Positions 1 to 64,000 of a DNA stretch of 64,000 nucleotides are shown in pieces; within the stretch, counting starts at the first letter, position 1, and each line of letters begins with the position of its first letter. The translations under genes and the position numbers were made by a program. The stretch lies in assembly GCA_902596065.1 (NCBI GenBank), contig CACJSL010000003.1:1087-65086 (forward strand). Direction: 5' to 3'. The DNA comes from an uncultured Alphaproteobacteria bacterium (lineage in GTDB: Bacteria > Pseudomonadota > Alphaproteobacteria > HIMB59 > GCA-002718135). The notes under the pieces were generated by a model. The model was given only the letters and a program-made list of their open reading frames with translations. It did not search any database and was not told the origin of the DNA.

Positions 1-44
1 CCAGGCGTTTCACAAGATATATGCTGTAATACAAGAATTTTCAT
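1..44 (-). CDS. Partial (N-terminus only) class I glutamine amidotransferase-like protein
   Basis: Manual translation from ATG at 44 gives MKILVLQHISCETPG, resembling the GATase1 N-terminal xxLxxQHxxxExPG pattern; runs off the window edge. Confidence 0.55.
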   Translation of the reverse strand, partial: MKILVLQHISCETP

Positions 45-59
45 TTTGTTTATTATAAA

Positions 60-503
60 TTATTTTTCTAGTTCTAAAAGCTGTTGTTTTAATATCAGTC
101 CTCCAATACTACTAAAACCACCAAGTGTGCCATCGTTTCTTATAACCCTGTGACAAGGAACAACAATTAAATGTTTATTTTGTCCACAAACTTTACCAAC
201 ATATCTTGGAGATGTGTTAAGTTTTTTAGCTATATATCCATAACTCCTAGTTTTGCCATAAGGGATTTTTTTTAACTCTGACCATATTTTTTTTTGTGTT
301 ATGGAACCATTTATTTTATATTTAAATTTCCAAGAAATTTTTTTTCCTTTGATATATTCTTTCATTTGTCTTTGAAATAAATTCAATAATTCCGAAGTAC
401 CTTTATTTTTGATCTTACCAAAAGATATAGAAGTAATGAAACTACTTTTCTCAGTAGCATTAATCCATCCATATTTTGTTTTAAAACAAATAGCCTTTTC
501 CAC
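60..503 (-). CDS. ogt: Methylated-DNA--protein-cysteine methyltransferase
   Basis: IPYGKTRSY helix-turn-helix region and PCHRV active-site motif. Confidence 0.93.
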   Translation of the reverse strand: MEKAICFKTKYGWINATEKSSFITSISFGKIKNKGTSELLNLFQRQMKEYIKGKKISWKFKYKINGSITQKKIWSELKKIPYGKTRSYGYIAKKLNTSPRYVGKVCGQNKHLIVVPCHRVIRNDGTLGGFSSIGGLILKQQLLELEK

Positions 504-532
504 TGTATATTCTTAATAACATAAATGTTAAA

Positions 533-631
533 TCATCTAATTGATAGAATAGTCCAAAAAACAGATAATCCTAAAAAAATGACAAAAGCCAAAACCAAAA
601 ATATAATTATTTCTTTAATCGGAAATTTCAT
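533..631 (-). CDS. Possible 32-aa single-TM small protein
   Basis: Manual translation MKFPIKEIIIFLVLAFVIFLGLSVFWTILSIR*; fills the M16-ogt gap on the same strand; hydrophobic ORFs arise easily in AT-rich DNA. Confidence 0.3.
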   Translation of the reverse strand: MKFPIKEIIIFLVLAFVIFLGLSVFWTILSIR

Positions 632-678
632 AAGGTTTTTTAATGATAAAGTATTTTTATATCTATTAAAGAAAAAAA

Positions 679-1932
679 TTAATTAAATCTATTTTGAATT
701 TGATCAATATTTTCAAGATTTTTTATAGGGCCAATACTCGATATAGCTATAGGGCCTGATATTATTTTCTTTGCAACTCTTTTTACAGTATCTATAGATA
801 CTTCATCAATTTTTTTAATAATTTCAGACGGTTCTATTACGCGATTATGTATTAAGAGCTGATAAGCTGCAGAAGTACATCTTGAGTTAGCTCTTTCTCT
901 ACGCATCATTTGATTTACCTTTAGTTGGGCTTTTCCTCTATTAACTTCTTTTTCAACTATATTATCTAAACTTTTATTTAATTCATCACACAAAATTGGC
1001 ATCAATTCTTTTATCTGAGTTTCTCCAGTTCCACATCCAACACCAAATATTCCAGTATCAGTATATGAACCACTGAATGAATGAATATCATAAACTAGTC
1101 CTCGTTTTTCTCTTATTTCTTGGAATAATCGAGACGACATTCCCCCACCTATTAAAGAGTCATATATTTCAAGAGAATAATAATCATCATGATAATAATC
1201 TATGCCTTCAAAGCCTAACATTAAATGTATTTGTTCAAGTTTTTTATCTTCTCTATATTCCCCAGATTTAAAATTCGCTTTTTCAGGTAAATCTGATTTT
1301 CCATTTGGAAGATTATTTAGTTTTGTCTTTAACTGCTCCACAAAGCTATCATGATCTACTTTGCCTGCAGCACTAATAACCATTTTTTTTGGATTATAAT
1401 GTTCATTCATAAAATTAATAATTTCATTTCTAGATATTTTTTCTATTATATCTTTTGGTCCAAGAATAGATCTGCCCATAGCTTGATTGGGATAAGCTTT
1501 TTCAAAAAAATAATCACCAACCATTGAAGCCGGAACATCTAAATACATTCCAATTTCTTGTATTATTGTTCCTCTTTCTTTATTAAGTTCTTTTTCATCA
1601 AATATAGAGTTTTGTAAAATATCTGTAAGAATATCAATACCGAGAGGTAAGTCATCTCCTAAAAGACTAACGGTATATGCTGTTATTTCTTTAGAAGTAT
1701 AAGCATTGATATTTCCTCCTACATTTTCGATTGTATCTGATATTTGTAAAGCTGTTTTAGAAGTTGTGCCTTTAAATGCCATATGCTCTAAAAAATGCGC
1801 GGCTCCATTTATTTCTTTTTTTTCATCTCTATTACCTACAGAATTAAAAATACCCATATAAACAGTTTCAAGCCCAGGCATATTTTGAGTAACAATTCTG
1901 AGACCATTATCTAATGTTGTAATATTAACCAT
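679..1932 (-). CDS. M16 family zinc peptidase (MPP/insulinase-like)
   Basis: HFLEH inverted zinc motif, INAYTS, GGGMSSRLFQEIREKRGLVY. Confidence 0.95.
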   Translation of the reverse strand: MVNITTLDNGLRIVTQNMPGLETVYMGIFNSVGNRDEKKEINGAAHFLEHMAFKGTTSKTALQISDTIENVGGNINAYTSKEITAYTVSLLGDDLPLGIDILTDILQNSIFDEKELNKERGTIIQEIGMYLDVPASMVGDYFFEKAYPNQAMGRSILGPKDIIEKISRNEIINFMNEHYNPKKMVISAAGKVDHDSFVEQLKTKLNNLPNGKSDLPEKANFKSGEYREDKKLEQIHLMLGFEGIDYYHDDYYSLEIYDSLIGGGMSSRLFQEIREKRGLVYDIHSFSGSYTDTGIFGVGCGTGETQIKELMPILCDELNKSLDNIVEKEVNRGKAQLKVNQMMRRERANSRCTSAAYQLLIHNRVIEPSEIIKKIDEVSIDTVKRVAKKIISGPIAISSIGPIKNLENIDQIQNRFN

Positions 1933-1934
1933 AT

Positions 1935-3302
1935 TTATAAATTTTTAAGAACTAGCGATTTTACTGCTTCAGTTTCATTATTTAATATAGTCATCTTTTC
2001 TTTTTTATCAAAGATATTTTCTAACTCTTTTGGGGTTAATGACTTACTACCAGTAGCCTTTTCAACAGCATCATTAAATTTTGCTGGATGAGCACAAGCC
2101 AGACTGATATAGGGATGGTCTGGATCAACATTCTTTAAAATAGATAATCCTGTTGCTGTATGTGGGTCAGATAAGTAATCATATTTTTTTTTATAATAAC
2201 TTATAGTTTCTATTGTATTTGTATTTGAAACAGCTGTTGACTCATAAATTGATTGTAAATTTGAAATTATTGATTTATCAAATTCATATTCACCTTTAAT
2301 TGAGTACTCTCTCATAATTTGATTAACTTTTTCACTATCATGACCAAAAGATTCAAAAATTTGACGCTCAAAATTACTAGAAATTTGAATATCCATACTA
2401 GGACTATAGGTTTTTTTAACCTCTTTTACTCTCATTAAACCATGTTTAATTATTTGGTTTAAAGAATCGTTTTCATTAGTTGCAATATGTAATTTTCTTA
2501 TTGGAAGTCCCATATTTTGTGCTGCGTGTGCTGAAAAAACATTACCAAAATTTCCAGAAGGAACAATGAAGCTAACTTCTTTATCTTCTATTTGAAGATA
2601 TGCCCAAAAATAGTAAATAATTTGAGCCATAAGACGAGCCCAATTGATAGAGTTAATAGCTGTTAAAGAAGTTTTACCTTGAATATCTTTATCCAAAAAT
2701 AATTCTTTTACTATTCTTTGACAATCATCAAAATTACCTTCTATAGCAACATTAAAAATATTTTCATCTAAATTAGTTGTCATTTGTTTTCTTTGCACTT
2801 CCGAAACTTTGTTATGTGGATGAAGAATAAAAACATTTATATTTTTTTTACCTTTAAAAGCGTTTATGGCTGCTGAACCTGTATCTCCTGATGTAGCACC
2901 TAATATGGTTAATTGATTAGTTTTTTTTTGCATACAATGCGAGAAAAGATTTCCTAAAAATTGCATTGCATAATCTTTAAATGCAAAAGTTGGCCCATAA
3001 AATAACTCTAAAATATATTTGTTATTATCAATTTTATATAAAGGAGCTATTTTTGAGTGTGAAAAATTTTTGTATGTAGAAATTATAATTTCATATAAGT
3101 CTTCTTCTGATACTTCATTAGCAACAAAAGGGTTGATAATATTCAAAGCTACTTCTTCATAACTTTTATCTCTCAAAGTATTAATATCTAATAAGGGCCA
3201 AGATTCAGGTAAATAAAGACCTCCATCTTTTGATAATCCTTGAAATAGAATATTTGTGAAAGATTCTTTTAAATTATTGTTTCTAGTACTTAAATATTTC
3301 AT
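1935..3302 (-). CDS. thrC: Threonine synthase
   Basis: MKYLSTR start, GPTFAFKD PLP lysine, ATSGDTG, NSINWAR, PSGNFGN, DPHTA. Confidence 0.97.
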   Translation of the reverse strand: MKYLSTRNNNLKESFTNILFQGLSKDGGLYLPESWPLLDINTLRDKSYEEVALNIINPFVANEVSEEDLYEIIISTYKNFSHSKIAPLYKIDNNKYILELFYGPTFAFKDYAMQFLGNLFSHCMQKKTNQLTILGATSGDTGSAAINAFKGKKNINVFILHPHNKVSEVQRKQMTTNLDENIFNVAIEGNFDDCQRIVKELFLDKDIQGKTSLTAINSINWARLMAQIIYYFWAYLQIEDKEVSFIVPSGNFGNVFSAHAAQNMGLPIRKLHIATNENDSLNQIIKHGLMRVKEVKKTYSPSMDIQISSNFERQIFESFGHDSEKVNQIMREYSIKGEYEFDKSIISNLQSIYESTAVSNTNTIETISYYKKKYDYLSDPHTATGLSILKNVDPDHPYISLACAHPAKFNDAVEKATGSKSLTPKELENIFDKKEKMTILNNETEAVKSLVLKNL

Positions 3303-3320
3303 ATACTGTTAATAAATCAA

Positions 3321-4805
3321 TTATAAATAACGATTACTAATATATTCTTTAAAATACTTAGCATTTAAGGAACTCTTTGTAACCTGTTCTAAAATCTCAT
3401 TGGTAGTAAAAAAACTACCTTTTTGATGAATATTTCTTTTTAACCAAGTAATTAAAGCTTTGAAATTACCATCTTCAATATTTTGATCTAACTTAGGAAT
3501 TTCTTTACGGATTGTTTCTGCAAACTGCGCAGATGCAAGAGCGCCCAAAGTATAAGTAGGGAAATAACCAATTAAACCAGCATACCAATGAATATCCTGC
3601 AAGCAACCATTAGTATCTTTATCTATATTTTTACCAAACATTTTTTTATATTCTGTGTTCCATGCCTCAGGAATATCATTTGTAGATAGATCCCCATTGA
3701 TAATTTTTTTTTCTAAATTAAATCTCATAATTATATGCAAAGGATAAGTAACTTCATCAGCTTCCACGCGAATATAAGTTTTGTTAACTTGCGTACTTAA
3801 TAAATACAAATTTTCAGCTGACCACTCTTTTCCACTTAAACTTAAATTTTCTTTTAAAATTTTTGATAAATATTTTTTAAAAGCTAAAGATCGAGTGATT
3901 TGCATTTCTATAAGCAAAGACTGACTCTCATGCATTGCCATTCCTCTAGATCTACCAACAGGTTGGTGTTGCCACTCTGAAGGTAATCCTAATTCATATA
4001 AAGCGTGCCCCGTTTCATGCATAACTCCTTCTAAAGATGAAAAGGGATCTTTTTCACTATAACGAGTAGTAATACGCACATCTTCCGTAGCTCCTCCACA
4101 AAAAGGATGTTCACTTTTATCTAACCTGCCTTTAGTAAAATCAAACCCAATAGTTTCCATTAAAATTTTAGCAATTTTATGTTGATTAAAAGAAGAAAAT
4201 TCATCTTCTATAGGTAAAGCAGATTCTTTTTTTTGTTTTTCAATTATCTTATCTATAGATGATAATAAAAATATTTCTAAATCTTTAAAAACTTTTGTTA
4301 TGTGATCTACATTAGAATAAGGTTCGTATTTTTGAATTAAAGCTTCATATGGAGAGCAATTTAATTTTTCACTTAAAATTTCAGATTCCTGCCTAGATAA
4401 ATTAATCAGTTCGTTTAATGAATTTTTAACAATACTAAAATCACAATTTTTTTTAGCTTCCTGCCATTTACCTTCACACAAGGCAGATGTCTTTGAAATA
4501 GCTTCTACTAAATCACTAGGCAAAGATGATAATAACACATATTCTCTTTGCATCTCTTTAAAGTTAGTTAAATCATTTTTAGATAGTTGACCGCTATCAA
4601 TATTAGAGATTAATTCTGTTACACTTGGATCTGATAATAAACTATGCTTAAGATTAGCAATAAATGCTAGTTGATTTGCTCTATTTTGCCTTGAATTAGA
4701 AGGCATCATTGTAGACATATCCCAATGCAAAATCCCCTCAACATCTGAAGCAATAGAAACTTTAGAAAAAACTTCCTTTAACTGATTATATTCTTTTAAA
4801 CTCAT
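3321..4805 (-). CDS. Carboxypeptidase, M32 family
   Basis: HPF, HETGHALYE, HESQS, IRVEADE, GCLQDIHW motifs. Confidence 0.95.
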   Translation of the reverse strand: MSLKEYNQLKEVFSKVSIASDVEGILHWDMSTMMPSNSRQNRANQLAFIANLKHSLLSDPSVTELISNIDSGQLSKNDLTNFKEMQREYVLLSSLPSDLVEAISKTSALCEGKWQEAKKNCDFSIVKNSLNELINLSRQESEILSEKLNCSPYEALIQKYEPYSNVDHITKVFKDLEIFLLSSIDKIIEKQKKESALPIEDEFSSFNQHKIAKILMETIGFDFTKGRLDKSEHPFCGGATEDVRITTRYSEKDPFSSLEGVMHETGHALYELGLPSEWQHQPVGRSRGMAMHESQSLLIEMQITRSLAFKKYLSKILKENLSLSGKEWSAENLYLLSTQVNKTYIRVEADEVTYPLHIIMRFNLEKKIINGDLSTNDIPEAWNTEYKKMFGKNIDKDTNGCLQDIHWYAGLIGYFPTYTLGALASAQFAETIRKEIPKLDQNIEDGNFKALITWLKRNIHQKGSFFTTNEILEQVTKSSLNAKYFKEYISNRYL

Positions 4806-4823
4806 TTATTATTATCACTAAAT

Positions 4824-6575
4824 TTATAAGTTAAGTTCTTGTTGTAATTGTAATTTTGAATATAAATTACATTTATTCAATAATTCTTTATGCTGACCTT
4901 CTCCAACAATTTTTCCTTTATCTAATACATATATTAAATCGGCATCTTCAATTGAACTAAGTCTATGTGCTATAATAACAGAGGTTTTATTTTTCATTAA
5001 TTTATTAATAGAATTTTGTATTTTTTGTTCTGTTAAATTATCTAAAGCTGAAGTAGCTTCATCAAATAAAAGTATAGGAGCATTTTTTAATATCGCTCTT
5101 GCTATAGCTATACGTTGTCTTTGCCCTCCAGATAATTTTACACCACTTTCTCCAACTATTGTATCTAATTTATTCGGAAAAGTATTAGCAAATTCATTAA
5201 CTCCTGCTTCTTCTGCTGCATTTAAAATTTCAGCAGTATTAGCTTGTAAATTTCCATATTCTATATTTGTTTTTATGCTTTGGTTAAAAAGTATCGTTTC
5301 TTGACTGACTAAAGAAAAATTGTCTCTTAATGATTTTAAAGAATACTTACTGATATCTTGTTCATCTATAAATATTTCTCCATCATAATTATTGTAAAAT
5401 CTTAGTAAAAGACTAATTATTGTTGATTTTCCTGATCCAGATAAACCAACGATAGCAACTTTTTTACCTTCAGGAATAGTGATATTGAGATTTTCTAAAA
5501 CATTTATATTTTCATATGCAAAATTTAAATTTTTTATTTGTATTTTTCCCTTTTTTACCAATAATTCATCTTTGAAATTATCAGTTTCTTTATTTTCATC
5601 TTCAGAATCCATAAGCTGAAAAATTCGATCAGCACCAGCTAATCCCTCCTGAATACTAATATTTAAATTTCCTAGAGCTTTAACTGGTTGATAAGCTAAT
5701 AATAAACTAACTAAAAAACTCATAAATTGGCCAGTAGTCATTGATTCATTTAATACAAAAACTCCTCCTACATAAATTGAAAGAGCTATAGCTAAACTGC
5801 CTATAAATTCCATAAGTGGACTCAAGCGATTACTGATAAATGCAGATTTTATAAAATAATCTTTTATCTGATTGATTGTCTCAAATGATTTTTGTTTTTC
5901 AAAATCTTCTCTATTGTAAGCCTTAACTTGTCTTATAGATTTAATACTTTCACTTAATGAATTAGAAAATATAGCTATTTGTTGTTGAATGTTGCGTGTA
6001 ATTTTCCTTATACTATTGCCAATTTTTCTAATTGGCCACAATGCTAAAGGAAAGGCAAAAAAAGCAAAAATAGTTAATTCCCAACTTTGATAAAACATAT
6101 TTCCTAATAAAAATATAATTACTAAAACATCTTTAATTACACCAGTAACAGACTTCACTATTGCCATTCTTAAAAAATATGTGTCGTTTATTAATCTAGA
6201 AATTAAATTTCCAGACTTTGAGTCATTATAAAATTTTATATTAAAAAACATTAATTTCTCGAACATTTCAGATTGTAACTTAGATATTACTAAGTGGGCA
6301 ACTTTGCTCATTTGAAATGAATGTGTGTACGTTGCTAACCCTTTGCATAAAGTAACTAATATGATTGCAAATGGTATTAAAAATAACATTTCCTTATTAC
6401 CTTTGATTAAAACTTCATCTAAAGCAGGACGAACTAACCATGCATGCAAGCCAGTTGCTGCGGCTGAAATAATCATCATAATTAATGCTAAAAAAATTTT
6501 AAATTTATGAGGAAAAATATAATCTTTTATTAATCTAAAAATTATTTTTTTATTAGTGTGTTTATTTTTAGTCAT
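4824..6575 (-). CDS. msbA: MsbA-like ABC exporter (fused TMD-NBD)
   Basis: Six-TM N-terminal half; GLSGSGKST, LSGGQRQR, DEATSALD; lipid A genes nearby. Confidence 0.8.
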   Translation of the reverse strand: MTKNKHTNKKIIFRLIKDYIFPHKFKIFLALIMMIISAAATGLHAWLVRPALDEVLIKGNKEMLFLIPFAIILVTLCKGLATYTHSFQMSKVAHLVISKLQSEMFEKLMFFNIKFYNDSKSGNLISRLINDTYFLRMAIVKSVTGVIKDVLVIIFLLGNMFYQSWELTIFAFFAFPLALWPIRKIGNSIRKITRNIQQQIAIFSNSLSESIKSIRQVKAYNREDFEKQKSFETINQIKDYFIKSAFISNRLSPLMEFIGSLAIALSIYVGGVFVLNESMTTGQFMSFLVSLLLAYQPVKALGNLNISIQEGLAGADRIFQLMDSEDENKETDNFKDELLVKKGKIQIKNLNFAYENINVLENLNITIPEGKKVAIVGLSGSGKSTIISLLLRFYNNYDGEIFIDEQDISKYSLKSLRDNFSLVSQETILFNQSIKTNIEYGNLQANTAEILNAAEEAGVNEFANTFPNKLDTIVGESGVKLSGGQRQRIAIARAILKNAPILLFDEATSALDNLTEQKIQNSINKLMKNKTSVIIAHRLSSIEDADLIYVLDKGKIVGEGQHKELLNKCNLYSKLQLQQELNL

Positions 6576-6584
6576 ATATATTAT

Positions 6585-7448
6585 TTAAAAAGTTAAAAGA
6601 TATATAAAACATAATAATCCAATTATATTATTAAATCTAAAGTAAAAATTACTGCTCATTTTAGAATTAAGATCCCATTTATTCAAATAAATTACAATAG
6701 CAAGAATTAAACAAAATACTGGTACTAAACTTAATAAAGATTGGGCAGTCAGGTAATTTGCACAAGCTAAAAAAGCTATAAATAAACAATAAAAAATTTG
6801 TACGTAAGTTTTGCCTTTAGAGCCAAAAAGAACAGCTGTAGATTTAATATTATTTTTTAAATCATCCTCTCGGTCTTGATAAGCATAGATTGTATCATAT
6901 GCAAGTGTCCAAAAAATACAGCCTATGTACAATAATAAATGATTTAGAGAAATTTTTTCATAAAATTGCATTGATACAATAAGCACTCCCCAACTAAAAA
7001 CGATACCTAAACCAAGTTGTGGCCAATAAGTATATCGTTTTAAAAATGGATAAATAATAATAAACGGGATAGAAAAAATACCACATAAAATTGCAATTTT
7101 TGTAAACTGTAATAAAATTATTAATGAAAAAATAAGTAAAAAAAATAATAAAATAAAAGACTCTAAAACAGTAATTTTATTTGAAGCAAGAGGTCTATTA
7201 AAAGTTCTTTGAACCTTTCTGTCTATTTTAATATCTACCAAGTCATTAATTATACAACCAGCACTTCTCATTAAAACAGCACCTATAAAAAAATATATGT
7301 ACCAATTTATTAATTGAAATTTTTTTTGAACTATTTCAGCTAACGCAAACCAACATGGCCACATTAAAAGCATAAACCCAATAGGCTTATTTAATCTTAT
7401 AAGATTAATAAAATACTTTATTTTAATAGGATTAATTACATTAAGCAT
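6585..7448 (-). CDS. ubiA: 4-hydroxybenzoate polyprenyltransferase
   Basis: RLNKPIG, AGCIINDLVDIKID, YDTIYAYQD; start moved to ATG 7448 to avoid overlapping rsmE. Confidence 0.93.
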   Translation of the reverse strand: MLNVINPIKIKYFINLIRLNKPIGFMLLMWPCWFALAEIVQKKFQLINWYIYFFIGAVLMRSAGCIINDLVDIKIDRKVQRTFNRPLASNKITVLESFILLFFLLIFSLIILLQFTKIAILCGIFSIPFIIIYPFLKRYTYWPQLGLGIVFSWGVLIVSMQFYEKISLNHLLLYIGCIFWTLAYDTIYAYQDREDDLKNNIKSTAVLFGSKGKTYVQIFYCLFIAFLACANYLTAQSLLSLVPVFCLILAIVIYLNKWDLNSKMSSNFYFRFNNIIGLLCFIYLLTF

Positions 7449-7481
7449 AAAAAATGTTAAATATTTCATTATATTAAAATA

Positions 7482-8210
7482 ATGAAAAAGTCCAAAACAC
7501 GTATATTTGTCGATCAAAAAATAACAGCTAATTTAATTATTTATATTAAGAATAAGCAACATCATTATTTAAAAAATGTTATGCGTGTAAAAATAAATGA
7601 TCTGATAAACATATTTGATGCAATATCAGGTGAATGGGAAGCAAAAATTGCATCTATAAATAGAGATAATATTGTATTACGAGTAATTAAGAAAAAAAAT
7701 CTGCTTATAAAATCAAAAGATATTTGGTTAGTATTTGCCCCTATTAAATCACAAAGAATGAATATAGCTATTCAAAAGGCTACTGAATTAGGTATATCAA
7801 AAATTATACCTTGTGAAACGCAGTACTCTAATATTAAAAATATAAATATTAAAAGTCTTAGGGATAATGCTATTGAAGCAGCTGAACAGAGTGAAAGATT
7901 AGATATTCCTACAATTGAAAAAATTTGTAACTTAAATGAGCTTATCTCAAATTGGCCAAAAGATAGAAAATTAATTTTTTGTGATGAAGCAATAAAGAAA
8001 AATCAATTTATTATTGAGACTCTGTTATCTTTGAAAAATGTTGAAAATAAATTTGGTATTTTGATTGGTCCAGAAGGAGGATTTTCAAATGAAGAAAGAG
8101 ATCTAATAAAAGGTGAAAAAAATGTTATATCTGTTTCTCTTGGTGATACAATTTTACGTTCAGATACAGCTATAACTGTAGCTTTATATTGTTTGAGAGA
8201 GTTGACTTAA
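7482..8210 (+). CDS. rsmE: 16S rRNA m3U1498 methyltransferase
   Basis: HYLKNVMR, QKATELG, EAAEQS, IGPEGGF, ILRSDTA. Confidence 0.95.
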   Translation: MKKSKTRIFVDQKITANLIIYIKNKQHHYLKNVMRVKINDLINIFDAISGEWEAKIASINRDNIVLRVIKKKNLLIKSKDIWLVFAPIKSQRMNIAIQKATELGISKIIPCETQYSNIKNINIKSLRDNAIEAAEQSERLDIPTIEKICNLNELISNWPKDRKLIFCDEAIKKNQFIIETLLSLKNVENKFGILIGPEGGFSNEERDLIKGEKNVISVSLGDTILRSDTAITVALYCLRELT

Positions 8211-8259
8211 AAAAAATATCATTTAATTAATATAGAAATTAATTTATAAAATAAATAAT

Positions 8260-8400
8260 ATGGAATTTACATCAGAATCATTACTTTTATTTCTTGTATT
8301 AGCTATATTCCTTTTCATTTACTTTCTTGTTACTAGAGTATGGATAAAAGTAGATGAAAGAAATAAAGAATCTTCATCTAATACTAATAAAGATAATTAA
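8260..8400 (+). CDS. Possible 46-aa single-TM small protein
   Basis: Manual translation MEFTSESLLLFLVLAIFLFIYFLVTRVWIKVDERNKESSSNTNKDN*; TM helix plus charged tail; stop overlaps the convergent ORF stop. Confidence 0.45.
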   Translation: MEFTSESLLLFLVLAIFLFIYFLVTRVWIKVDERNKESSSNTNKDN

Positions 8401-8600
8401 TAAATATTATATTTATCTAGAATCTTACGAAATAACTTATTTGCAAAAAAAAGAAAAATAGCTGAAAAAAGAATTACAATAACAGTAATACTTGCTCCCG
8501 ATAAACCATTAGTATAGCAAACAACACATCTAGCAAATGCTGATACGGGTATAAAAAATACTGTAATACTAGTTAAAATAAATAAAAAATAAGTCTTCAT
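8397..8600 (-). CDS. Small exported/membrane protein with CxxC motif, last gene of the oxidase operon
   Basis: Signal-like N-terminus ending AFA, then RCVVC, then a TM helix; start overlaps the cyoE stop (ATGA). Confidence 0.6.
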   Translation of the reverse strand: MKTYFLFILTSITVFFIPVSAFARCVVCYTNGLSGASITVIVILFSAIFLFFANKLFRKILDKYNIY

Positions 8601-9490
8601 ATAATACTATCTATTAATATAATTATAAAAATCAAGAATAAGTATAAAATTGAATATACAAATATTTTTTTAGCAATTACTTTGTCTTCGTTTGTTGTAA
8701 CTAATAATTTGTAGCATAAATAAACATAATAGATTCCTAATATAGCACTAACAAGTAAATAGATTGGTCCGTTAAATCCAAAAAAATATGGAGATAAAGA
8801 AATTAAAAATAAAATTAGTGAGTATATAAATATATTAATTTTTGTTATTTTTATTCCAGATACTACAGGTAGCATCGGTATCTTGGCATTAGAATAATCA
8901 TCAGTTTTATAAAGACTAAGAGCCCAAAAATGAGAAGGGGTCCAGAAAAATATTATTAAAAAAAGTAATAATGGCTCTAAAGATATGCTGTTAGTAGCTA
9001 TAGTCCATCCTATAATTGGAGGAAAGGCTCCTGCAGCTCCTCCTATGACAATATTCTGAGGAGTACGTTGTTTTAACCACATTGTATAAACGACTACATA
9101 AAATAATATTGTTATAGTCAACATAAGAGCTGATAAAAAATTAGAAAAAAAATAGAGTGCCAAAACAGAAACTATAGAGGTAATGATACCAAATATAAGT
9201 GCATTTTCTTTTTTAACCTTTCCAGTGGGTATGGGTCTTAAACATGTTCTTTTCATTAGTGCGTCTAAATCAGACTCATACCACATGTTTAAAGATCCAG
9301 CTGCTCCAGCACCTAAAGCTACGGCAGCTAAAGATAAGGAGGCAGTAATAAAATCTACTTGAACTGGGGCAATGATCAGACCTACAACACAAGTAAAAAT
9401 AACCAACGACATAACTCGTGGTTTCATTAATTGATAAAAACTGTGTAGATTAATTAGAAAATTTTTGTTGGTTAATATATTTTGTGTCAC
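8597..9490 (-). CDS. cyoE: Protoheme IX farnesyltransferase (heme O synthase)
   Basis: LMKPRVMSLV, NMWYESDLDALMKRTCLRPIP, QNIVIGG, WTPSHFWAL. Confidence 0.96.
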   Translation of the reverse strand: MTQNILTNKNFLINLHSFYQLMKPRVMSLVIFTCVVGLIIAPVQVDFITASLSLAAVALGAGAAGSLNMWYESDLDALMKRTCLRPIPTGKVKKENALIFGIITSIVSVLALYFFSNFLSALMLTITILFYVVVYTMWLKQRTPQNIVIGGAAGAFPPIIGWTIATNSISLEPLLLFLIIFFWTPSHFWALSLYKTDDYSNAKIPMLPVVSGIKITKINIFIYSLILFLISLSPYFFGFNGPIYLLVSAILGIYYVYLCYKLLVTTNEDKVIAKKIFVYSILYLFLIFIIILIDSII

Positions 9491-9506
9491 TAGCTAGTCC
9501 TCTAAA

Positions 9507-9830
9507 TTAAGAGCCAGCTATAGCAAAATATATTTTTCTAACTATTAAAGTCCAATATGACTCATGCCACATAATAAATACAAAAACTAAAATTGCAAAA
9601 CAAGGGAAAAGAATTGCTGCTATAATAGGCAATCTTTCCCAATACATGTGCATAAATATTGCACAAATAAAGCCTGCTTTAAGAAGCATAAATATTAGAA
9701 TTAGTGTCCAACGAGTATATCCCTGAAAGCCATACCAATCTACCCAATAGGAAATACCGCTGAAAACAAAAAGCAATGTCCAAACATAAAAATATGTTTT
9801 TAGAGGATGTTGTTGTGTACCTTCAGCCAT
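9507..9830 (-). CDS. Cytochrome c oxidase subunit IV family protein
   Basis: QQHP start, KAGFICAIFMHM motif, three TM helices, position in the cox operon. Confidence 0.85.
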   Translation of the reverse strand: MAEGTQQHPLKTYFYVWTLLFVFSGISYWVDWYGFQGYTRWTLILIFMLLKAGFICAIFMHMYWERLPIIAAILFPCFAILVFVFIMWHESYWTLIVRKIYFAIAGS

Positions 9831-9838
9831 AAATTACC

Positions 9839-10549
9839 TCACCATAAATAAAAAAATGCAAAAATAAAAACCCAAACCAAATCGACAAAATGCCAATATA
9901 AACCCATAATTTCTATTGCTTCGTAGTCAGACTTTTGCGAAGTAAAAAAACCTCTTTTCCCAGTATCAAAATGTCCACGAAATACTTTATAAGTCATAAT
10001 AAATAGAAAAATTACTCCTATTGTTACGTGTGTGCCATGAAAGCCAGTTATCATGAAAAATATAGCGCCAAATTGAGGAGCTCCAAAAGGATTAGACCAA
10101 GGGCGAACACCTTCCATAATTAATTTAGTCCATTCAAAAGCTTGCATACCAACAAAAGATGCACCAAGAACTGCAGTTGCTAACATGAGATAACCACACA
10201 TTTTACGATTTTTTTCATAACCATATTTTACAGCTAATGCCATTGTTCCACTGCTTGTAATTAAAATAAAAGTCATGATAGCAATTAATAGAAGAGGAAC
10301 ATTAGCTTGACCAACATGAAGACCAAACACTTCACTCGGATTTGGCCATTCATTTTTAGTGGAAAATCTAACAGTCATATAAGATATTAAAAAAATGCTA
10401 AATACAAAAGTATCACTAACAAGAAAAATCCACATCATAGCTTTTCCCCATGGAACTCCTTTAAAAGCCTTTTGATCTGAAGACCACTCTTTTGCAAATG
10501 ATTCTTTAGGAGGTATTACAACTTGAACTGATGAACTTGATTCTTCCAT
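9839..10549 (-). CDS. coxP: Heme-copper oxidase subunit III (CoxP-type)
   Basis: WGKAMMWIFLVSD, TGFHGTHV, GLYWHFVDLVWVFIF. Confidence 0.85.
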   Translation of the reverse strand: MEESSSSVQVVIPPKESFAKEWSSDQKAFKGVPWGKAMMWIFLVSDTFVFSIFLISYMTVRFSTKNEWPNPSEVFGLHVGQANVPLLLIAIMTFILITSSGTMALAVKYGYEKNRKMCGYLMLATAVLGASFVGMQAFEWTKLIMEGVRPWSNPFGAPQFGAIFFMITGFHGTHVTIGVIFLFIMTYKVFRGHFDTGKRGFFTSQKSDYEAIEIMGLYWHFVDLVWVFIFAFFYLW

Positions 10550-10564
10550 TTTTTGTACCTCCTT

Positions 10565-11203
10565 TTATGTAAACAACATTAACCCAAATAAGACTATCCA
10601 TACAGCTAATAGAAAATGCCAATAAATTGAGCACAGTTCAATTGTATGTTTAGCTTTTCGAATATCAATATCATTAATATTCCAAACTTTTCTTATTGTC
10701 ATTACCCAATAAACTAAACCACCTAAAAGATGTAACCCATGAAGAGCTGTAAATAGATAAAAATATGCATTAGCAGGACTTCCGTATACATAATAACCTT
10801 TATCAACCATATTTTGCCAAACTAAAAATTGACCAATAAGAAATACTAAAGCCAAAAAACCTACTAAAATTAAGTCTCTTTTTGCTTTTTTAAATTGATT
10901 TTTTTTTGAAGCTATTTGAATACGAATAAAAATAATACTACTAACAAAAAGTATAAAAGTATTAATCCATAATAAAAATGGTTCAGGCATTTTTACCCAA
11001 TCATCGTAGATCATTCTATCACCGTATGTCACAATAAATAAACAAAACATTATCGTGCTTACTATCATTAAATAACGAAGACCTAGTTTTCCCACATGTA
11101 AGTTAAAAGTTTTACCTTCATGTGAATTATCAATTTTAACCTGAGCGGGATCCCAAGGCTTTTGGGTCAATTGATCTATTATTGAATCTTTTTTTGTTTC
11201 CAT
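10565..11203 (-). CDS. coxO: Heme-copper oxidase subunit III (CoxO-type)
   Basis: TALHGLHLLGG, YWHFLLAVW; start taken at ATG 11203 just after the subunit I stop. Confidence 0.82.
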   Translation of the reverse strand: METKKDSIIDQLTQKPWDPAQVKIDNSHEGKTFNLHVGKLGLRYLMIVSTIMFCLFIVTYGDRMIYDDWVKMPEPFLLWINTFILFVSSIIFIRIQIASKKNQFKKAKRDLILVGFLALVFLIGQFLVWQNMVDKGYYVYGSPANAYFYLFTALHGLHLLGGLVYWVMTIRKVWNINDIDIRKAKHTIELCSIYWHFLLAVWIVLFGLMLFT

Positions 11204-11204
11204 A

Positions 11205-12995
11205 TTACGTTTGTTCAGCTCTTGCATTTGCTACCGCACTAGGAGGTGTATCTTGAGTAATGTAATCCTCATCAGCACCTGGAACACTGTAGTCATATGC
11301 CCATCGATAAACAACAGGTAATTCTTTATCAAAATTTCCATGAGTTGGAGGGACATCTTTTGTTCTCCATTCCAAAGAACATGCCTTCCAAGGATTTTTA
11401 CCAGCTTTTTTACCAAATTTAGAGCTAACTATAATATTGTAAATGAATAAGAACTGTGCCGCTCCAGTAACTAGTGCTGCAACAGTGATAAACTGATTAA
11501 TTCCTGTAATTGAATAGGTAAAAGCTTCACCTTCAAAAACTTCAAAATATCTTCTAGTAACTCCCATAAAGCCTAGGTAATGCATTGGGAAGTATATTGA
11601 ATACGATCCAATAAACGTTACCCAAAAGTGAATTTTTCCAAGTCTTTCATTAAGAAAACGTCCAGTTATAAGAGGGAACCAGTGGTAAACTGATCCTAAG
11701 ATTACGAGTACAGGTGCTATCCCCATAACCATATGAAAATGAGCTACTACAAAATAAGTATCTGATAGTGGTACATCAACAGCAACGTTTCCTAAAAACA
11801 ATCCAGTCAAACCTCCATTAACAAAAGTAATAATAAAGGCTATTGAGAATAACATTGGGAGAGTCAGTTTAATATTTCCTCTCCATAAAGTTAGAACCCA
11901 GTTATAAACTTTTATTGCTGTTGGAACGGCAATAATTAGAGTTGTTGTGGCAAAGAAAAATCCAAACCATGGATTCATACCTGCTACATACATATGGTGC
12001 GCCCAAACAACAAAACTTAATCCTCCTATAATAACTATTGCCCATACCATCATACGATAACCAAAAATATTCTTTCTTGCATGAACAGAAATTAAATCTG
12101 AAACAATACCAAATGCAGGTAGAGCAACTATATAAACTTCAGGATGACCAAAAAACCAAAAAAGATGTTGGAATAATATTGGGCTTCCTCCCTCATGAGT
12201 AAGTTTTTCACCAAATTGAATAATTGCGGGCATAAAAAAACTAGTGCCAAGCATATTATCAAGTGTCATCATAATGCCGGCAACAAATAAAGCTGGAAAA
12301 GCAAATAAAGCCAAAACAGTTGCTGTAAAAATTCCCCATACAGTTAAAGGAAGTCTCATTAATGTCATCCCTCGTGTTCTTGCTTGCAAGACAGTAATAA
12401 CATAATTTAGACCGCCCATTGTAAAACCAATTACAAATACTGCTAAGGAAACTAACATTAGAACTATTCCCAAACCATCACCACCTGGAGTTCCAGATGT
12501 AATGGCCTGAGGAGGATATAATGTCCATCCTGCGCCAGTAGGACCACCTGGTACAAAATAACTTGAGGCTAAAATTATTACGGCTAAGAAAAATACCCAG
12601 AAACTAACCATGTTTACATATGGAAATACCATATCACGTGCACCAACCATTAGCGGTATTAAATAATTACCAAACCCTCCTAGGAAAAGGGCTGTCAATA
12701 AGTATACAACCATTATCATACCATGCATTGTTACTAATTGATAATATTGAGCAGCATCCATTGGGATCAAACCTGGAAATGCTATTTGCATTCTCATAAG
12801 CCATGAAGAAACTAAACCTACGAGACCTATTGCTACTGCAGTTAAACCATACTGAATTCCAATAACTTTTGCATCTTGACAAAAAATGTATTTAGTCCAA
12901 AAACTTTTTGCATGATAGAGGTCCTGCGGGGCTACTTCCAATGCAGGTATCGATTCTTTATTCTTTACAACATCTTCATAACTATCTGCAGCCAC
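11205..12995 (-). CDS. coxN: Cytochrome c oxidase subunit I (CoxN-type, family A1)
   Basis: TMHG, GWTLYPP, WFFGHPEVY, WAHHM, VAHFHMV. Confidence 0.93.
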   Translation of the reverse strand: MAADSYEDVVKNKESIPALEVAPQDLYHAKSFWTKYIFCQDAKVIGIQYGLTAVAIGLVGLVSSWLMRMQIAFPGLIPMDAAQYYQLVTMHGMIMVVYLLTALFLGGFGNYLIPLMVGARDMVFPYVNMVSFWVFFLAVIILASSYFVPGGPTGAGWTLYPPQAITSGTPGGDGLGIVLMLVSLAVFVIGFTMGGLNYVITVLQARTRGMTLMRLPLTVWGIFTATVLALFAFPALFVAGIMMTLDNMLGTSFFMPAIIQFGEKLTHEGGSPILFQHLFWFFGHPEVYIVALPAFGIVSDLISVHARKNIFGYRMMVWAIVIIGGLSFVVWAHHMYVAGMNPWFGFFFATTTLIIAVPTAIKVYNWVLTLWRGNIKLTLPMLFSIAFIITFVNGGLTGLFLGNVAVDVPLSDTYFVVAHFHMVMGIAPVLVILGSVYHWFPLITGRFLNERLGKIHFWVTFIGSYSIYFPMHYLGFMGVTRRYFEVFEGEAFTYSITGINQFITVAALVTGAAQFLFIYNIIVSSKFGKKAGKNPWKACSLEWRTKDVPPTHGNFDKELPVVYRWAYDYSVPGADEDYITQDTPPSAVANARAEQT

Positions 12996-13007
12996 TATAT
13001 ACCTCCT

Positions 13008-13853
13008 TTAAAGATCATTCTTTTTATTAAGTGCAATTTTTATTAAATCACTTTTGCCATTACTTGCTAGCACTTCCTCAAAAGTCATTTGTTCATCTAC
13101 CCATTCATCATATTCTTTTTGTTCATCAACATATACATAGCCAAGCATAGCATAATGGCCTGTACCACAATATTCAGCACATAAAATTTCATACTCGCCT
13201 GTTTTTATTGGGGTAAACCAATAATATGTTATCGTTCCTGGCACCATATCCATTTTAGCTCTAAACTGAGGAACATAAAAATCATGCAAAACATCTAAAG
13301 CTCTTAAATTTAATTTTAATGGTCGATCGAGTAATATATGAAGATCATCAGCATCAACTAATACATCATCAAGACTATACGGATCATCTGTATTCAAACC
13401 AAAAGGATTATCATCATCAATATTTTTTATACTTGTAGTACCCAACACTCCATCTTTACCGGGCAAACGATACATCCAGCCCCATTGTTGACCAACAACT
13501 TCTATCTCATACGCTCCTTTTGGAACTGTTACAAAATTATTCCAAACAATAAGTCCTGGGGCTAGTAGAGCTATAACACCAATTGTCGTTAGGATAGTTA
13601 GTGTCCATTCTAATTTTGAATTTTCAGGTTCGTATTCAGCTTTTTTGTCTTTATCATATCTAAACTTCCAAATGCAATATGCCATGAACAAACCTATTGC
13701 TACAAACACTGCACCTGTTATCCAAAAAGTTAAGATGATTGTATCATCCATTCCAACCCAATTTGAAGCAATTTCACTCCACCACCATGGTGACACCATA
13801 TGGAAAACAACTGAGCCTAAGATGACAATTAAAACTAAAAGTACGACAAACAT
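13008..13853 (-). CDS. coxM: Cytochrome c oxidase subunit II (CoxM-type, CuA)
   Basis: QQWGW, DVLHDF, CAEYCGTGHYAM CuA ligands; two N-terminal TM helices. Confidence 0.92.
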   Translation of the reverse strand: MFVVLLVLIVILGSVVFHMVSPWWWSEIASNWVGMDDTIILTFWITGAVFVAIGLFMAYCIWKFRYDKDKKAEYEPENSKLEWTLTILTTIGVIALLAPGLIVWNNFVTVPKGAYEIEVVGQQWGWMYRLPGKDGVLGTTSIKNIDDDNPFGLNTDDPYSLDDVLVDADDLHILLDRPLKLNLRALDVLHDFYVPQFRAKMDMVPGTITYYWFTPIKTGEYEILCAEYCGTGHYAMLGYVYVDEQKEYDEWVDEQMTFEEVLASNGKSDLIKIALNKKNDL

Positions 13854-13943
13854 TTTTCAGGGATTAAATAGTTTAATATTAAGAGAAATCAAAGCAAAAA
13901 CTGAGAAATTTAAATAAATTATTTAATATTTTTCCCATTTTTA

Positions 13944-13975
13944 TTGACACTTATCAGAGTGCGACTTTTAGTCAT
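13944..13975. promoter_or_regulatory. Candidate FNR/FixK-like box followed by a candidate RegA/PrrA-like box in the divergent cox/pseudoazurin promoter
   Basis: TTGAC-ACTT-ATCAG at 13944-13957 (8/10 to TTGAT-N4-ATCAA) and GCGAC-TTTTA-GTCAT at 13961-13975; TTGACA could instead be a -35 element. Confidence 0.3.
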
Positions 13976-14061
13976 GCTAGATTAATCGAATTTTCATATT
14001 TTTTTTTGATTTAAGGTTTTATTTACTTAAATATTACTTAAAATAAAGGTAAGGAAAGATT

Positions 14062-14493
14062 ATGAAATTTGTTATTATATTTATTAGCCTATTTTTTTCA
14101 AAAATATTATTTGGAGCTGACATTAATGTTCAGATGCTTAATAAATTAGAAAAAAGAAATATGGTATTTAGTGAAGAGATTATTAAAATTAATGTTGGTG
14201 ATACTGTTTTTTGGGAAGCAACTGATAAAGGACATAACGTAGAATTTATTTCTAAAAATGGTGTTCCAGAAGGAGTTGATAAGTTTAAATCTAAAATTAA
14301 TAAAGATGCTGAATTTACTTTTACTATACCTGGCATTTACGCATACTGGTGCACACCTCATAAAACTATGGGTATGATAGGTTTTGTAATAGTAGGAGAT
14401 GATTTATCAAATTTAGACTCTATTAAAAAAGTTAAATTTGGTGGTAAATCAAAAAAAATTGCAAAAGGACTTATTGCTGAAATTGAAGGTTAA
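14062..14493 (+). CDS. Pseudoazurin (type I blue copper protein)
   Basis: Signal peptide, VQMLNK, GHNVEF, YWCTPHKTMGM His/Cys/His/Met ligands. Confidence 0.92.
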   Translation: MKFVIIFISLFFSKILFGADINVQMLNKLEKRNMVFSEEIIKINVGDTVFWEATDKGHNVEFISKNGVPEGVDKFKSKINKDAEFTFTIPGIYAYWCTPHKTMGMIGFVIVGDDLSNLDSIKKVKFGGKSKKIAKGLIAEIEG

Positions 14494-14499
14494 TAATTT

Positions 14500-15042
14500 T
14501 TGGTGTTAAAAAAAAACAGATTTTTATTTTTTGTTATTTTAAATACTGCATTATTAATGATTATTTTATTTCTATCAATTCCAATTTCTAAACTTTTAAA
14601 AAAAATTGATTTAGAAGATAATGAATTTATAGAAGGCCAAGTCATTATAAATCCAAAAGCAGTTTCTCCTGCAATCTTAGACAGAGAAGTTAATATTAAA
14701 TTATTAGCGAAAGTAGATGAATCACTTAATTGGTCATTTGAACCTTTGCAGGATAATATAGTTGTTAAAATTGGAGAGAATACAAAAGTAGAGTACATCG
14801 GCAAAAACTTAACAAATGAAACTTTAACTTCTACTGCTAATTTTGTTGCCAATCCTGATACTATTCAGCCTTATTTAATTAAGTCTGAATGTTTCTGTTT
14901 TATTGAACAAACCCTTAATTCTGGCGAAAGTAAAATTTTTACTATGGTGTTTTTTATTGATCCATCTATGGATTCAGACAAAAATTTTAATGATTTAAAA
15001 GAACTAGTATTCACATACGAATTTTCAGAATATAAAAGTTAA
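14500..15042 (+). CDS. ctaG: Cytochrome c oxidase copper chaperone Cox11/CtaG
   Basis: N-terminal TM helix, WSFEP, ECFCFIEQTL, FFIDP. Confidence 0.85.
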   Translation: MVLKKNRFLFFVILNTALLMIILFLSIPISKLLKKIDLEDNEFIEGQVIINPKAVSPAILDREVNIKLLAKVDESLNWSFEPLQDNIVVKIGENTKVEYIGKNLTNETLTSTANFVANPDTIQPYLIKSECFCFIEQTLNSGESKIFTMVFFIDPSMDSDKNFNDLKELVFTYEFSEYKS

Positions 15043-15065
15043 TACTTAATTTATTAACTTCTAAA

Positions 15066-15746
15066 ATGAGTATTAGAAAAAAATTATTAAAACATTTTAT
15101 TGTTCAACAACTATTAGCATTCATTGCGTTCATATATATCGTATTTGTTAAAATAACTTCAAATATCAAATATGAAAATATTGATTCACCTAAAAAATAT
15201 TGGCAAAATAAAAAACCATTTATTTTAGCTTTTTGGCATGGCCAACTAATGACATTTAGCTATACTTGGAAAATTAATAAAAAATTAAATATTCTCGCTT
15301 CAAGTCATAGTGATGGTAGATTTGGTGCAAGTATAGCTAGATACTTTAAATTAAATAACATACCCATATCAAGTGATAGTAATAATTTATCACTCAGACC
15401 AATTTTTAAAATTTTAAATTCAAATAATTATATTGCTATCACACCAGATGGTCCAAGAGGCCCAAAAGAAAAAGTTTCTGAAGGAATAATTAAGATTGCT
15501 AAAATATCAAAGGTACCAATTATTCCTGTTGGTTTTGGATCATCAAAAAACTTTTGTCTAAAATCATGGGATTCTTTTCTTATAACTTTGCCTTTCTCCA
15601 AATGTAGGATAGTTTGGGGTGATTCAATTACTATTCCTGAAAATTTAGAAGATCAAGAAATTGCAACATATAAAAAAATAATTGAAGAAAAAATAAATGA
15701 ATGTGTAAAAAAAGCTAAAGAAAATTTATATGATAAATCTTTATAA
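15066..15746 (+). CDS. DUF374 / lysophospholipid acyltransferase-like protein
   Basis: AFWHG, SSHSDG, ITPDGPRGP, SWDSF; usual position upstream of waaA. Confidence 0.88.
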   Translation: MSIRKKLLKHFIVQQLLAFIAFIYIVFVKITSNIKYENIDSPKKYWQNKKPFILAFWHGQLMTFSYTWKINKKLNILASSHSDGRFGASIARYFKLNNIPISSDSNNLSLRPIFKILNSNNYIAITPDGPRGPKEKVSEGIIKIAKISKVPIIPVGFGSSKNFCLKSWDSFLITLPFSKCRIVWGDSITIPENLEDQEIATYKKIIEEKINECVKKAKENLYDKSL

Positions 15747-16977
15747 AATACTAGGTTGGATTTTAATTCCCTTAATAAAAATCAATACATTAATTAGAAT
15801 AAAAAAGAATAAAGAATTATCTTCAAGATATAAAGAGCGATATGGGATTACATCTAAGCTTCCAATTAATAATAAGAAAGTCATATGGATACACGCTGCA
15901 AGTTTGGGCGAATTTAAGAGTACTGATCATTTGATTAAGAAATATTTTAAAAATTATACATTGTTAGTTACTACTACTACTGTAAGTGCAGCAAATTTTG
16001 CACAACAAAAATATGGAGATAAAATTATTCATCAATTTGCACCCTTAGATATTAATATTTGGGTTAAAAGATTTTTATTGCATTGGAATCCAGCATTTGT
16101 AATTTGGGTTGAATCAGATTTATGGCCAATAACCCTCAATATGATAAAAAAATCAAAAATTGAGGCCATTTTAGTAAATGTAAGATTGTCTCCTAAATCT
16201 CTAAAAAGATGGAAATTGATTCCTTCGCTTTATAATAATTTAATGCATTGCTTTAATGAAATTTTTGCTCAAAGTAGAAATGATCAGAAAAGGATTCAAT
16301 CTTTATCAAATAAAAATATTGAGTTCATTGGTAATTTAAAATTAACTCAATCAAATCTATTGAGCAATATATCTAAAACAAAATCAAAGTATCTAACAAT
16401 TATGTTAGCAAATACACACCATCAAGAAGAAACACAAATATTGCCTATACTGAAAAATCTTTTAAAACATTATACCAATTTAAAACTTATTATTGCTCCA
16501 AGGCACCCTGAGCGATCTAAGATAATAGAAAATTTGTGTTTAAAAAATAATCTTGCTAGTGAATTACATTCAAGAAAAAAAGGGAATTCTAATAAGATTT
16601 TAATAATAGATTCATTTGGAATTCTTGATGAATATTACGCAATAAGCGATATTGTTTTTTTAGGAGGGTCGCTGGTTGACTCAGGTGGACATAACCCTTT
16701 AGAGCCAGCTATTAATAATTGTGCAATCATAACAGGACCAATATTATTTAATTGGCAAAATATATTTGAAGAAATGATCAAAGATGAATCTTGTATTATA
16801 GTCGAGTCTGAAAAAATGATAAAAAATGAAATAAAAATTTTAATTGATGATAAAAATAAATTGGATAGAATAAAAACAAATGCTTATAAATTTGCTCAAA
16901 AAAATTTTATTAATACTAACTTATTAGAGGAAACAATAAATCAATATTTAAAAAAATACGATGTTAAAAGCTCCTAA
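15730..16977 (+). CDS. waaA: 3-deoxy-D-manno-octulosonic acid transferase
   Basis: WIHAASLGE, ESDLWP, APRHPER, GGHNPLEP. Confidence 0.95.
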   Translation: MINLYKILGWILIPLIKINTLIRIKKNKELSSRYKERYGITSKLPINNKKVIWIHAASLGEFKSTDHLIKKYFKNYTLLVTTTTVSAANFAQQKYGDKIIHQFAPLDINIWVKRFLLHWNPAFVIWVESDLWPITLNMIKKSKIEAILVNVRLSPKSLKRWKLIPSLYNNLMHCFNEIFAQSRNDQKRIQSLSNKNIEFIGNLKLTQSNLLSNISKTKSKYLTIMLANTHHQEETQILPILKNLLKHYTNLKLIIAPRHPERSKIIENLCLKNNLASELHSRKKGNSNKILIIDSFGILDEYYAISDIVFLGGSLVDSGGHNPLEPAINNCAIITGPILFNWQNIFEEMIKDESCIIVESEKMIKNEIKILIDDKNKLDRIKTNAYKFAQKNFINTNLLEETINQYLKKYDVKSS

Positions 16978-17956
16978 ATTTTGGTATGTAAAAAAAGATA
17001 CTTTGCTCTCACGTGTTTTTTATCCTTTATCATTGTTGTTTAGACTAGGTACAAAAATTAGAAATACTATAAGCGTAACTAAAAAATCACATTTGCCAAT
17101 AATATGTGTGGGCAATATAGTAGTTGGAGGAGCTGGCAAAACTCCAGTTGCATTAAAAATTGGAAAGATGCTAATAGAATCAGGCTACTCTCCTCATTTT
17201 ATTTCAAAAGGATATGCAGGTTTAATAAAAACTAATACGCCAGTAGAATCATGGCATTCACCTAAATCAGTCGGAGATGAACCTCTATTATTATCTGAAA
17301 TAGCACCAACATGGATTGGAATTGATAGAAATAAATCGATAAGTCTCGCTGCTGAAAAAGGAGGGGATTGTATCATTATGGACGATGGATTTCAAAACCC
17401 TACTATTCATAAAGATTTTTCCATTATTGTTATAAATGCTGCTCAAGAATTTGGTAATAAAAGAGTAATGCCTGCAGGGCCACTTAGAGAAAGTATCAAA
17501 AGAGGTTTGTCTCGAACTAATTTAATTGTAGTTATAGGTGAAATAACAGAATATTTAAAAAAAACAATTCCTGATCATATTCCGGTAATACCTGCAAAAT
17601 TTAATATTTTTAATGAAAGCAAAATATTTAAGGGTCAAACTATTACTGCTTTTGCAGGAATAGCTTATCCTGAAAAATTTTTTTCTTCTTTAAGAGAGCA
17701 AGGTGCCAAAGTAGTAAAAGAGATAATATATCCAGATCATCATATATATGATGAAAATGATTTATTATATCTTGCAGAAACAGCTAATAAAAATAAATCT
17801 ATACTCGTATCTACAAAAAAAGATTTTGTTAGAATTCCTAAGTCCTATAGATCTCTAATTAACACTTTAGAAGGAGAGATCGTTTTTGAAAAAGAAAGTT
17901 TGATAAAAGAAATTTTAACAAATGTTATAGAAAATCAAATACAAAATGCAAAATAA
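16961..17956 (+). CDS. lpxK: Tetraacyldisaccharide 4'-kinase
   Basis: VGNIVVGGAGKTP, GDEP, MDDGFQ, PAGPLRE, YPDHH. Confidence 0.96.
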   Translation: MLKAPKFWYVKKDTLLSRVFYPLSLLFRLGTKIRNTISVTKKSHLPIICVGNIVVGGAGKTPVALKIGKMLIESGYSPHFISKGYAGLIKTNTPVESWHSPKSVGDEPLLLSEIAPTWIGIDRNKSISLAAEKGGDCIIMDDGFQNPTIHKDFSIIVINAAQEFGNKRVMPAGPLRESIKRGLSRTNLIVVIGEITEYLKKTIPDHIPVIPAKFNIFNESKIFKGQTITAFAGIAYPEKFFSSLREQGAKVVKEIIYPDHHIYDENDLLYLAETANKNKSILVSTKKDFVRIPKSYRSLINTLEGEIVFEKESLIKEILTNVIENQIQNAK

Positions 17957-18827
17957 TTTATTTAAAAAAATATTATTAAACTTAGAATTTATAGTTATTT
18001 TTTTAATTTTTCTTTTTTTAAATTTAATGCCTATTAAATTTGTAACATTTTTAGGTAGTGTAATATTTAGAACTTTAGGTCCATTAACTAAAACACAAAA
18101 AATTGTAAAAAAAAATTTGTCAAAAATTTTTCCTGAAAAGAATAATATGCAAATTAAAAAAGAGTCAGTACTGGGATGGTCAAATACTGGTAAAACTTTT
18201 TTTGAATTATTGATTCTGCCAAAAATAACAAGATCTAAAAATAAAATTTTAATTGAAGGGAGGAAGATACTAGATGAATTAATTAATAATAAAGAAAAGG
18301 CCATATTCATAGGCATACATCAATCAAATTGGGAAATACTAGTGCCTACGATCGATAAGATTGGAGTACCTTTAGTAGGAATATACCGCCATATTAATAA
18401 TCCTTATATCAACAAACTTATTTTACAAATTAGAAAAAAAAGTCTTTATTCAGATAAAAGCTTTTATACACCAAAAGGAAAAAAAAGTGCAAAAGACATA
18501 ATTGAAGGTATCATTAATAATAATTCAATAATATTACTTGTTGATCAAAGAGATTCAGCTGGTCAGATAATAGACTTTTTCAATTTTCCTGCCAAAACTC
18601 AAACTGGCTTTATTAAAATTGCAAAAAAATATAATATGAAAATAATTCCTGTAGAAAATATAAGAAATTTAAATAATACTTTTACTCTTAAATTTCATGC
18701 TCCTATAAATACATTGGAAAATCAATTATCTGAGAATGAATTAATGCTAGAAATTCATAAAAAAATAGAATCTTGGATTATAAAAAATCCAACTAATTGG
18801 TTTTTACAACATAATCGTTTTAATTAA
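17946..18827 (+). CDS. lpxL: Lipid A late acyltransferase (LpxL/HtrB family)
   Basis: HQSNWE, LLVDQ, FFNFPA, W..QHNRF C-terminus; follows lpxK. Confidence 0.88.
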   Translation: MQNNLFKKILLNLEFIVIFLIFLFLNLMPIKFVTFLGSVIFRTLGPLTKTQKIVKKNLSKIFPEKNNMQIKKESVLGWSNTGKTFFELLILPKITRSKNKILIEGRKILDELINNKEKAIFIGIHQSNWEILVPTIDKIGVPLVGIYRHINNPYINKLILQIRKKSLYSDKSFYTPKGKKSAKDIIEGIINNNSIILLVDQRDSAGQIIDFFNFPAKTQTGFIKIAKKYNMKIIPVENIRNLNNTFTLKFHAPINTLENQLSENELMLEIHKKIESWIIKNPTNWFLQHNRFN

Positions 18828-20154
18828 TTTTCTTAACTTTAATATTAATAAGTTTATCTAAAAACTGAATGTCTAGTGTATCCTCTTTTTTTATAAGATT
18901 GGATTTATTAATAATTTTTTTAGACTTTCTAATTATACTGTAACCTTTTTTTAGATTAGAATGCAATGAATTTGATTGAAGCAGAAGAGTGAGTTTTTTT
19001 AATTCCTTTATATAATTCTCTTTTTTATTTAAAAATATTTTGTCAACCTCCTTTATAGTATTATTTAAATATTTTTTTTGAGATTCGATTATTTTTTCTG
19101 GAGGACGTATTAAGTTTGCAATATGACTAAATTCTTTATAATTAAGTTTATAAATATAATTTAATTGATTAAAAAAATTATTATCAATATTCTTTATTTT
19201 ATTTCTATAGTTATCAATAATATTATGAGGTGCTTTTAGAAATTTGGATGAATTATATATTTGAGATTTAATAATATCTATTTTATTTTCAAAAAAATTA
19301 TTAATTCTATTATAAAAATGAATAATAATCTGTTTTAATTCACTTTGCATTGGAGTAGCTTTTTCTGCAGCTGCAGTAGGAGTCGCGACTCTCATATCAC
19401 TAACATAATCAATAATAGTTGTATCAGTTTCATGTCCAATAGCTGAAATTATAGGAATCTTAGAATCATAAACAGAGATGGCCAACTTTTCATCATTAAA
19501 TGCCATAAGATCTTCTGTGCTTCCCCCTCCTCTTGCAATAATAATCACATCCGGATTTAATTTGTACTTTGAAGAATTAAAGCCCTCTATAGCTTCTATA
19601 ATTTTTTCTGGCGCTTCCACACCTTGAACAGGAACTGGCCATAAATCTATATTTGTTGGAAAACGATCTTTTACACGATTTATTATGTCATGAATAACAG
19701 ATCCTTCTGCTGAAGTAATTACCCCAATCTTGCTCGATAAAAATGGAATTTGTTTTTTGTGTTCTTCATCAAAAATTCCCTTAGATTTTAATCTTTTTTT
19801 TCTATCTTCAATTAATTTTAATAAAGCTCCTTCACCAGCTAACTCTATTCTATCTATGTTAATAGAATAAGTTGAAATACTTTTAGCGTATGTAGATATT
19901 TTGCCAGTAACAATAACTTCCATTCCAACTTCTGGCTGAATTTGCAAATAATTTTTTTTCTGACTCCATATAGTAGCATTCAAAACAGAATTTTCATCCT
20001 TTAAAGTTAAATATATATGGCCACTAGAGGCACTTTTAAGTTGAGATACTTCCCCTCTAATACGTACATAAGTAAAATTTGACTCAACTACATCTTTTAT
20101 TTTTTGATTAAATTGAGTTACTTCATACTCAGGAATATTTATACCATCTATCAT
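18820..20154 (-). CDS. xseA: Exodeoxyribonuclease VII large subunit
   Basis: SGHIYLTLKD, ARGGGSTEDL, SAIGHETD, TPTAAAE. Confidence 0.96.
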   Translation of the reverse strand: MIDGINIPEYEVTQFNQKIKDVVESNFTYVRIRGEVSQLKSASSGHIYLTLKDENSVLNATIWSQKKNYLQIQPEVGMEVIVTGKISTYAKSISTYSINIDRIELAGEGALLKLIEDRKKRLKSKGIFDEEHKKQIPFLSSKIGVITSAEGSVIHDIINRVKDRFPTNIDLWPVPVQGVEAPEKIIEAIEGFNSSKYKLNPDVIIIARGGGSTEDLMAFNDEKLAISVYDSKIPIISAIGHETDTTIIDYVSDMRVATPTAAAEKATPMQSELKQIIIHFYNRINNFFENKIDIIKSQIYNSSKFLKAPHNIIDNYRNKIKNIDNNFFNQLNYIYKLNYKEFSHIANLIRPPEKIIESQKKYLNNTIKEVDKIFLNKKENYIKELKKLTLLLQSNSLHSNLKKGYSIIRKSKKIINKSNLIKKEDTLDIQFLDKLINIKVKKIN

Positions 20155-20606
20155 CTATTTCTTTTTTTTTGAAAAAAATTTTTCAAAATGTCTGAACATT
20201 TTTTTTCTTCAATGCCTCCATAAACTTCAGGAACAAAGTAATTTTTTGTATTATATAATTTCATTATGCTATCCAAACTACCTTTTTTTTCGTCATAAGC
20301 TCCAAAATAGATTCTACTTATATGCACTTCACTAATTGCGGCTGCACACATAGTACATGGTTCTAATGTAACAAACAAACTAGTTTCAACTAAAAACTTC
20401 GTTTTTTTTATTTTACATGCTTCATTTATTAAGCATATCTCAGCATGGGAAGAGGCATTATTATTTAAATTGACCATATTATGCGATGCATTAATAATTT
20501 TGTGACTAATATTATCTACCAAAACTGCTCCAATAGGCACTTCTTTGCATAAAATTGCTTTATTTGCCTGCTCAATGGCTTTGTTCATAAAAAAATTAAT
20601 GTTCAT
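20151..20606 (-). CDS. tadA: tRNA adenosine deaminase
   Basis: EVPIGAV, HAE, TLEPCTMC; start moved to ATG 20606. Confidence 0.92.
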   Translation of the reverse strand: MNINFFMNKAIEQANKAILCKEVPIGAVLVDNISHKIINASHNMVNLNNNASSHAEICLINEACKIKKTKFLVETSLFVTLEPCTMCAAAISEVHISRIYFGAYDEKKGSLDSIMKLYNTKNYFVPEVYGGIEEKKCSDILKNFFQKKRNR

Positions 20607-20652
20607 AAAAATAAAATCAAATGATAAATTATAAGTATACAATAACTTTAAA

Positions 20653-21363
20653 ATGAAAAAACCATTAATAGGAATTACTTTGGATAATGAAGATAAAGGG
20701 GGATATTCTAAATTTCCTTGGTATGCAATAAGACATAACTATTTACATAGTATTGAAAAATATGGGGGAATTCCATTTCCTCTTTATCACTCAAATAAAA
20801 ATACTTCTGAATTGTTTAATATTTTAAATGGATTAGTTATTACTGGTGGAAATTTTGATATCGATCCAAAAATATATGGGAATAGATCATCGGGAGCCAG
20901 AATCCTAAAAAATCAAAGAACAAATTTTGAAATAGCAATTACAAAAAAATTTTTAAAATCCTCTAAGCCAATTTTGGGTATATGTGGAGGCGCTCAACTC
21001 CTTAATGTTGTTTGTGGAGGAACTTTAATACAAGACATCAAAAAAAATAATTTGTTTCCTATAAATCATGAACAAAAGAATCCAAGAAATGAAACTAGTC
21101 ATAAAATTGAAATTATATCAAAAACTCTATTAGCAAAAATTAATAAAAAAAAATTCTCAAAAGTAAATAGCGCTCATCATCAAGCAATTAAAGATATTGG
21201 CAAAAATATAATTATAAGTAGTTACGCTCCTGATGGGATCATTGAATCCATAGAACACAAGCATCATAAATGGTGTATTGGTGTTCAATGGCATCCAGAA
21301 TTTTTAATAACTAAAGAAGATAAAAATTTAATTAAAAATTTTATAAAAAATACTAAAAAATAA
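20653..21363 (+). CDS. Peptidase C26 / gamma-glutamyl-gamma-aminobutyrate hydrolase family
   Basis: KPLIGI, LGICGGAQ, VNSAHHQ, GVQWHPE. Confidence 0.9.
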   Translation: MKKPLIGITLDNEDKGGYSKFPWYAIRHNYLHSIEKYGGIPFPLYHSNKNTSELFNILNGLVITGGNFDIDPKIYGNRSSGARILKNQRTNFEIAITKKFLKSSKPILGICGGAQLLNVVCGGTLIQDIKKNNLFPINHEQKNPRNETSHKIEIISKTLLAKINKKKFSKVNSAHHQAIKDIGKNIIISSYAPDGIIESIEHKHHKWCIGVQWHPEFLITKEDKNLIKNFIKNTKK

Positions 21364-22055
21364 TGAGAATAGCAAAATATATTTCTAATGCGGGATATTG
21401 TTCAAGAAGAGAAGCAGAAAAGCTAATTGATCAAAAAAAAGTCTATATCAATAATATTTGCTGCAATCATCCAAGCACCTTAGTAAATGAAAAAGATAAA
21501 ATTGTTATTCAAAATCAAATTATTAAATTACAAAAAAAAGTTCGTTTATGGAAAATGTACAAACCAAAAAAAACTATTTGTACTAATTCTGATCCACAAA
21601 ACAGAAAAACTATATTTAGTTTAATACCGAAAAACTATCCAAGAATGATAAGTATTGGTCGATTAGATTTTATGAGTGAGGGATTGATGCTACTGACAAA
21701 TAATGGAGAAATGGCAAGAAACTATGAATTACCTTCTTCAAACATTATTAGAATTTATAGGGTATGTATAAGAGGTGTGATTGATTCTAAGGATCTCGCA
21801 ATTATTAATAAGGGAGTTACAATTAATAAAATCAATTATAAAAAAATTAAAGTTAAAATTGAAAAGATAGCAACTCCTTATACTTGGTTGATATTTAAAA
21901 TGACTGAGGGGAAAAACAGAGAGATAAGAAAACTATGTGACTATTTTTTATGGAATATAGTTAATTTAGTTCGTATCCAATACGGATCTATAAAATTAAC
22001 AGATTTAAAGCCAGGAGAAGTAATTGAAGTAAAAAAATTTAGAACATTAATATGA
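21363..22055 (+). CDS. rluB: RluB/RsuA-family rRNA pseudouridine synthase
   Basis: S4 domain (SRREAE), GRLDFMSEGL, EGKNREIR. Confidence 0.85.
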   Translation: MRIAKYISNAGYCSRREAEKLIDQKKVYINNICCNHPSTLVNEKDKIVIQNQIIKLQKKVRLWKMYKPKKTICTNSDPQNRKTIFSLIPKNYPRMISIGRLDFMSEGLMLLTNNGEMARNYELPSSNIIRIYRVCIRGVIDSKDLAIINKGVTINKINYKKIKVKIEKIATPYTWLIFKMTEGKNREIRKLCDYFLWNIVNLVRIQYGSIKLTDLKPGEVIEVKKFRTLI

Positions 22056-22621
22056 TTTATATAAGTGGTGGTAAATATAAAAAAAGAAAAATTGAAGTAG
22101 AAACAAATATCGTAAGACCTACTTCAAGTAGTAAAAGAGAATCAATTTTCTCAATTTTAGAGAGCTTTGCTATAAAATCTTCATTGGAAATCTATAATAA
22201 TAAATGTTTTGTTGATTTATTTGCAGGCACTGGTGCATTAGGAATAGAAGCTATATCAAGAGGAGGATCAATTGCTTATTTTTATGAAATTAATAATCAA
22301 GTTTACAAAACATTAATTAAAAACTGTAATACAATTTGTAAAAGTAATGAATTTTATATTTATAAAAAAGATGTTACTCAAATTAAAAAAATAGAAATAA
22401 CCTTACCATGTTCAGCTATTTTTCTTGATCCACCTTACAAATTTGATAATTTTGATAAAATTTTTGATATTATATTACAAAGCAATATATTAGAAAAAGA
22501 TACTGTATTAATAATTGAAACAGATATTAATAAAAATTTAAATATAGATAATAAATTTAAAATTATAAATGAAAAAATTTATGGGATCACAAAAATTTTA
22601 TTTTTAAAAAAATTAGACTAA
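22052..22621 (+). CDS. rsmD: 16S rRNA m2G966 methyltransferase
   Basis: RPTS, DLFAGTGALGIEAISRG, FLDPPY. Confidence 0.93.
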   Translation: MIYISGGKYKKRKIEVETNIVRPTSSSKRESIFSILESFAIKSSLEIYNNKCFVDLFAGTGALGIEAISRGGSIAYFYEINNQVYKTLIKNCNTICKSNEFYIYKKDVTQIKKIEITLPCSAIFLDPPYKFDNFDKIFDIILQSNILEKDTVLIIETDINKNLNIDNKFKIINEKIYGITKILFLKKLD

Positions 22622-23833
22622 ATATTTTTTTGTAAGAATTTTACCTTGTTCTACAGCTGGTTGATTAAAAGGATTAACTTCAAAATATAAACATGTAGCA
22701 ATAGTTTCTTGAATACTAAATGCTAATAGTTTTCCTATAGAATATTCATCTATAGTAGATAAATAAATTTCACGACATGGAATTTTATTTTGAACAAAAG
22801 TATCAACTGTAGCTCTTTGTTCAGCTTCCATTAAATCACCCATTTTTTTATCAAATAAATAATCAATATTATTTTCTTTTATTATTTCATTATTCAATTT
22901 AAATCCCTTATCAGCATGATCAGTTGTTATAAAAGTAAAAAATTTATCTCTTGGGCCGTCTAAATATAATTGTAATTGGCTATGCTGATCTGTTGTCCCC
23001 ACTGAATGAATCGGTGTAATACCTTTTTGATCTTTACCAATACTTTCAGCCCATAATTGTAGATACCATTTACCAAAATATAGTAAAGAATCTGAGTAAG
23101 TCATCACAACTGAAGAGGATAAGTCCTTTATAATATTCTGAAATTTAAAAAAACGTGCAATTTTAATAAAATCTTCTGAATTGGTATTATTTATTTGTTC
23201 TAAAGCTCCAGCATGTATTTCTTTTACATTTAGGCCAGCAATTACAGCTGGGATCATTCCTACATTAGAGAAGATAGAATATCTTCCACCGATATCTTTG
23301 CTGTGATTAATCATATGTATATTATTTTTATTGGCTATATTTGTAAGGGGACTTGCTTTGTCTTCTGTTATTATAAGAGAGTTATTAAATAATAAATCCT
23401 TCATATTTTTTTGATCAAAAATTTCAATCAAGCTTAAATATTGACTTAAAGTTTCTGGAGTAGAGCCGGATTTGGAAATAATGATAAAGCCTAACTTCGT
23501 AAGATCAAGATTATTAATTTTATTTTGAAATCGAACTGGATCAATATTATCAAAGAAATCTATTGTAATATTATTTTTTTGTAAACCATCAATAATTGCT
23601 TTTGCACCTAAATTTGATCCACCAGTTCCAAAAACTAAAAAATGCTTTTTATTTTTCGAAAAATTATTAGCTGTATTAATAGACTCTTCCAATAATTTAC
23701 CATCACTTAAAATTTTTAATCCAGGAAAATTTTTTAAAGTTTCATCAATTTTTGAAATTAAATTATTGTTATTGTCTGTAATATTAATGTTTTTATTAAA
23801 ATCAATATTATAAAATTTATTTTTTAAAACCAT
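22613..23833 (-). CDS. pgi: Glucose-6-phosphate isomerase (short form)
   Basis: GTGGSNLG, SKSGSTPET, GGRYS, QLWAESIGK, DQHSQLQ, FNQPAVE. Confidence 0.93.
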   Translation of the reverse strand: MVLKNKFYNIDFNKNINITDNNNNLISKIDETLKNFPGLKILSDGKLLEESINTANNFSKNKKHFLVFGTGGSNLGAKAIIDGLQKNNITIDFFDNIDPVRFQNKINNLDLTKLGFIIISKSGSTPETLSQYLSLIEIFDQKNMKDLLFNNSLIITEDKASPLTNIANKNNIHMINHSKDIGGRYSIFSNVGMIPAVIAGLNVKEIHAGALEQINNTNSEDFIKIARFFKFQNIIKDLSSSVVMTYSDSLLYFGKWYLQLWAESIGKDQKGITPIHSVGTTDQHSQLQLYLDGPRDKFFTFITTDHADKGFKLNNEIIKENNIDYLFDKKMGDLMEAEQRATVDTFVQNKIPCREIYLSTIDEYSIGKLLAFSIQETIATCLYFEVNPFNQPAVEQGKILTKKYLV

Positions 23834-24370
23834 TTAAAATAAAATAAATCTTTTTTTCTTTTTCTTCTTAATTGTTTGGGTGGTAATATTGTTTTCACAA
23901 TCAGCAATAGACTCTCCTTCAAAGTTTTTATTTCTTATACATTCTGATTCTTTCACTGCATCTAAAACATCATGCTCATTTTCAAATGTAACATCAAAAA
24001 TTCCAGTAGAACTCATTTCTTGTGCATAATCTTCATCTATTTCTTCTCTTATCTTAGAAGAAGCATTTACTGCATCTGTCTCTTTTAAAATCTGATTCAT
24101 TGTAGATAAATTATCTTGTTTTTTTGAATCGTTCTCGTCTAATCCGTATAAAATTTCTTTTGCCAAATCGGATTCAACATTATCAATATTTTTCTCTTCT
24201 AATTGATCTGGGGGAATAAGATCAAAATCAGGGGGAATAACTAAAGGTGGATTTTCAACTACCACATACTCATCTAAAGATTTTCTTGTAACCCCTGCGC
24301 TTTCTCGAACAGAAGAACAAGAATTTAAAAAAATTGTTAATATCAAAATAATATAAAAAATATAATTCAT
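23834..24370 (-). CDS. DUF3035-like lipoprotein
   Basis: Lipobox LNSC, DEYVVV..PPLVIPPDF; follows lspA. Confidence 0.8.
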   Translation of the reverse strand: MNYIFYIILILTIFLNSCSSVRESAGVTRKSLDEYVVVENPPLVIPPDFDLIPPDQLEEKNIDNVESDLAKEILYGLDENDSKKQDNLSTMNQILKETDAVNASSKIREEIDEDYAQEMSSTGIFDVTFENEHDVLDAVKESECIRNKNFEGESIADCENNITTQTIKKKKKKRFILF

Positions 24371-24831
24371 GTATCTTTGTTTCTTTTATTAAAATCTTTC
24401 AAAATTTGATATAATATAATTAAAATCCCAATTGATATATAAATATCAGCAAAATTAAATGCAGGCCAGTAAAAGTCATTATAGTGAAAATATAAGAAAT
24501 CAATAACATAACCATTTATACTTCGATCAAAGATATTAGATAATCCACCTGCAATAATTACCAAAATCCCCCATTTTTCAAGATTATTTCTAGCTTTAAA
24601 GTATATTGAAATTAAAAAAATTATTACAAGCAAGCCAATAATGACAAATAACCAATGACTCATCAAACCAGAAAAAAGACCAAAAGATATTCCATAATTA
24701 TGTATATGTGCCAAATCAAAAAAAGAAGTTACATATATAAAACTATTGAGACCTATTGAATTAAAAACTAATTTCTTTGAAAAAAAATCAAGAATAATTA
24801 ATAAAATTATAAAAAATATTTTAAAAAACAT
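24367..24831 (-). CDS. lspA: Lipoprotein signal peptidase
   Basis: NYGISFG, GGLSNIFDR, VIDF, AFNFAD. Confidence 0.95.
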   Translation of the reverse strand: MFFKIFFIILLIILDFFSKKLVFNSIGLNSFIYVTSFFDLAHIHNYGISFGLFSGLMSHWLFVIIGLLVIIFLISIYFKARNNLEKWGILVIIAGGLSNIFDRSINGYVIDFLYFHYNDFYWPAFNFADIYISIGILIILYQILKDFNKRNKDT

Positions 24832-24834
24832 TTT

Positions 24835-27612
24835 CTATTTTTTAATTGCTTCATCACAACGTTGACAAATTTGTTTATCTTGCAATATAACTGTATATTT
24901 CCAACATCTTTCACATTTTTGACCGTCAGTTTTTTCTACTGTCACCGCTACATCATCAATCTCTTCTAATGCAAAGTAATCTTTTTTATTCTTGTAATCT
25001 AATAGTTGAAATGAGGAAGTAATAGCTATTTCATCAAAATTAATTTCTTCTATTTTCTTTTTTAAATCTTCTTTAACATATATTATTACATTTGCTTCCA
25101 AACTTGAGCCAATCAATTTTTCTGCTCTTTTTTTCTCAATAGCTCCTGTAATAACTTTTCGAATATTTTTAATTATATTCCATTTGTTTGCAATATCATT
25201 ATTCTTAAAATCTTGAGATGCTTTAAGAAAATCCTCCAGATGAATACTAGATGTATTACCCTTGGCCTTCCAGGCTTCTTCACAAGTAAAGCTTAAAGAA
25301 GGTGCTAACCATCTGACAAGATGATCAAAAATTAAATTCAATAAAGTTCTCGCAGAACGTCTTTTTTTTGAATCAAATGAGTCACAGTATATTGAGTCTT
25401 TACGAATATCAAAATAAAATGCAGATAAGTCATTTGAACAAAAATTTAATAATGTAGTAAACATTAAATGAAAATTAAAATCCATAACACATTTTTGAAT
25501 AATCTGATCTACTTCCCACAATCTATGTAAGATGTATTTTTCTAATTCTGGAAATTCTGCAATATTAATTTTTTCTTTTTCATCAAAACCCTCTAGATTA
25601 CCTATTAAGTAACGAAAGGTATTTCTTATTCTTCTATAAGAATCACTTTGGGCTTTTAAAATGGCATTATCTAATTTTAGATCATCATAGTAATCTGATG
25701 CAACTACCCATAAACGAAGTATATCAACTCCATATTGAGACATGACTTTTTCAGGAGAAATAACATTTCCTAGAGACTTTGACATCTTGCGACCTTTGCC
25801 ATCAACTACAAAACCATGTGTTAAAACACTTTCATAGGGGGCTCTTCCTCTTGTTCCTGCAGACTCTAATAAAGAAGAATGAAACCAGCCTCTATGTTGG
25901 TCACTTCCCTCTAGATACATTGATGCTGGCCATTTTAGGTCTTCTCTTTTTTCTAAGCAAAACGCATGCGTAGAACCACTATCAAACCAAACCTCAACTA
26001 CATCTTGAATTTGATCATAGTCATTTATAGAATAATCATCTCCTAAAAATCTTTTTGGATCCTCAGTAAACCACGTATCACTGCCTTCTTTTTCATAAAT
26101 ATCTGCAATACGATTAATTACTTTAATATCTCTTAGAGGTTGCTCAGTTTTTTTATTAACAAACAATGGAAGTGGGACTCCCCAAACTCTTTGACGAGAA
26201 ACACACCAATCAGGACGAGTTTCAATCATTGAACGTAGTCGTGTTTGTCCTTGAGGTGGATAAAATATTGTTTCATCAATTGATTTTAATGCTTTTTCTC
26301 GTAAGTCTTTTTTGTCCATTGATATAAACCATTGAGGAGTATTACGAAAAATCAATGGTGCTTTTGATCTCCAAGAGTGAGGATAGCTATGTCTTAAAGT
26401 ACCTTGATGAAGTAATTTTTTAAATTCTTTTAACTTATCTGCAATTTTTTGGTCAACCTTATATACGTGTTCTCCTTCAAAACCGACAGCATGATGATTG
26501 TATTTACCATCATCTTCTACAGTTTGTATAACATCAACATCATTTTTTATTCCTAAAATGTAATCATCTGCTCCGTGACCTGGGGCAATATGTACAATGC
26601 CTGTTCCTTGTTCTAAATTAACAAAATCTCCCTCCAAAGCTCTAACATTAAAGTTATATCCTAAAGGTTTAAATGGATGTTCACATTCAGTACCTTCTAA
26701 ATCTTTCCCAAAAAATTTTTTAATAATTTTTGATTCATCAATGCCTATTTCATCTAATACTTGGTTTTTTAATTCATCAGCTATAACTAATTTTTCACCT
26801 ATATTTGCTAAAGATTTTTCATTAGTCTTAATGATTTCAATTAAGGAATATTCGAGATCCTTACCGTATGCTACAGCTCGATTACCAGGTATTGTCCAGG
26901 GAGTTGTTGTCCAAATTACTATATTTGTATCTACCAATTCATTAATTAAACTTTTAGTAACTTTAAATTTTACATAGATAGTATTCGATGTATGATCCTC
27001 ATATTCTACTTCGGCATCTGCTAAAGCTGTTTTTTCAACAACCGACCATAAAACTGGTCTAGCTCCTTTATATAAACTTTTATCTAATAAAAATTTTCCC
27101 AACTCTCTTACAATTTGAGCTTCAGCTTCATTGGACATTGTCAAATATGGGTTATTCCAATCCCCTTCTACTCCCAATCTTCTAAATTCTTTTTTTTGAA
27201 TTTCTATCCATTTTTCCGCAAACTCTCGGCACTCTTGACGAAACTGTACAATAGGAACATCATCTTTGTTTTGTCCTTTTTTTCGATATTCTTCTTCAAT
27301 TTTCCACTCAATAGGTAAACCATGACAATCCCATCCTGGAACATAAATGGAATCTTTCCCTGACATCTGTTGTGTTCTAACTATAACGTCTTTTAGTATT
27401 TTATTTAAAGCAGTTCCCATATGAATATGTCCATTTGCATATGGAGGTCCATCATGGAGTACAAATTTTTCTCTTCCCTTAGACTTTTCTCTAAGCTTTA
27501 AAAATATTTTTTCTTTATCCCACTCTTCTAAAATTTTAGGTTCTTTTTGAGGAAGATTGGCTCTCATCTCAAAAGTAGTTTTAGGTAAAAAAATTGTATC
27601 TTTGAATTCCAT
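24835..27612 (-). CDS. ileS: Isoleucine--tRNA ligase
   Basis: HDGPPYANG, HMGT (HIGH-like), GWDCHGLP, KMSKS, C-terminal Zn finger. Confidence 0.98.
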   Translation of the reverse strand: MEFKDTIFLPKTTFEMRANLPQKEPKILEEWDKEKIFLKLREKSKGREKFVLHDGPPYANGHIHMGTALNKILKDVIVRTQQMSGKDSIYVPGWDCHGLPIEWKIEEEYRKKGQNKDDVPIVQFRQECREFAEKWIEIQKKEFRRLGVEGDWNNPYLTMSNEAEAQIVRELGKFLLDKSLYKGARPVLWSVVEKTALADAEVEYEDHTSNTIYVKFKVTKSLINELVDTNIVIWTTTPWTIPGNRAVAYGKDLEYSLIEIIKTNEKSLANIGEKLVIADELKNQVLDEIGIDESKIIKKFFGKDLEGTECEHPFKPLGYNFNVRALEGDFVNLEQGTGIVHIAPGHGADDYILGIKNDVDVIQTVEDDGKYNHHAVGFEGEHVYKVDQKIADKLKEFKKLLHQGTLRHSYPHSWRSKAPLIFRNTPQWFISMDKKDLREKALKSIDETIFYPPQGQTRLRSMIETRPDWCVSRQRVWGVPLPLFVNKKTEQPLRDIKVINRIADIYEKEGSDTWFTEDPKRFLGDDYSINDYDQIQDVVEVWFDSGSTHAFCLEKREDLKWPASMYLEGSDQHRGWFHSSLLESAGTRGRAPYESVLTHGFVVDGKGRKMSKSLGNVISPEKVMSQYGVDILRLWVVASDYYDDLKLDNAILKAQSDSYRRIRNTFRYLIGNLEGFDEKEKINIAEFPELEKYILHRLWEVDQIIQKCVMDFNFHLMFTTLLNFCSNDLSAFYFDIRKDSIYCDSFDSKKRRSARTLLNLIFDHLVRWLAPSLSFTCEEAWKAKGNTSSIHLEDFLKASQDFKNNDIANKWNIIKNIRKVITGAIEKKRAEKLIGSSLEANVIIYVKEDLKKKIEEINFDEIAITSSFQLLDYKNKKDYFALEEIDDVAVTVEKTDGQKCERCWKYTVILQDKQICQRCDEAIKK

Positions 27613-28545
27613 TTATTTTCTTAAGTGATAATCTTTAGCAATTTGAATATCTTTATTTATTTGTTCAACCAAATAATCAAAGGTTTCAAATTTCTTTTCA
27701 CCCCTAATAAATGCAAGAAATTCAACAGTCAAATAGTTACCATAGATATCTCTATCAAAATCAAATAGATGTGCTTCTAACAACAATTTTTCACCTTCTA
27801 CAGTAGGTCTAATTCCAAAATTAGCGATACCTTTGTTGACTTCATCTCCAAATTTTATGTTAACGGCGTAAACACCTTTTAACGGATATATTTCATTGTG
27901 TGGAAGAATATTAGCCGTTGGAAAATTCATTTTTCTTGCTCTTTTATCACCATGAATGACTTTTCCTTGCATACTCCAAGGTCTACCTAACAATAAATTA
28001 GCCTCTTCTATTTCTCCTGTTCTAATACATTCTCTTATATCTGTAGATGAATAAGGGGTTTTAGTTTTTGGATTAGTAATTTGTTCAATTGTTTTTAAAT
28101 TAAATCCATGAATCTTTCCATGATCAAGCAGAAGGTTTGTATCCCCTTTTCTATCTTTTCCAAATCGAAAATCATAACCAACTATTAACTTTTCAACTTT
28201 TAATTGATCAACAATAATTTTTTTTATAAAATCTACCGGAGAAAGATTGGAGAGTAATTCATCAAACTTTAAACAAAAATAATGATCAATGCCTAATTCT
28301 GTAAAAATTAATTGTTTCTTTTCTTCTGAAAGAATTTGATATTGATCTAGTTCACGAGAAAAAAATTGTCTAGGATGTGGATTAAAACTTAAAATAGCAG
28401 AAGGTCTATTTAACTCTTTCGCTTCTTTAACCAATGAATTAATAATTTGCTGATGACCCAAATGAATACCATCAAAATTACCTATTGCTAAATGAAATAA
28501 ATGACCTTCAACTTTACTGTTTAAGTTAATATTATGAGTTTGCAC
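27613..28545 (-). CDS. ribF: Bifunctional riboflavin kinase / FAD synthetase
   Basis: GNFDGIHLGH, SSTDIR, FPTAN, GIRPT; GTG start overlaps the xylA stop. Confidence 0.96.
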   Translation of the reverse strand: MQTHNINLNSKVEGHLFHLAIGNFDGIHLGHQQIINSLVKEAKELNRPSAILSFNPHPRQFFSRELDQYQILSEEKKQLIFTELGIDHYFCLKFDELLSNLSPVDFIKKIIVDQLKVEKLIVGYDFRFGKDRKGDTNLLLDHGKIHGFNLKTIEQITNPKTKTPYSSTDIRECIRTGEIEEANLLLGRPWSMQGKVIHGDKRARKMNFPTANILPHNEIYPLKGVYAVNIKFGDEVNKGIANFGIRPTVEGEKLLLEAHLFDFDRDIYGNYLTVEFLAFIRGEKKFETFDYLVEQINKDIQIAKDYHLRK

Positions 28546-29858
28546 TAAAGATATTTGTTTAAAATATTTTCTAGATATTCTTGCTGACCCGACTGCGGTT
28601 TGGGTTCGATATTTTCACTAATTACTTTATTAGCTATAGTCTCTAAATTGCCTTCTTGACTATGAATAAATTTTCCTAGATTCTGATCCCATTTTTTGTA
28701 ACGATTTTGAATATATGTAGATAATTCTTTATCATTAATCATTTTTTCAACAGCAATTAATGATCGTGCAGCAACATCCATACCGCCAATATGAGCATAA
28801 AATAAATCCTCCGGATCAATTGATTGTCTTCTTATTTTAGCATCAAAATTTAATCCCCCTTGTTTGAATCCGCCATTAGAAAATATATGATAAAAAGGCA
28901 TTAATAACTCTAGAGGATTGTTTGGAAATTGATCCGTATCCCAACCCAATAAGGTATCCCCTCTATTAATATCAATACTACCTAAAGCATTATTTGCAAT
29001 TGCATAAGCAATTTCATGTTCAAAATTATGACCTGATAACGTTGCATGATTAACTTCAATATTTAAATGTATCTCATTTTCAAGTCCTGCTTTTCTAATA
29101 AGTGCTAAACAAGCAGCTGAGTCAAAATCATATTGATGTTTAGTTGGTTCGTGAGGTTTTGGTTCTAATAATATTTGACCATTAAATCCAATTTTATGTT
29201 TATGATTAACAACTAACTCTAAAAAACGAGCTAGATTATTCATTTCCAATTTCATATTTGTATTTAGAATTGTTTCATATCCTTCTCTGCCTCCCCAAAG
29301 AACATAGTTTTGTCCACCGAGGCGCATTGTAGCTTCCATGCAATCTTTTACTTGAGCAGCCTTATATGCAAAAACTTCTGGGTCAGGATTAGTGGATGCT
29401 CCAGCCATATATCGTCGATGAGAAAAAGCATTTGCTGTTCCCCAAAGTAATTTTACTTTACTTTTACTTAATTTTTTTTCCATTAAATCTATAATGTGGA
29501 AAAAATTCTTTTGTGTTTCAGAATAATTTTTTCCTTCTGGAGAAATATCTCTATCGTGAAAACAGAAAAAAGGAGTGGTAATTTTGTCAAAAAAGTCAAA
29601 AGCTTCATCTAGTTTTTCTTCTGCTTTTTCAATAGGCTCTCCTTGTTGCATCCACGGTCTTTCAAAAGTTGGTCCTCCAAATGGATCAAGACCTGGCCAA
29701 GTAAAAGTATGCCAATAACAAGTTGCAAAACGCAAATGATCTTTCATTTTTTTTCCTAAAACAACTTTATCTTCATCATAGTATTTGAAGCTTAGCGGAT
29801 TATTGCTATCAACTCCTTCATACTGAATTTTAGAAATATCTTTAAAATAACTACTCAT
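28545..29858 (-). CDS. xylA: Xylose isomerase (class II)
   Basis: CYWHTF, FHDRD, WGGREG, EPKPHEP, NIEVNH, GWDTDQF, NFDAK. Confidence 0.96.
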   Translation of the reverse strand: MSSYFKDISKIQYEGVDSNNPLSFKYYDEDKVVLGKKMKDHLRFATCYWHTFTWPGLDPFGGPTFERPWMQQGEPIEKAEEKLDEAFDFFDKITTPFFCFHDRDISPEGKNYSETQKNFFHIIDLMEKKLSKSKVKLLWGTANAFSHRRYMAGASTNPDPEVFAYKAAQVKDCMEATMRLGGQNYVLWGGREGYETILNTNMKLEMNNLARFLELVVNHKHKIGFNGQILLEPKPHEPTKHQYDFDSAACLALIRKAGLENEIHLNIEVNHATLSGHNFEHEIAYAIANNALGSIDINRGDTLLGWDTDQFPNNPLELLMPFYHIFSNGGFKQGGLNFDAKIRRQSIDPEDLFYAHIGGMDVAARSLIAVEKMINDKELSTYIQNRYKKWDQNLGKFIHSQEGNLETIANKVISENIEPKPQSGQQEYLENILNKYL

Positions 29859-29903
29859 TTGAGCCTCTTATAATATATTAAAATTATACTGTATATATTA
29901 GCT

Positions 29904-30920
29904 TTAGACTGATGATTTTTTTTGTAGAAAATAGTTAGGATCTCTTGTTTGTTTTATAACAGCAGGAATCATTTCTTTTAAACCAGCAATAAAACTTGGA
30001 TTTGGAGGTGGTAATTGATCTTTTACCACCTGATGTAATTTAGGTAAATTATAAAAAGGAACTTGAGGAAAAATGTGATGTTCAAGATGATACTGCATAT
30101 TAAAATATAATAACCATCCTAAAATAGGTCCGCACAAAAATGTTCTAGCACTTTCTCTATGATCCCAAGAATTTGATTTTAATCCTGCATGTTGTAATAA
30201 GCCACAAAGATGAAGTAAAGGCCATCCATATACAGAAGGCGTAAAAATTAAAAATAATGGAAGAAAACTTCCTATTGAATAGGACCAATATAATGTTCCT
30301 AAAGTTATTAAAACAAATAATCTACTTGTCCATATCATGCGAGAGCGTTGATATTCAGGCACACAGTCTTTTGCTACTTGAGTCATGATACCAAGAGAAT
30401 GATAAAGAATTTTTTTAGATTCATAATAGTATCTTCGAAGAGAAAGAAGGTCCCAAAGAAATACATTTATTAATTTAGAATTTGGAGGAACAGCAATTTC
30501 ATAATCTATTCCTACATGAATTGTTCGACTGTGATGATGGGTATGACTCCATCGCCATGAAACAGGTTCAAAATAACAAATAAAACTTGAAATTTCATAA
30601 AAGAAATCATTTAACCATCTTGTTCGAAAAACAGAGCGATGACCATACTCATGCCATCTTGCTGCCGCAAAAGCACTAACAGTACCGTATGCAAAAAAAG
30701 CTGGTAATGCCCACCAAGTACCCCAAGAAAGATACGATAAATATCCAGTGACAAATAAAACTATAAAATAAGTAATGGTGTTTATCCAACCTGGTCCATC
30801 TCGTCTTTTGGAAAGTTCTTTTAAAAGCTTTAGATCAATTTTTGGTTTAAACCATTGCTGATCTAAATTTTCCATATTTTCATTTAGTTGATCTATTGGC
30901 TTATAATTATAGTTAGGCAT
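29904..30920 (-). CDS. MocD-like membrane di-iron oxygenase (fatty acid desaturase family) #1
   Basis: His boxes HEYGH, WSHTHHH, YHLEHH; TM segments. Confidence 0.85.
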   Translation of the reverse strand: MPNYNYKPIDQLNENMENLDQQWFKPKIDLKLLKELSKRRDGPGWINTITYFIVLFVTGYLSYLSWGTWWALPAFFAYGTVSAFAAARWHEYGHRSVFRTRWLNDFFYEISSFICYFEPVSWRWSHTHHHSRTIHVGIDYEIAVPPNSKLINVFLWDLLSLRRYYYESKKILYHSLGIMTQVAKDCVPEYQRSRMIWTSRLFVLITLGTLYWSYSIGSFLPLFLIFTPSVYGWPLLHLCGLLQHAGLKSNSWDHRESARTFLCGPILGWLLYFNMQYHLEHHIFPQVPFYNLPKLHQVVKDQLPPPNPSFIAGLKEMIPAVIKQTRDPNYFLQKKSSV

Positions 30921-31048
30921 GATGATTTTTTACACTATTTCTTAATAAAAATACATATAATCATTTGATATAATATATTTATCATTTTTTCTCTTGTAAT
31001 TAATTGTTTTTACATTTTAATTTTTTTATAATATTTTTTGGAGGTAAT

Positions 31049-31876
31049 ATGAAAAGAAAAAAATTAACAACTTATGATTATTTAGCTTGTAAAGGAAAAA
31101 GGCAACTAAGTAATTTGTTTGTTCACAACAAGGAAGAAGCGGCAGCGGCTGAGGAAGCTGGTATTGATTTTATAGTTGGAGCTCATGATAATCCTAAATT
31201 TGAAATTAATGCTTCATTTGAAGAAGTAAAAAGAATTCGAGAAGCTGCTCCAAGTTGTTATATGCAATCAGGGGCAAGTATTCCTGCAGCATCAGAATAT
31301 GAAGCAATTAAATTTGCTCATAAGTATCTAGAGTTTGGTGTTGATTGTATTTATGTTGGAAACTATAGCTTAGAATGGATCAAGGCTATGCGACGTGAAA
31401 ATATACCAACAATTGGTCATTGTGGTTTAATCCCTGGTAAGGCCACTTGGATAGGTGGACACAGAGCAATAGGAAGAAATGCAGAAGAAGCAATTGGGGT
31501 TCTTCGTCACACATTAGAATTACAAGATGCAGGAGTAGTAGGAGTTGAATTTGAAGTTGTTCCTCCAAAAGTTGCAGCAGTTGTTACAAAAAAAACTGAC
31601 ATTATTATTATGTCAATGGGCAGTGGTTCTGATTGTGATGCTCAATTTTTATTTTCAAATGATGTATTAGGTTGGACTGAAGGTCATACCCCAAGACATG
31701 CTAGAGTATATAGAAATTTTAAAGCAGAATACGAGCGTTTACAAAAAGAAAGAGTAGCCGCATTTAAAGAATTTCATCAAGATACTCTCGATAAAAACTT
31801 TAATGATCCTAAAATTACAGTTTCTATTGAAGATAGAGAATATGATAAATTTTTAGAAATGGCAGAAAAAATATAA
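31049..31876 (+). CDS. Divergent PanB (ketopantoate hydroxymethyltransferase)-fold protein #1
   Basis: GHCGLIP, EFEVVP, MGSG..CDAQ, DVLG; GDS motif absent; GGAGG RBS before ATG 31049. Confidence 0.8.
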   Translation: MKRKKLTTYDYLACKGKRQLSNLFVHNKEEAAAAEEAGIDFIVGAHDNPKFEINASFEEVKRIREAAPSCYMQSGASIPAASEYEAIKFAHKYLEFGVDCIYVGNYSLEWIKAMRRENIPTIGHCGLIPGKATWIGGHRAIGRNAEEAIGVLRHTLELQDAGVVGVEFEVVPPKVAAVVTKKTDIIIMSMGSGSDCDAQFLFSNDVLGWTEGHTPRHARVYRNFKAEYERLQKERVAAFKEFHQDTLDKNFNDPKITVSIEDREYDKFLEMAEKI

Positions 31877-31885
31877 GTTAAATAA

Positions 31886-32866
31886 TTATTTTATTTTTAC
31901 TTTGTAATAACCATTGGGATCAGTTGCCAGCCTTATAACAGCAGGTAATATGGTTTTATAAAAATCATATAGACCGTTAAAAGGTTTGGGAAGTTGATCT
32001 TTGATTTCATTTTGTAGTTTTTTTAAATTATAAGAAGGAATCATAGGGAACATATGATGCTCTAAATGGTATTCCATTTTCCAGTATAAAAAACTCAGTA
32101 TAGGATTAATCTTAATTGAGTATGTGCTTAAGCGATGATCTTTAGTATCAACTTTTGCAGCTAAATGTTGCGTTACATTAACCATAAACCAAATTGGCTT
32201 TCCAATATATGTTGGTAAAATAATATATAATATTGGTAAAATGGACCAAATATAATAAGAATATAAAAAAACACATATCCATATAAAAACATAAAAACGT
32301 GAATTCCAAAGAATTTTCTTTTTTTGATTTTCAGGAGCGCTAAGTTTAACAACAGGTGTAAATATTCCTAATGCATGTTTTAATACTTCAAATTTAATAA
32401 GACGATGAGGAAACAAAAGGTCTGTTAAAGGAATAAAATTTAAGAAAAAGACTATAACTTCTGTTGGTCTTGAAATTTGAATTTCATGATCATAATCACC
32501 TTCTGTTTGCATCGTATAAGTATGATGAAAAGTGTGACTCCATCTCCATCTAAATCCTTCAAAGTCACACATAAATGAGCTTATGTGATAAAAAATTTCA
32601 TTTATCCATCTTGTTTTAAAAGCTGTGCGATGAACTGTTTCATGCCAGTTTGCAACACTAAAAGCATATATTGTTCCATAAATAAAAAAGAACAATGCTG
32701 TCCACCAAGTGCCCCATGTTATGTATGCAAGATAACCAGATATGAAAAGAAATAAGAAATAAAAAAAGAAATGAACTAATCCTGGTAAATCTTTTCTTTT
32801 TGACAATTCCTTAAGTTTAGCTCTATCTATCTGTGGTTTATACCAATTTTCTAAATCTACTTCCAT
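31886..32866 (-). CDS. MocD-like membrane di-iron oxygenase #2
   Basis: HETVH, WSHTFHH, YHLEHH. Confidence 0.85.
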   Translation of the reverse strand: MEVDLENWYKPQIDRAKLKELSKRKDLPGLVHFFFYFLFLFISGYLAYITWGTWWTALFFFIYGTIYAFSVANWHETVHRTAFKTRWINEIFYHISSFMCDFEGFRWRWSHTFHHTYTMQTEGDYDHEIQISRPTEVIVFFLNFIPLTDLLFPHRLIKFEVLKHALGIFTPVVKLSAPENQKKKILWNSRFYVFIWICVFLYSYYIWSILPILYIILPTYIGKPIWFMVNVTQHLAAKVDTKDHRLSTYSIKINPILSFLYWKMEYHLEHHMFPMIPSYNLKKLQNEIKDQLPKPFNGLYDFYKTILPAVIRLATDPNGYYKVKIK

Positions 32867-32901
32867 TTCAAAAAATACAATAACTTAACTAATCAATTTT
32901 A

Positions 32902-33714
32902 TTAACTAATATTAACATAAAAAATTCTTATTCCCCAAAAAATTATCAATATTCCAGAAATATAATTTATTTTTTTACTACGGAAAAAATATTTTTCTAG
33001 AATAATATATATAGAGAGACCTGCTATCCAAAATAAATTCATGACACCAACATAAAAAAGCAAGAGCATTAATACCCAACAACAACCAACACAAAAAAAG
33101 CCATGCTTCAAGCCTACATAAAAAGCATTCCAATTACTAAATATTTTATTAGAGCTGAATAATTCAATCGGATTTCTACAATAATATAAACACGAATCTT
33201 TCAGAGGTGTCATTTGATATATGCCAGCCAATACAAATAATATCCCTCCTAATAAATATCCAATACTCATAGTATGAGAATTTAACACATTAGAAATTTT
33301 TAAAATCAAATGAATAACAGTTGCTAGAAAGCTAAACAACCCCCAAACAGCTATATAAGACAAGGCAAAATTAAAAGTTGCAACATATTGGTATTGTAAT
33401 TTTTTTCGTTCCTCATTAATTTTTTGAAACATTATTACAAAAGGTATTACTGACGGTAACATCATTGCAGTCATCATAAAAAACCACATAAAAAAAAGTA
33501 AAATAAAATCTAAAAAAATATTATAATTTTTTCCATGTTCCATCATTTCCATGGAATTAGAATGAGAAATCAAATTTAGATTCATTAAGGTCATCTGCCA
33601 TGCAGACATATTCATGCCAACACCAGTAATAGTATAAAACCAACTAAAAATAGAAATTAAAATCAATATAATTAAAATTAAGGAACGATGATAACGATTT
33701 AATAAAAATAACAC
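32902..33714 (-). CDS. DUF2182 metal-binding integral membrane protein
   Basis: MWFFMMTAMMLPS, YQMTPLK..CL..CR, CVGCCW; paired with DUF1326. Confidence 0.85.
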   Translation of the reverse strand: MLFLLNRYHRSLILIILILISIFSWFYTITGVGMNMSAWQMTLMNLNLISHSNSMEMMEHGKNYNIFLDFILLFFMWFFMMTAMMLPSVIPFVIMFQKINEERKKLQYQYVATFNFALSYIAVWGLFSFLATVIHLILKISNVLNSHTMSIGYLLGGILFVLAGIYQMTPLKDSCLYYCRNPIELFSSNKIFSNWNAFYVGLKHGFFCVGCCWVLMLLLFYVGVMNLFWIAGLSIYIILEKYFFRSKKINYISGILIIFWGIRIFYVNIS

Positions 33715-33730
33715 TTCTGAATATAATCTT

Positions 33731-34363
33731 TTAGTTTGGTATTCCTTTTGGCGTTAAATTTAATAAAGCAACTTGAACATAAGTATCTTTAAAATTAGTT
33801 TCAAAAGCTGCATTAGCAACTGTTGTCCCTGATCCCATTTCTGCTTCTTTAAATTCCATACCATGAGGAAGGCCAATTCTTGCTCTATGTTCTTCTCCAG
33901 TAATAGGATTTTTAATCGGTTCCGTTTTTGTTGTAATAATATCCTCAGCTTTTAAATTACATATTCTAGTTTCAATATTAATATCAAGATCAATGTTTTT
34001 AATAAGAGGATCATGAATTTTAGTCATCATTGAAATATACATGGCAAACGCTGTAGCCATAGGCTCGGTTTCTTTACCATAAATAATAGATTGCATTGCA
34101 TTCTGTTGATCCTTAGAAGATTGGGCATCTAATATAATTTGCATTTCACCACTACCTTCGTGAATAGGTCCAGGAAATTTCATCATAGAAACTGCCTTAA
34201 CTCCAGATAAATCTATCTCACCAAAAAAACCTTCATCAATTAGAAAAGCTCCAATTCCATGACAATAATTATCAGTAGGAGGAGCATTAAATTGACAAGG
34301 GCATCCATAATTACAATTACAATTTCCAAATTGTTTACCTTTAATGTGCCAATCAATACTCAT
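33731..34363 (-). CDS. DUF1326 protein
   Basis: W.IKG..FGNCNCNYGCPC, PGPIHEG, NPITG. Confidence 0.88.
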   Translation of the reverse strand: MSIDWHIKGKQFGNCNCNYGCPCQFNAPPTDNYCHGIGAFLIDEGFFGEIDLSGVKAVSMMKFPGPIHEGSGEMQIILDAQSSKDQQNAMQSIIYGKETEPMATAFAMYISMMTKIHDPLIKNIDLDINIETRICNLKAEDIITTKTEPIKNPITGEEHRARIGLPHGMEFKEAEMGSGTTVANAAFETNFKDTYVQVALLNLTPKGIPN

Positions 34364-34427
34364 TTAAAACTACTATATAAATTTTTATGAAAAAAGAAAT
34401 TATTAAATATATATATTTTTTTGATAA

Positions 34428-35429
34428 CTATATATTTGGAAGTTTTACCTCTAATCTATAATTTGGATCATAAGCTTGCTTAAAAATAGCAGGTAAAATT
34501 TCCTTATATGCGTCTAAAAAACCATTTTTTGGTTTTGGCATTTGATCTTTTACCGCATTATGTAATTTTTTTAGATTATATGCTGGTACCATAGGAAACA
34601 TATGATGTTCTAAATGATATTCCATATTCCAACATAAAAAATTTAGAAGGGGGTTTAACTTTACACTTCGTGTAGTTAAACGATGATCCATTACATTGTT
34701 AGCTAATCCTGCATGTTGAACAAAATGAACACTATGAATAAGTGTTGAGCCATAGATAAATGGTAAAAGTAAATATAAAACTGGTAACCATGTTGTAAAA
34801 TAAATAGAGGAGCTAATAATTAAAATCCAAAACAATACAAAAATTCTAGCAGATATACCAAGCTTAGAATACTCTTTTGGTGGAACACAATCTTTTACAA
34901 CTTGGGTTTTTATACCTAAAGCATGTTTAATTGTCTCTAAATGAAAAGCGACATTACTTTTATAAAAAAATAAATTTCCTAATGGTAAATGATAAATAAA
35001 AAGCCATAACAAATCTGTTGGTTTTGTAACTTGTATTTCATGATCATAATGTTCTTTGGTATGAAGAGTATAAGTATGATGATGAAAATGACTCCAACGC
35101 CAACGTATAGGCTCATAATTAAACATAAAAGAAGTTAAATAATAAAAAAATTCATTCAACCACCGAGATTTAAATGCATTTCTATGGCCACACTCATGTC
35201 TGATAGGGTCGCTGAACAAATAAATATTTCCATAAACTAAAAACCAAAAAACACACCACCATGTCCCCCAAGTTAGAAATGCCATATAACCCGAAAATAC
35301 TAAAATAACTATCCATAGAAAAATATGTTTGATGCCATGCCAATCTGACCGTTTGGATAATTCTTTTAAAACTTTTTTATCTATAGAACATTTGTACCAT
35401 TGATCAACATTGCCTTCTAGAAATTGCAT
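34428..35429 (-). CDS. MocD-like membrane di-iron oxygenase #3
   Basis: HECGH, WSHFHHH, YHLEHH. Confidence 0.85.
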   Translation of the reverse strand: MQFLEGNVDQWYKCSIDKKVLKELSKRSDWHGIKHIFLWIVILVFSGYMAFLTWGTWWCVFWFLVYGNIYLFSDPIRHECGHRNAFKSRWLNEFFYYLTSFMFNYEPIRWRWSHFHHHTYTLHTKEHYDHEIQVTKPTDLLWLFIYHLPLGNLFFYKSNVAFHLETIKHALGIKTQVVKDCVPPKEYSKLGISARIFVLFWILIISSSIYFTTWLPVLYLLLPFIYGSTLIHSVHFVQHAGLANNVMDHRLTTRSVKLNPLLNFLCWNMEYHLEHHMFPMVPAYNLKKLHNAVKDQMPKPKNGFLDAYKEILPAIFKQAYDPNYRLEVKLPNI

Positions 35430-35431
35430 AT

Positions 35432-37147
35432 TTATTTAATTTTTTTATTTTGTAAAAAATTAAAATCACATCCCAATGTAGCTGGTAGTACATTCTTTTG
35501 ATACAAGCTTTTATATCCTCTTTCATAAACAACTTTTTTATTTTTGGATATTTTAGACATTCGATTTTTCATTTCTTTTTCAGAGATTAATAAATTCAAA
35601 GAATTATTTTTTACTGATAATTTTATATAATCTCCATTTTGAACAACTGCAAGAGGGCCAAGTTTATTGCTTTCTGGAGTAACATGTAAAATTATAGTTC
35701 CAAATGCAGATCCACTCATTCTAGCATCAGAGATTCTAATCATATCTTTTATACCTTTTTTGGCTAATTTTTTTGGTATTGGTAAATAACCTGCTTCAGG
35801 CATACCGGAATTACTACTAGGTCCTGCATTTTGAAGAACTAAAATATCATCTTTTTTTACATCTAGATTAGGATCGTCAATTCTTTTTGCTAAATCATTA
35901 AGTGACGAAAAAACAACAGCGCGCCCTTTGTGTTCAAACAATTTTTTTGATGCTGCTGCTCTTTTAAGAATTGCACCTTCAGGAGCAAGTGAACCGAACA
36001 AAGCAATCAAACCACCTTTTTTATTAACAGGTTTAGATTTAGAAAAAATTATTTTACGATCAATATATGAATTATTTATTTTTTTTAATCTTTGTTTTAA
36101 AGTTTGGCCAGTTATATCAATTGTATCTAAATGAAGTTTATTTTTTAATTCTAAAAGTACTGAGTTTAATCCTCCGCTAGCATTAAAATCTTCCATATAT
36201 CCTTCACCAACAGGTTTTAAATTAACTATAACAGGTGTCTCTTCAGATATCCTATTAAATTCTTCAAGAGATATATTAATTCCAATTCTTCTTGCTATTG
36301 CAGTTAAATGTATAATTGCATTTGTTGAACCTGAAATTGCTAACAAAACTCTAAGTGCATTTTCAATTGATTTTTTTGTTACTATTTTTTCTGGAAGTAT
36401 GCCTTTGTTTAACCCTAAATTTGCTGCAAGAATTCCAGTATCTTCTGAAGCACGTAAACGATCTGAATGCACTGCAGGAATACTAGAAGTATTAGGCACC
36501 ATGATACCTAATACATCTGCAATAATTGCCATAGTGCTTGCCGTTCCCATGATTGCGCAAGTTCCTGAAGTAGTTGCAAGTTTATCTTCAATTAAATTAA
36601 TTTCATTTTTATCTATTTCATTAGATCTATATTTTGCCCAAAATCGTCTACAATCTGTACATGCTCCTAATCTTTCTCCTTTATGCCTACCTGTCATCAT
36701 TGGTCCAGACACCAATAAACACGAAGGAATATTTGCTGAGAAAGCACCCATTAATAAAGCTGGAACAGTTTTATCACAGCCTCCCATTAAAATTACTGAG
36801 TCCATTGGTTGGGCAAGTATCATTTCTTCAACACACATTGACATTAAATTTCTATACATCATAGATGTAGGATTTAAAAAAGTTTCACCTAATGATATTA
36901 CAGGAAACACAATAGGAAGTGCACCTGAGGCGTGAACACCTCTTTTTACTGCTTCAAGCATTTCTGGAAAGTTTCTATGACAATTGTTATATCCACTCTC
37001 AGTATAACAAATACCAACTATAGGTTTATCTAAAGATTTATTCGAGTACCCCATAGATTTTGCAAAAGATCTTCTTATAAAATTAGAAAAATCTTTATCT
37101 CCATAATCTGATAAATTTTTTTCAAGACCCTTTTTTTTATTTTTCAT
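35432..37147 (-). CDS. IlvD/Edd-family dehydratase (probably a sugar-acid dehydratase)
   Basis: NNCH, GGCDKT, MGTASTM, GSTNAIIH, DARMSG; sugar catabolism context. Confidence 0.9.
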   Translation of the reverse strand: MKNKKKGLEKNLSDYGDKDFSNFIRRSFAKSMGYSNKSLDKPIVGICYTESGYNNCHRNFPEMLEAVKRGVHASGALPIVFPVISLGETFLNPTSMMYRNLMSMCVEEMILAQPMDSVILMGGCDKTVPALLMGAFSANIPSCLLVSGPMMTGRHKGERLGACTDCRRFWAKYRSNEIDKNEINLIEDKLATTSGTCAIMGTASTMAIIADVLGIMVPNTSSIPAVHSDRLRASEDTGILAANLGLNKGILPEKIVTKKSIENALRVLLAISGSTNAIIHLTAIARRIGINISLEEFNRISEETPVIVNLKPVGEGYMEDFNASGGLNSVLLELKNKLHLDTIDITGQTLKQRLKKINNSYIDRKIIFSKSKPVNKKGGLIALFGSLAPEGAILKRAAASKKLFEHKGRAVVFSSLNDLAKRIDDPNLDVKKDDILVLQNAGPSSNSGMPEAGYLPIPKKLAKKGIKDMIRISDARMSGSAFGTIILHVTPESNKLGPLAVVQNGDYIKLSVKNNSLNLLISEKEMKNRMSKISKNKKVVYERGYKSLYQKNVLPATLGCDFNFLQNKKIK

Positions 37148-37165
37148 AATATTTATTTAAATTAA

Positions 37166-37987
37166 TTAATTTAAAAGATTTTTTACAAATTGATAATTAT
37201 TTTTTAATATTTCTTCTTCACTAAACTCCCAACCAAAAACTTGAGCCTCATATTCTATACTTAAAAATCCATTATAGTTGAGTTTTTCTAATTCTTTGAT
37301 AATAAATTCAAAATTTATATTGCCTTTTCCAAGAGGGGGAAATTGAAAATATGGAAATTTTCCCATTGCATCTTTCATGTGTACATTAATGATTTTTTTT
37401 CCAAGAATATTTAATGAATCTTTAATATCTAATTTTTGTGCTTCGTAATGACTAGGATCATAATTTACCCAGATATTATCTTCACCTAGTTTATGCCAAA
37501 TGTTTTCAAAATCATGGTATGTATGAAAAACATGTCCTACGATTGGTTCCAAAGCTATTTTTATTTCTTTTTCAAAACCATATTCAGAAATTTCTTTTAC
37601 TGAATCATAAAAGATTTCTAATTTTTCTTCTTTTTTTTCACTTTTTTTTAATTCTCCAGAAAAAATATGAACTATAGGACATTTTATTTTCTGAGAATGA
37701 TCTATGCATTTTTTTATATACTTGATATTTGATTTTCTATCTTCATCATTTTTTTGGCTAATATCGATATGAGCGCCGATTGAAGAAATATCTAAATTGT
37801 ATTTATTGCTTAAATTAATTATTTTTTCTAAATCCTCATTGCTTGTTTGGTCATCTACATGAGGGGTGGCCCATGGCAATGTTTCAGCATTTAATTCAAT
37901 AGCATCATAACTTGATTCAGAAATTTTCTTAAAAAAAACTTCATATTTGTCTTGGTAAAATGTTACTGAATTAAAACTGATTTTCAT
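37166..37987 (-). CDS. Sugar phosphate isomerase/epimerase (IolE/MocC-like TIM barrel)
   Basis: LEP, YDPSH, VHMKD, G.G.INF, SIEYE. Confidence 0.85.
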   Translation of the reverse strand: MKISFNSVTFYQDKYEVFFKKISESSYDAIELNAETLPWATPHVDDQTSNEDLEKIINLSNKYNLDISSIGAHIDISQKNDEDRKSNIKYIKKCIDHSQKIKCPIVHIFSGELKKSEKKEEKLEIFYDSVKEISEYGFEKEIKIALEPIVGHVFHTYHDFENIWHKLGEDNIWVNYDPSHYEAQKLDIKDSLNILGKKIINVHMKDAMGKFPYFQFPPLGKGNINFEFIIKELEKLNYNGFLSIEYEAQVFGWEFSEEEILKNNYQFVKNLLN

Positions 37988-37992
37988 AAAAT

Positions 37993-39108
37993 CTAATATT
38001 TTGGAATTTCAATTTTAGTATTTTTATCAAGTGGTAAGTCTACCCATTTTTTTTCTTTTTTTGAGATATAAGAAGCAATAATAATTTCAAGTGCTTTTAA
38101 GCCATCCTCTCCATTGACTTCAACAGATTTACCTTCAATAATATTATTACAAAAACTCATTAATTCTTTTTCATAAGGATTCTTTCTTTCAGGTTGCAAA
38201 GTAATCCAACCCCCTTCAAATTCTTTCCACCATGCAGATGGGTAAAAATTATTTTTTAGAATAGGTGGAATTTCATTCAGTTTTTTTTCCGTATATACTG
38301 CCAATGGAACATTATGAAATGGGTTAATAGTTTCTGTAACAAAATGAATTGCGCCCTCTGAACCATATAAGTCTGTTCCATCTCCTATAGCTGGAGAAAA
38401 GCGGTCAGAAGATATTACTCCAGTAGAACCAGATTGCATATTAGCTAAAATATATACATTATCATCTACTTTGTGTGGTATTTCATTATGTTTAAGCTCA
38501 GCAACAATATTTTTATATTCTCCTAAAAGATAGCGAATAAGATCAATTCTATGAACTGCAAGGTCAACCATGGTTGCGCCTCCTGACTGTTCAAGATTAT
38601 ATCTATATTGAGTTGTAGCGGGATAAGCATCCCATTTTTCAGAATAAACACTTCTAAAAGAATGGACTTTTCCTATAAAGTTAATTTCTAGCAATTCTTT
38701 TACAATTTGAACTTGCGACCAATATCTCTGATTGAAACCTATTTGTAAATTAACTTTGTTTTCATTACATGATTCAATCATTTGATATGCATCTTGTAAA
38801 TTTACAGAAATAGGTTTTTCACAAAATATATGCTTTCCAGCATTAGCTGCTTTTATAGCTATTTCTTTATGAGTATCATTTGGAGTAGCAATAACAATAG
38901 CATTGATATTTTTGTCATTAATAAGTTCATCTAAATTTTTAGCAACTTTAGGAATTTGCCACTTTTGCGAACACTCTAGTGCTCTGTCTCGATTGACATC
39001 AAAAATACTTAAAATACTTGCGTTAGAAATTTTTTTTATAGCATTTGCATGACTAAGAGCAAAAATAGCTCCTGTACCTACTATTCCAAATTTAACTTCT
39101 TTTATCAT
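37993..39108 (-). CDS. Gfo/Idh/MocA oxidoreductase #1
   Basis: GIVGTG, ATPNDTH, CEKP, GFNQR, DLAVHRID. Confidence 0.92.
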   Translation of the reverse strand: MIKEVKFGIVGTGAIFALSHANAIKKISNASILSIFDVNRDRALECSQKWQIPKVAKNLDELINDKNINAIVIATPNDTHKEIAIKAANAGKHIFCEKPISVNLQDAYQMIESCNENKVNLQIGFNQRYWSQVQIVKELLEINFIGKVHSFRSVYSEKWDAYPATTQYRYNLEQSGGATMVDLAVHRIDLIRYLLGEYKNIVAELKHNEIPHKVDDNVYILANMQSGSTGVISSDRFSPAIGDGTDLYGSEGAIHFVTETINPFHNVPLAVYTEKKLNEIPPILKNNFYPSAWWKEFEGGWITLQPERKNPYEKELMSFCNNIIEGKSVEVNGEDGLKALEIIIASYISKKEKKWVDLPLDKNTKIEIPKY

Positions 39109-39124
39109 TTGTTTATAAATCTAA

Positions 39125-40132
39125 TCAATTATTACTCTCCTTAGGTAATTCTACTTTTAAAACATAAGTTGGATCCTTTGCTTGTTTTAGTACAGCCGGA
39201 ATAATTTCTTTATATGCGTCCCATAAGCTAGTTTTTGGTTTTGGCATTTGATCTTTAACTGCTTCATGTAATTTTTTTAAATTATAAGAAGGAACCATAG
39301 GAAACATATGATGTTCACAATGATATTCCATATGCCAATATAAAAAACTAAAAATAGGATTGAATTTAACTGTTCTAGTACACAATCGATGATCCATGAC
39401 ATTGTTTTTTAGTCCTGCATGTTGAACAAAATCAAAAATATTTCGAGTAGTAGTTCCATAAATAAAGGGTAATAAGATTAAAACAATCGGTAACCATGTT
39501 TTAAAGTATACTGATGATAAAATAATAATAATCCATAATAGAATATGTATTCTGGCAAACATTCTAACTTTAGAATATTCATCCTTTGGAACACAATCTT
39601 TTAAAACTGGAGTAATAATTCCTAGAGCGTGTTTAATTGTCTCAAAATGAAGAGCAGCATAACTTTTATAAAAAGTTAGATTACCTAACGGTAAATGATG
39701 AATAAAAAGCCACAATAAATCTGTTGGTTTAGTGACCTGAATTTCGTGATCAACATGCTTTTCTGTATGAAGTGTATAGCTGTGATGATGAAAATGGCTC
39801 CACCGCCAACGAATAGGTTCAAAATTAAATAAAAAAGAACCTATGTGATAAAACAGCTCATTCAACCAGCGCGTTTTAAAGGCAGTACGATGTCCACATT
39901 CATGCCAGACAGGATTACATCCCATAAAAATATTTCCATAAACAAACAAAGCTGGAATAGTCCACCAAGAAATCCATGTTACTACAACCCAATAACCAGA
40001 TAAAACTAAAAATATAATCCAAAGAAAAATATGTTTAATTCCTTGCCAGTCCGATCTTTTGGTTAGTTCTTTGTATAATTTTTTATCTATCTTACACTTA
40101 TACCACTGGTCGATTGTAACGTTCTCTTCCAT
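39125..40132 (-). CDS. MocD-like membrane di-iron oxygenase #4
   Basis: HECGH, WSHFHHH, YHCEHH; close paralogue of #3. Confidence 0.85.
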   Translation of the reverse strand: MEENVTIDQWYKCKIDKKLYKELTKRSDWQGIKHIFLWIIFLVLSGYWVVVTWISWWTIPALFVYGNIFMGCNPVWHECGHRTAFKTRWLNELFYHIGSFLFNFEPIRWRWSHFHHHSYTLHTEKHVDHEIQVTKPTDLLWLFIHHLPLGNLTFYKSYAALHFETIKHALGIITPVLKDCVPKDEYSKVRMFARIHILLWIIIILSSVYFKTWLPIVLILLPFIYGTTTRNIFDFVQHAGLKNNVMDHRLCTRTVKFNPIFSFLYWHMEYHCEHHMFPMVPSYNLKKLHEAVKDQMPKPKTSLWDAYKEIIPAVLKQAKDPTYVLKVELPKESNN

Positions 40133-40134
40133 AA

Positions 40135-40458
40135 TTATCTTGAATGAAAGATTTCATCCATATAAATCCATCCATCAACTCTTTTTCCTTTTTCTAAAGG
40201 TTCAAGCATTGGTATATGAATATCCCACCACTCTTGCATTTTTTTATTTTCACCCCATTTTTTCATATCAGCTTCTAAGTTGTCTCCATGATATTCAAAA
40301 TAACCAAACAAAATTGTACCATGAATAAATATTGAAAAATTTTTTACATTTCCTTTTGCAATGCACTCTAAAACTTCAGGCCAAGGATCAGAATGGTATC
40401 TTTTATACTCTTCAATACATTCAGGCTTAATCCCTATAACCATAGCCTTTCTTTGCAT
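40135..40458 (-). CDS. rhaM: L-rhamnose mutarotase family protein
   Basis: EYKRYH..PWPE, NFSIF, FGYFEY, QEWW. Confidence 0.8.
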   Translation of the reverse strand: MQRKAMVIGIKPECIEEYKRYHSDPWPEVLECIAKGNVKNFSIFIHGTILFGYFEYHGDNLEADMKKWGENKKMQEWWDIHIPMLEPLEKGKRVDGWIYMDEIFHSR

Positions 40459-40461
40459 AAA

Positions 40462-41262
40462 TTAATTTGCTGATTTAGTTGTATCAAGTACTTGAGGATA
40501 TGGATATCCAACACCAAGAAGATTTTGAAGTTTTTTGTTACATTTTTTTATTATCTTCATATCTATACTCGCAAGTTGATCTTCCATTGGTTTGACAAAT
40601 TTAGGAAGATATTGTCCAAGTATTCCTACTCTAGGTTTATTAGTTCTATTATCACCAGCTCCATGCCAAAGCAAACCTGTCATTAACATTACTGAACCTG
40701 CTTCTCCGGTAGTTTGTTTCATTATAGGCCAAAATTCTTCTTCTTTTGGAAAATATCCTCTTAATTGTGACCCTGGTCCAACCATTGTTGCACCATTTTT
40801 TAGAGTAAAATCATCTATCATAATTGTAGATTGGCAGTTCATTGCAAAGCTTGAATTAATATGTTTAGGAAAAGATTTTAATTTATACATATCCCAATAA
40901 GGATAATCTAAATGAGGAAGTTGTCTCTTGTCACCTGGCTGCTGTATTCTAGCTGCAAAAGATCCTAACTTTAATTCATTGCCAAGTATAATTGAAAAAA
41001 CTTCCATAATTAAATCATGTTGTACTAATTTTCTAAAAACCTCATGCTTATCTATTAAATTCCACACATGATTTGTTACAGATAAAACTGCTAATTCACT
41101 CATATTTTTTTTAATATTTTCTGTCGCTTTATAACTCTTAGCAATAGAAATGATTTGTTCTCGAGCAGTCTTAACATCTTTTTTTGAAAAAAGTTTTGGA
41201 ACAACAAAATAACCGTTTCCTTTTAAAAGTTCATCAGCGATTTTTTTTGCATTGTACTTCAT
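40462..41262 (-). CDS. PhyH-family Fe(II)/2-oxoglutarate dioxygenase #1
   Basis: HLD, DDFT..NGAT..PGS, WHGAG.N..R. Confidence 0.88.
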   Translation of the reverse strand: MKYNAKKIADELLKGNGYFVVPKLFSKKDVKTAREQIISIAKSYKATENIKKNMSELAVLSVTNHVWNLIDKHEVFRKLVQHDLIMEVFSIILGNELKLGSFAARIQQPGDKRQLPHLDYPYWDMYKLKSFPKHINSSFAMNCQSTIMIDDFTLKNGATMVGPGSQLRGYFPKEEEFWPIMKQTTGEAGSVMLMTGLLWHGAGDNRTNKPRVGILGQYLPKFVKPMEDQLASIDMKIIKKCNKKLQNLLGVGYPYPQVLDTTKSAN

Positions 41263-41274
41263 CTTGCAACCTCT

Positions 41275-42015
41275 TTAAACTTTAATAACTTGCTCCGTTA
41301 CTTCATCAAGATTTGTATCAGATTTATTTTTTTCAAATATTACTTTGCCGTGACTCATTACAACAAAACGGTCACATACCTGAAAAGCATGGTATAAATT
41401 ATGTGTTACAATTACGCTGGAAACATTTTCACTTTTTAATTCAGTTACATACTTCAACACTCTTTCTGTTTCACGAACTGATAATGCTGAAGTTGGCTCA
41501 TCAAGTAACAATATTTTTCTCTTAAAATAAACTGCCCTTGCAATAGCCACTGCCTGTTTTTGACCACCAGATAAGGCTCCAATTTCTTTAAGAGGTGAAT
41601 CAATACCTGAAATATGGACACCAGATTCCAAAACTTCTAAAGACAAATCTTCCATTTTTTTATGATCCATAAAACCAAATAAATTAGTGATTTCTCTACC
41701 CATAAAAATGTTTCGAATAATTGTCATATCATCACATAAAGCAGAATTTTGATAAATTGTTTCAATTCCTGCAACTTCTTCAGATTGTTTTCTTGTGGAA
41801 ATTTTTGTTTCTTTACCGTCAACAAAAACATTTCCGGTATCGGGAGCAACAACACCAGACATCATTTTAATTAATGTTGATTTTCCTGCGCCATTATCTC
41901 CCAATAACCCAACAACTTCATTTTTTCCAATGTGGAAATCCACATTATCTAAAGCTGTCAAATTACCATACCTTTTTGAAACATTTTTACATTCATAATA
42001 ATTGAGTTGACTCAT
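41275..42015 (-). CDS. Sugar ABC transporter ATP-binding protein (system 1)
   Basis: GDNGAGKST, LSGGQKQ, LLDEPT. Confidence 0.93.
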   Translation of the reverse strand: MSQLNYYECKNVSKRYGNLTALDNVDFHIGKNEVVGLLGDNGAGKSTLIKMMSGVVAPDTGNVFVDGKETKISTRKQSEEVAGIETIYQNSALCDDMTIIRNIFMGREITNLFGFMDHKKMEDLSLEVLESGVHISGIDSPLKEIGALSGGQKQAVAIARAVYFKRKILLLDEPTSALSVRETERVLKYVTELKSENVSSVIVTHNLYHAFQVCDRFVVMSHGKVIFEKNKSDTNLDEVTEQVIKV

Positions 42016-42018
42016 AAT

Positions 42019-42990
42019 CTAAATCCTTTTTCTAATAGTAACATTAATTATTACTGCTAATACAATTAAGCCACCTACAAACATTTCAAAATAAAAACCT
42101 GGCGCTCTTAATAAAAGTAAAAGATCCTGGATGGTATAAATTAAAGCTGTTCCAAGCATAATACCAAGAATTGATCCTCTTCCACCCATCAAAGCACATC
42201 CACCAATAACACATGCGGCTATTGCTTCTAATTCTAATCCTAGACCACCACCTGGCTGAACACTACCTACTCTACTCATAGCCACTACACCAGATAATGC
42301 TGCGCAACCTCCTGCTATTGAAAAAGCAATTAATTTTACTCTTTTAGGATTAATACCAATTGCTATCGCTGCTTCAGGATTTCCTCCAACAGCAAAAAAA
42401 TGATTACCGATCTTGTGATGATGAACTATAAAATAAAATACTATTCCAACACCAATAAACCATAAAAAACTTGCATCGATAACTCCAATATCACCAGTTA
42501 AAACAGTTTTATAAGTTTCACTTTCATATTTGTATCTAAGAGATTTTGCTCCGTGATATAAAAGAGTTCCTCCTTTCCAAAGTAACATAGCTCCTAGTGT
42601 TACTATAAAAGAGGGGATGGTAAACCTGTTAACAATATTTCCGTGTATAAGGCCAGCAATTATACCTACAATAATTCCTATTATCATAGCTAAATAAGGA
42701 CTTAATGCATACTCTTTAACCATTGTTGCAGTAACAATTGCACAAAATGTGTAAAGGGTTCCAACGGACAAATCAAATTCTCCGCTGATCATCAGTATAC
42801 CAACTCCAATTGCCATAATGCCAAGTGCAGACATTGATTTAAGTAGAACAGCAATATTTGCTGGATTTAAATAACGAAAATTTTCTGGGTATAATAGACC
42901 TGCAATAATAGCCACAACTTGAATAGTACAAAATAATAATAATATTCCTCCTGCAGGTTTACTTCGAATGTTATCTATAAATTTTTTCAT
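42019..42990 (-). CDS. Sugar ABC transporter permease (RbsC-like, system 1)
   Basis: GEFDLSVG, IPSFIVTLG, AVGGN, LEAIAACVIGG. Confidence 0.93.
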   Translation of the reverse strand: MKKFIDNIRSKPAGGILLLFCTIQVVAIIAGLLYPENFRYLNPANIAVLLKSMSALGIMAIGVGILMISGEFDLSVGTLYTFCAIVTATMVKEYALSPYLAMIIGIIVGIIAGLIHGNIVNRFTIPSFIVTLGAMLLWKGGTLLYHGAKSLRYKYESETYKTVLTGDIGVIDASFLWFIGVGIVFYFIVHHHKIGNHFFAVGGNPEAAIAIGINPKRVKLIAFSIAGGCAALSGVVAMSRVGSVQPGGGLGLELEAIAACVIGGCALMGGRGSILGIMLGTALIYTIQDLLLLLRAPGFYFEMFVGGLIVLAVIINVTIRKRI

Positions 42991-43021
42991 ATAAAATCTT
43001 ATTCAGTATTCTTGTTATAAG

Positions 43022-43047
43022 TGTAGCGGCAATATTTTGCCGCTACA
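43022..43047. terminator. Stem-loop between SBP and permease (system 1)
   Basis: TGTAGCGGCAA-TATT-TTGCCGCTACA: perfect 11-bp stem. Confidence 0.75.
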
Positions 43048-43071
43048 ATAATTTTTTTTGTCTTATACAGA

Positions 43072-44037
43072 TTATCTAGTGATACCAGCCCATTTAAATG
43101 CTGATTCAACATTAGATTTATCAACTAAACCTGATCCACCAGTATTCATGTCAGCTGGAAGCAGACCATATTTTAAATATTGAGCTACCATTGTAACAGA
43201 CATATAACCTTGGTGATAAGGTTGTTGATCCACTGTTGCTGTAAGAGATCCGTTAGCAATATTATCCAAAATTTCTGGAGTAATATCGTATCCACCAACT
43301 GGAATATCTAAGCCAGCTTCTTCAACTGCACGTACAGCAACTGAAGTTGGTGTAGAACCTAAGCCTATAACAGCTTTAGTTTCCGGATGTCCTAAAAGAT
43401 ATTGAACCATAATGTTCAACGCTTCAGAGTGGTCAGTACCTGTTCCAAGAATTTCAGTTGTACCACCATTTGCAGTAATTGCATTATTTACACCTTCGTG
43501 TCTTTGTACTGCATACACTGCTTCTGGAAATTCAACTGGTGTAAACACATGATCACCAGCTTTTAAACCATGTTCAGCAATCATACGTTCACCAAGAGTT
43601 TCACCTGTTTCAATAAAGAACTGTCCAACATACGCCATACGACAGTTACCTTTACCTCTTTGAGAATCATCAATATTATGAAGTACAACTGGAATGCCAG
43701 CGTCCATAGCTTTACAAACTATTTCATCAAATGCATCATCATCCCAAACAGTCATAGCAATACCATCAACTTGGTTTGCTATTGCAGTTTCTAGAATGTC
43801 ATTTGTTTTAGCTGTATCTGAATCACCAAATTCCATATACATGCTTATACCTTGATCTTCTGCTGCATCATGCGCACCATTGATTGAAGGAACAAAAAAT
43901 TCTACATCTTCAGCAGTCCATATTAAAAATAAAATATTAATATCAGACCAGTCATTGTCAGAATCTTTATCAATTGCTTTGGCACTAGTGAAAGAAAACA
44001 CAAGAGCGCACAAAGTCATTAGTATAATTTTTTTCAT
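43072..44037 (-). CDS. Sugar ABC transporter substrate-binding protein (system 1)
   Basis: Signal peptide MKKII...AKA, AGIPVV, ATVDQQPYHQGY; GGAGG RBS before ATG 44037. Confidence 0.92.
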   Translation of the reverse strand: MKKIILMTLCALVFSFTSAKAIDKDSDNDWSDINILFLIWTAEDVEFFVPSINGAHDAAEDQGISMYMEFGDSDTAKTNDILETAIANQVDGIAMTVWDDDAFDEIVCKAMDAGIPVVLHNIDDSQRGKGNCRMAYVGQFFIETGETLGERMIAEHGLKAGDHVFTPVEFPEAVYAVQRHEGVNNAITANGGTTEILGTGTDHSEALNIMVQYLLGHPETKAVIGLGSTPTSVAVRAVEEAGLDIPVGGYDITPEILDNIANGSLTATVDQQPYHQGYMSVTMVAQYLKYGLLPADMNTGGSGLVDKSNVESAFKWAGITR

Positions 44038-44109
44038 ATTACCTCCTAAATAACTTAAAAAATTATTATAATATTTGTAACTAATCACATAACAATATGT
44101 TTAAGCAAC

Positions 44110-44146
44110 ATAATTTTTTATTATAATTTTTATTATAATTTTTATT
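44110..44146. repeat. Three tandem copies of ATAATTTTTATT in a divergent promoter
   Basis: 44110-44122 (13 nt), 44123-44134, 44135-44146; junctions create TATAAT. Confidence 0.45.
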
Positions 44147-44254
44147 TATTTAATTAATGCATAATTATTATAACAAAATTCATTAAATCTCAGTTCTCTG
44201 TTTATTTGTTTTTTCTTTTTTTTGAGTTATATTAGATTAAATTTATTAAATATT

Positions 44255-45259
44255 ATGGTTAGTTACACATATAAATCTATTGAAAATCAGGATGATAATA
44301 TGCCTAATTGGTATAAACCTGAAATTGATTCAAAGGTCTTAAAGGGTTTAATGAAAAGAAGAAATTTGCCGGGCCTTATCAATAATTTTTGTTACCTATT
44401 ATTATTATTCATTACAGGATACATCGCATATTTAACTTGGGGTACTTGGTGGGCAATTCCTGCGTTTTTAGTTTATGGAAATATATATTCTTTTTCTAAT
44501 GCACGGTGGCATGAATTTGTTCATAGATCAGTGTTTCGAACTAGATGGCTGAATGATTTTTTCTATCAAGTATTTAGTCTAATGGATTATTTTGAAGCCT
44601 TTAAATGGAGATGGAGTCACACTCATCATCATAGCCGAACAATTCATTTAGATGTTGATTACGAAATTCAAGTTTCAAGACCAGCAAATTTATGGAACTT
44701 GTTTGTTACTGATGCTTTTGCTATTGATCGTGTATGGGCAGAATTTAAATCAGTATTCTGGCATTCTCTTGGAATTATGACTCCAATTGCAAAAGACTGT
44801 GTACCTGAATCTGAGCGATGGAAAATGATATGGAATTGTAGATTTTATATGCTTGTAAAAATTGTAGTAATTTATTGGGCTTATTCAATAGGAAGTTTTT
44901 TACCTTTAATGTTTTGGTTCACTCCATTAATTTATGGAGGAACTTTATTTCAATTTGTTGCAATGTTACAACATGGAGGATTGAAAGCAGATAGTTGGGA
45001 TCACCGTGAAAGTACTAGAACGGTATATTTAAATCCAATATTGGGATGGTGTATGTATATGAATATGCAATACCATATTGAGCATCATATTTTTCCTCAA
45101 GTTCCATTTTATAACTTACCGAAACTTCACAAAATTGTAAAAGATCAAATGCCTCCACCTAATACGAGTTTTTTTAATGGCATGAAAGAAATGATTCCCG
45201 CAATTATTAAACAATCAAAAGATCCAAAATATCATTTACCTAGAGAACTACCTGCATAA
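44255..45259 (+). CDS. MocD-like membrane di-iron oxygenase #5
   Basis: HEFVH, WSHTHHH, YHIEHH; start MVSYTYK chosen by similarity to the #1 N-terminus. Confidence 0.85.
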   Translation: MVSYTYKSIENQDDNMPNWYKPEIDSKVLKGLMKRRNLPGLINNFCYLLLLFITGYIAYLTWGTWWAIPAFLVYGNIYSFSNARWHEFVHRSVFRTRWLNDFFYQVFSLMDYFEAFKWRWSHTHHHSRTIHLDVDYEIQVSRPANLWNLFVTDAFAIDRVWAEFKSVFWHSLGIMTPIAKDCVPESERWKMIWNCRFYMLVKIVVIYWAYSIGSFLPLMFWFTPLIYGGTLFQFVAMLQHGGLKADSWDHRESTRTVYLNPILGWCMYMNMQYHIEHHIFPQVPFYNLPKLHKIVKDQMPPPNTSFFNGMKEMIPAIIKQSKDPKYHLPRELPA

Positions 45260-45264
45260 TATTT

Positions 45265-46278
45265 ATGCAAATTGATGATAGTAAATTTGGCTCACGTAAT
45301 AAGAGAGGTGATTGGAAACCATATAAGCTTTCATCAAACATTCCTTTTTTTGACTGGCCATTTAGCATAACTAAAAATCTAAAATGGTTATTGGGCATTC
45401 CTGGATACATTATACCATGGACATTTTTTTATGGGTTAATTGCAGTTATCCTGTGGGTTTATTTTACCCCTCCAATTGAAACATTAAAAAATTTTCATTT
45501 TAACTGGTTTTTTTATCTTTTGGTTAGAAATTTAATAATAACCATCATATGTGCCGGAGGACTTCACTTTTTTTTATATATAAAAAAAACACAAGGCAAT
45601 TCATTCAAATTTAATGCCAAAGGGATGGAAAAAAATAATAAGAATTTTTATTTTAAAGATCAAACATTAGATAATATATTTTGGACTTTATGCAGTGGTG
45701 TTCCAATTTGGACAGCTTATGAAGCTTTTTCTTTATGGGCTTTTGCAAATGGTTATTTTTTAGGCCTTGAGTGGAGTATGCATCCAATTTATTTAGGGCT
45801 AACTTTTTTATTTCTTCCTTTATTTAGAGAAGTGCATTTTTACTTTGTTCATAGATTGTTACACATCCCCTTGCTTTATAATTTCTCTCATTACATTCAT
45901 CATAAAAATGTTAATCCAGGTCCTTGGTCCGGAATAGCTATGCACTGGTTTGAGCATATATTATATTTTTCAGGTACATTAATTCATTTTATAATTCCTG
46001 CACATCCAGTACATGCTGTTTTTCAATTACTTCATGCAGGAATAGGTCCATTATTTCATGGACACATAGGTTTTGAAAAAATTCAAATAGGAAAAATTGG
46101 TATTGATACTCACAGTCATGCTCATTATTTACATCATAAATATTTTGAGTGTAATTATGCCGATGGAGCAATACCTTTAGATAAATTTTTTGGAACCTTT
46201 CATAACGGATCAGATGAGTCTCAAGAAAAGATGGTAGAAAGATATAAAATTAGAATGAAAAAAATGAGGTCTACTTAA
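45265..46278 (+). CDS. Sterol desaturase / fatty acid hydroxylase superfamily di-iron enzyme #1
   Basis: HFYFVHRLLH, HYIHH, PWSGIAMH, HYLHH, YFECNY. Confidence 0.85.
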   Translation: MQIDDSKFGSRNKRGDWKPYKLSSNIPFFDWPFSITKNLKWLLGIPGYIIPWTFFYGLIAVILWVYFTPPIETLKNFHFNWFFYLLVRNLIITIICAGGLHFFLYIKKTQGNSFKFNAKGMEKNNKNFYFKDQTLDNIFWTLCSGVPIWTAYEAFSLWAFANGYFLGLEWSMHPIYLGLTFLFLPLFREVHFYFVHRLLHIPLLYNFSHYIHHKNVNPGPWSGIAMHWFEHILYFSGTLIHFIIPAHPVHAVFQLLHAGIGPLFHGHIGFEKIQIGKIGIDTHSHAHYLHHKYFECNYADGAIPLDKFFGTFHNGSDESQEKMVERYKIRMKKMRST

Positions 46279-46287
46279 TAATTACTG

Positions 46288-47184
46288 CTAATTAGTATTT
46301 GGAGTATTTAATATAGTAAGAGTTCCTGAAAGAGCAATAATAACCAATCCTGTAATTGACAATAAATCTAGAACCTCTCCAAAAAAGATATATCCAAAAA
46401 TTGCTGCCCAAATTAACTGCGTAAAAAAGAATGGACTGATAATTCTAGTATATTTTCCTGCAATTTGAAAAGCATATGTATACAAAATTACACAAGTTAA
46501 TAATAAAGATCCTCCTATAAATACTAATACCATTTCTCTTAAAGATATTAAAATTGGATCAAATAAAAAAATTATAGCTGAAAATAATGTAATTGGTAAT
46601 AAGTGATAAAAACTAAATCCTAAAGTAGTTGCTTTACTTGAATATTTACTAACTATAACGAAAGTTATGGAATTATAAATGCATACAAAAAAAATTAAAA
46701 AAATAAATGGATTAGCTTGAAAAAAAGATGGCTTTGCCACAAGAATAGTGCCAGAAAATCCAATTAAAAGAATTACCCAGTACTTGAAAGATATTATTTC
46801 TTTTTGAAGAATATTAGAACAAATATAAGTAAAAAAAGGAGTGGTCATTAATATTGTTGTAAAAATATTTAATGGTATTTTTGAAAGAGAAAAATAAATT
46901 ATAATCGGCACAGGTATAAATGTGATTCCTCGAATAAGAGGTAGAAAATAATCTTTTTTATCTTCATATAAAATATGCTTTGTTATTCCTCCTGTAAAAG
47001 TAAGATATAATAAAAAAAGTATTAGCGCAAAACCTATACCTAAAGTGTAATAATGATACCAAATAAAATTACTAGAACCTAAAACTTTTGTTGTTGAGTC
47101 AAATAATGATCCAGATAAAGTTTGTATTGTAACTATGAAAATACCTAGATACATAATTTTTCTAGATGTTAATATTTTATTCAT
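46288..47184 (-). CDS. DMT/EamA family transporter
   Basis: About 10 TM helices, P.F....L..E and G..FFGE repeats. Confidence 0.8.
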   Translation of the reverse strand: MNKILTSRKIMYLGIFIVTIQTLSGSLFDSTTKVLGSSNFIWYHYYTLGIGFALILFLLYLTFTGGITKHILYEDKKDYFLPLIRGITFIPVPIIIYFSLSKIPLNIFTTILMTTPFFTYICSNILQKEIISFKYWVILLIGFSGTILVAKPSFFQANPFIFLIFFVCIYNSITFVIVSKYSSKATTLGFSFYHLLPITLFSAIIFLFDPILISLREMVLVFIGGSLLLTCVILYTYAFQIAGKYTRIISPFFFTQLIWAAIFGYIFFGEVLDLLSITGLVIIALSGTLTILNTPNTN

Positions 47185-47267
47185 TTGTTAATTTATTTTT
47201 TTTAAAAAAAGTATATCTATTGAATCTAACAATATTCAAAACATTGTATACACAATAGGAACATAAT

Positions 47268-47693
47268 ATGAAATATTTACACACAATGGTAAGAGTAGAA
47301 GATATTGATAAGTCTTTGGACTTTTATTGTAATAAGCTTGGTTTGAAAGAAATAAGAAGAAGAGAAAGTGAAAAAGGAAGATTTACATTAATTTTTCTTG
47401 GTGCAGAAAATAGTAGTGAAAATTCAGGTCTGCTTGAACTAACTTATAATTGGGATTCAGAAAAATATACAGGTGGAAGAAATTTTGGTCATTTAGCTTA
47501 TAGCGTAAAAAATATCTATGAAACATGTGAAAAACTAATGGCTAATGATGTTGTAATTAATAGACCACCTAGAGACGGACATATGGCATTTATTAGATCC
47601 CCAGATGGAATATCTATAGAAATTATACAGGAAGGTGATGCTTTAGAAATAAAAGAGCCTTGGAAATCAATGGAAAACATTGGAACTTGGTAA
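47268..47693 (+). CDS. gloA: Lactoylglutathione lyase (glyoxalase I / VOC)
   Basis: YLHTMVRV, ELTYNW, FGHLAY, PDG..IE. Confidence 0.88.
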   Translation: MKYLHTMVRVEDIDKSLDFYCNKLGLKEIRRRESEKGRFTLIFLGAENSSENSGLLELTYNWDSEKYTGGRNFGHLAYSVKNIYETCEKLMANDVVINRPPRDGHMAFIRSPDGISIEIIQEGDALEIKEPWKSMENIGTW

Positions 47694-47697
47694 AAAT

Positions 47698-48678
47698 TTA
47701 ATTTTTAAAAAGTTTTTTATGAGAATCTTTCGTTCCATTATGAAAAGATCCAAACCATTTATCTAGCGGTATTGTAAGCTCTCCATAATTACATTCGAAA
47801 TATTTGTGGTGCAAATAGTGAAAATAAGAAGCATTAGGTAGAGCATATCCATTTTTTTTATTAACTACAAGTTGATCATATCCTGAATGACCTTGAATTG
47901 CTCTTAATGCAGTTTGTTGAATATGAAAAATAAAGTGTATAGGGTGCGTAGGTACAACAAAGTGAATTAATAGTGTACTAAAATAAAATACATGTTCTAT
48001 AGGATGCATTGATAATCCTGACCACGGCCCAGTATTAACATTTCTGTGATGTAAAAAATGAAAAGTTTTATAAAATATTTTCCAATGACTTATACGATGA
48101 GTTACATAAAAATGAAAAACTTGCCAAACAGGAATAAGTAAAAAAATTAAACAAAATAAAATAGGTGTTTCAATCCAATTAAGCATAGGGAATAATAAGT
48201 AATCATTAGCAAATGCCCACATGACAAAAACTTCGTAGGCTGTCATGATAGGAGCTGCACTAAACACACTCCAAAAAATATTTTCTTTTGTTTGGCTTCC
48301 TAAAAACCATGCTTTTTTTTCTTTACCTAAAGGGGCAAGATTATATTTAAATTTGTCATCTTGGCTTCTTAAGATAAAAAATCTTGTATGCCAAAAACTA
48401 GCTAACAATATAATTAAAAACACATTTCTAAAAAATACAATTAAAATCCAATCTAAATCAAAAGTAGACCAGCTGGACATTGCAGGTTGAAAAAAATAAT
48501 AACTTATAAAGGCTATACCGATATAAAATAAATTCCATGGCCAAATATAACCAGGAAATTTTAATAACCAAGCTAAGAAAGCTTTTGGTTTAGGGGGCCA
48601 AACAAAAATTGGATCAAAATCCAAAATCTTTCTTGGATGATATCCTCCTCTGGGATCTAAAAAAATATCTTCTTTCAT
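47698..48678 (-). CDS. Sterol desaturase / fatty acid hydroxylase superfamily di-iron enzyme #2
   Basis: HFYVTHRISH, HFLHH, PWSGLSMHP, HYLHH. Confidence 0.85.
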   Translation of the reverse strand: MKEDIFLDPRGGYHPRKILDFDPIFVWPPKPKAFLAWLLKFPGYIWPWNLFYIGIAFISYYFFQPAMSSWSTFDLDWILIVFFRNVFLIILLASFWHTRFFILRSQDDKFKYNLAPLGKEKKAWFLGSQTKENIFWSVFSAAPIMTAYEVFVMWAFANDYLLFPMLNWIETPILFCLIFLLIPVWQVFHFYVTHRISHWKIFYKTFHFLHHRNVNTGPWSGLSMHPIEHVFYFSTLLIHFVVPTHPIHFIFHIQQTALRAIQGHSGYDQLVVNKKNGYALPNASYFHYLHHKYFECNYGELTIPLDKWFGSFHNGTKDSHKKLFKN

Positions 48679-48762
48679 AAATAAATTCTAATAAGTATTT
48701 ATTACATTAATTATAATTTTAAAGTATGAAAATTATAACTATTTTTTATAACTTTTTAACAA

Positions 48763-49503
48763 TTAAGCAGTTTCTATAGCGCCAGTTATAAGTGCTGTAA
48801 CTTCTTCAGGAGAGCTATTTTTAGCCAATTTATTAGCAACTAGTTTTCCTCTTCTTAATACTGCAATTCTATCACTAACAGCAAAAACATCTGGCATTCT
48901 ATGGCTTATTATAACAACTGAGATTCCTTGTTTCTTTAATTGTCTAATTAATTCCAATACTTCGGCAACCTGTCTTACACTAATTGCTGCAGTAGGCTCG
49001 TCTAATAAAACAACTTTTGCTTTGGATAATTTCGTTCTTGCTAAAGCAACAGCTTGCCTTTGTCCTCCAGACATCATCCTAACAGTTTCATTTGGCAAAG
49101 TTTCTGATTTTAATTCAGCAAATAATTGTTTTGCTTTTTCAAACATTTTTGTAAAATCAATTAATCCAAATGGACCTATTTTTTTCTTTGGCTCTCTTGT
49201 TAAAAAAATATTTGATGCAGCTGTAAGATTATCACACAAAGCTAAATCTTGATAAACAACTTCAATACCTTTATTTCGAGCATCCATAGGTTTATTAAAT
49301 TCAACATTTTGATCTTCAAAAAGCATTTCTCCATCTGATTGTTTAAAGTTACCAGCAATGATTTTAATTAAAGTTGATTTGCCTGCTCCATTGTCTCCCA
49401 TTAAACCAAGCACCTCACCTTCTTTTAAATCTAAACTCACTCCATCTAGTGCTACTATGGCTCCAAAATTTTTAGAAATATTTTTTAAATTTAAAATTGT
49501 CAT
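48763..49503 (-). CDS. Sugar ABC transporter ATP-binding protein (system 2)
   Basis: GDNGAGKST, MSGGQRQ, LLDEPT. Confidence 0.93.
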   Translation of the reverse strand: MTILNLKNISKNFGAIVALDGVSLDLKEGEVLGLMGDNGAGKSTLIKIIAGNFKQSDGEMLFEDQNVEFNKPMDARNKGIEVVYQDLALCDNLTAASNIFLTREPKKKIGPFGLIDFTKMFEKAKQLFAELKSETLPNETVRMMSGGQRQAVALARTKLSKAKVVLLDEPTAAISVRQVAEVLELIRQLKKQGISVVIISHRMPDVFAVSDRIAVLRRGKLVANKLAKNSSPEEVTALITGAIETA

Positions 49504-49507
49504 TTTG

Positions 49508-50485
49508 CTAATCGTCTCCCTTAGGCCCCGTATTAGATTTTAAAGTTAAATTTGAATTAATTACTACAGCTAGAAAAATTATAATACCTCTAACAACTTT
49601 ATTTAAATCTGGATCTATACCCCAATGTACTAAACCATTTCCAATCATGGCAATAAATATAACACCGAGAAGCGTTCCTGTCATTCGACCTACTGCTCCA
49701 CCCAATGCAGTGCCACCAACAACTACTGCTGCAATAACATCAAATTCCATTCCTTCGCCGACAGTAGAATTTCCTGATGATACTCTGGCAACAAACAATA
49801 TACCAACAACTGCTGAAAAAAAGCTTGTAGCAATCAATGTGTAAATTTTTATTCTATCAACATTAATTCCAACACTTCTAGCTGCCTTTGGATTTCCTCC
49901 TACAGCATAAATGTTGGTGCCTAAAACAGTATAAGTACTCAAAAACCAAAAGATAACAAAAACAATTAACATTATCCAAGAAACAGTAGGTAGTCCTAAA
50001 ATATCCCCTCCAAAAAAATATCGAAAAGGTTTACTACCTACCATCACAGGCACTCCGTCCGTTTGCCATAATGCTAACCCTCTAAGCGCACTCCATAAAG
50101 CTAGAGTCGTAATAAACGTGGGGACAAATAATTTTGTTCTAACTATTCCAACTATGTAACCTATAAATAAACCCCAAAACAATACAACTACTGCCGCTAA
50201 TGGATAACTAAATCCATACCATTTAATTAAGCAAGCAAATAAAACTCCAGAATATGCTACGGATGGTCCAACGCTGATGTCTATTTCACGACTAATTAAA
50301 ACAAAAGTCATTGGAAATGCAACCAAACCAACATAGGAGGCACTTCTTAGAATGCTTAATAAATTTCTTTCAGTAAAAAAATTAGGCGCTGTAAAACTAA
50401 AGATTAACAGCACTAATATACAAGCAATTAATAATCCTAATTCATGGATATTACTTACGCTTACTTTTGGTTTTGAAGTTGTCAA
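49508..50485 (-). CDS. Sugar ABC transporter permease (system 2)
   Basis: EIDISVG, VPTFITTL, YAVGGN, FDVIAAVVVGG. Confidence 0.92.
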   Translation of the reverse strand: MTTSKPKVSVSNIHELGLLIACILVLLIFSFTAPNFFTERNLLSILRSASYVGLVAFPMTFVLISREIDISVGPSVAYSGVLFACLIKWYGFSYPLAAVVVLFWGLFIGYIVGIVRTKLFVPTFITTLALWSALRGLALWQTDGVPVMVGSKPFRYFFGGDILGLPTVSWIMLIVFVIFWFLSTYTVLGTNIYAVGGNPKAARSVGINVDRIKIYTLIATSFFSAVVGILFVARVSSGNSTVGEGMEFDVIAAVVVGGTALGGAVGRMTGTLLGVIFIAMIGNGLVHWGIDPDLNKVVRGIIIFLAVVINSNLTLKSNTGPKGDD

Positions 50486-50511
50486 ATTTTTTTCCTCATC
50501 TAATTTTTTAA

Positions 50512-50544
50512 AAAAAGGGACATATATTTGTAATGTCCCTTTTT
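50512..50544. terminator. Stem-loop between SBP and permease (system 2)
   Basis: AAAAAGGGACAT-N9-ATGTCCCTTTTT: 12-bp stem with a T-tract on the - strand. Confidence 0.7.
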
Positions 50545-50563
50545 ATATTAATTAAGTTTCACT

Positions 50564-51523
50564 TTACGGAATACCATCCGCATGATCAACTAACCATTTT
50601 GCAGTAGCAAACTTATCAAGTGAAGTATAAACTTTTGTAGGAATTAATTGAGTAAATTCCCCAATTTCTTCTCCATTAATAGCTTTAATAGCATACTCCA
50701 TTGCACCAGCTCCCATTTCTTGAGGGAACTGAGAATTAACTGCAAGTAATACGTCTCCTTGCTGTACCATCTCTACTAGCTCAGTTGTTGTATCAGTACC
50801 CATTACATAAGTTTTTCCAACTTGGTCAGCAGCAATAACGGCATTAACAGCTCCAGCTGTTCCACCTTCATTCGCCGCATACATTAAGTTGATTTCAGGA
50901 TTTGCAATCAACATATCTGTTCCAATTTGAGTAGCTTTGTCATGAGTAAAAGCTTCTTGGTTATTTACAATTGTAAATTTAGCACCAACTTCTTCTAAGC
51001 CTGCTATAAAACCATCTTCTCTTTGTTGACAAGCTTCATATCTGTTACAGTTATGAATACCAATTTTAAGTTCAATTTCAGCTTTATTAGCCCACTCACC
51101 TGCTAAACGACCAATGTGAATACCAAGGGCAGTTTGACTAGTAGTAACAAGTGCACTAATCAATCTTGCAGAATCTTCATCTTTTAAACAAGTATTATAG
51201 CAAACTACAGGAATGCCAGCTTCCCTGATTCTTTCAACAGCAGCAACAGATGCCTCTGTAGAAACAGGTGACATAATTACAGCTTCAACGCCTGCTGAAA
51301 TTAGTTGGTCTATAAACTCTGATTCTTTTGTAACATCACCTTGAGAATTATTACCAATAAGCTCAACACCCATGTCGCCAGCACCAGTAATAATACCTTT
51401 TTGAACTCCACCATAAAAACCTTGAGAGTCCATATAGATTGCTCCAACTTTAACAGCATTTGCTGAGAATGAAGCAAATATAATTACAAAAGAAGAAATA
51501 AATACAGAAAGTATTTTTTTCAT
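50564..51523 (-). CDS. Sugar ABC transporter substrate-binding protein (system 2)
   Basis: Signal peptide ending ANA, AGIPVV, RbsB-like motifs (AANE, GTD, SQFP..MG). Confidence 0.92.
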   Translation of the reverse strand: MKKILSVFISSFVIIFASFSANAVKVGAIYMDSQGFYGGVQKGIITGAGDMGVELIGNNSQGDVTKESEFIDQLISAGVEAVIMSPVSTEASVAAVERIREAGIPVVCYNTCLKDEDSARLISALVTTSQTALGIHIGRLAGEWANKAEIELKIGIHNCNRYEACQQREDGFIAGLEEVGAKFTIVNNQEAFTHDKATQIGTDMLIANPEINLMYAANEGGTAGAVNAVIAADQVGKTYVMGTDTTTELVEMVQQGDVLLAVNSQFPQEMGAGAMEYAIKAINGEEIGEFTQLIPTKVYTSLDKFATAKWLVDHADGIP

Positions 51524-51630
51524 AATTATCCTCCTTATTTTTTCAAAGATGAGCTTAGTGAACTAAAATAAGTAAATCAAATAAAAAAAATATAAATAGT
51601 TTTTATAATATCTTTTAAATAAAATGATAA

Positions 51631-52656
51631 TTAAGCAGGAATATCGCGAGGGGTAGTGTAACTTGGATCATAGGCCTGCCTATGTATAGTAGGAATAATC
51701 TCTTTATATGCTCCGATCAGCCCTTTGCTAGGAGGTGGCATTTGGCTTTTAAGTTTTTCATGTAATTTCGGTAAATTGTACCACGGTACCATTGGAAACA
51801 TATGATGCTCAATGTGATATTCTAATTTTACATATAACCAACTCAAAATCGGATTTAAAATAACGGTTCTAGTATTAATTCTATGATCTTTAACATCAAA
51901 TTTCAAACCTGCATGTTGAGTTAAACCACAAAGATAGAATAATGTTTGACCATAAAACATAGGTGCACAAATCATTAAAAATGGTAACCAAGAATTAATA
52001 GCAAATGACCAAACAATTACAGCTAACCATATAAGCATATGAATTCTTGAACTTAAAAAAACTTTCCAGTGGTGCTCTTTTGGAACACACTGCTCAATAG
52101 CAGGAACAGCTTTTCCAAATGCACAAAGTAATGTGTCTTTTAAATATGATTGATGTATCCATAGCAATGGACCAAAAGGAACAAAAAACATATAATACTT
52201 AAACAGTAAACTCGGTCTATCAACTTGAATCTCAAAATCCTGAGGTTCATTAGTATGCAATGTATAACTATGATGTAAAGTATGAGACCATCTCCATCTA
52301 ACAGGTTCAAAATCTGTCATAAATGAAAAAATATATTGAAATACATCATTCAACCATCGTTGTTTGAATAATGTTCGGTGTCTACTTTCGTGGTCATAAG
52401 CGCCACTAAATGCATAAATTGTAGCATAAATCCAAATACATAGAATGCCCCACCAAGTTCCCCATGTTGTTATGGTAAGATAAGCAAAAAAGAAAAGGGC
52501 TATAAAATACATGCCTGTATAATAGATACCGGGCCAAGATCTTTTAACACATAAATCTTTTAACTCTTTTTTATCTATTTTCGGCCTAAACCAAACGTTT
52601 GATCCCAATTTTTCATCAAGATCAGCATTAATGTTTACATCTCTAACTACGCCCAT
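51631..52656 (-). CDS. MocD-like membrane di-iron oxygenase #6
   Basis: HESRH, WSHTLHH, YHIEHH. Confidence 0.85.
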   Translation of the reverse strand: MGVVRDVNINADLDEKLGSNVWFRPKIDKKELKDLCVKRSWPGIYYTGMYFIALFFFAYLTITTWGTWWGILCIWIYATIYAFSGAYDHESRHRTLFKQRWLNDVFQYIFSFMTDFEPVRWRWSHTLHHSYTLHTNEPQDFEIQVDRPSLLFKYYMFFVPFGPLLWIHQSYLKDTLLCAFGKAVPAIEQCVPKEHHWKVFLSSRIHMLIWLAVIVWSFAINSWLPFLMICAPMFYGQTLFYLCGLTQHAGLKFDVKDHRINTRTVILNPILSWLYVKLEYHIEHHMFPMVPWYNLPKLHEKLKSQMPPPSKGLIGAYKEIIPTIHRQAYDPSYTTPRDIPA

Positions 52657-52834
52657 AATTTATATATGATGAATATAATACACAAAAAAATATTTCAATA
52701 GCAATTATCAATAGATATATTTCATTATTAATTATGCTTATAGATATTATATATAATCCTTAGGTATACTTTTAAATATACAAAAAAATCTTTTTGTCAT
52801 AGTTTCCATGCAGATTTATTAAATGGAGGATTTA

Positions 52835-53833
52835 ATGAAAATTTTTAAAACAATATTGTGTGCAATCACAATTACTTTTTTTATGTCACCCGCAAATGCT
52901 GCTAAATATGAATTTAGTATAGTTTCAGTGAGTGACACCAGTAATACATTTTGGCAAGGCATTCAAAAAGGCATGGATGCTGCTTGTGAAATGATTAATT
53001 CTTGGGGACAAGACGAAGTAGACTGTATTTTAGTTTACAATCAAGAAAATGGTAACGTTCCTATGGAGCTAGAAACTGTTGAAACAATTGTTAGACAAGG
53101 AACTGATGGTTTGGCTGTTCACATAGTTAATGATGACATGTTTGATGACATCATGGCTGAGTGTATAGAAGGAGGTCAGATTTGTTTAGCAACTAACGTT
53201 GATGATAGTGAAGGAGCTGCAGGTAATGCTCGTCTTTCAATGACTGGTCAGGATTTATATCGAGCAGGCTATGAGCTTGTAAAAGGCTTGGCTCCTCAAT
53301 TCCCTGATGGCCCTGTACATGTTTTATTTGGTTTATCAGCTCCAGGACAAAGCTGGGCTGAAGCGAGAATAAATGGTGGTATCAAATATATGGAAGAGTA
53401 CAAAGCTGCAAATCCTGATAGAGAAGTTACCTGGGATAAAATTGATTCAGGAATGGACACTAGTTTAACAGGACAAAGAGTATGTTCCTATATCCAAGGT
53501 GCTCCTGAAACAACTGCTTACTTTGATGCAGGTTTCTGGGGAGCAGGTGCTGGAACTTGTCTTCGTGATTTAGGTTATGAACCTGGTCAATTACTGATGG
53601 GAATGTTTGATATTGTTGAAATCGTATTAGATGAAATGAGACAAGGATACGTTCATTTAACTGTAGACCAACAACCTTTTTATCAAGGTTTCTTACCTAT
53701 TCTTCAAATGTATTTCATGAACAAGTACGGACTTAGTGCTTTTGATGTAAACACTGGAAAGGCTTTATTATATCCTGCGGATATTATGGATCCAGAATTC
53801 CAAAAATTTGTTGAAAAAGGTGTAAGATACTAA
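52835..53833 (+). CDS. Sugar ABC transporter substrate-binding protein (system 3)
   Basis: GGAGG RBS, signal peptide ending ANA, FW...KG, TVDQQPFYQGF. Confidence 0.92.
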   Translation: MKIFKTILCAITITFFMSPANAAKYEFSIVSVSDTSNTFWQGIQKGMDAACEMINSWGQDEVDCILVYNQENGNVPMELETVETIVRQGTDGLAVHIVNDDMFDDIMAECIEGGQICLATNVDDSEGAAGNARLSMTGQDLYRAGYELVKGLAPQFPDGPVHVLFGLSAPGQSWAEARINGGIKYMEEYKAANPDREVTWDKIDSGMDTSLTGQRVCSYIQGAPETTAYFDAGFWGAGAGTCLRDLGYEPGQLLMGMFDIVEIVLDEMRQGYVHLTVDQQPFYQGFLPILQMYFMNKYGLSAFDVNTGKALLYPADIMDPEFQKFVEKGVRY

Positions 53834-53844
53834 AATATTGATTT

Positions 53845-53873
53845 TATAGTGGCCTAAATATTAGGCCACTATA
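53845..53873. terminator. Stem-loop between SBP and permease (system 3)
   Basis: TATAGTGGCCTAA-ATA-TTAGGCCACTATA: perfect 13-bp inverted repeat. Confidence 0.75.
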
Positions 53874-53898
53874 CAAATTCACTTTATTTAATCTAATT

Positions 53899-54879
53899 AT
53901 GAAAAACCAAATAAAATCTTTATTATCAAGACCTGAAATAAGTGCACTGGTAATTACTATTTTTTTAATAATAGTTTGTACTTTTCTTAGTGATCGTTTT
54001 TTAAATACAAGAAACTTTATGGTTATCTTAGCAGCCTATCCTGAGTACGCTCTGGTTGCTCTTGGCGTTACTATATTAATGATATCTGGAGAGTTTGATT
54101 TATCAGTTGGTTCAGTATTTGCTGTTGCACCAATTGTTACAGTTATTTTAGTTAATGATGGATATAATCAATATTGGGCTGTCACCCTTGGTTTGCTATC
54201 TGCAGCTTCTCTTGGTTTAGTAAATGCCATAGTTACATTATTTTTTAAAATACCATCGTTCATAACAACATTAGGGATGTTATTTATGGCACGAAGTATT
54301 GCTATTGGTATCTGTGGAGGTTTTCCTCCATCTTTTCCTAAAGGTTGGGAAACTGACTGGTTAGTTGGAAGAATAGATATGATAAGAATGTCTTTGTTTT
54401 GGCTGATAGGGATAACTTTGGTTTTGCATTTTATTTTAAAAAAGACAAACTTTGGTAGTTGGATTTTTGCTACTGGAGAAAATAGACAAGCAGCAAATGA
54501 TCTTGGAATTAATACATTAGCTGTCAAAACTACCTGTTTTGTTTTATGTTCAACGCTTGCTGGCTTTGCAGGCATTATTCAATCTTTAAGAATTAAAACT
54601 GCCATTACAAGTCTTGGAATAGGTTTGGAATTACAAGCTATTTCAGCAGCAGTTGTTGGTGGCGCCTCTTTATTTGGAGGAATTGGATCAGCTTTTGGCG
54701 CTCTTGTTGGAACTTTCTTACTTGCATTAATTGACAATATCTTAATCTTAACAAGAGTAGATGGAAACTGGTTTAAGTTTGGTCTAGGTGCAATGATTAT
54801 AATAGCTGTTATACTTAACACTTACACAAAAAAGAAGGCTGATAATATTAGGCTAAAGGAAGATGATGACAACGAATAA
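53899..54879 (+). CDS. Sugar ABC transporter permease (system 3)
   Basis: GEFDLSVGS, IPSFITTLG, ATGEN, LQAISAAVVGG. Confidence 0.93.
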   Translation: MKNQIKSLLSRPEISALVITIFLIIVCTFLSDRFLNTRNFMVILAAYPEYALVALGVTILMISGEFDLSVGSVFAVAPIVTVILVNDGYNQYWAVTLGLLSAASLGLVNAIVTLFFKIPSFITTLGMLFMARSIAIGICGGFPPSFPKGWETDWLVGRIDMIRMSLFWLIGITLVLHFILKKTNFGSWIFATGENRQAANDLGINTLAVKTTCFVLCSTLAGFAGIIQSLRIKTAITSLGIGLELQAISAAVVGGASLFGGIGSAFGALVGTFLLALIDNILILTRVDGNWFKFGLGAMIIIAVILNTYTKKKADNIRLKEDDDNE

Positions 54880-55615
54880 TCAAAATATTGAACTGTTAAA
54901 ATGTGAAGGTATTAATAAATGGTACGGCAATCTTCATGCTTTAAAAGATGTTAATATGAGTATTAATAAAGGTGAGGTTATTGGTCTTATCGGAGATAAT
55001 GGAGCAGGAAAATCAACATTAATTAAAATAATATGTGGGGTACATAAACTCGATAAAGGCTCTGTTCACTTTGAAGGCAATCAAGTCAGCATAGATAATC
55101 CTAAAGCTGCAATGAAATTAGGAATTGAAACTATTCATCAATATTCAACAATGTTTCAAGAAATGTCAATTGCAAGAAATGTGTTTATTGGAAGAGAGCC
55201 AAAAAAATTTGGTTTAAATTTTTTGGGTCTTTTAGATGAAAAAACAATGGATCATGAATCTATGAAAGCTATTAAAGATGTTGGTTTAGATTTAAGATCA
55301 CCACATATACCTGTAAAAGAATTATCTGGTGGTGAACGTCAGGGTGTTGCAATAGCTAGATCAATGTTCTTTAAATCTAAAATGTTAATTTTGGATGAAC
55401 CAACTAATCATTTATCAGTAAAAGAAACTCTAAAAGTGCTTGAATATATTCAAAGTTTAAAAAATTTAGGTATTGGAAGTATTTTTATTAGTCATAATCT
55501 TTATCATGTTCATGAAGTCTCAGATAGAATAGTTGGAATGGCAAGAGGAGAAAAAGTTTGTGACATGAATAAAGATGAAACTACAGTAAATGATTTAATT
55601 AAATTAATAGGATAA
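54863..55615 (+). CDS. Sugar ABC transporter ATP-binding protein (system 3)
   Basis: GDNGAGKST, LSGGERQ, ILDEPT. Confidence 0.93.
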   Translation: MMTTNNQNIELLKCEGINKWYGNLHALKDVNMSINKGEVIGLIGDNGAGKSTLIKIICGVHKLDKGSVHFEGNQVSIDNPKAAMKLGIETIHQYSTMFQEMSIARNVFIGREPKKFGLNFLGLLDEKTMDHESMKAIKDVGLDLRSPHIPVKELSGGERQGVAIARSMFFKSKMLILDEPTNHLSVKETLKVLEYIQSLKNLGIGSIFISHNLYHVHEVSDRIVGMARGEKVCDMNKDETTVNDLIKLIG

Positions 55616-55617
55616 CA

Positions 55618-56445
55618 ATGACTAAAAAGAAGCTTACTGTATATGATTTATTGCAGCTTAAAGGAAAAAGACAAATACATGAAGTGTATGTAAATAATGT
55701 TGAAGAAGCTATTGCTGCTGAAGAAGCAGGTATGGATATGATAGTAACTGCTTATGGTATGCCTTGGCATGGTATTCATGCAACTTTTGAAAATGTTCAA
55801 AGAATTAGAGATGCCGCTCCTAATACTCATTTAATGGGCGCTGCTCCTGAAGGTTCATTTGTAAACTCTGCAGAAGCTACAAGAAAAGCTTATGATTTAA
55901 TGCGTAGTGGATGTGATTCATTTTATACTAATAATAGCAGTGATTTAATCAAAGATTTAAGAAAAGAAAACGTTCCCGTTGTTTCTCATGTTGGATTAGT
56001 TCCTGGCAATAGAAATTGGACAGGAGGATTTAGAGCAATTGGTAAAACTGCAGATGAGGCACTTGGTGTTGTTCGTCACGCAATGGAATTAGATGATGCA
56101 GGAGCTATCGGACTTGAAGTAGAAGTTATACCACCAAAAGTTGCTGAAATAGTTACAAAAAAAGTTAAATTATTAACTATTTCAATGGGGAGTGGCTCTA
56201 CTTGCGATGGACAATATTTATTTTCACAAGATGTATTAGGTTACACAGAAGGACATATGCCAAGACATGCAAGAGTGTATAGAAATTTTAAAGAAGAATT
56301 TTCTAAATTGCATAAACAAAGAGTAGAGGCTTATAAAGAATATATAAAAGATGTAGAAAATAAAAAATTTGATGATCCAAAAATTACTGTTGGAATTGAG
56401 GATCGAGAATATGATAAATTTTTAAATTTAGTTGAAAAAATTTAA
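55618..56445 (+). CDS. Divergent PanB-fold protein #2
   Basis: SHVGLVP, EVEVIP, MGSG..CDGQ, DVLG; GDS motif absent; clear paralogue of 31049-31876. Confidence 0.8.
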   Translation: MTKKKLTVYDLLQLKGKRQIHEVYVNNVEEAIAAEEAGMDMIVTAYGMPWHGIHATFENVQRIRDAAPNTHLMGAAPEGSFVNSAEATRKAYDLMRSGCDSFYTNNSSDLIKDLRKENVPVVSHVGLVPGNRNWTGGFRAIGKTADEALGVVRHAMELDDAGAIGLEVEVIPPKVAEIVTKKVKLLTISMGSGSTCDGQYLFSQDVLGYTEGHMPRHARVYRNFKEEFSKLHKQRVEAYKEYIKDVENKKFDDPKITVGIEDREYDKFLNLVEKI

Positions 56446-56457
56446 GTAGGTTCTTTT

Positions 56458-57699
56458 TTGGAAAATAATATTAACTACAATATAATTATATTGGGTGGTG
56501 GACAAGTTGCAGCACATGCTGCTACTACTATAAGACAAGAAGATGAGTCTTCTAGTTTGGCAATTATAACTAATGAAAACTATTTGCCTTACGAAAGGCC
56601 CCCTTTATCAAAATCTTTTCTTTTAAATAAAGTAAAGGAGAGTGATTTTTTATTTTACAATGAAGATCACTATAAAAAATTAAACATTGATATTTTAAAA
56701 AATGAAGAGGTAATAAATATTGATTTTGAAAAAAAATTACTTGAATCAAAAAACAAAAAAATTACTTATACAAAACTATTAATTGCCACAGGATGCAAAA
56801 ATAGAACTCTTGATCTAGAAAATGTAAATTCAGATGATGTATATTATTTAAGAGATATCAATGAGAGCATTCAAATAAAAAATAAATTAGATTTAGCTAA
56901 AAATATATTGATTATTGGTGGTGGTTTTATTGGTTTAGAAATTGCTTCATCAGCTAATCAACTTGGCAAAAATGTAGATGTGATTGAATTAGCAGATAGT
57001 TTGATGGGAAGGATTGTTCCTAAAGAAATTGCAACTATTGTTAAGAATAAACATCAAAAAAATGGTGTTAATGTTCACTTAAATACAGAAATTATTTCTA
57101 TAACAAAAATTGACGACGGATATGAAATTAACCTCAGTGATAACTCGGTTGTAAAATGTGATATGATTATTGTAGGAATAGGTGCCATGCCTAGCGTAGA
57201 CATATTTAAAGATTCACCATTAAAAATAGATAATGGTATACTCACAGATCAAAATAATAAGACGTCAATTGAGAATGTTTTTGCTGCTGGTGATGTTGCT
57301 AATTTTTTTCATCCCCTGTACGAAGAAAATATTAGATTAGAATCATGGAAACATGCTCAAAATCATGGTGTTGCAGCTGGTAAAAATATTACTGGAATTA
57401 AAACAGAATATAAGGAAATTCCTTGGATGTGGTCTGATCAATATGATCTTAACTTGCAATTAACCGGCAGGTGCGACCAATATGATTCATTCATCAAAAG
57501 AGGAAAAGATGAAAATGAAGGAATCATTTATTTTTTTATAAAAAATAATAAAATTGTTGGTGCTTGCGGATTAGGTATAGGAGGTAAAATAGGAAAAGAT
57601 ATTAGATTGGCGGGAATGTTGTCAGAAAGGAAAGTCGAAATTGAAGAAGATTTCTTATCAGATCCCTCTTCAAAATTAAATAAGCTGCTAAAGAAATAA
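56458..57699 (+). CDS. mocF: NAD(P)H-ferredoxin reductase (MocF-like)
   Basis: PYERPPLSK, ATG, GGGFIGLE, AAGDVA, RLESW, PWMWSDQY; adjacent to the Rieske ferredoxin. Confidence 0.85.
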   Translation: MENNINYNIIILGGGQVAAHAATTIRQEDESSSLAIITNENYLPYERPPLSKSFLLNKVKESDFLFYNEDHYKKLNIDILKNEEVINIDFEKKLLESKNKKITYTKLLIATGCKNRTLDLENVNSDDVYYLRDINESIQIKNKLDLAKNILIIGGGFIGLEIASSANQLGKNVDVIELADSLMGRIVPKEIATIVKNKHQKNGVNVHLNTEIISITKIDDGYEINLSDNSVVKCDMIIVGIGAMPSVDIFKDSPLKIDNGILTDQNNKTSIENVFAAGDVANFFHPLYEENIRLESWKHAQNHGVAAGKNITGIKTEYKEIPWMWSDQYDLNLQLTGRCDQYDSFIKRGKDENEGIIYFFIKNNKIVGACGLGIGGKIGKDIRLAGMLSERKVEIEEDFLSDPSSKLNKLLKK

Positions 57700-57774
57700 T
57701 TAAAAATTAAACTAGTTATTTATTTAATTTTATATTATTGAAATTTGTCTTTTTAAAATTAAATACATACAAAT

Positions 57775-58095
57775 ATGAATAGTGAAAACAAACAATGGAT
57801 TGAGGTAGGTACTACTGACCAAATAGACATGGAAGATTTAATTCGTTTTGACCATGAAGGTAAGACATATGCTATTTACCACATAGAAGATGGTTTTTAC
57901 GCTACCGATGGTATTTGTACACATGAAGCAGTACATCTAGAAGAAGGGATAGTAATGGACGATGAAATTGAATGTCCAATGCATCAAGGAATATTTAATA
58001 TTAAAACTGGAAAAGCTATGGGACCACCAGTTTGTATAGATCTAAAAACTTATCAAGTTAAAGTTGAAGAAAATAAAATTTATATTGAAATTTAA
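57775..58095 (+). CDS. mocE: MocE-type Rieske [2Fe-2S] ferredoxin
   Basis: RFDHEGKTYAIY, ATDGICTHE, ECPMHQG, PPVC.DLKTY, as I recall the MocE family pattern. Confidence 0.87.
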   Translation: MNSENKQWIEVGTTDQIDMEDLIRFDHEGKTYAIYHIEDGFYATDGICTHEAVHLEEGIVMDDEIECPMHQGIFNIKTGKAMGPPVCIDLKTYQVKVEENKIYIEI

Positions 58096-59102
58096 TTAAA
58101 TTCGTTACCAAGATTATAAGTATCTAATCTTTTCTGCATTTTTTTATCGGCTTCAAGTGATCCATCATGAAAAGATCCAAATATTTTATCTAAAGGAATA
58201 ATGCCATCTGAATAATTAACTTCAAAATATTTATGATGCAAATAATGATTATAAATACCAATATCTACTGCTGAGTCTTTTCCTGTAACAATTTTATCAA
58301 AACCTGTATGACCTTGAGAAGGAGCTACACCTAGACGAATAGCAATAAACATCATATGCATAGGATGAGAAGGTATAAGCGCAAAAATCCATATACCAGC
58401 AAAATAAATCATATGTTCAACTGGATGCATCGCAATGCCACTCCATGGTTCTGGATTAGTGTATCTATGATGTAAATAATGAACCCATTTATATAAAAAT
58501 TTTACATGTGTAAGTCTGTGTGCGAAGTAAAAATGAATTTCATGAATTACAGGTGTTAAGAACATTAAAACAACAAACCATATTGGGTGCATTGAAGCAT
58601 CAATCCATGGAATTTTTCCACTAGAATAAAGCCAAAGCATTAATGTTTCATATAATGTCCAAATAGGAACTCCGCTTGCAAAAGTCCAAAAAATGCTATC
58701 CAATGTTTGACTTTTGAACATAAAAATAGAACTTTTATTATCTTGCGGCCATCTTTTATTATATTTAAACTCAGTACTTTGAGTTTTTTTCATATACAAA
58801 AAGAAATACCATGCACTTACTATGATGATAGTTAACGCTACATTTCGAAGAAAGACTAATGCCATCCAGTCAATGGACAAAGTTGACATAGTTTCAATTG
58901 ATGGTGTTAAATAAAACCAAGCAATAACGGTAATAGCAACATATCCTGCATTCCATGGAAAAATAAAGCCAGGATAACCAAAAAGCCATTTTAGAAAAAC
59001 CCAAACCTTGAATGGCCAAACTAATACTGGGCCATAATTCAATTTTTTATTAGGTCTCCAAAAACCTCTTTTATCTCTATTTCCTAATGCTGATTCATCC
59101 AT
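58092..59102 (-). CDS. Sterol desaturase / fatty acid hydroxylase superfamily di-iron enzyme #3
   Basis: HFYFAHRLTH, HYLHH, PWSGIAMHP, HYLHH. Confidence 0.85.
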   Translation of the reverse strand: MDESALGNRDKRGFWRPNKKLNYGPVLVWPFKVWVFLKWLFGYPGFIFPWNAGYVAITVIAWFYLTPSIETMSTLSIDWMALVFLRNVALTIIIVSAWYFFLYMKKTQSTEFKYNKRWPQDNKSSIFMFKSQTLDSIFWTFASGVPIWTLYETLMLWLYSSGKIPWIDASMHPIWFVVLMFLTPVIHEIHFYFAHRLTHVKFLYKWVHYLHHRYTNPEPWSGIAMHPVEHMIYFAGIWIFALIPSHPMHMMFIAIRLGVAPSQGHTGFDKIVTGKDSAVDIGIYNHYLHHKYFEVNYSDGIIPLDKIFGSFHDGSLEADKKMQKRLDTYNLGNEFN

Positions 59103-59232
59103 AATTATTGAGATTTATTATAAATTTTTAAAAAAAAAATTATTAAATTTATAAATAAAAACTATATCTATTTTGTCAAAAAAATGAGATTTATAGGCTT
59201 TTATTGGGATTCTTATTAAATAGTTCAACTAA

Positions 59233-60216
59233 CTAAGCTGGAACTTTTACAGGAATTTTCCACTCTGGATCCCTTGCCTGTTTAAATACAGCAGGTAAAA
59301 TTTCTTTATACGCTCCCCACAAACCTTTTCTGGCTGGAGGCATTTGATCTTTAATCATTTCATGAAGTTTAGGTAAATTCCAAGATGGTACCTGTGGAAA
59401 CATATGATGTTCAATATGATATTCCATTTGCCAATATAAAAAACTAAAAATTGGATTAAGGTAAACTGTTCTAGTGCTGTGTCTGTGATCTTTAATATCT
59501 TCTTTTAATCCGGTGTGCTGGGTTAGGCCAAATAATAATATTAAAGTTTTTCCATATAAATTTGGAAGAACTATCAATAACATTGGTAACCAAGTTTGAT
59601 ATACTATTGATATAACTATAGTTACTACCCAAATAAAAACATGGCTTCTACATGACCATCGACATAATGATCTATCTTTTTCAGGAACAACAGTTTTCAT
59701 AACTTCAGTTGTAACACCAAAGGCATGTTTAATTGTTTCCCAATGAAGAGTTTTATGAAAAAATAAAAAATTAGCAAAAGGAATATAATAACAAAAGAAA
59801 TAAATTAAATCTGTTGGTTTTTTAACCGCAACTTCAAAATCATATGGATCATTAAAAAGAGTGTAAGAATGGTGATGAAAATGTGAATGCCTCCATCTAA
59901 CTGGTTCAAAATTATCCATATATCCAGCTATCCAATAAAAAAAATCATTCCAAAATTTAGATTTAAAAGCAGTTCTGTGCCCTGTCTCATGCCATAGAGC
60001 ATCACTGCAACCCCATATATTTCCATAAATTATAAAAAATAATAATGACCACCAAGTTCCCCATGTGGCATAAGCTAAATAGCCTGCAATAAATAAACTG
60101 CCAAAGTAGATAATCATATGCTTCCATCCTTGCCAATCAGATTTTTTACATAAAGCCTTAAATTCTTTCTTATCAACTACACAACGATACCAAGAGTTTA
60201 AAGCTTCTACTTCCAT
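59233..60216 (-). CDS. MocD-like membrane di-iron oxygenase #7
   Basis: HETGH, HSHFHHH, YHIEHH. Confidence 0.85.
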   Translation of the reverse strand: MEVEALNSWYRCVVDKKEFKALCKKSDWQGWKHMIIYFGSLFIAGYLAYATWGTWWSLLFFIIYGNIWGCSDALWHETGHRTAFKSKFWNDFFYWIAGYMDNFEPVRWRHSHFHHHSYTLFNDPYDFEVAVKKPTDLIYFFCYYIPFANFLFFHKTLHWETIKHAFGVTTEVMKTVVPEKDRSLCRWSCRSHVFIWVVTIVISIVYQTWLPMLLIVLPNLYGKTLILLFGLTQHTGLKEDIKDHRHSTRTVYLNPIFSFLYWQMEYHIEHHMFPQVPSWNLPKLHEMIKDQMPPARKGLWGAYKEILPAVFKQARDPEWKIPVKVPA

Positions 60217-60259
60217 AATGGATTACTTAGCACAAAACTTAAATAAGGAAAATATTTTT

Positions 60260-61414
60260 TTAGATTTTATTTTTTAGGAGTAATTTTACTTTTTCTTCAC
60301 TAAAAGCTTTAGGTTGTTCACAGGTTGAACGTAATTCAATTTCTTTTTTTTCTTCAGCAGCAATCATAGTTGACTCTATCATATCTAAAACATGGAGGGC
60401 TAATTCTCCATTACATTTATGTTTAAGTTTATTTTCAATAGCATAAATCATTTCTGATAATCCAATACCCCTATAGTTTGATTGTTTAGGTGCTTCATTG
60501 CTACGGCCACTATGATTAATAATATTAGTTTTTCCTAAAGGCATATTCTCTACTGACAAATCTTCCCAATCACTACCAAGCTTATATGAAACCTTAACAG
60601 GCCCTCCAAACATATTAGGGTCTGGCACTATGATTGATCCTTTTGTTCCATATAATTCCATGTGATTTCTCAGATGGTTCTCAACATCAAATGAAATAAA
60701 ACCCTGAACAATAGTTCCATTCATAAACTCAATATCAAACATATATGAAGTTGCCATTTCTACGTCAAATTCTTTTCCCTTTTTTGGTCCAGCTTCATAA
60801 ACGCGTGTGTCAGAAAATTTTTTTCCTCTTGATCGAACATTTTTAGCAGGACCGAGAAGATTCACTAAAGCTGTAAAAAAATAAGGTCCCATATCTATAA
60901 CTGGGCCCCCTCCTTTTTGAAACCATGACTCAGGATTAGGATGAAAAGTTTGTACTCCAGGAAAGGCAAAGATAAAATTTCCTGTTAATATATTTCCTAT
61001 TCTTCCTTCATCAATAATTTCTTTAGATAACTGACCTCCTCCTCCTAAAAAAGTATCAGGCGCATTACCTAAATAAAGATTATTACTTAGAGCCAAATCA
61101 AATAATTCCTTTGCTTCGTTAAATTTTAAAGACATAGGTTTTTCACAGTAAACATGCTTTCCTGTCTGCAGAACTTTTTTACTTACTTCATAGTGAGCTT
61201 GGGGGATAGTTAAATTAAGAATAATATCAACATCTTTATTAGAAAGAATTTCTTCAACCGTCTGAGCTTTAATATTATAGTTAGCTGCACAATCTTTTGC
61301 CGCTACTTCATTAATGTCAGCACAGGCTATAAAATTTATATTATTAAAATATTCCTGACTTCTAAAGTAAGTCTCTGCAATATTTCCACATCCAATTAAG
61401 CCAATATTTTTCAT
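60260..61414 (-). CDS. Gfo/Idh/MocA oxidoreductase #2
   Basis: GLIGCGNI, NLTIPQAH, CEKP, APDTFLG, DMGPY. Confidence 0.9.
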   Translation of the reverse strand: MKNIGLIGCGNIAETYFRSQEYFNNINFIACADINEVAAKDCAANYNIKAQTVEEILSNKDVDIILNLTIPQAHYEVSKKVLQTGKHVYCEKPMSLKFNEAKELFDLALSNNLYLGNAPDTFLGGGGQLSKEIIDEGRIGNILTGNFIFAFPGVQTFHPNPESWFQKGGGPVIDMGPYFFTALVNLLGPAKNVRSRGKKFSDTRVYEAGPKKGKEFDVEMATSYMFDIEFMNGTIVQGFISFDVENHLRNHMELYGTKGSIIVPDPNMFGGPVKVSYKLGSDWEDLSVENMPLGKTNIINHSGRSNEAPKQSNYRGIGLSEMIYAIENKLKHKCNGELALHVLDMIESTMIAAEEKKEIELRSTCEQPKAFSEEKVKLLLKNKI

Positions 61415-61440
61415 TGATTTTTTTAATTAATATTAATTAA

Positions 61441-62439
61441 TTATTTGCATAGTTTTTTTGAATACTCTACAATTTTTTCTATAGTGGGTATATAATTTTC
61501 TTCTAAATTAGGCGCTACTGGTGCAGGTGTGTCTTCTGCTGTATATCTAATTACTGGTTTTAATAAATTTGTATAACAATGCTCAAAAATAATTGAAGTT
61601 ATTTCACTAGGAACTCCTGCAGTGTAACAACTTTCACTTAATACCAAAGCTCTTTTGGTTTTCTTTACGGATTCTATAATCGTTTCTCTATCAAGGGGGT
61701 TTAAAGTTCTCAAATCAACTACTTCTACATCTATTTTTTGTTTCGCTAGTTCTTCAGCAGCTTTTTCAGCAAAATTTACCATTCTAGAATAACTTATTAT
61801 AGAGAGATCCTTTCCTTTTTTTCTGATTTTAGCTTTTCCAAAAATTTGATCAGGGTTATTTTTATCAAGAACGCCTGAGGTATTATACAATAACTTGTGC
61901 TCAATAAATATTGTTGGATTATTAATCTTTAGAGCTGTTCTTAATAGATGGTAAGCATCATTAGGAGTGTATGGAATTGATAAATACAATCCCGGAGTAT
62001 GCATAATCCATGTTTCTAAACTTTGAGAATGTTGAGCTCCTGCTGATCTTCCTGTTCCACCTTGTGCTCTTAATATCATTGGAGCATTAATTTGGCCTCC
62101 AAACATATAACGAACTTTTGCTAATTGATTAGCAATTTGATCCATCGACATTCCAAAAAAATCTACATACATTAATTCTGCTATTGGACGTAAACCTGTC
62201 AATGCTGCACCCATTGAAGCACCAACTATAGCAGCCTCAGAAATTGGAGTATCAATAATTCTTTTTGGACCAAATAATTTTAATAAATCTTTTGTAGCTC
62301 CATATGCACCTCCGTATGCAGCAACATCTTCACCCATTACAATAATTTTTTCATCTTCTTGCATAGAATCATGTATTGCTAATCGTAATGCGTCTCTAAA
62401 AGTAATTTTTTCGTAATAATTTTTATTTAAATCTGACAT
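61441..62439 (-). CDS. TPP-dependent dehydrogenase E1 beta subunit (PDH/acetoin dehydrogenase-like)
   Basis: GEDV, DTPISE, GAQHSQ, EHKLLY, DLRTL. Confidence 0.92.
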   Translation of the reverse strand: MSDLNKNYYEKITFRDALRLAIHDSMQEDEKIIVMGEDVAAYGGAYGATKDLLKLFGPKRIIDTPISEAAIVGASMGAALTGLRPIAELMYVDFFGMSMDQIANQLAKVRYMFGGQINAPMILRAQGGTGRSAGAQHSQSLETWIMHTPGLYLSIPYTPNDAYHLLRTALKINNPTIFIEHKLLYNTSGVLDKNNPDQIFGKAKIRKKGKDLSIISYSRMVNFAEKAAEELAKQKIDVEVVDLRTLNPLDRETIIESVKKTKRALVLSESCYTAGVPSEITSIIFEHCYTNLLKPVIRYTAEDTPAPVAPNLEENYIPTIEKIVEYSKKLCK

Positions 62440-62444
62440 GAGTT

Positions 62445-63458
62445 TTAAGACAAAATTTTATTTATTCTTTCTTCAACACTAATAGGCAAAGGCTCGCTCT
62501 CATCGTATACATCAGTAAAAATTTCTTTTTGGTTATTAAGAGGTGAATTAATAGCAAAATCCATAGCTTCATCCATTTCAATAGAAATTTTTTCATTTAT
62601 TTTTTTAATTTCATCTTCATTCATAATTTTATTTTTTAACATTTGATTAGAGGCATAAGAGATGGGGTCTGACTTTCTCATTTTAATTTCTTCTTCTTCA
62701 CTTCGATAGGGACTTTTATCCATTCTCGCATGACCAAAAAATCTATAACACTCAACTTCTATAAAACCTGGTTCAAATTTTCTTGCTTTATCAATAATTT
62801 CCTTAGATTTGACATATGCATTCTCAATATCTAAATCATCAATATGTAAGGTATTTAAACCAAAAGAAGCTGCTCTTTTCGAAAAATCTTTAAGGCCAGC
62901 AGCATTGTCAATCTTTGTTCCCATACCATATTGATTATTGATACAACAAAATACGACAGGTAATTTCCATAGGGAAGCCATATTCATACTTTCATATAAA
63001 ATTCCCTGTTGCATTGCTCCATCTCCAAAAAATGCAACAGATACTTTGTCTTCTTCTAAATATTTAGAACTCAATCCTGCCCCAACAACTGTAGGTATTC
63101 CACCTCCAACTATGGCATTTGCTCCTAAATGTCCTAGTTTCATATCTGCAATATGCATTGAGCCACCTTTTCCCTTGCAATATCCATCTTTTTTTCCAGC
63201 GATTTCTGCCATCATTTTTTTTGGATCTCCTCCTCTTGCGATAAATATACCATGACCTCTATGGTGAGTTGTAAAAGTATCTTGCTTTTGCATTGCAGCC
63301 CCTAAACAAGTTGGTCCTAATTCTTCACCAATTGATAAATGCAACATTGTTCCTGCTGTTTCACCTTTAATAAAAAGTTCCCCAACTCTTTCTTCAAACG
63401 TTCTAATTCTTTTCATTGTCGTATAAAGATTGGGAAGTAATGTATTAGATTGGGTCAT
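62445..63458 (-). CDS. TPP-dependent dehydrogenase E1 alpha subunit (PDH/acetoin dehydrogenase-like)
   Basis: HRGHG, GKGGSMH, FFGDGA...NN TPP motif, YRFFGH. Confidence 0.92.
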   Translation of the reverse strand: MTQSNTLLPNLYTTMKRIRTFEERVGELFIKGETAGTMLHLSIGEELGPTCLGAAMQKQDTFTTHHRGHGIFIARGGDPKKMMAEIAGKKDGYCKGKGGSMHIADMKLGHLGANAIVGGGIPTVVGAGLSSKYLEEDKVSVAFFGDGAMQQGILYESMNMASLWKLPVVFCCINNQYGMGTKIDNAAGLKDFSKRAASFGLNTLHIDDLDIENAYVKSKEIIDKARKFEPGFIEVECYRFFGHARMDKSPYRSEEEEIKMRKSDPISYASNQMLKNKIMNEDEIKKINEKISIEMDEAMDFAINSPLNNQKEIFTDVYDESEPLPISVEERINKILS

Positions 63459-63467
63459 ACTTAAAAA

Positions 63468-63707
63468 TTAAATTGTTTCAAAAATAGCAATATCATTTCC
63501 CACCTCTATTTCTTCACCCTCTTGATAAAGAGTTTTGATAAGCTTGCCATTTTCTAAAGCAGGAAGTTCTACTGTTGTTTTGTCACTTTCAATTTCAGCA
63601 ATAATTTGACCTCTAGAAAATTCTTCTCCTACTTTAATACACCATTTAGTGATAGTTCCTGTCTCCATTGTTTCCCCAAGGCGAGGTAAGGATATTTTTT
63701 TCTCCAT
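63468..63707 (-). CDS. Stand-alone lipoyl domain protein
   Basis: LPRLGETMETG, EIESDKTTVE lipoyl lysine; stops at 79 aa. Confidence 0.88.
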   Translation of the reverse strand: MEKKISLPRLGETMETGTITKWCIKVGEEFSRGQIIAEIESDKTTVELPALENGKLIKTLYQEGEEIEVGNDIAIFETI

Positions 63708-63749
63708 AATTTTTTTTAAACTATATTAAAAATTTTACAAAATATTATA

Positions 63750-64000
63750 TTAATTTTTTGCTTTATATCCTATTCCTATATCATTTACTGACTTACTTAC
63801 ATCCATTATTTTAGGATAAGGATATTGAAGTCCTAATAATTGTTTAATTCTATCATTAGAATTTTTTTTAAAAGATTCATCGAGATATGAAACTAGATCT
63901 TCTACTGGTTTTATATATTTAGGTAAAAACTCTATTAATATGGCAGCGCGTTGATTTTGAGACTTGTTTGGCATAGCTCCATGCCAGCAATTTCCATTAA
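63750..64000 (-). CDS. PhyH-family dioxygenase #2 (C-terminal part; starts beyond the window)
   Basis: Frame extends upstream as NGNCWHGAMPN..R; LPKYIKPVED and LLGLQYPYP match the C-terminus of 40462-41262. Confidence 0.8.
   Translation of the reverse strand, partial: NGNCWHGAMPNKSQNQRAAILIEFLPKYIKPVEDLVSYLDESFKKNSNDRIKQLLGLQYPYPKIMDVSKSVNDIGIGYKAKN

Follow-up and report, generated by a model that had tools for sequence, protein, structure and literature searches.

PanB (ketopantoate hydroxymethyltransferase; EC 2.1.2.11) transfers a hydroxymethyl group from methylene-THF onto a Mg-bound keto-acid, and in the E. coli enzyme we take D45, D84 and E114 to be the Mg ligands, S46 and K112 to bind the carboxylate of the keto-acid, and E181 to be the base. 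According to the available portion of PMC7770189, the metal drives enolisation in PanB; the available text of PMC4814558 deals with canonical PanB only. Rhizobium etli CFN42 carries a second panB-like gene, RHE_PE00443, which, in the accessible sections of PMC3082293, failed to complement a panB mutant (data not shown there) and had no detected metal site; those sections assign it no function and leave its position after mocDEF unmentioned.

The other described systems with which the present locus can be compared deal with methyl groups and formaldehyde. Oxidation of such an O-methyl group yields a hemiacetal and then formaldehyde, which hemiacetals shed without an enzyme; rhizobial mocDEF reportedly has a role in pinitol use, and the demethylase role of MocDEF reportedly goes back to Bahar in 1998. 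The available part of a review that cites earlier work (PMC13434037) states that MocDEF demethylates 3-O-methyl-scyllo-inosamine, a rhizopine. As far as the rhizopine literature was accessible, the unit is given as mocDEF only, and the accessible main texts of PMC10107442, PMC5132102, PMC5789663 and PMC3538637 contain no 'hydroxymethyl' terms, although the moc gene maps of PMC10107442 and a figure of PMC3538637 could still show a PanB-like gene. DmmD and GcvT-domain subunits are proposed to conjugate formaldehyde with THF, a role deduced in the case of DmmD (PMC5520151, in the part available); DmmD resembles the proteins described below as a non-essential companion of a demethylating oxygenase with the role that we propose for them, but has an unrelated GcvT fold and amine substrates. 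Fae speeds a formaldehyde–pterin condensation once thought spontaneous, but acts on tetrahydromethanopterin, and the same source, in its accessible sections, treats the reaction of formaldehyde with THF as spontaneous and too slow in vivo for growth, leaving open an uncharacterised enzyme (PMC7073904).

The DNA analysed here (the window) is a stretch of 64,000 nucleotides from an uncultured HIMB59-lineage alphaproteobacterium, and it encodes two PanB-like proteins of 275 aa each: P0001 (#1; 31049..31876, plus strand; defined by its ORF, Pfam, a structure model and alignment) and P0002 (#2; 55618..56445, plus strand). The two are 56% identical and both genes are intact; for #1, a ribosome-binding-site-like GGAGG at 31040..31044 (plus strand) favours the ATG at 31049 over an upstream TTG at 31004. 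Four PanB-like genes of the same clade are present in the source genome, which is 68% complete, and the loci closest to the window genes come from uncultured marine Alphaproteobacteria, including one HIMB59 and one Pelagibacteraceae member. Gene #1 may be transcribed: RNA assemblies from 2 studies gave contigs that overlap it in part, in 3 or 4 of the 4 runs, at near-zero depth in X1.

Both proteins score above the gathering threshold of Pfam PF02548 (112.6 and 142.9 vs 28.7), which is the only Pfam family matched at E 0.001, with no GCV_T domain; neither matches the Fae family in Pfam or NCBIfam, and no sequence relation of the clade to Fae was found. Both miss the NCBIfam cut-offs for PanB, TIGR00222 (85.2 and 107 vs 207.55) and NF001452 (98.8 and 124.5 vs 272), with scores that reach at best about half of what is required. 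By sequence, their only relatives of solved structure are five PanB sequences. The structure prediction proposed in the first-pass annotation confirms the PanB fold: the AlphaFold model of #1 (pLDDT 91) has the PanB-type (beta/alpha)8 barrel and aligns with PanB structures (PDB 1M3U, 3VAV, 1OY0, 1O66/1O68 and 3EZ4; Z 25–26) at Z 24.9–26.3 and rmsd 2.9–3.2 Å over 207–228 residues, the next-best structural family reaching Z 16.2. Public annotations and Atlas cluster names call members of the clade PanB; a phage collection gave 12 weak matches, and those annotated among the best 10 of them are PanB as well. Of 150 representatives, the 18 inspected (long or divergent ones) were not evidently fused to either an oxygenase or a folate domain; one sequence, P0123, is a near-exact tandem repeat, which may be an artefact.

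Alignment with E. coli K-12 PanB as the residue reference bears out the claim of the first-pass annotation that both proteins have lost the Mg2+/keto-acid site. D45 is replaced by H46 in #1 and Y46 in #2, S46 by D47 and G47, D84 by G75 and A75, K112 by Y102 and Y103, and E114 by G104 and N105. Matches made there by eye had led to the same conclusion of loss, but some of their registers were one residue off: in #1 the counterpart of VGDS is GAHD and that of LAD is QSG, and it is VKIE that IYVG and FYTN face. Residues were counted in 31 canonical PanBs, of which 29 come from genome loci, one from E. coli K-12 and one from the source genome itself, and in 53 clade sequences, which form one separate clade (SH-aLRT 99 in a quick tree, a fuller tree search being unfinished); 16 further rows of the tree, comprising 14 intermediate or canonical-like representatives and 2 side-group sequences, were left out of the counts. 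D45, S46, D84, K112 and E114 are invariant in the 31 canonical proteins, whereas the clade retains them in 6, 4, 1, 0 and 0 of its 53 sequences, respectively. The window proteins keep H136, G138, P141, E181, D209 and D217 (E. coli numbering), and H136, P141, E181, D209, D217 and P227 are present in 53/53 clade sequences, in agreement with the earlier observation that the HxGLxP motif, the E181-equivalent and the DAQ/DGQ..DVLG region are kept; a GxG motif is also common to PanB and the clade. The notion that a proper alignment might recover the acidic Mg ligands fails for D84 and E114, near which D/E occurs in 1/53 and 0/53 members, and holds in part for D45, since 32/53, including #1 with its D47, have D/E within one column. 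Thus one Mg ligand near the D45 position may survive in some members of the clade, the other two being gone.

The proteins are not mere site losers, as they had been described, because the clade has also gained invariant polar residues of its own. E167 (E. coli V179), F202 (V214) and H217 (F229) are present in all 53 sequences, the canonical PanBs having V, V and F at these columns in 30–31 of 31, and Y102 (at K112) and S189 (at G201) occur in 42/53 and 44/53, respectively. From the #1 model and the alignment, the new invariant polar residues lie at or near the ends of barrel strands; since one and the same model strand carries E167 and E169, two residues from each other, their side chains should face the same side. 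The clade further differs from PanB in a longer C-terminal helix and in the 31-residue stretch after strand 2, shortened to 10–27 residues in 52/53 members. Two subfamilies, of 121 and 78 sequences, each conserve their N-terminal loops, which differ from one subfamily to the other. In two pairs, formed with two relatives, dN/dS values of ~0.03 and ~0.065 indicate purifying selection. Because residues have been both kept and gained, dN/dS is low and the loops are conserved within subfamilies, the site looks like one that has been rebuilt in a working protein, instead of a dead one.

Sequences intermediate between canonical PanB and the clade (P0150, P0157, P0161, P0168, P0176, P0188, P0227 and P0234) show the stepwise loss of GDS and the gain of E167/H217, and can help to follow how the function changed. 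A separate PanB-like side group at loci L074–L078 (genomes G104, G167, G267, G127 and G281) keeps GDS, reads GCMP around D84, with M/P there, and KPQG around E114, which is replaced by Q, and is a second uncharacterised PanB variant; its genes are without moc neighbours, two of them lying beside apparent TRAP transporter binding proteins.

The published cloning primers for RHE_PE00443 have one match each and flank RHE_RS26335 on p42e, which identifies the two as one gene; it is the gene after mocF on that plasmid, and its protein falls inside the clade of the window proteins, scoring ~200 bits to both. This bears directly on the database annotation, under which the window genes would encode a redundant ketopantoate hydroxymethyltransferase. 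The PF02548 match and the names in public annotations and the Atlas agree with that assignment. We regard it as very improbable indeed, given scores below both NCBIfam cut-offs, the lost site, a canonical panB above the family cut-off elsewhere in the genome (contig C4, G000:C4) and a relative that does not complement. Because the site is lost, a canonical panB is present on that other contig and a clade member is non-complementing, the earlier proposal that these proteins probably cannot make ketopantoate is now well supported for P0001 and P0002. The clade is a genuine sister group of PanB, so far uncharacterised and wrongly annotated.

Within the window both genes stand among components of MocDEF type. 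Gene #1 lies between two MocD-like genes on the minus strand, one for a membrane di-iron oxygenase (PF00487; 29904..30920) divergent from it and one (31886..32866) convergent with it; Pfam and comparison with R. etli MocD identify five more MocD-like oxygenases at 34428..35429, 39125..40132, 51631..52656 and 59233..60216 (minus strand) and at 44222..45259 (plus strand). These window proteins are 35–41% identical to R. etli MocD. Gene #2 follows a sugar ABC ATPase gene at a distance of 2 bases and directly precedes genes for a MocF-like ferredoxin reductase (56458..57699, plus strand; 231 bits and 35% identity to R. etli MocF) and a MocE-like Rieske ferredoxin (57775..58095, plus strand; 57% identity to R. 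etli MocE), so that the order reads ABC importer, PanB-like gene, mocF, mocE. A second oxygenase type, of the fatty-acid-hydroxylase family PF04116 (Pfam), is encoded at 45265..46278 (plus strand), 47698..48678 and 58092..59102 (both minus strand). Pfam also defines three sugar ABC importers, at 41275..44088 and 48763..51523 on the minus strand and at 52823..55615 on the plus strand, the third co-oriented with #2-mocF-mocE. The binding protein of the first scores 121 on the rhizopine-binding protein model, the best in the window, vs a cut-off of 420 for the MocB family (NF052284). A sugar/cyclitol catabolic run identified by Pfam and NCBIfam (35432..40458, minus strand) comprises an IlvD/Edd-family dehydratase, a xylose-isomerase-like TIM barrel, a Gfo/Idh/MocA dehydrogenase, the MocD-like gene already listed there and a rhamnose-mutarotase-like protein. 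The window thus shares with the rhizopine mocDEF system its MocD-, MocE- and MocF-like genes, sugar-binding proteins and Gfo/Idh/MocA dehydrogenases; it differs in that seven MocD-like and three PF04116 oxygenases (29904–60216) share a single MocE/MocF pair.

Several further features of this region may be recorded. A xylose isomerase gene, over its family cut-off (28545..29858, minus strand), is found immediately downstream of one of the MocD-like genes (28545–30920 together) and may hint at methyl-pentose or cyclitol substrates; in the available part of PMC5132102, xylA2 accompanies mocDEF in Pseudomonas syringae of woody hosts, much as in the window. A pair made up of PF09948 (copper chaperone-like) and DUF1326 lies at 32902–34363 among the MocD genes. 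At the cluster edge (61441–63707 and 63750–63998) are a TPP-dependent dehydrogenase E1 alpha/beta pair, a lipoyl domain and a PhyH-family gene; the E1 pair is an extra one that scores below PDH cut-offs, the lipoyl domain is stand-alone, and the set possibly serves keto-sugar cleavage. At least three further PF04116 copies are located on other contigs of the source genome.

The association with MocD-like genes, which the first-pass annotation had singled out, holds across genomes without being universal. The order mocD-mocE-mocF-PanB-like, with a divergent lacI ahead of mocD in the rhizobial layout, is found in Rhizobium johnstonii 3841, in R. etli CFN42 and CIAT652, and in Sinorhizobium meliloti GR4; on R. 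etli p42e the operon lies between cob and nadABC genes (L043, 12801–17321). A moc gene was present within 1.5 kb of 8/22 clade loci vs 0/29 canonical panB loci, and within ~9 kb of 12/29 clade loci, with none near the other 17 (a few of them cut by contig ends); in a second sample all 20 new clade loci had one within 1.5 kb, 18 of them belonging to one family. Among 80 metagenome loci a moc gene accompanied 29 and was missing from 51, the figures for loci of 8 kb or more being 18/33 and 15/33. Matches were obtained in 28 of 400 sampled alphaproteobacterial genomes, of which 22 carry the clade, 5 the GDS-retaining side group and 1 a canonical gene; in 400 genomes of the phylum, 17/17 matches other than the genome's own came from the same class as the clade. 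Core MocD (280 bits or more, five candidates scored per genome) was found in 16/400 genomes; the clade is present in 11 of these 16 and in 11 of the remaining 384, a comparison in which the MocD model was built with two of the counted genomes and kin among the genomes are non-independent. Both oxygenase types, MocD-like and PF04116, occur as partners of the clade gene (L051, L258, L259 and L263). At L047 (G209; 9232–10922) two clade genes stand in tandem beside BNR-repeat proteins, an MlrC-like peptidase and two PhyH dioxygenases, the last of which may be oxygenase partners of a third type.

The linkage is therefore strong yet not obligatory, since orphan copies and MocD-only genomes both exist. 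Clade-bearing G119, G161, G275 and G304 had no MocD-like match above 39 bits and clade-bearing G391 none at E 1e-40; conversely, five MocD genomes (75–99% complete) contained no clade member, nor did a Caballeronia mocD-mocE locus within 7 kb. In 20 MocD loci that lack the clade, no recurrent non-orthologous C1 enzyme was seen, one gcvT (L092) being the single case. That some MocD genomes manage without the gene, together with the loss of the catalytic metal residues, would suit a non-catalytic folate carrier, a sensor or an accessory subunit of the oxygenase system. We give this explanation little credence, as orphan copies persist where no MocD was found and the new invariant polar residues at or near strand ends look catalytic.

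The neighbours of the rhizobial genes provide a link to folate. In the rhizopine-type clusters of R. indicum, Phyllobacterium zundukense and S. meliloti RCAM1115 the same PanB-like gene follows mocF and is directly followed by purU, the layout being Gfo/Idh/MocA, sugar-binding protein, PLP-aminotransferase-like (MocR-like) regulator, mocDEF, PanB-like gene, purU; the PanB-like–purU adjacency recurs in LacI-type clusters. An Agrobacterium plasmid has the order mocD, mocE, mocF, PanB-like gene, purU, folD, and folD also follows purU in Phyllobacterium. With a two-gene query of the PanB-like gene and purU, 40 of 682 matching plasmid records held at least 80%. In G564 the purU directly downstream of the PanB-like gene is 48–52% identical to the others and represents a second lineage, and in G150 purU lies 2 kb downstream. 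As a neighbour, purU was counted at 1/29 and 1/20 genome loci and in ~40/251 plasmid records, mostly close kin; neither purU nor folD lay within 1.5 kb of any of the 29 canonical panB loci. In metagenomes only a truncated piece was found, at 4/80 clade loci (L159, L163, L164 and L166, near 3569–4189), where purU is reduced to its ACT domain beyond the LacI gene of the mocDEF-PanB-like operon. When the neighbours of 100 clade loci were clustered and 52 representatives scanned, none of folD, fhs, gcvT and frmA recurred, and pieces of purU showed up there as ACT domains only. At L222 (Rhizobium sp. RCAM05350, 7992–8766) the PanB-like gene is split over two frames and purU is intact, owing to an assembly error or to a pseudogene.

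Translated searches of the window for PurU, FolD, Fhs, GcvT, FrmA and FrmB were negative, which upholds, for these six queries, the earlier statement that no other formaldehyde sink is visible there. Elsewhere the source genome has Fhs and FolD; FrmA was not found over cut-off in it or in three relatives that are 94–99% complete, and PurU over cut-off was found in 0/5 genomes tested, including the source genome (G000). FrmA was present in 7/10 clade-bearing genomes tested. In some rhizobia, purU and folD would complete a folate route to formate. These neighbours place the C1 unit in the folate route and do not identify the agent that loads it; formaldehyde capture onto THF by the clade, as first proposed, nonetheless gains independent support from them. 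Of that initial interpretation, the loss of the PanB role and the MocD linkage stand, and the THF capture draws its support from gene neighbours.

On balance we favour, by a little, a mechanism in which the PanB-fold protein joins the hydroxymethyl group (or formaldehyde) arising from MocDEF-type demethylation to THF, giving methylene-THF. ABC importers would take up O-methylated sugars or cyclitols, and a MocD or PF04116 oxygenase, fed by MocE/MocF, would hydroxylate the methyl group to an O-CH2OH hemiacetal. The PanB-like protein would hold THF in the half of the barrel that it has in common with its methylene-THF-using ancestor, PanB, and its acid–base groups (retained H124/E169/D205 and new E167/H217/Y102) would move the CH2OH unit onto THF; no enolate would be needed, so that the Mg-keto-acid site becomes dispensable. 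Methylene-THF would then pass to formate via FolD and either PurU (rhizobia) or Fhs (source genome). We argue for the condensation because FolD and PurU/Fhs start from methylene-THF, leaving this as the step between, and because the gene found there descends from a methylene-THF enzyme whose keto-acid-enolising part is lost. Subfamily-specific N-terminal loops could fit different sugar hemiacetals, which would account for four paralogues in one genome, and orphan copies of the clade would suit free formaldehyde.

The same residues, E167/H217 with H124/E169/D205, could build an acid–base or a new metal site in a folate-independent lyase, acting on a sugar either by breaking an O-CH2OH hemiacetal or by retro-aldol loss of a C-hydroxymethyl branch next to a ketone, with free formaldehyde released and reaching folate spontaneously. 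Sugar recognition would suit the subfamily-specific loops and the expansion of paralogues, Gfo/Idh/MocA dehydrogenases able to make a ketone lie near 12/80 metagenome loci, and the PF04116 partners belong to a family that includes C-methyl oxidases. A THF-independent formaldehyde aldol activity of PanB is also cited in the available part of PMC7073904. We nevertheless consider a lyase unlikely, since retro-aldol cleavage needs enolate stabilisation and the PanB residues for it are lost, several clusters have the gene in the same orientation as purU-folD, and rhizopine, the only substrate tied to such a cluster in the sources as far as available, is O-methylated. Improbable, too, is an aldolase whose metal site has moved and which acts on a 2-keto-acid further down the catabolism of sugar acids. 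Keto-acid lyases do occur in the superfamily, and IlvD/Edd-family dehydratases and DHDPS-family proteins adjoin the gene in HIMB59-type loci, but in the rhizobial operons its companions are mocDEF and purU/folD and dehydratases are missing, some HIMB59-type loci already have DHDPS-family aldolases, and the equivalents of K112 and S46 are lost. Returning to transfer onto THF, its more specific form, in which the clade would be a stand-alone formaldehyde-activating enzyme for THF (or a sugar-hemiacetal:THF hydroxymethyltransferase) derived from PanB by discarding the keto-acid half-site, seems to us possible, at somewhat short of an even chance.

Our literature search, which did not reach key earlier moc papers, returned no description of the clade beyond the negative result with RHE_PE00443 (PMC3082293). 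The clade is widespread (251 plasmid records and 22/400 alphaproteobacterial genomes), and its misannotation as PanB distorts pantothenate predictions. It is a concrete candidate for the formaldehyde–THF enzyme whose existence was left open, and one directly testable in a published E. coli C1-auxotroph; if the proposal is true, synthetic methylotrophy could obtain from it a catalyst that is missing at present. Rhizobial mocDEF operons would then have in the clade gene a fourth member, 'mocG', that had gone unrecognised, and a likely fate of the methyl group in rhizopine catabolism would be complete. For abundant marine bacteria the clade suggests methylated sugars or cyclitols as the compounds used, and in SAR11/HIMB59-type bacteria it would, if the proposal is true, be the entry point of methylated-sugar methyl carbon into folate metabolism.
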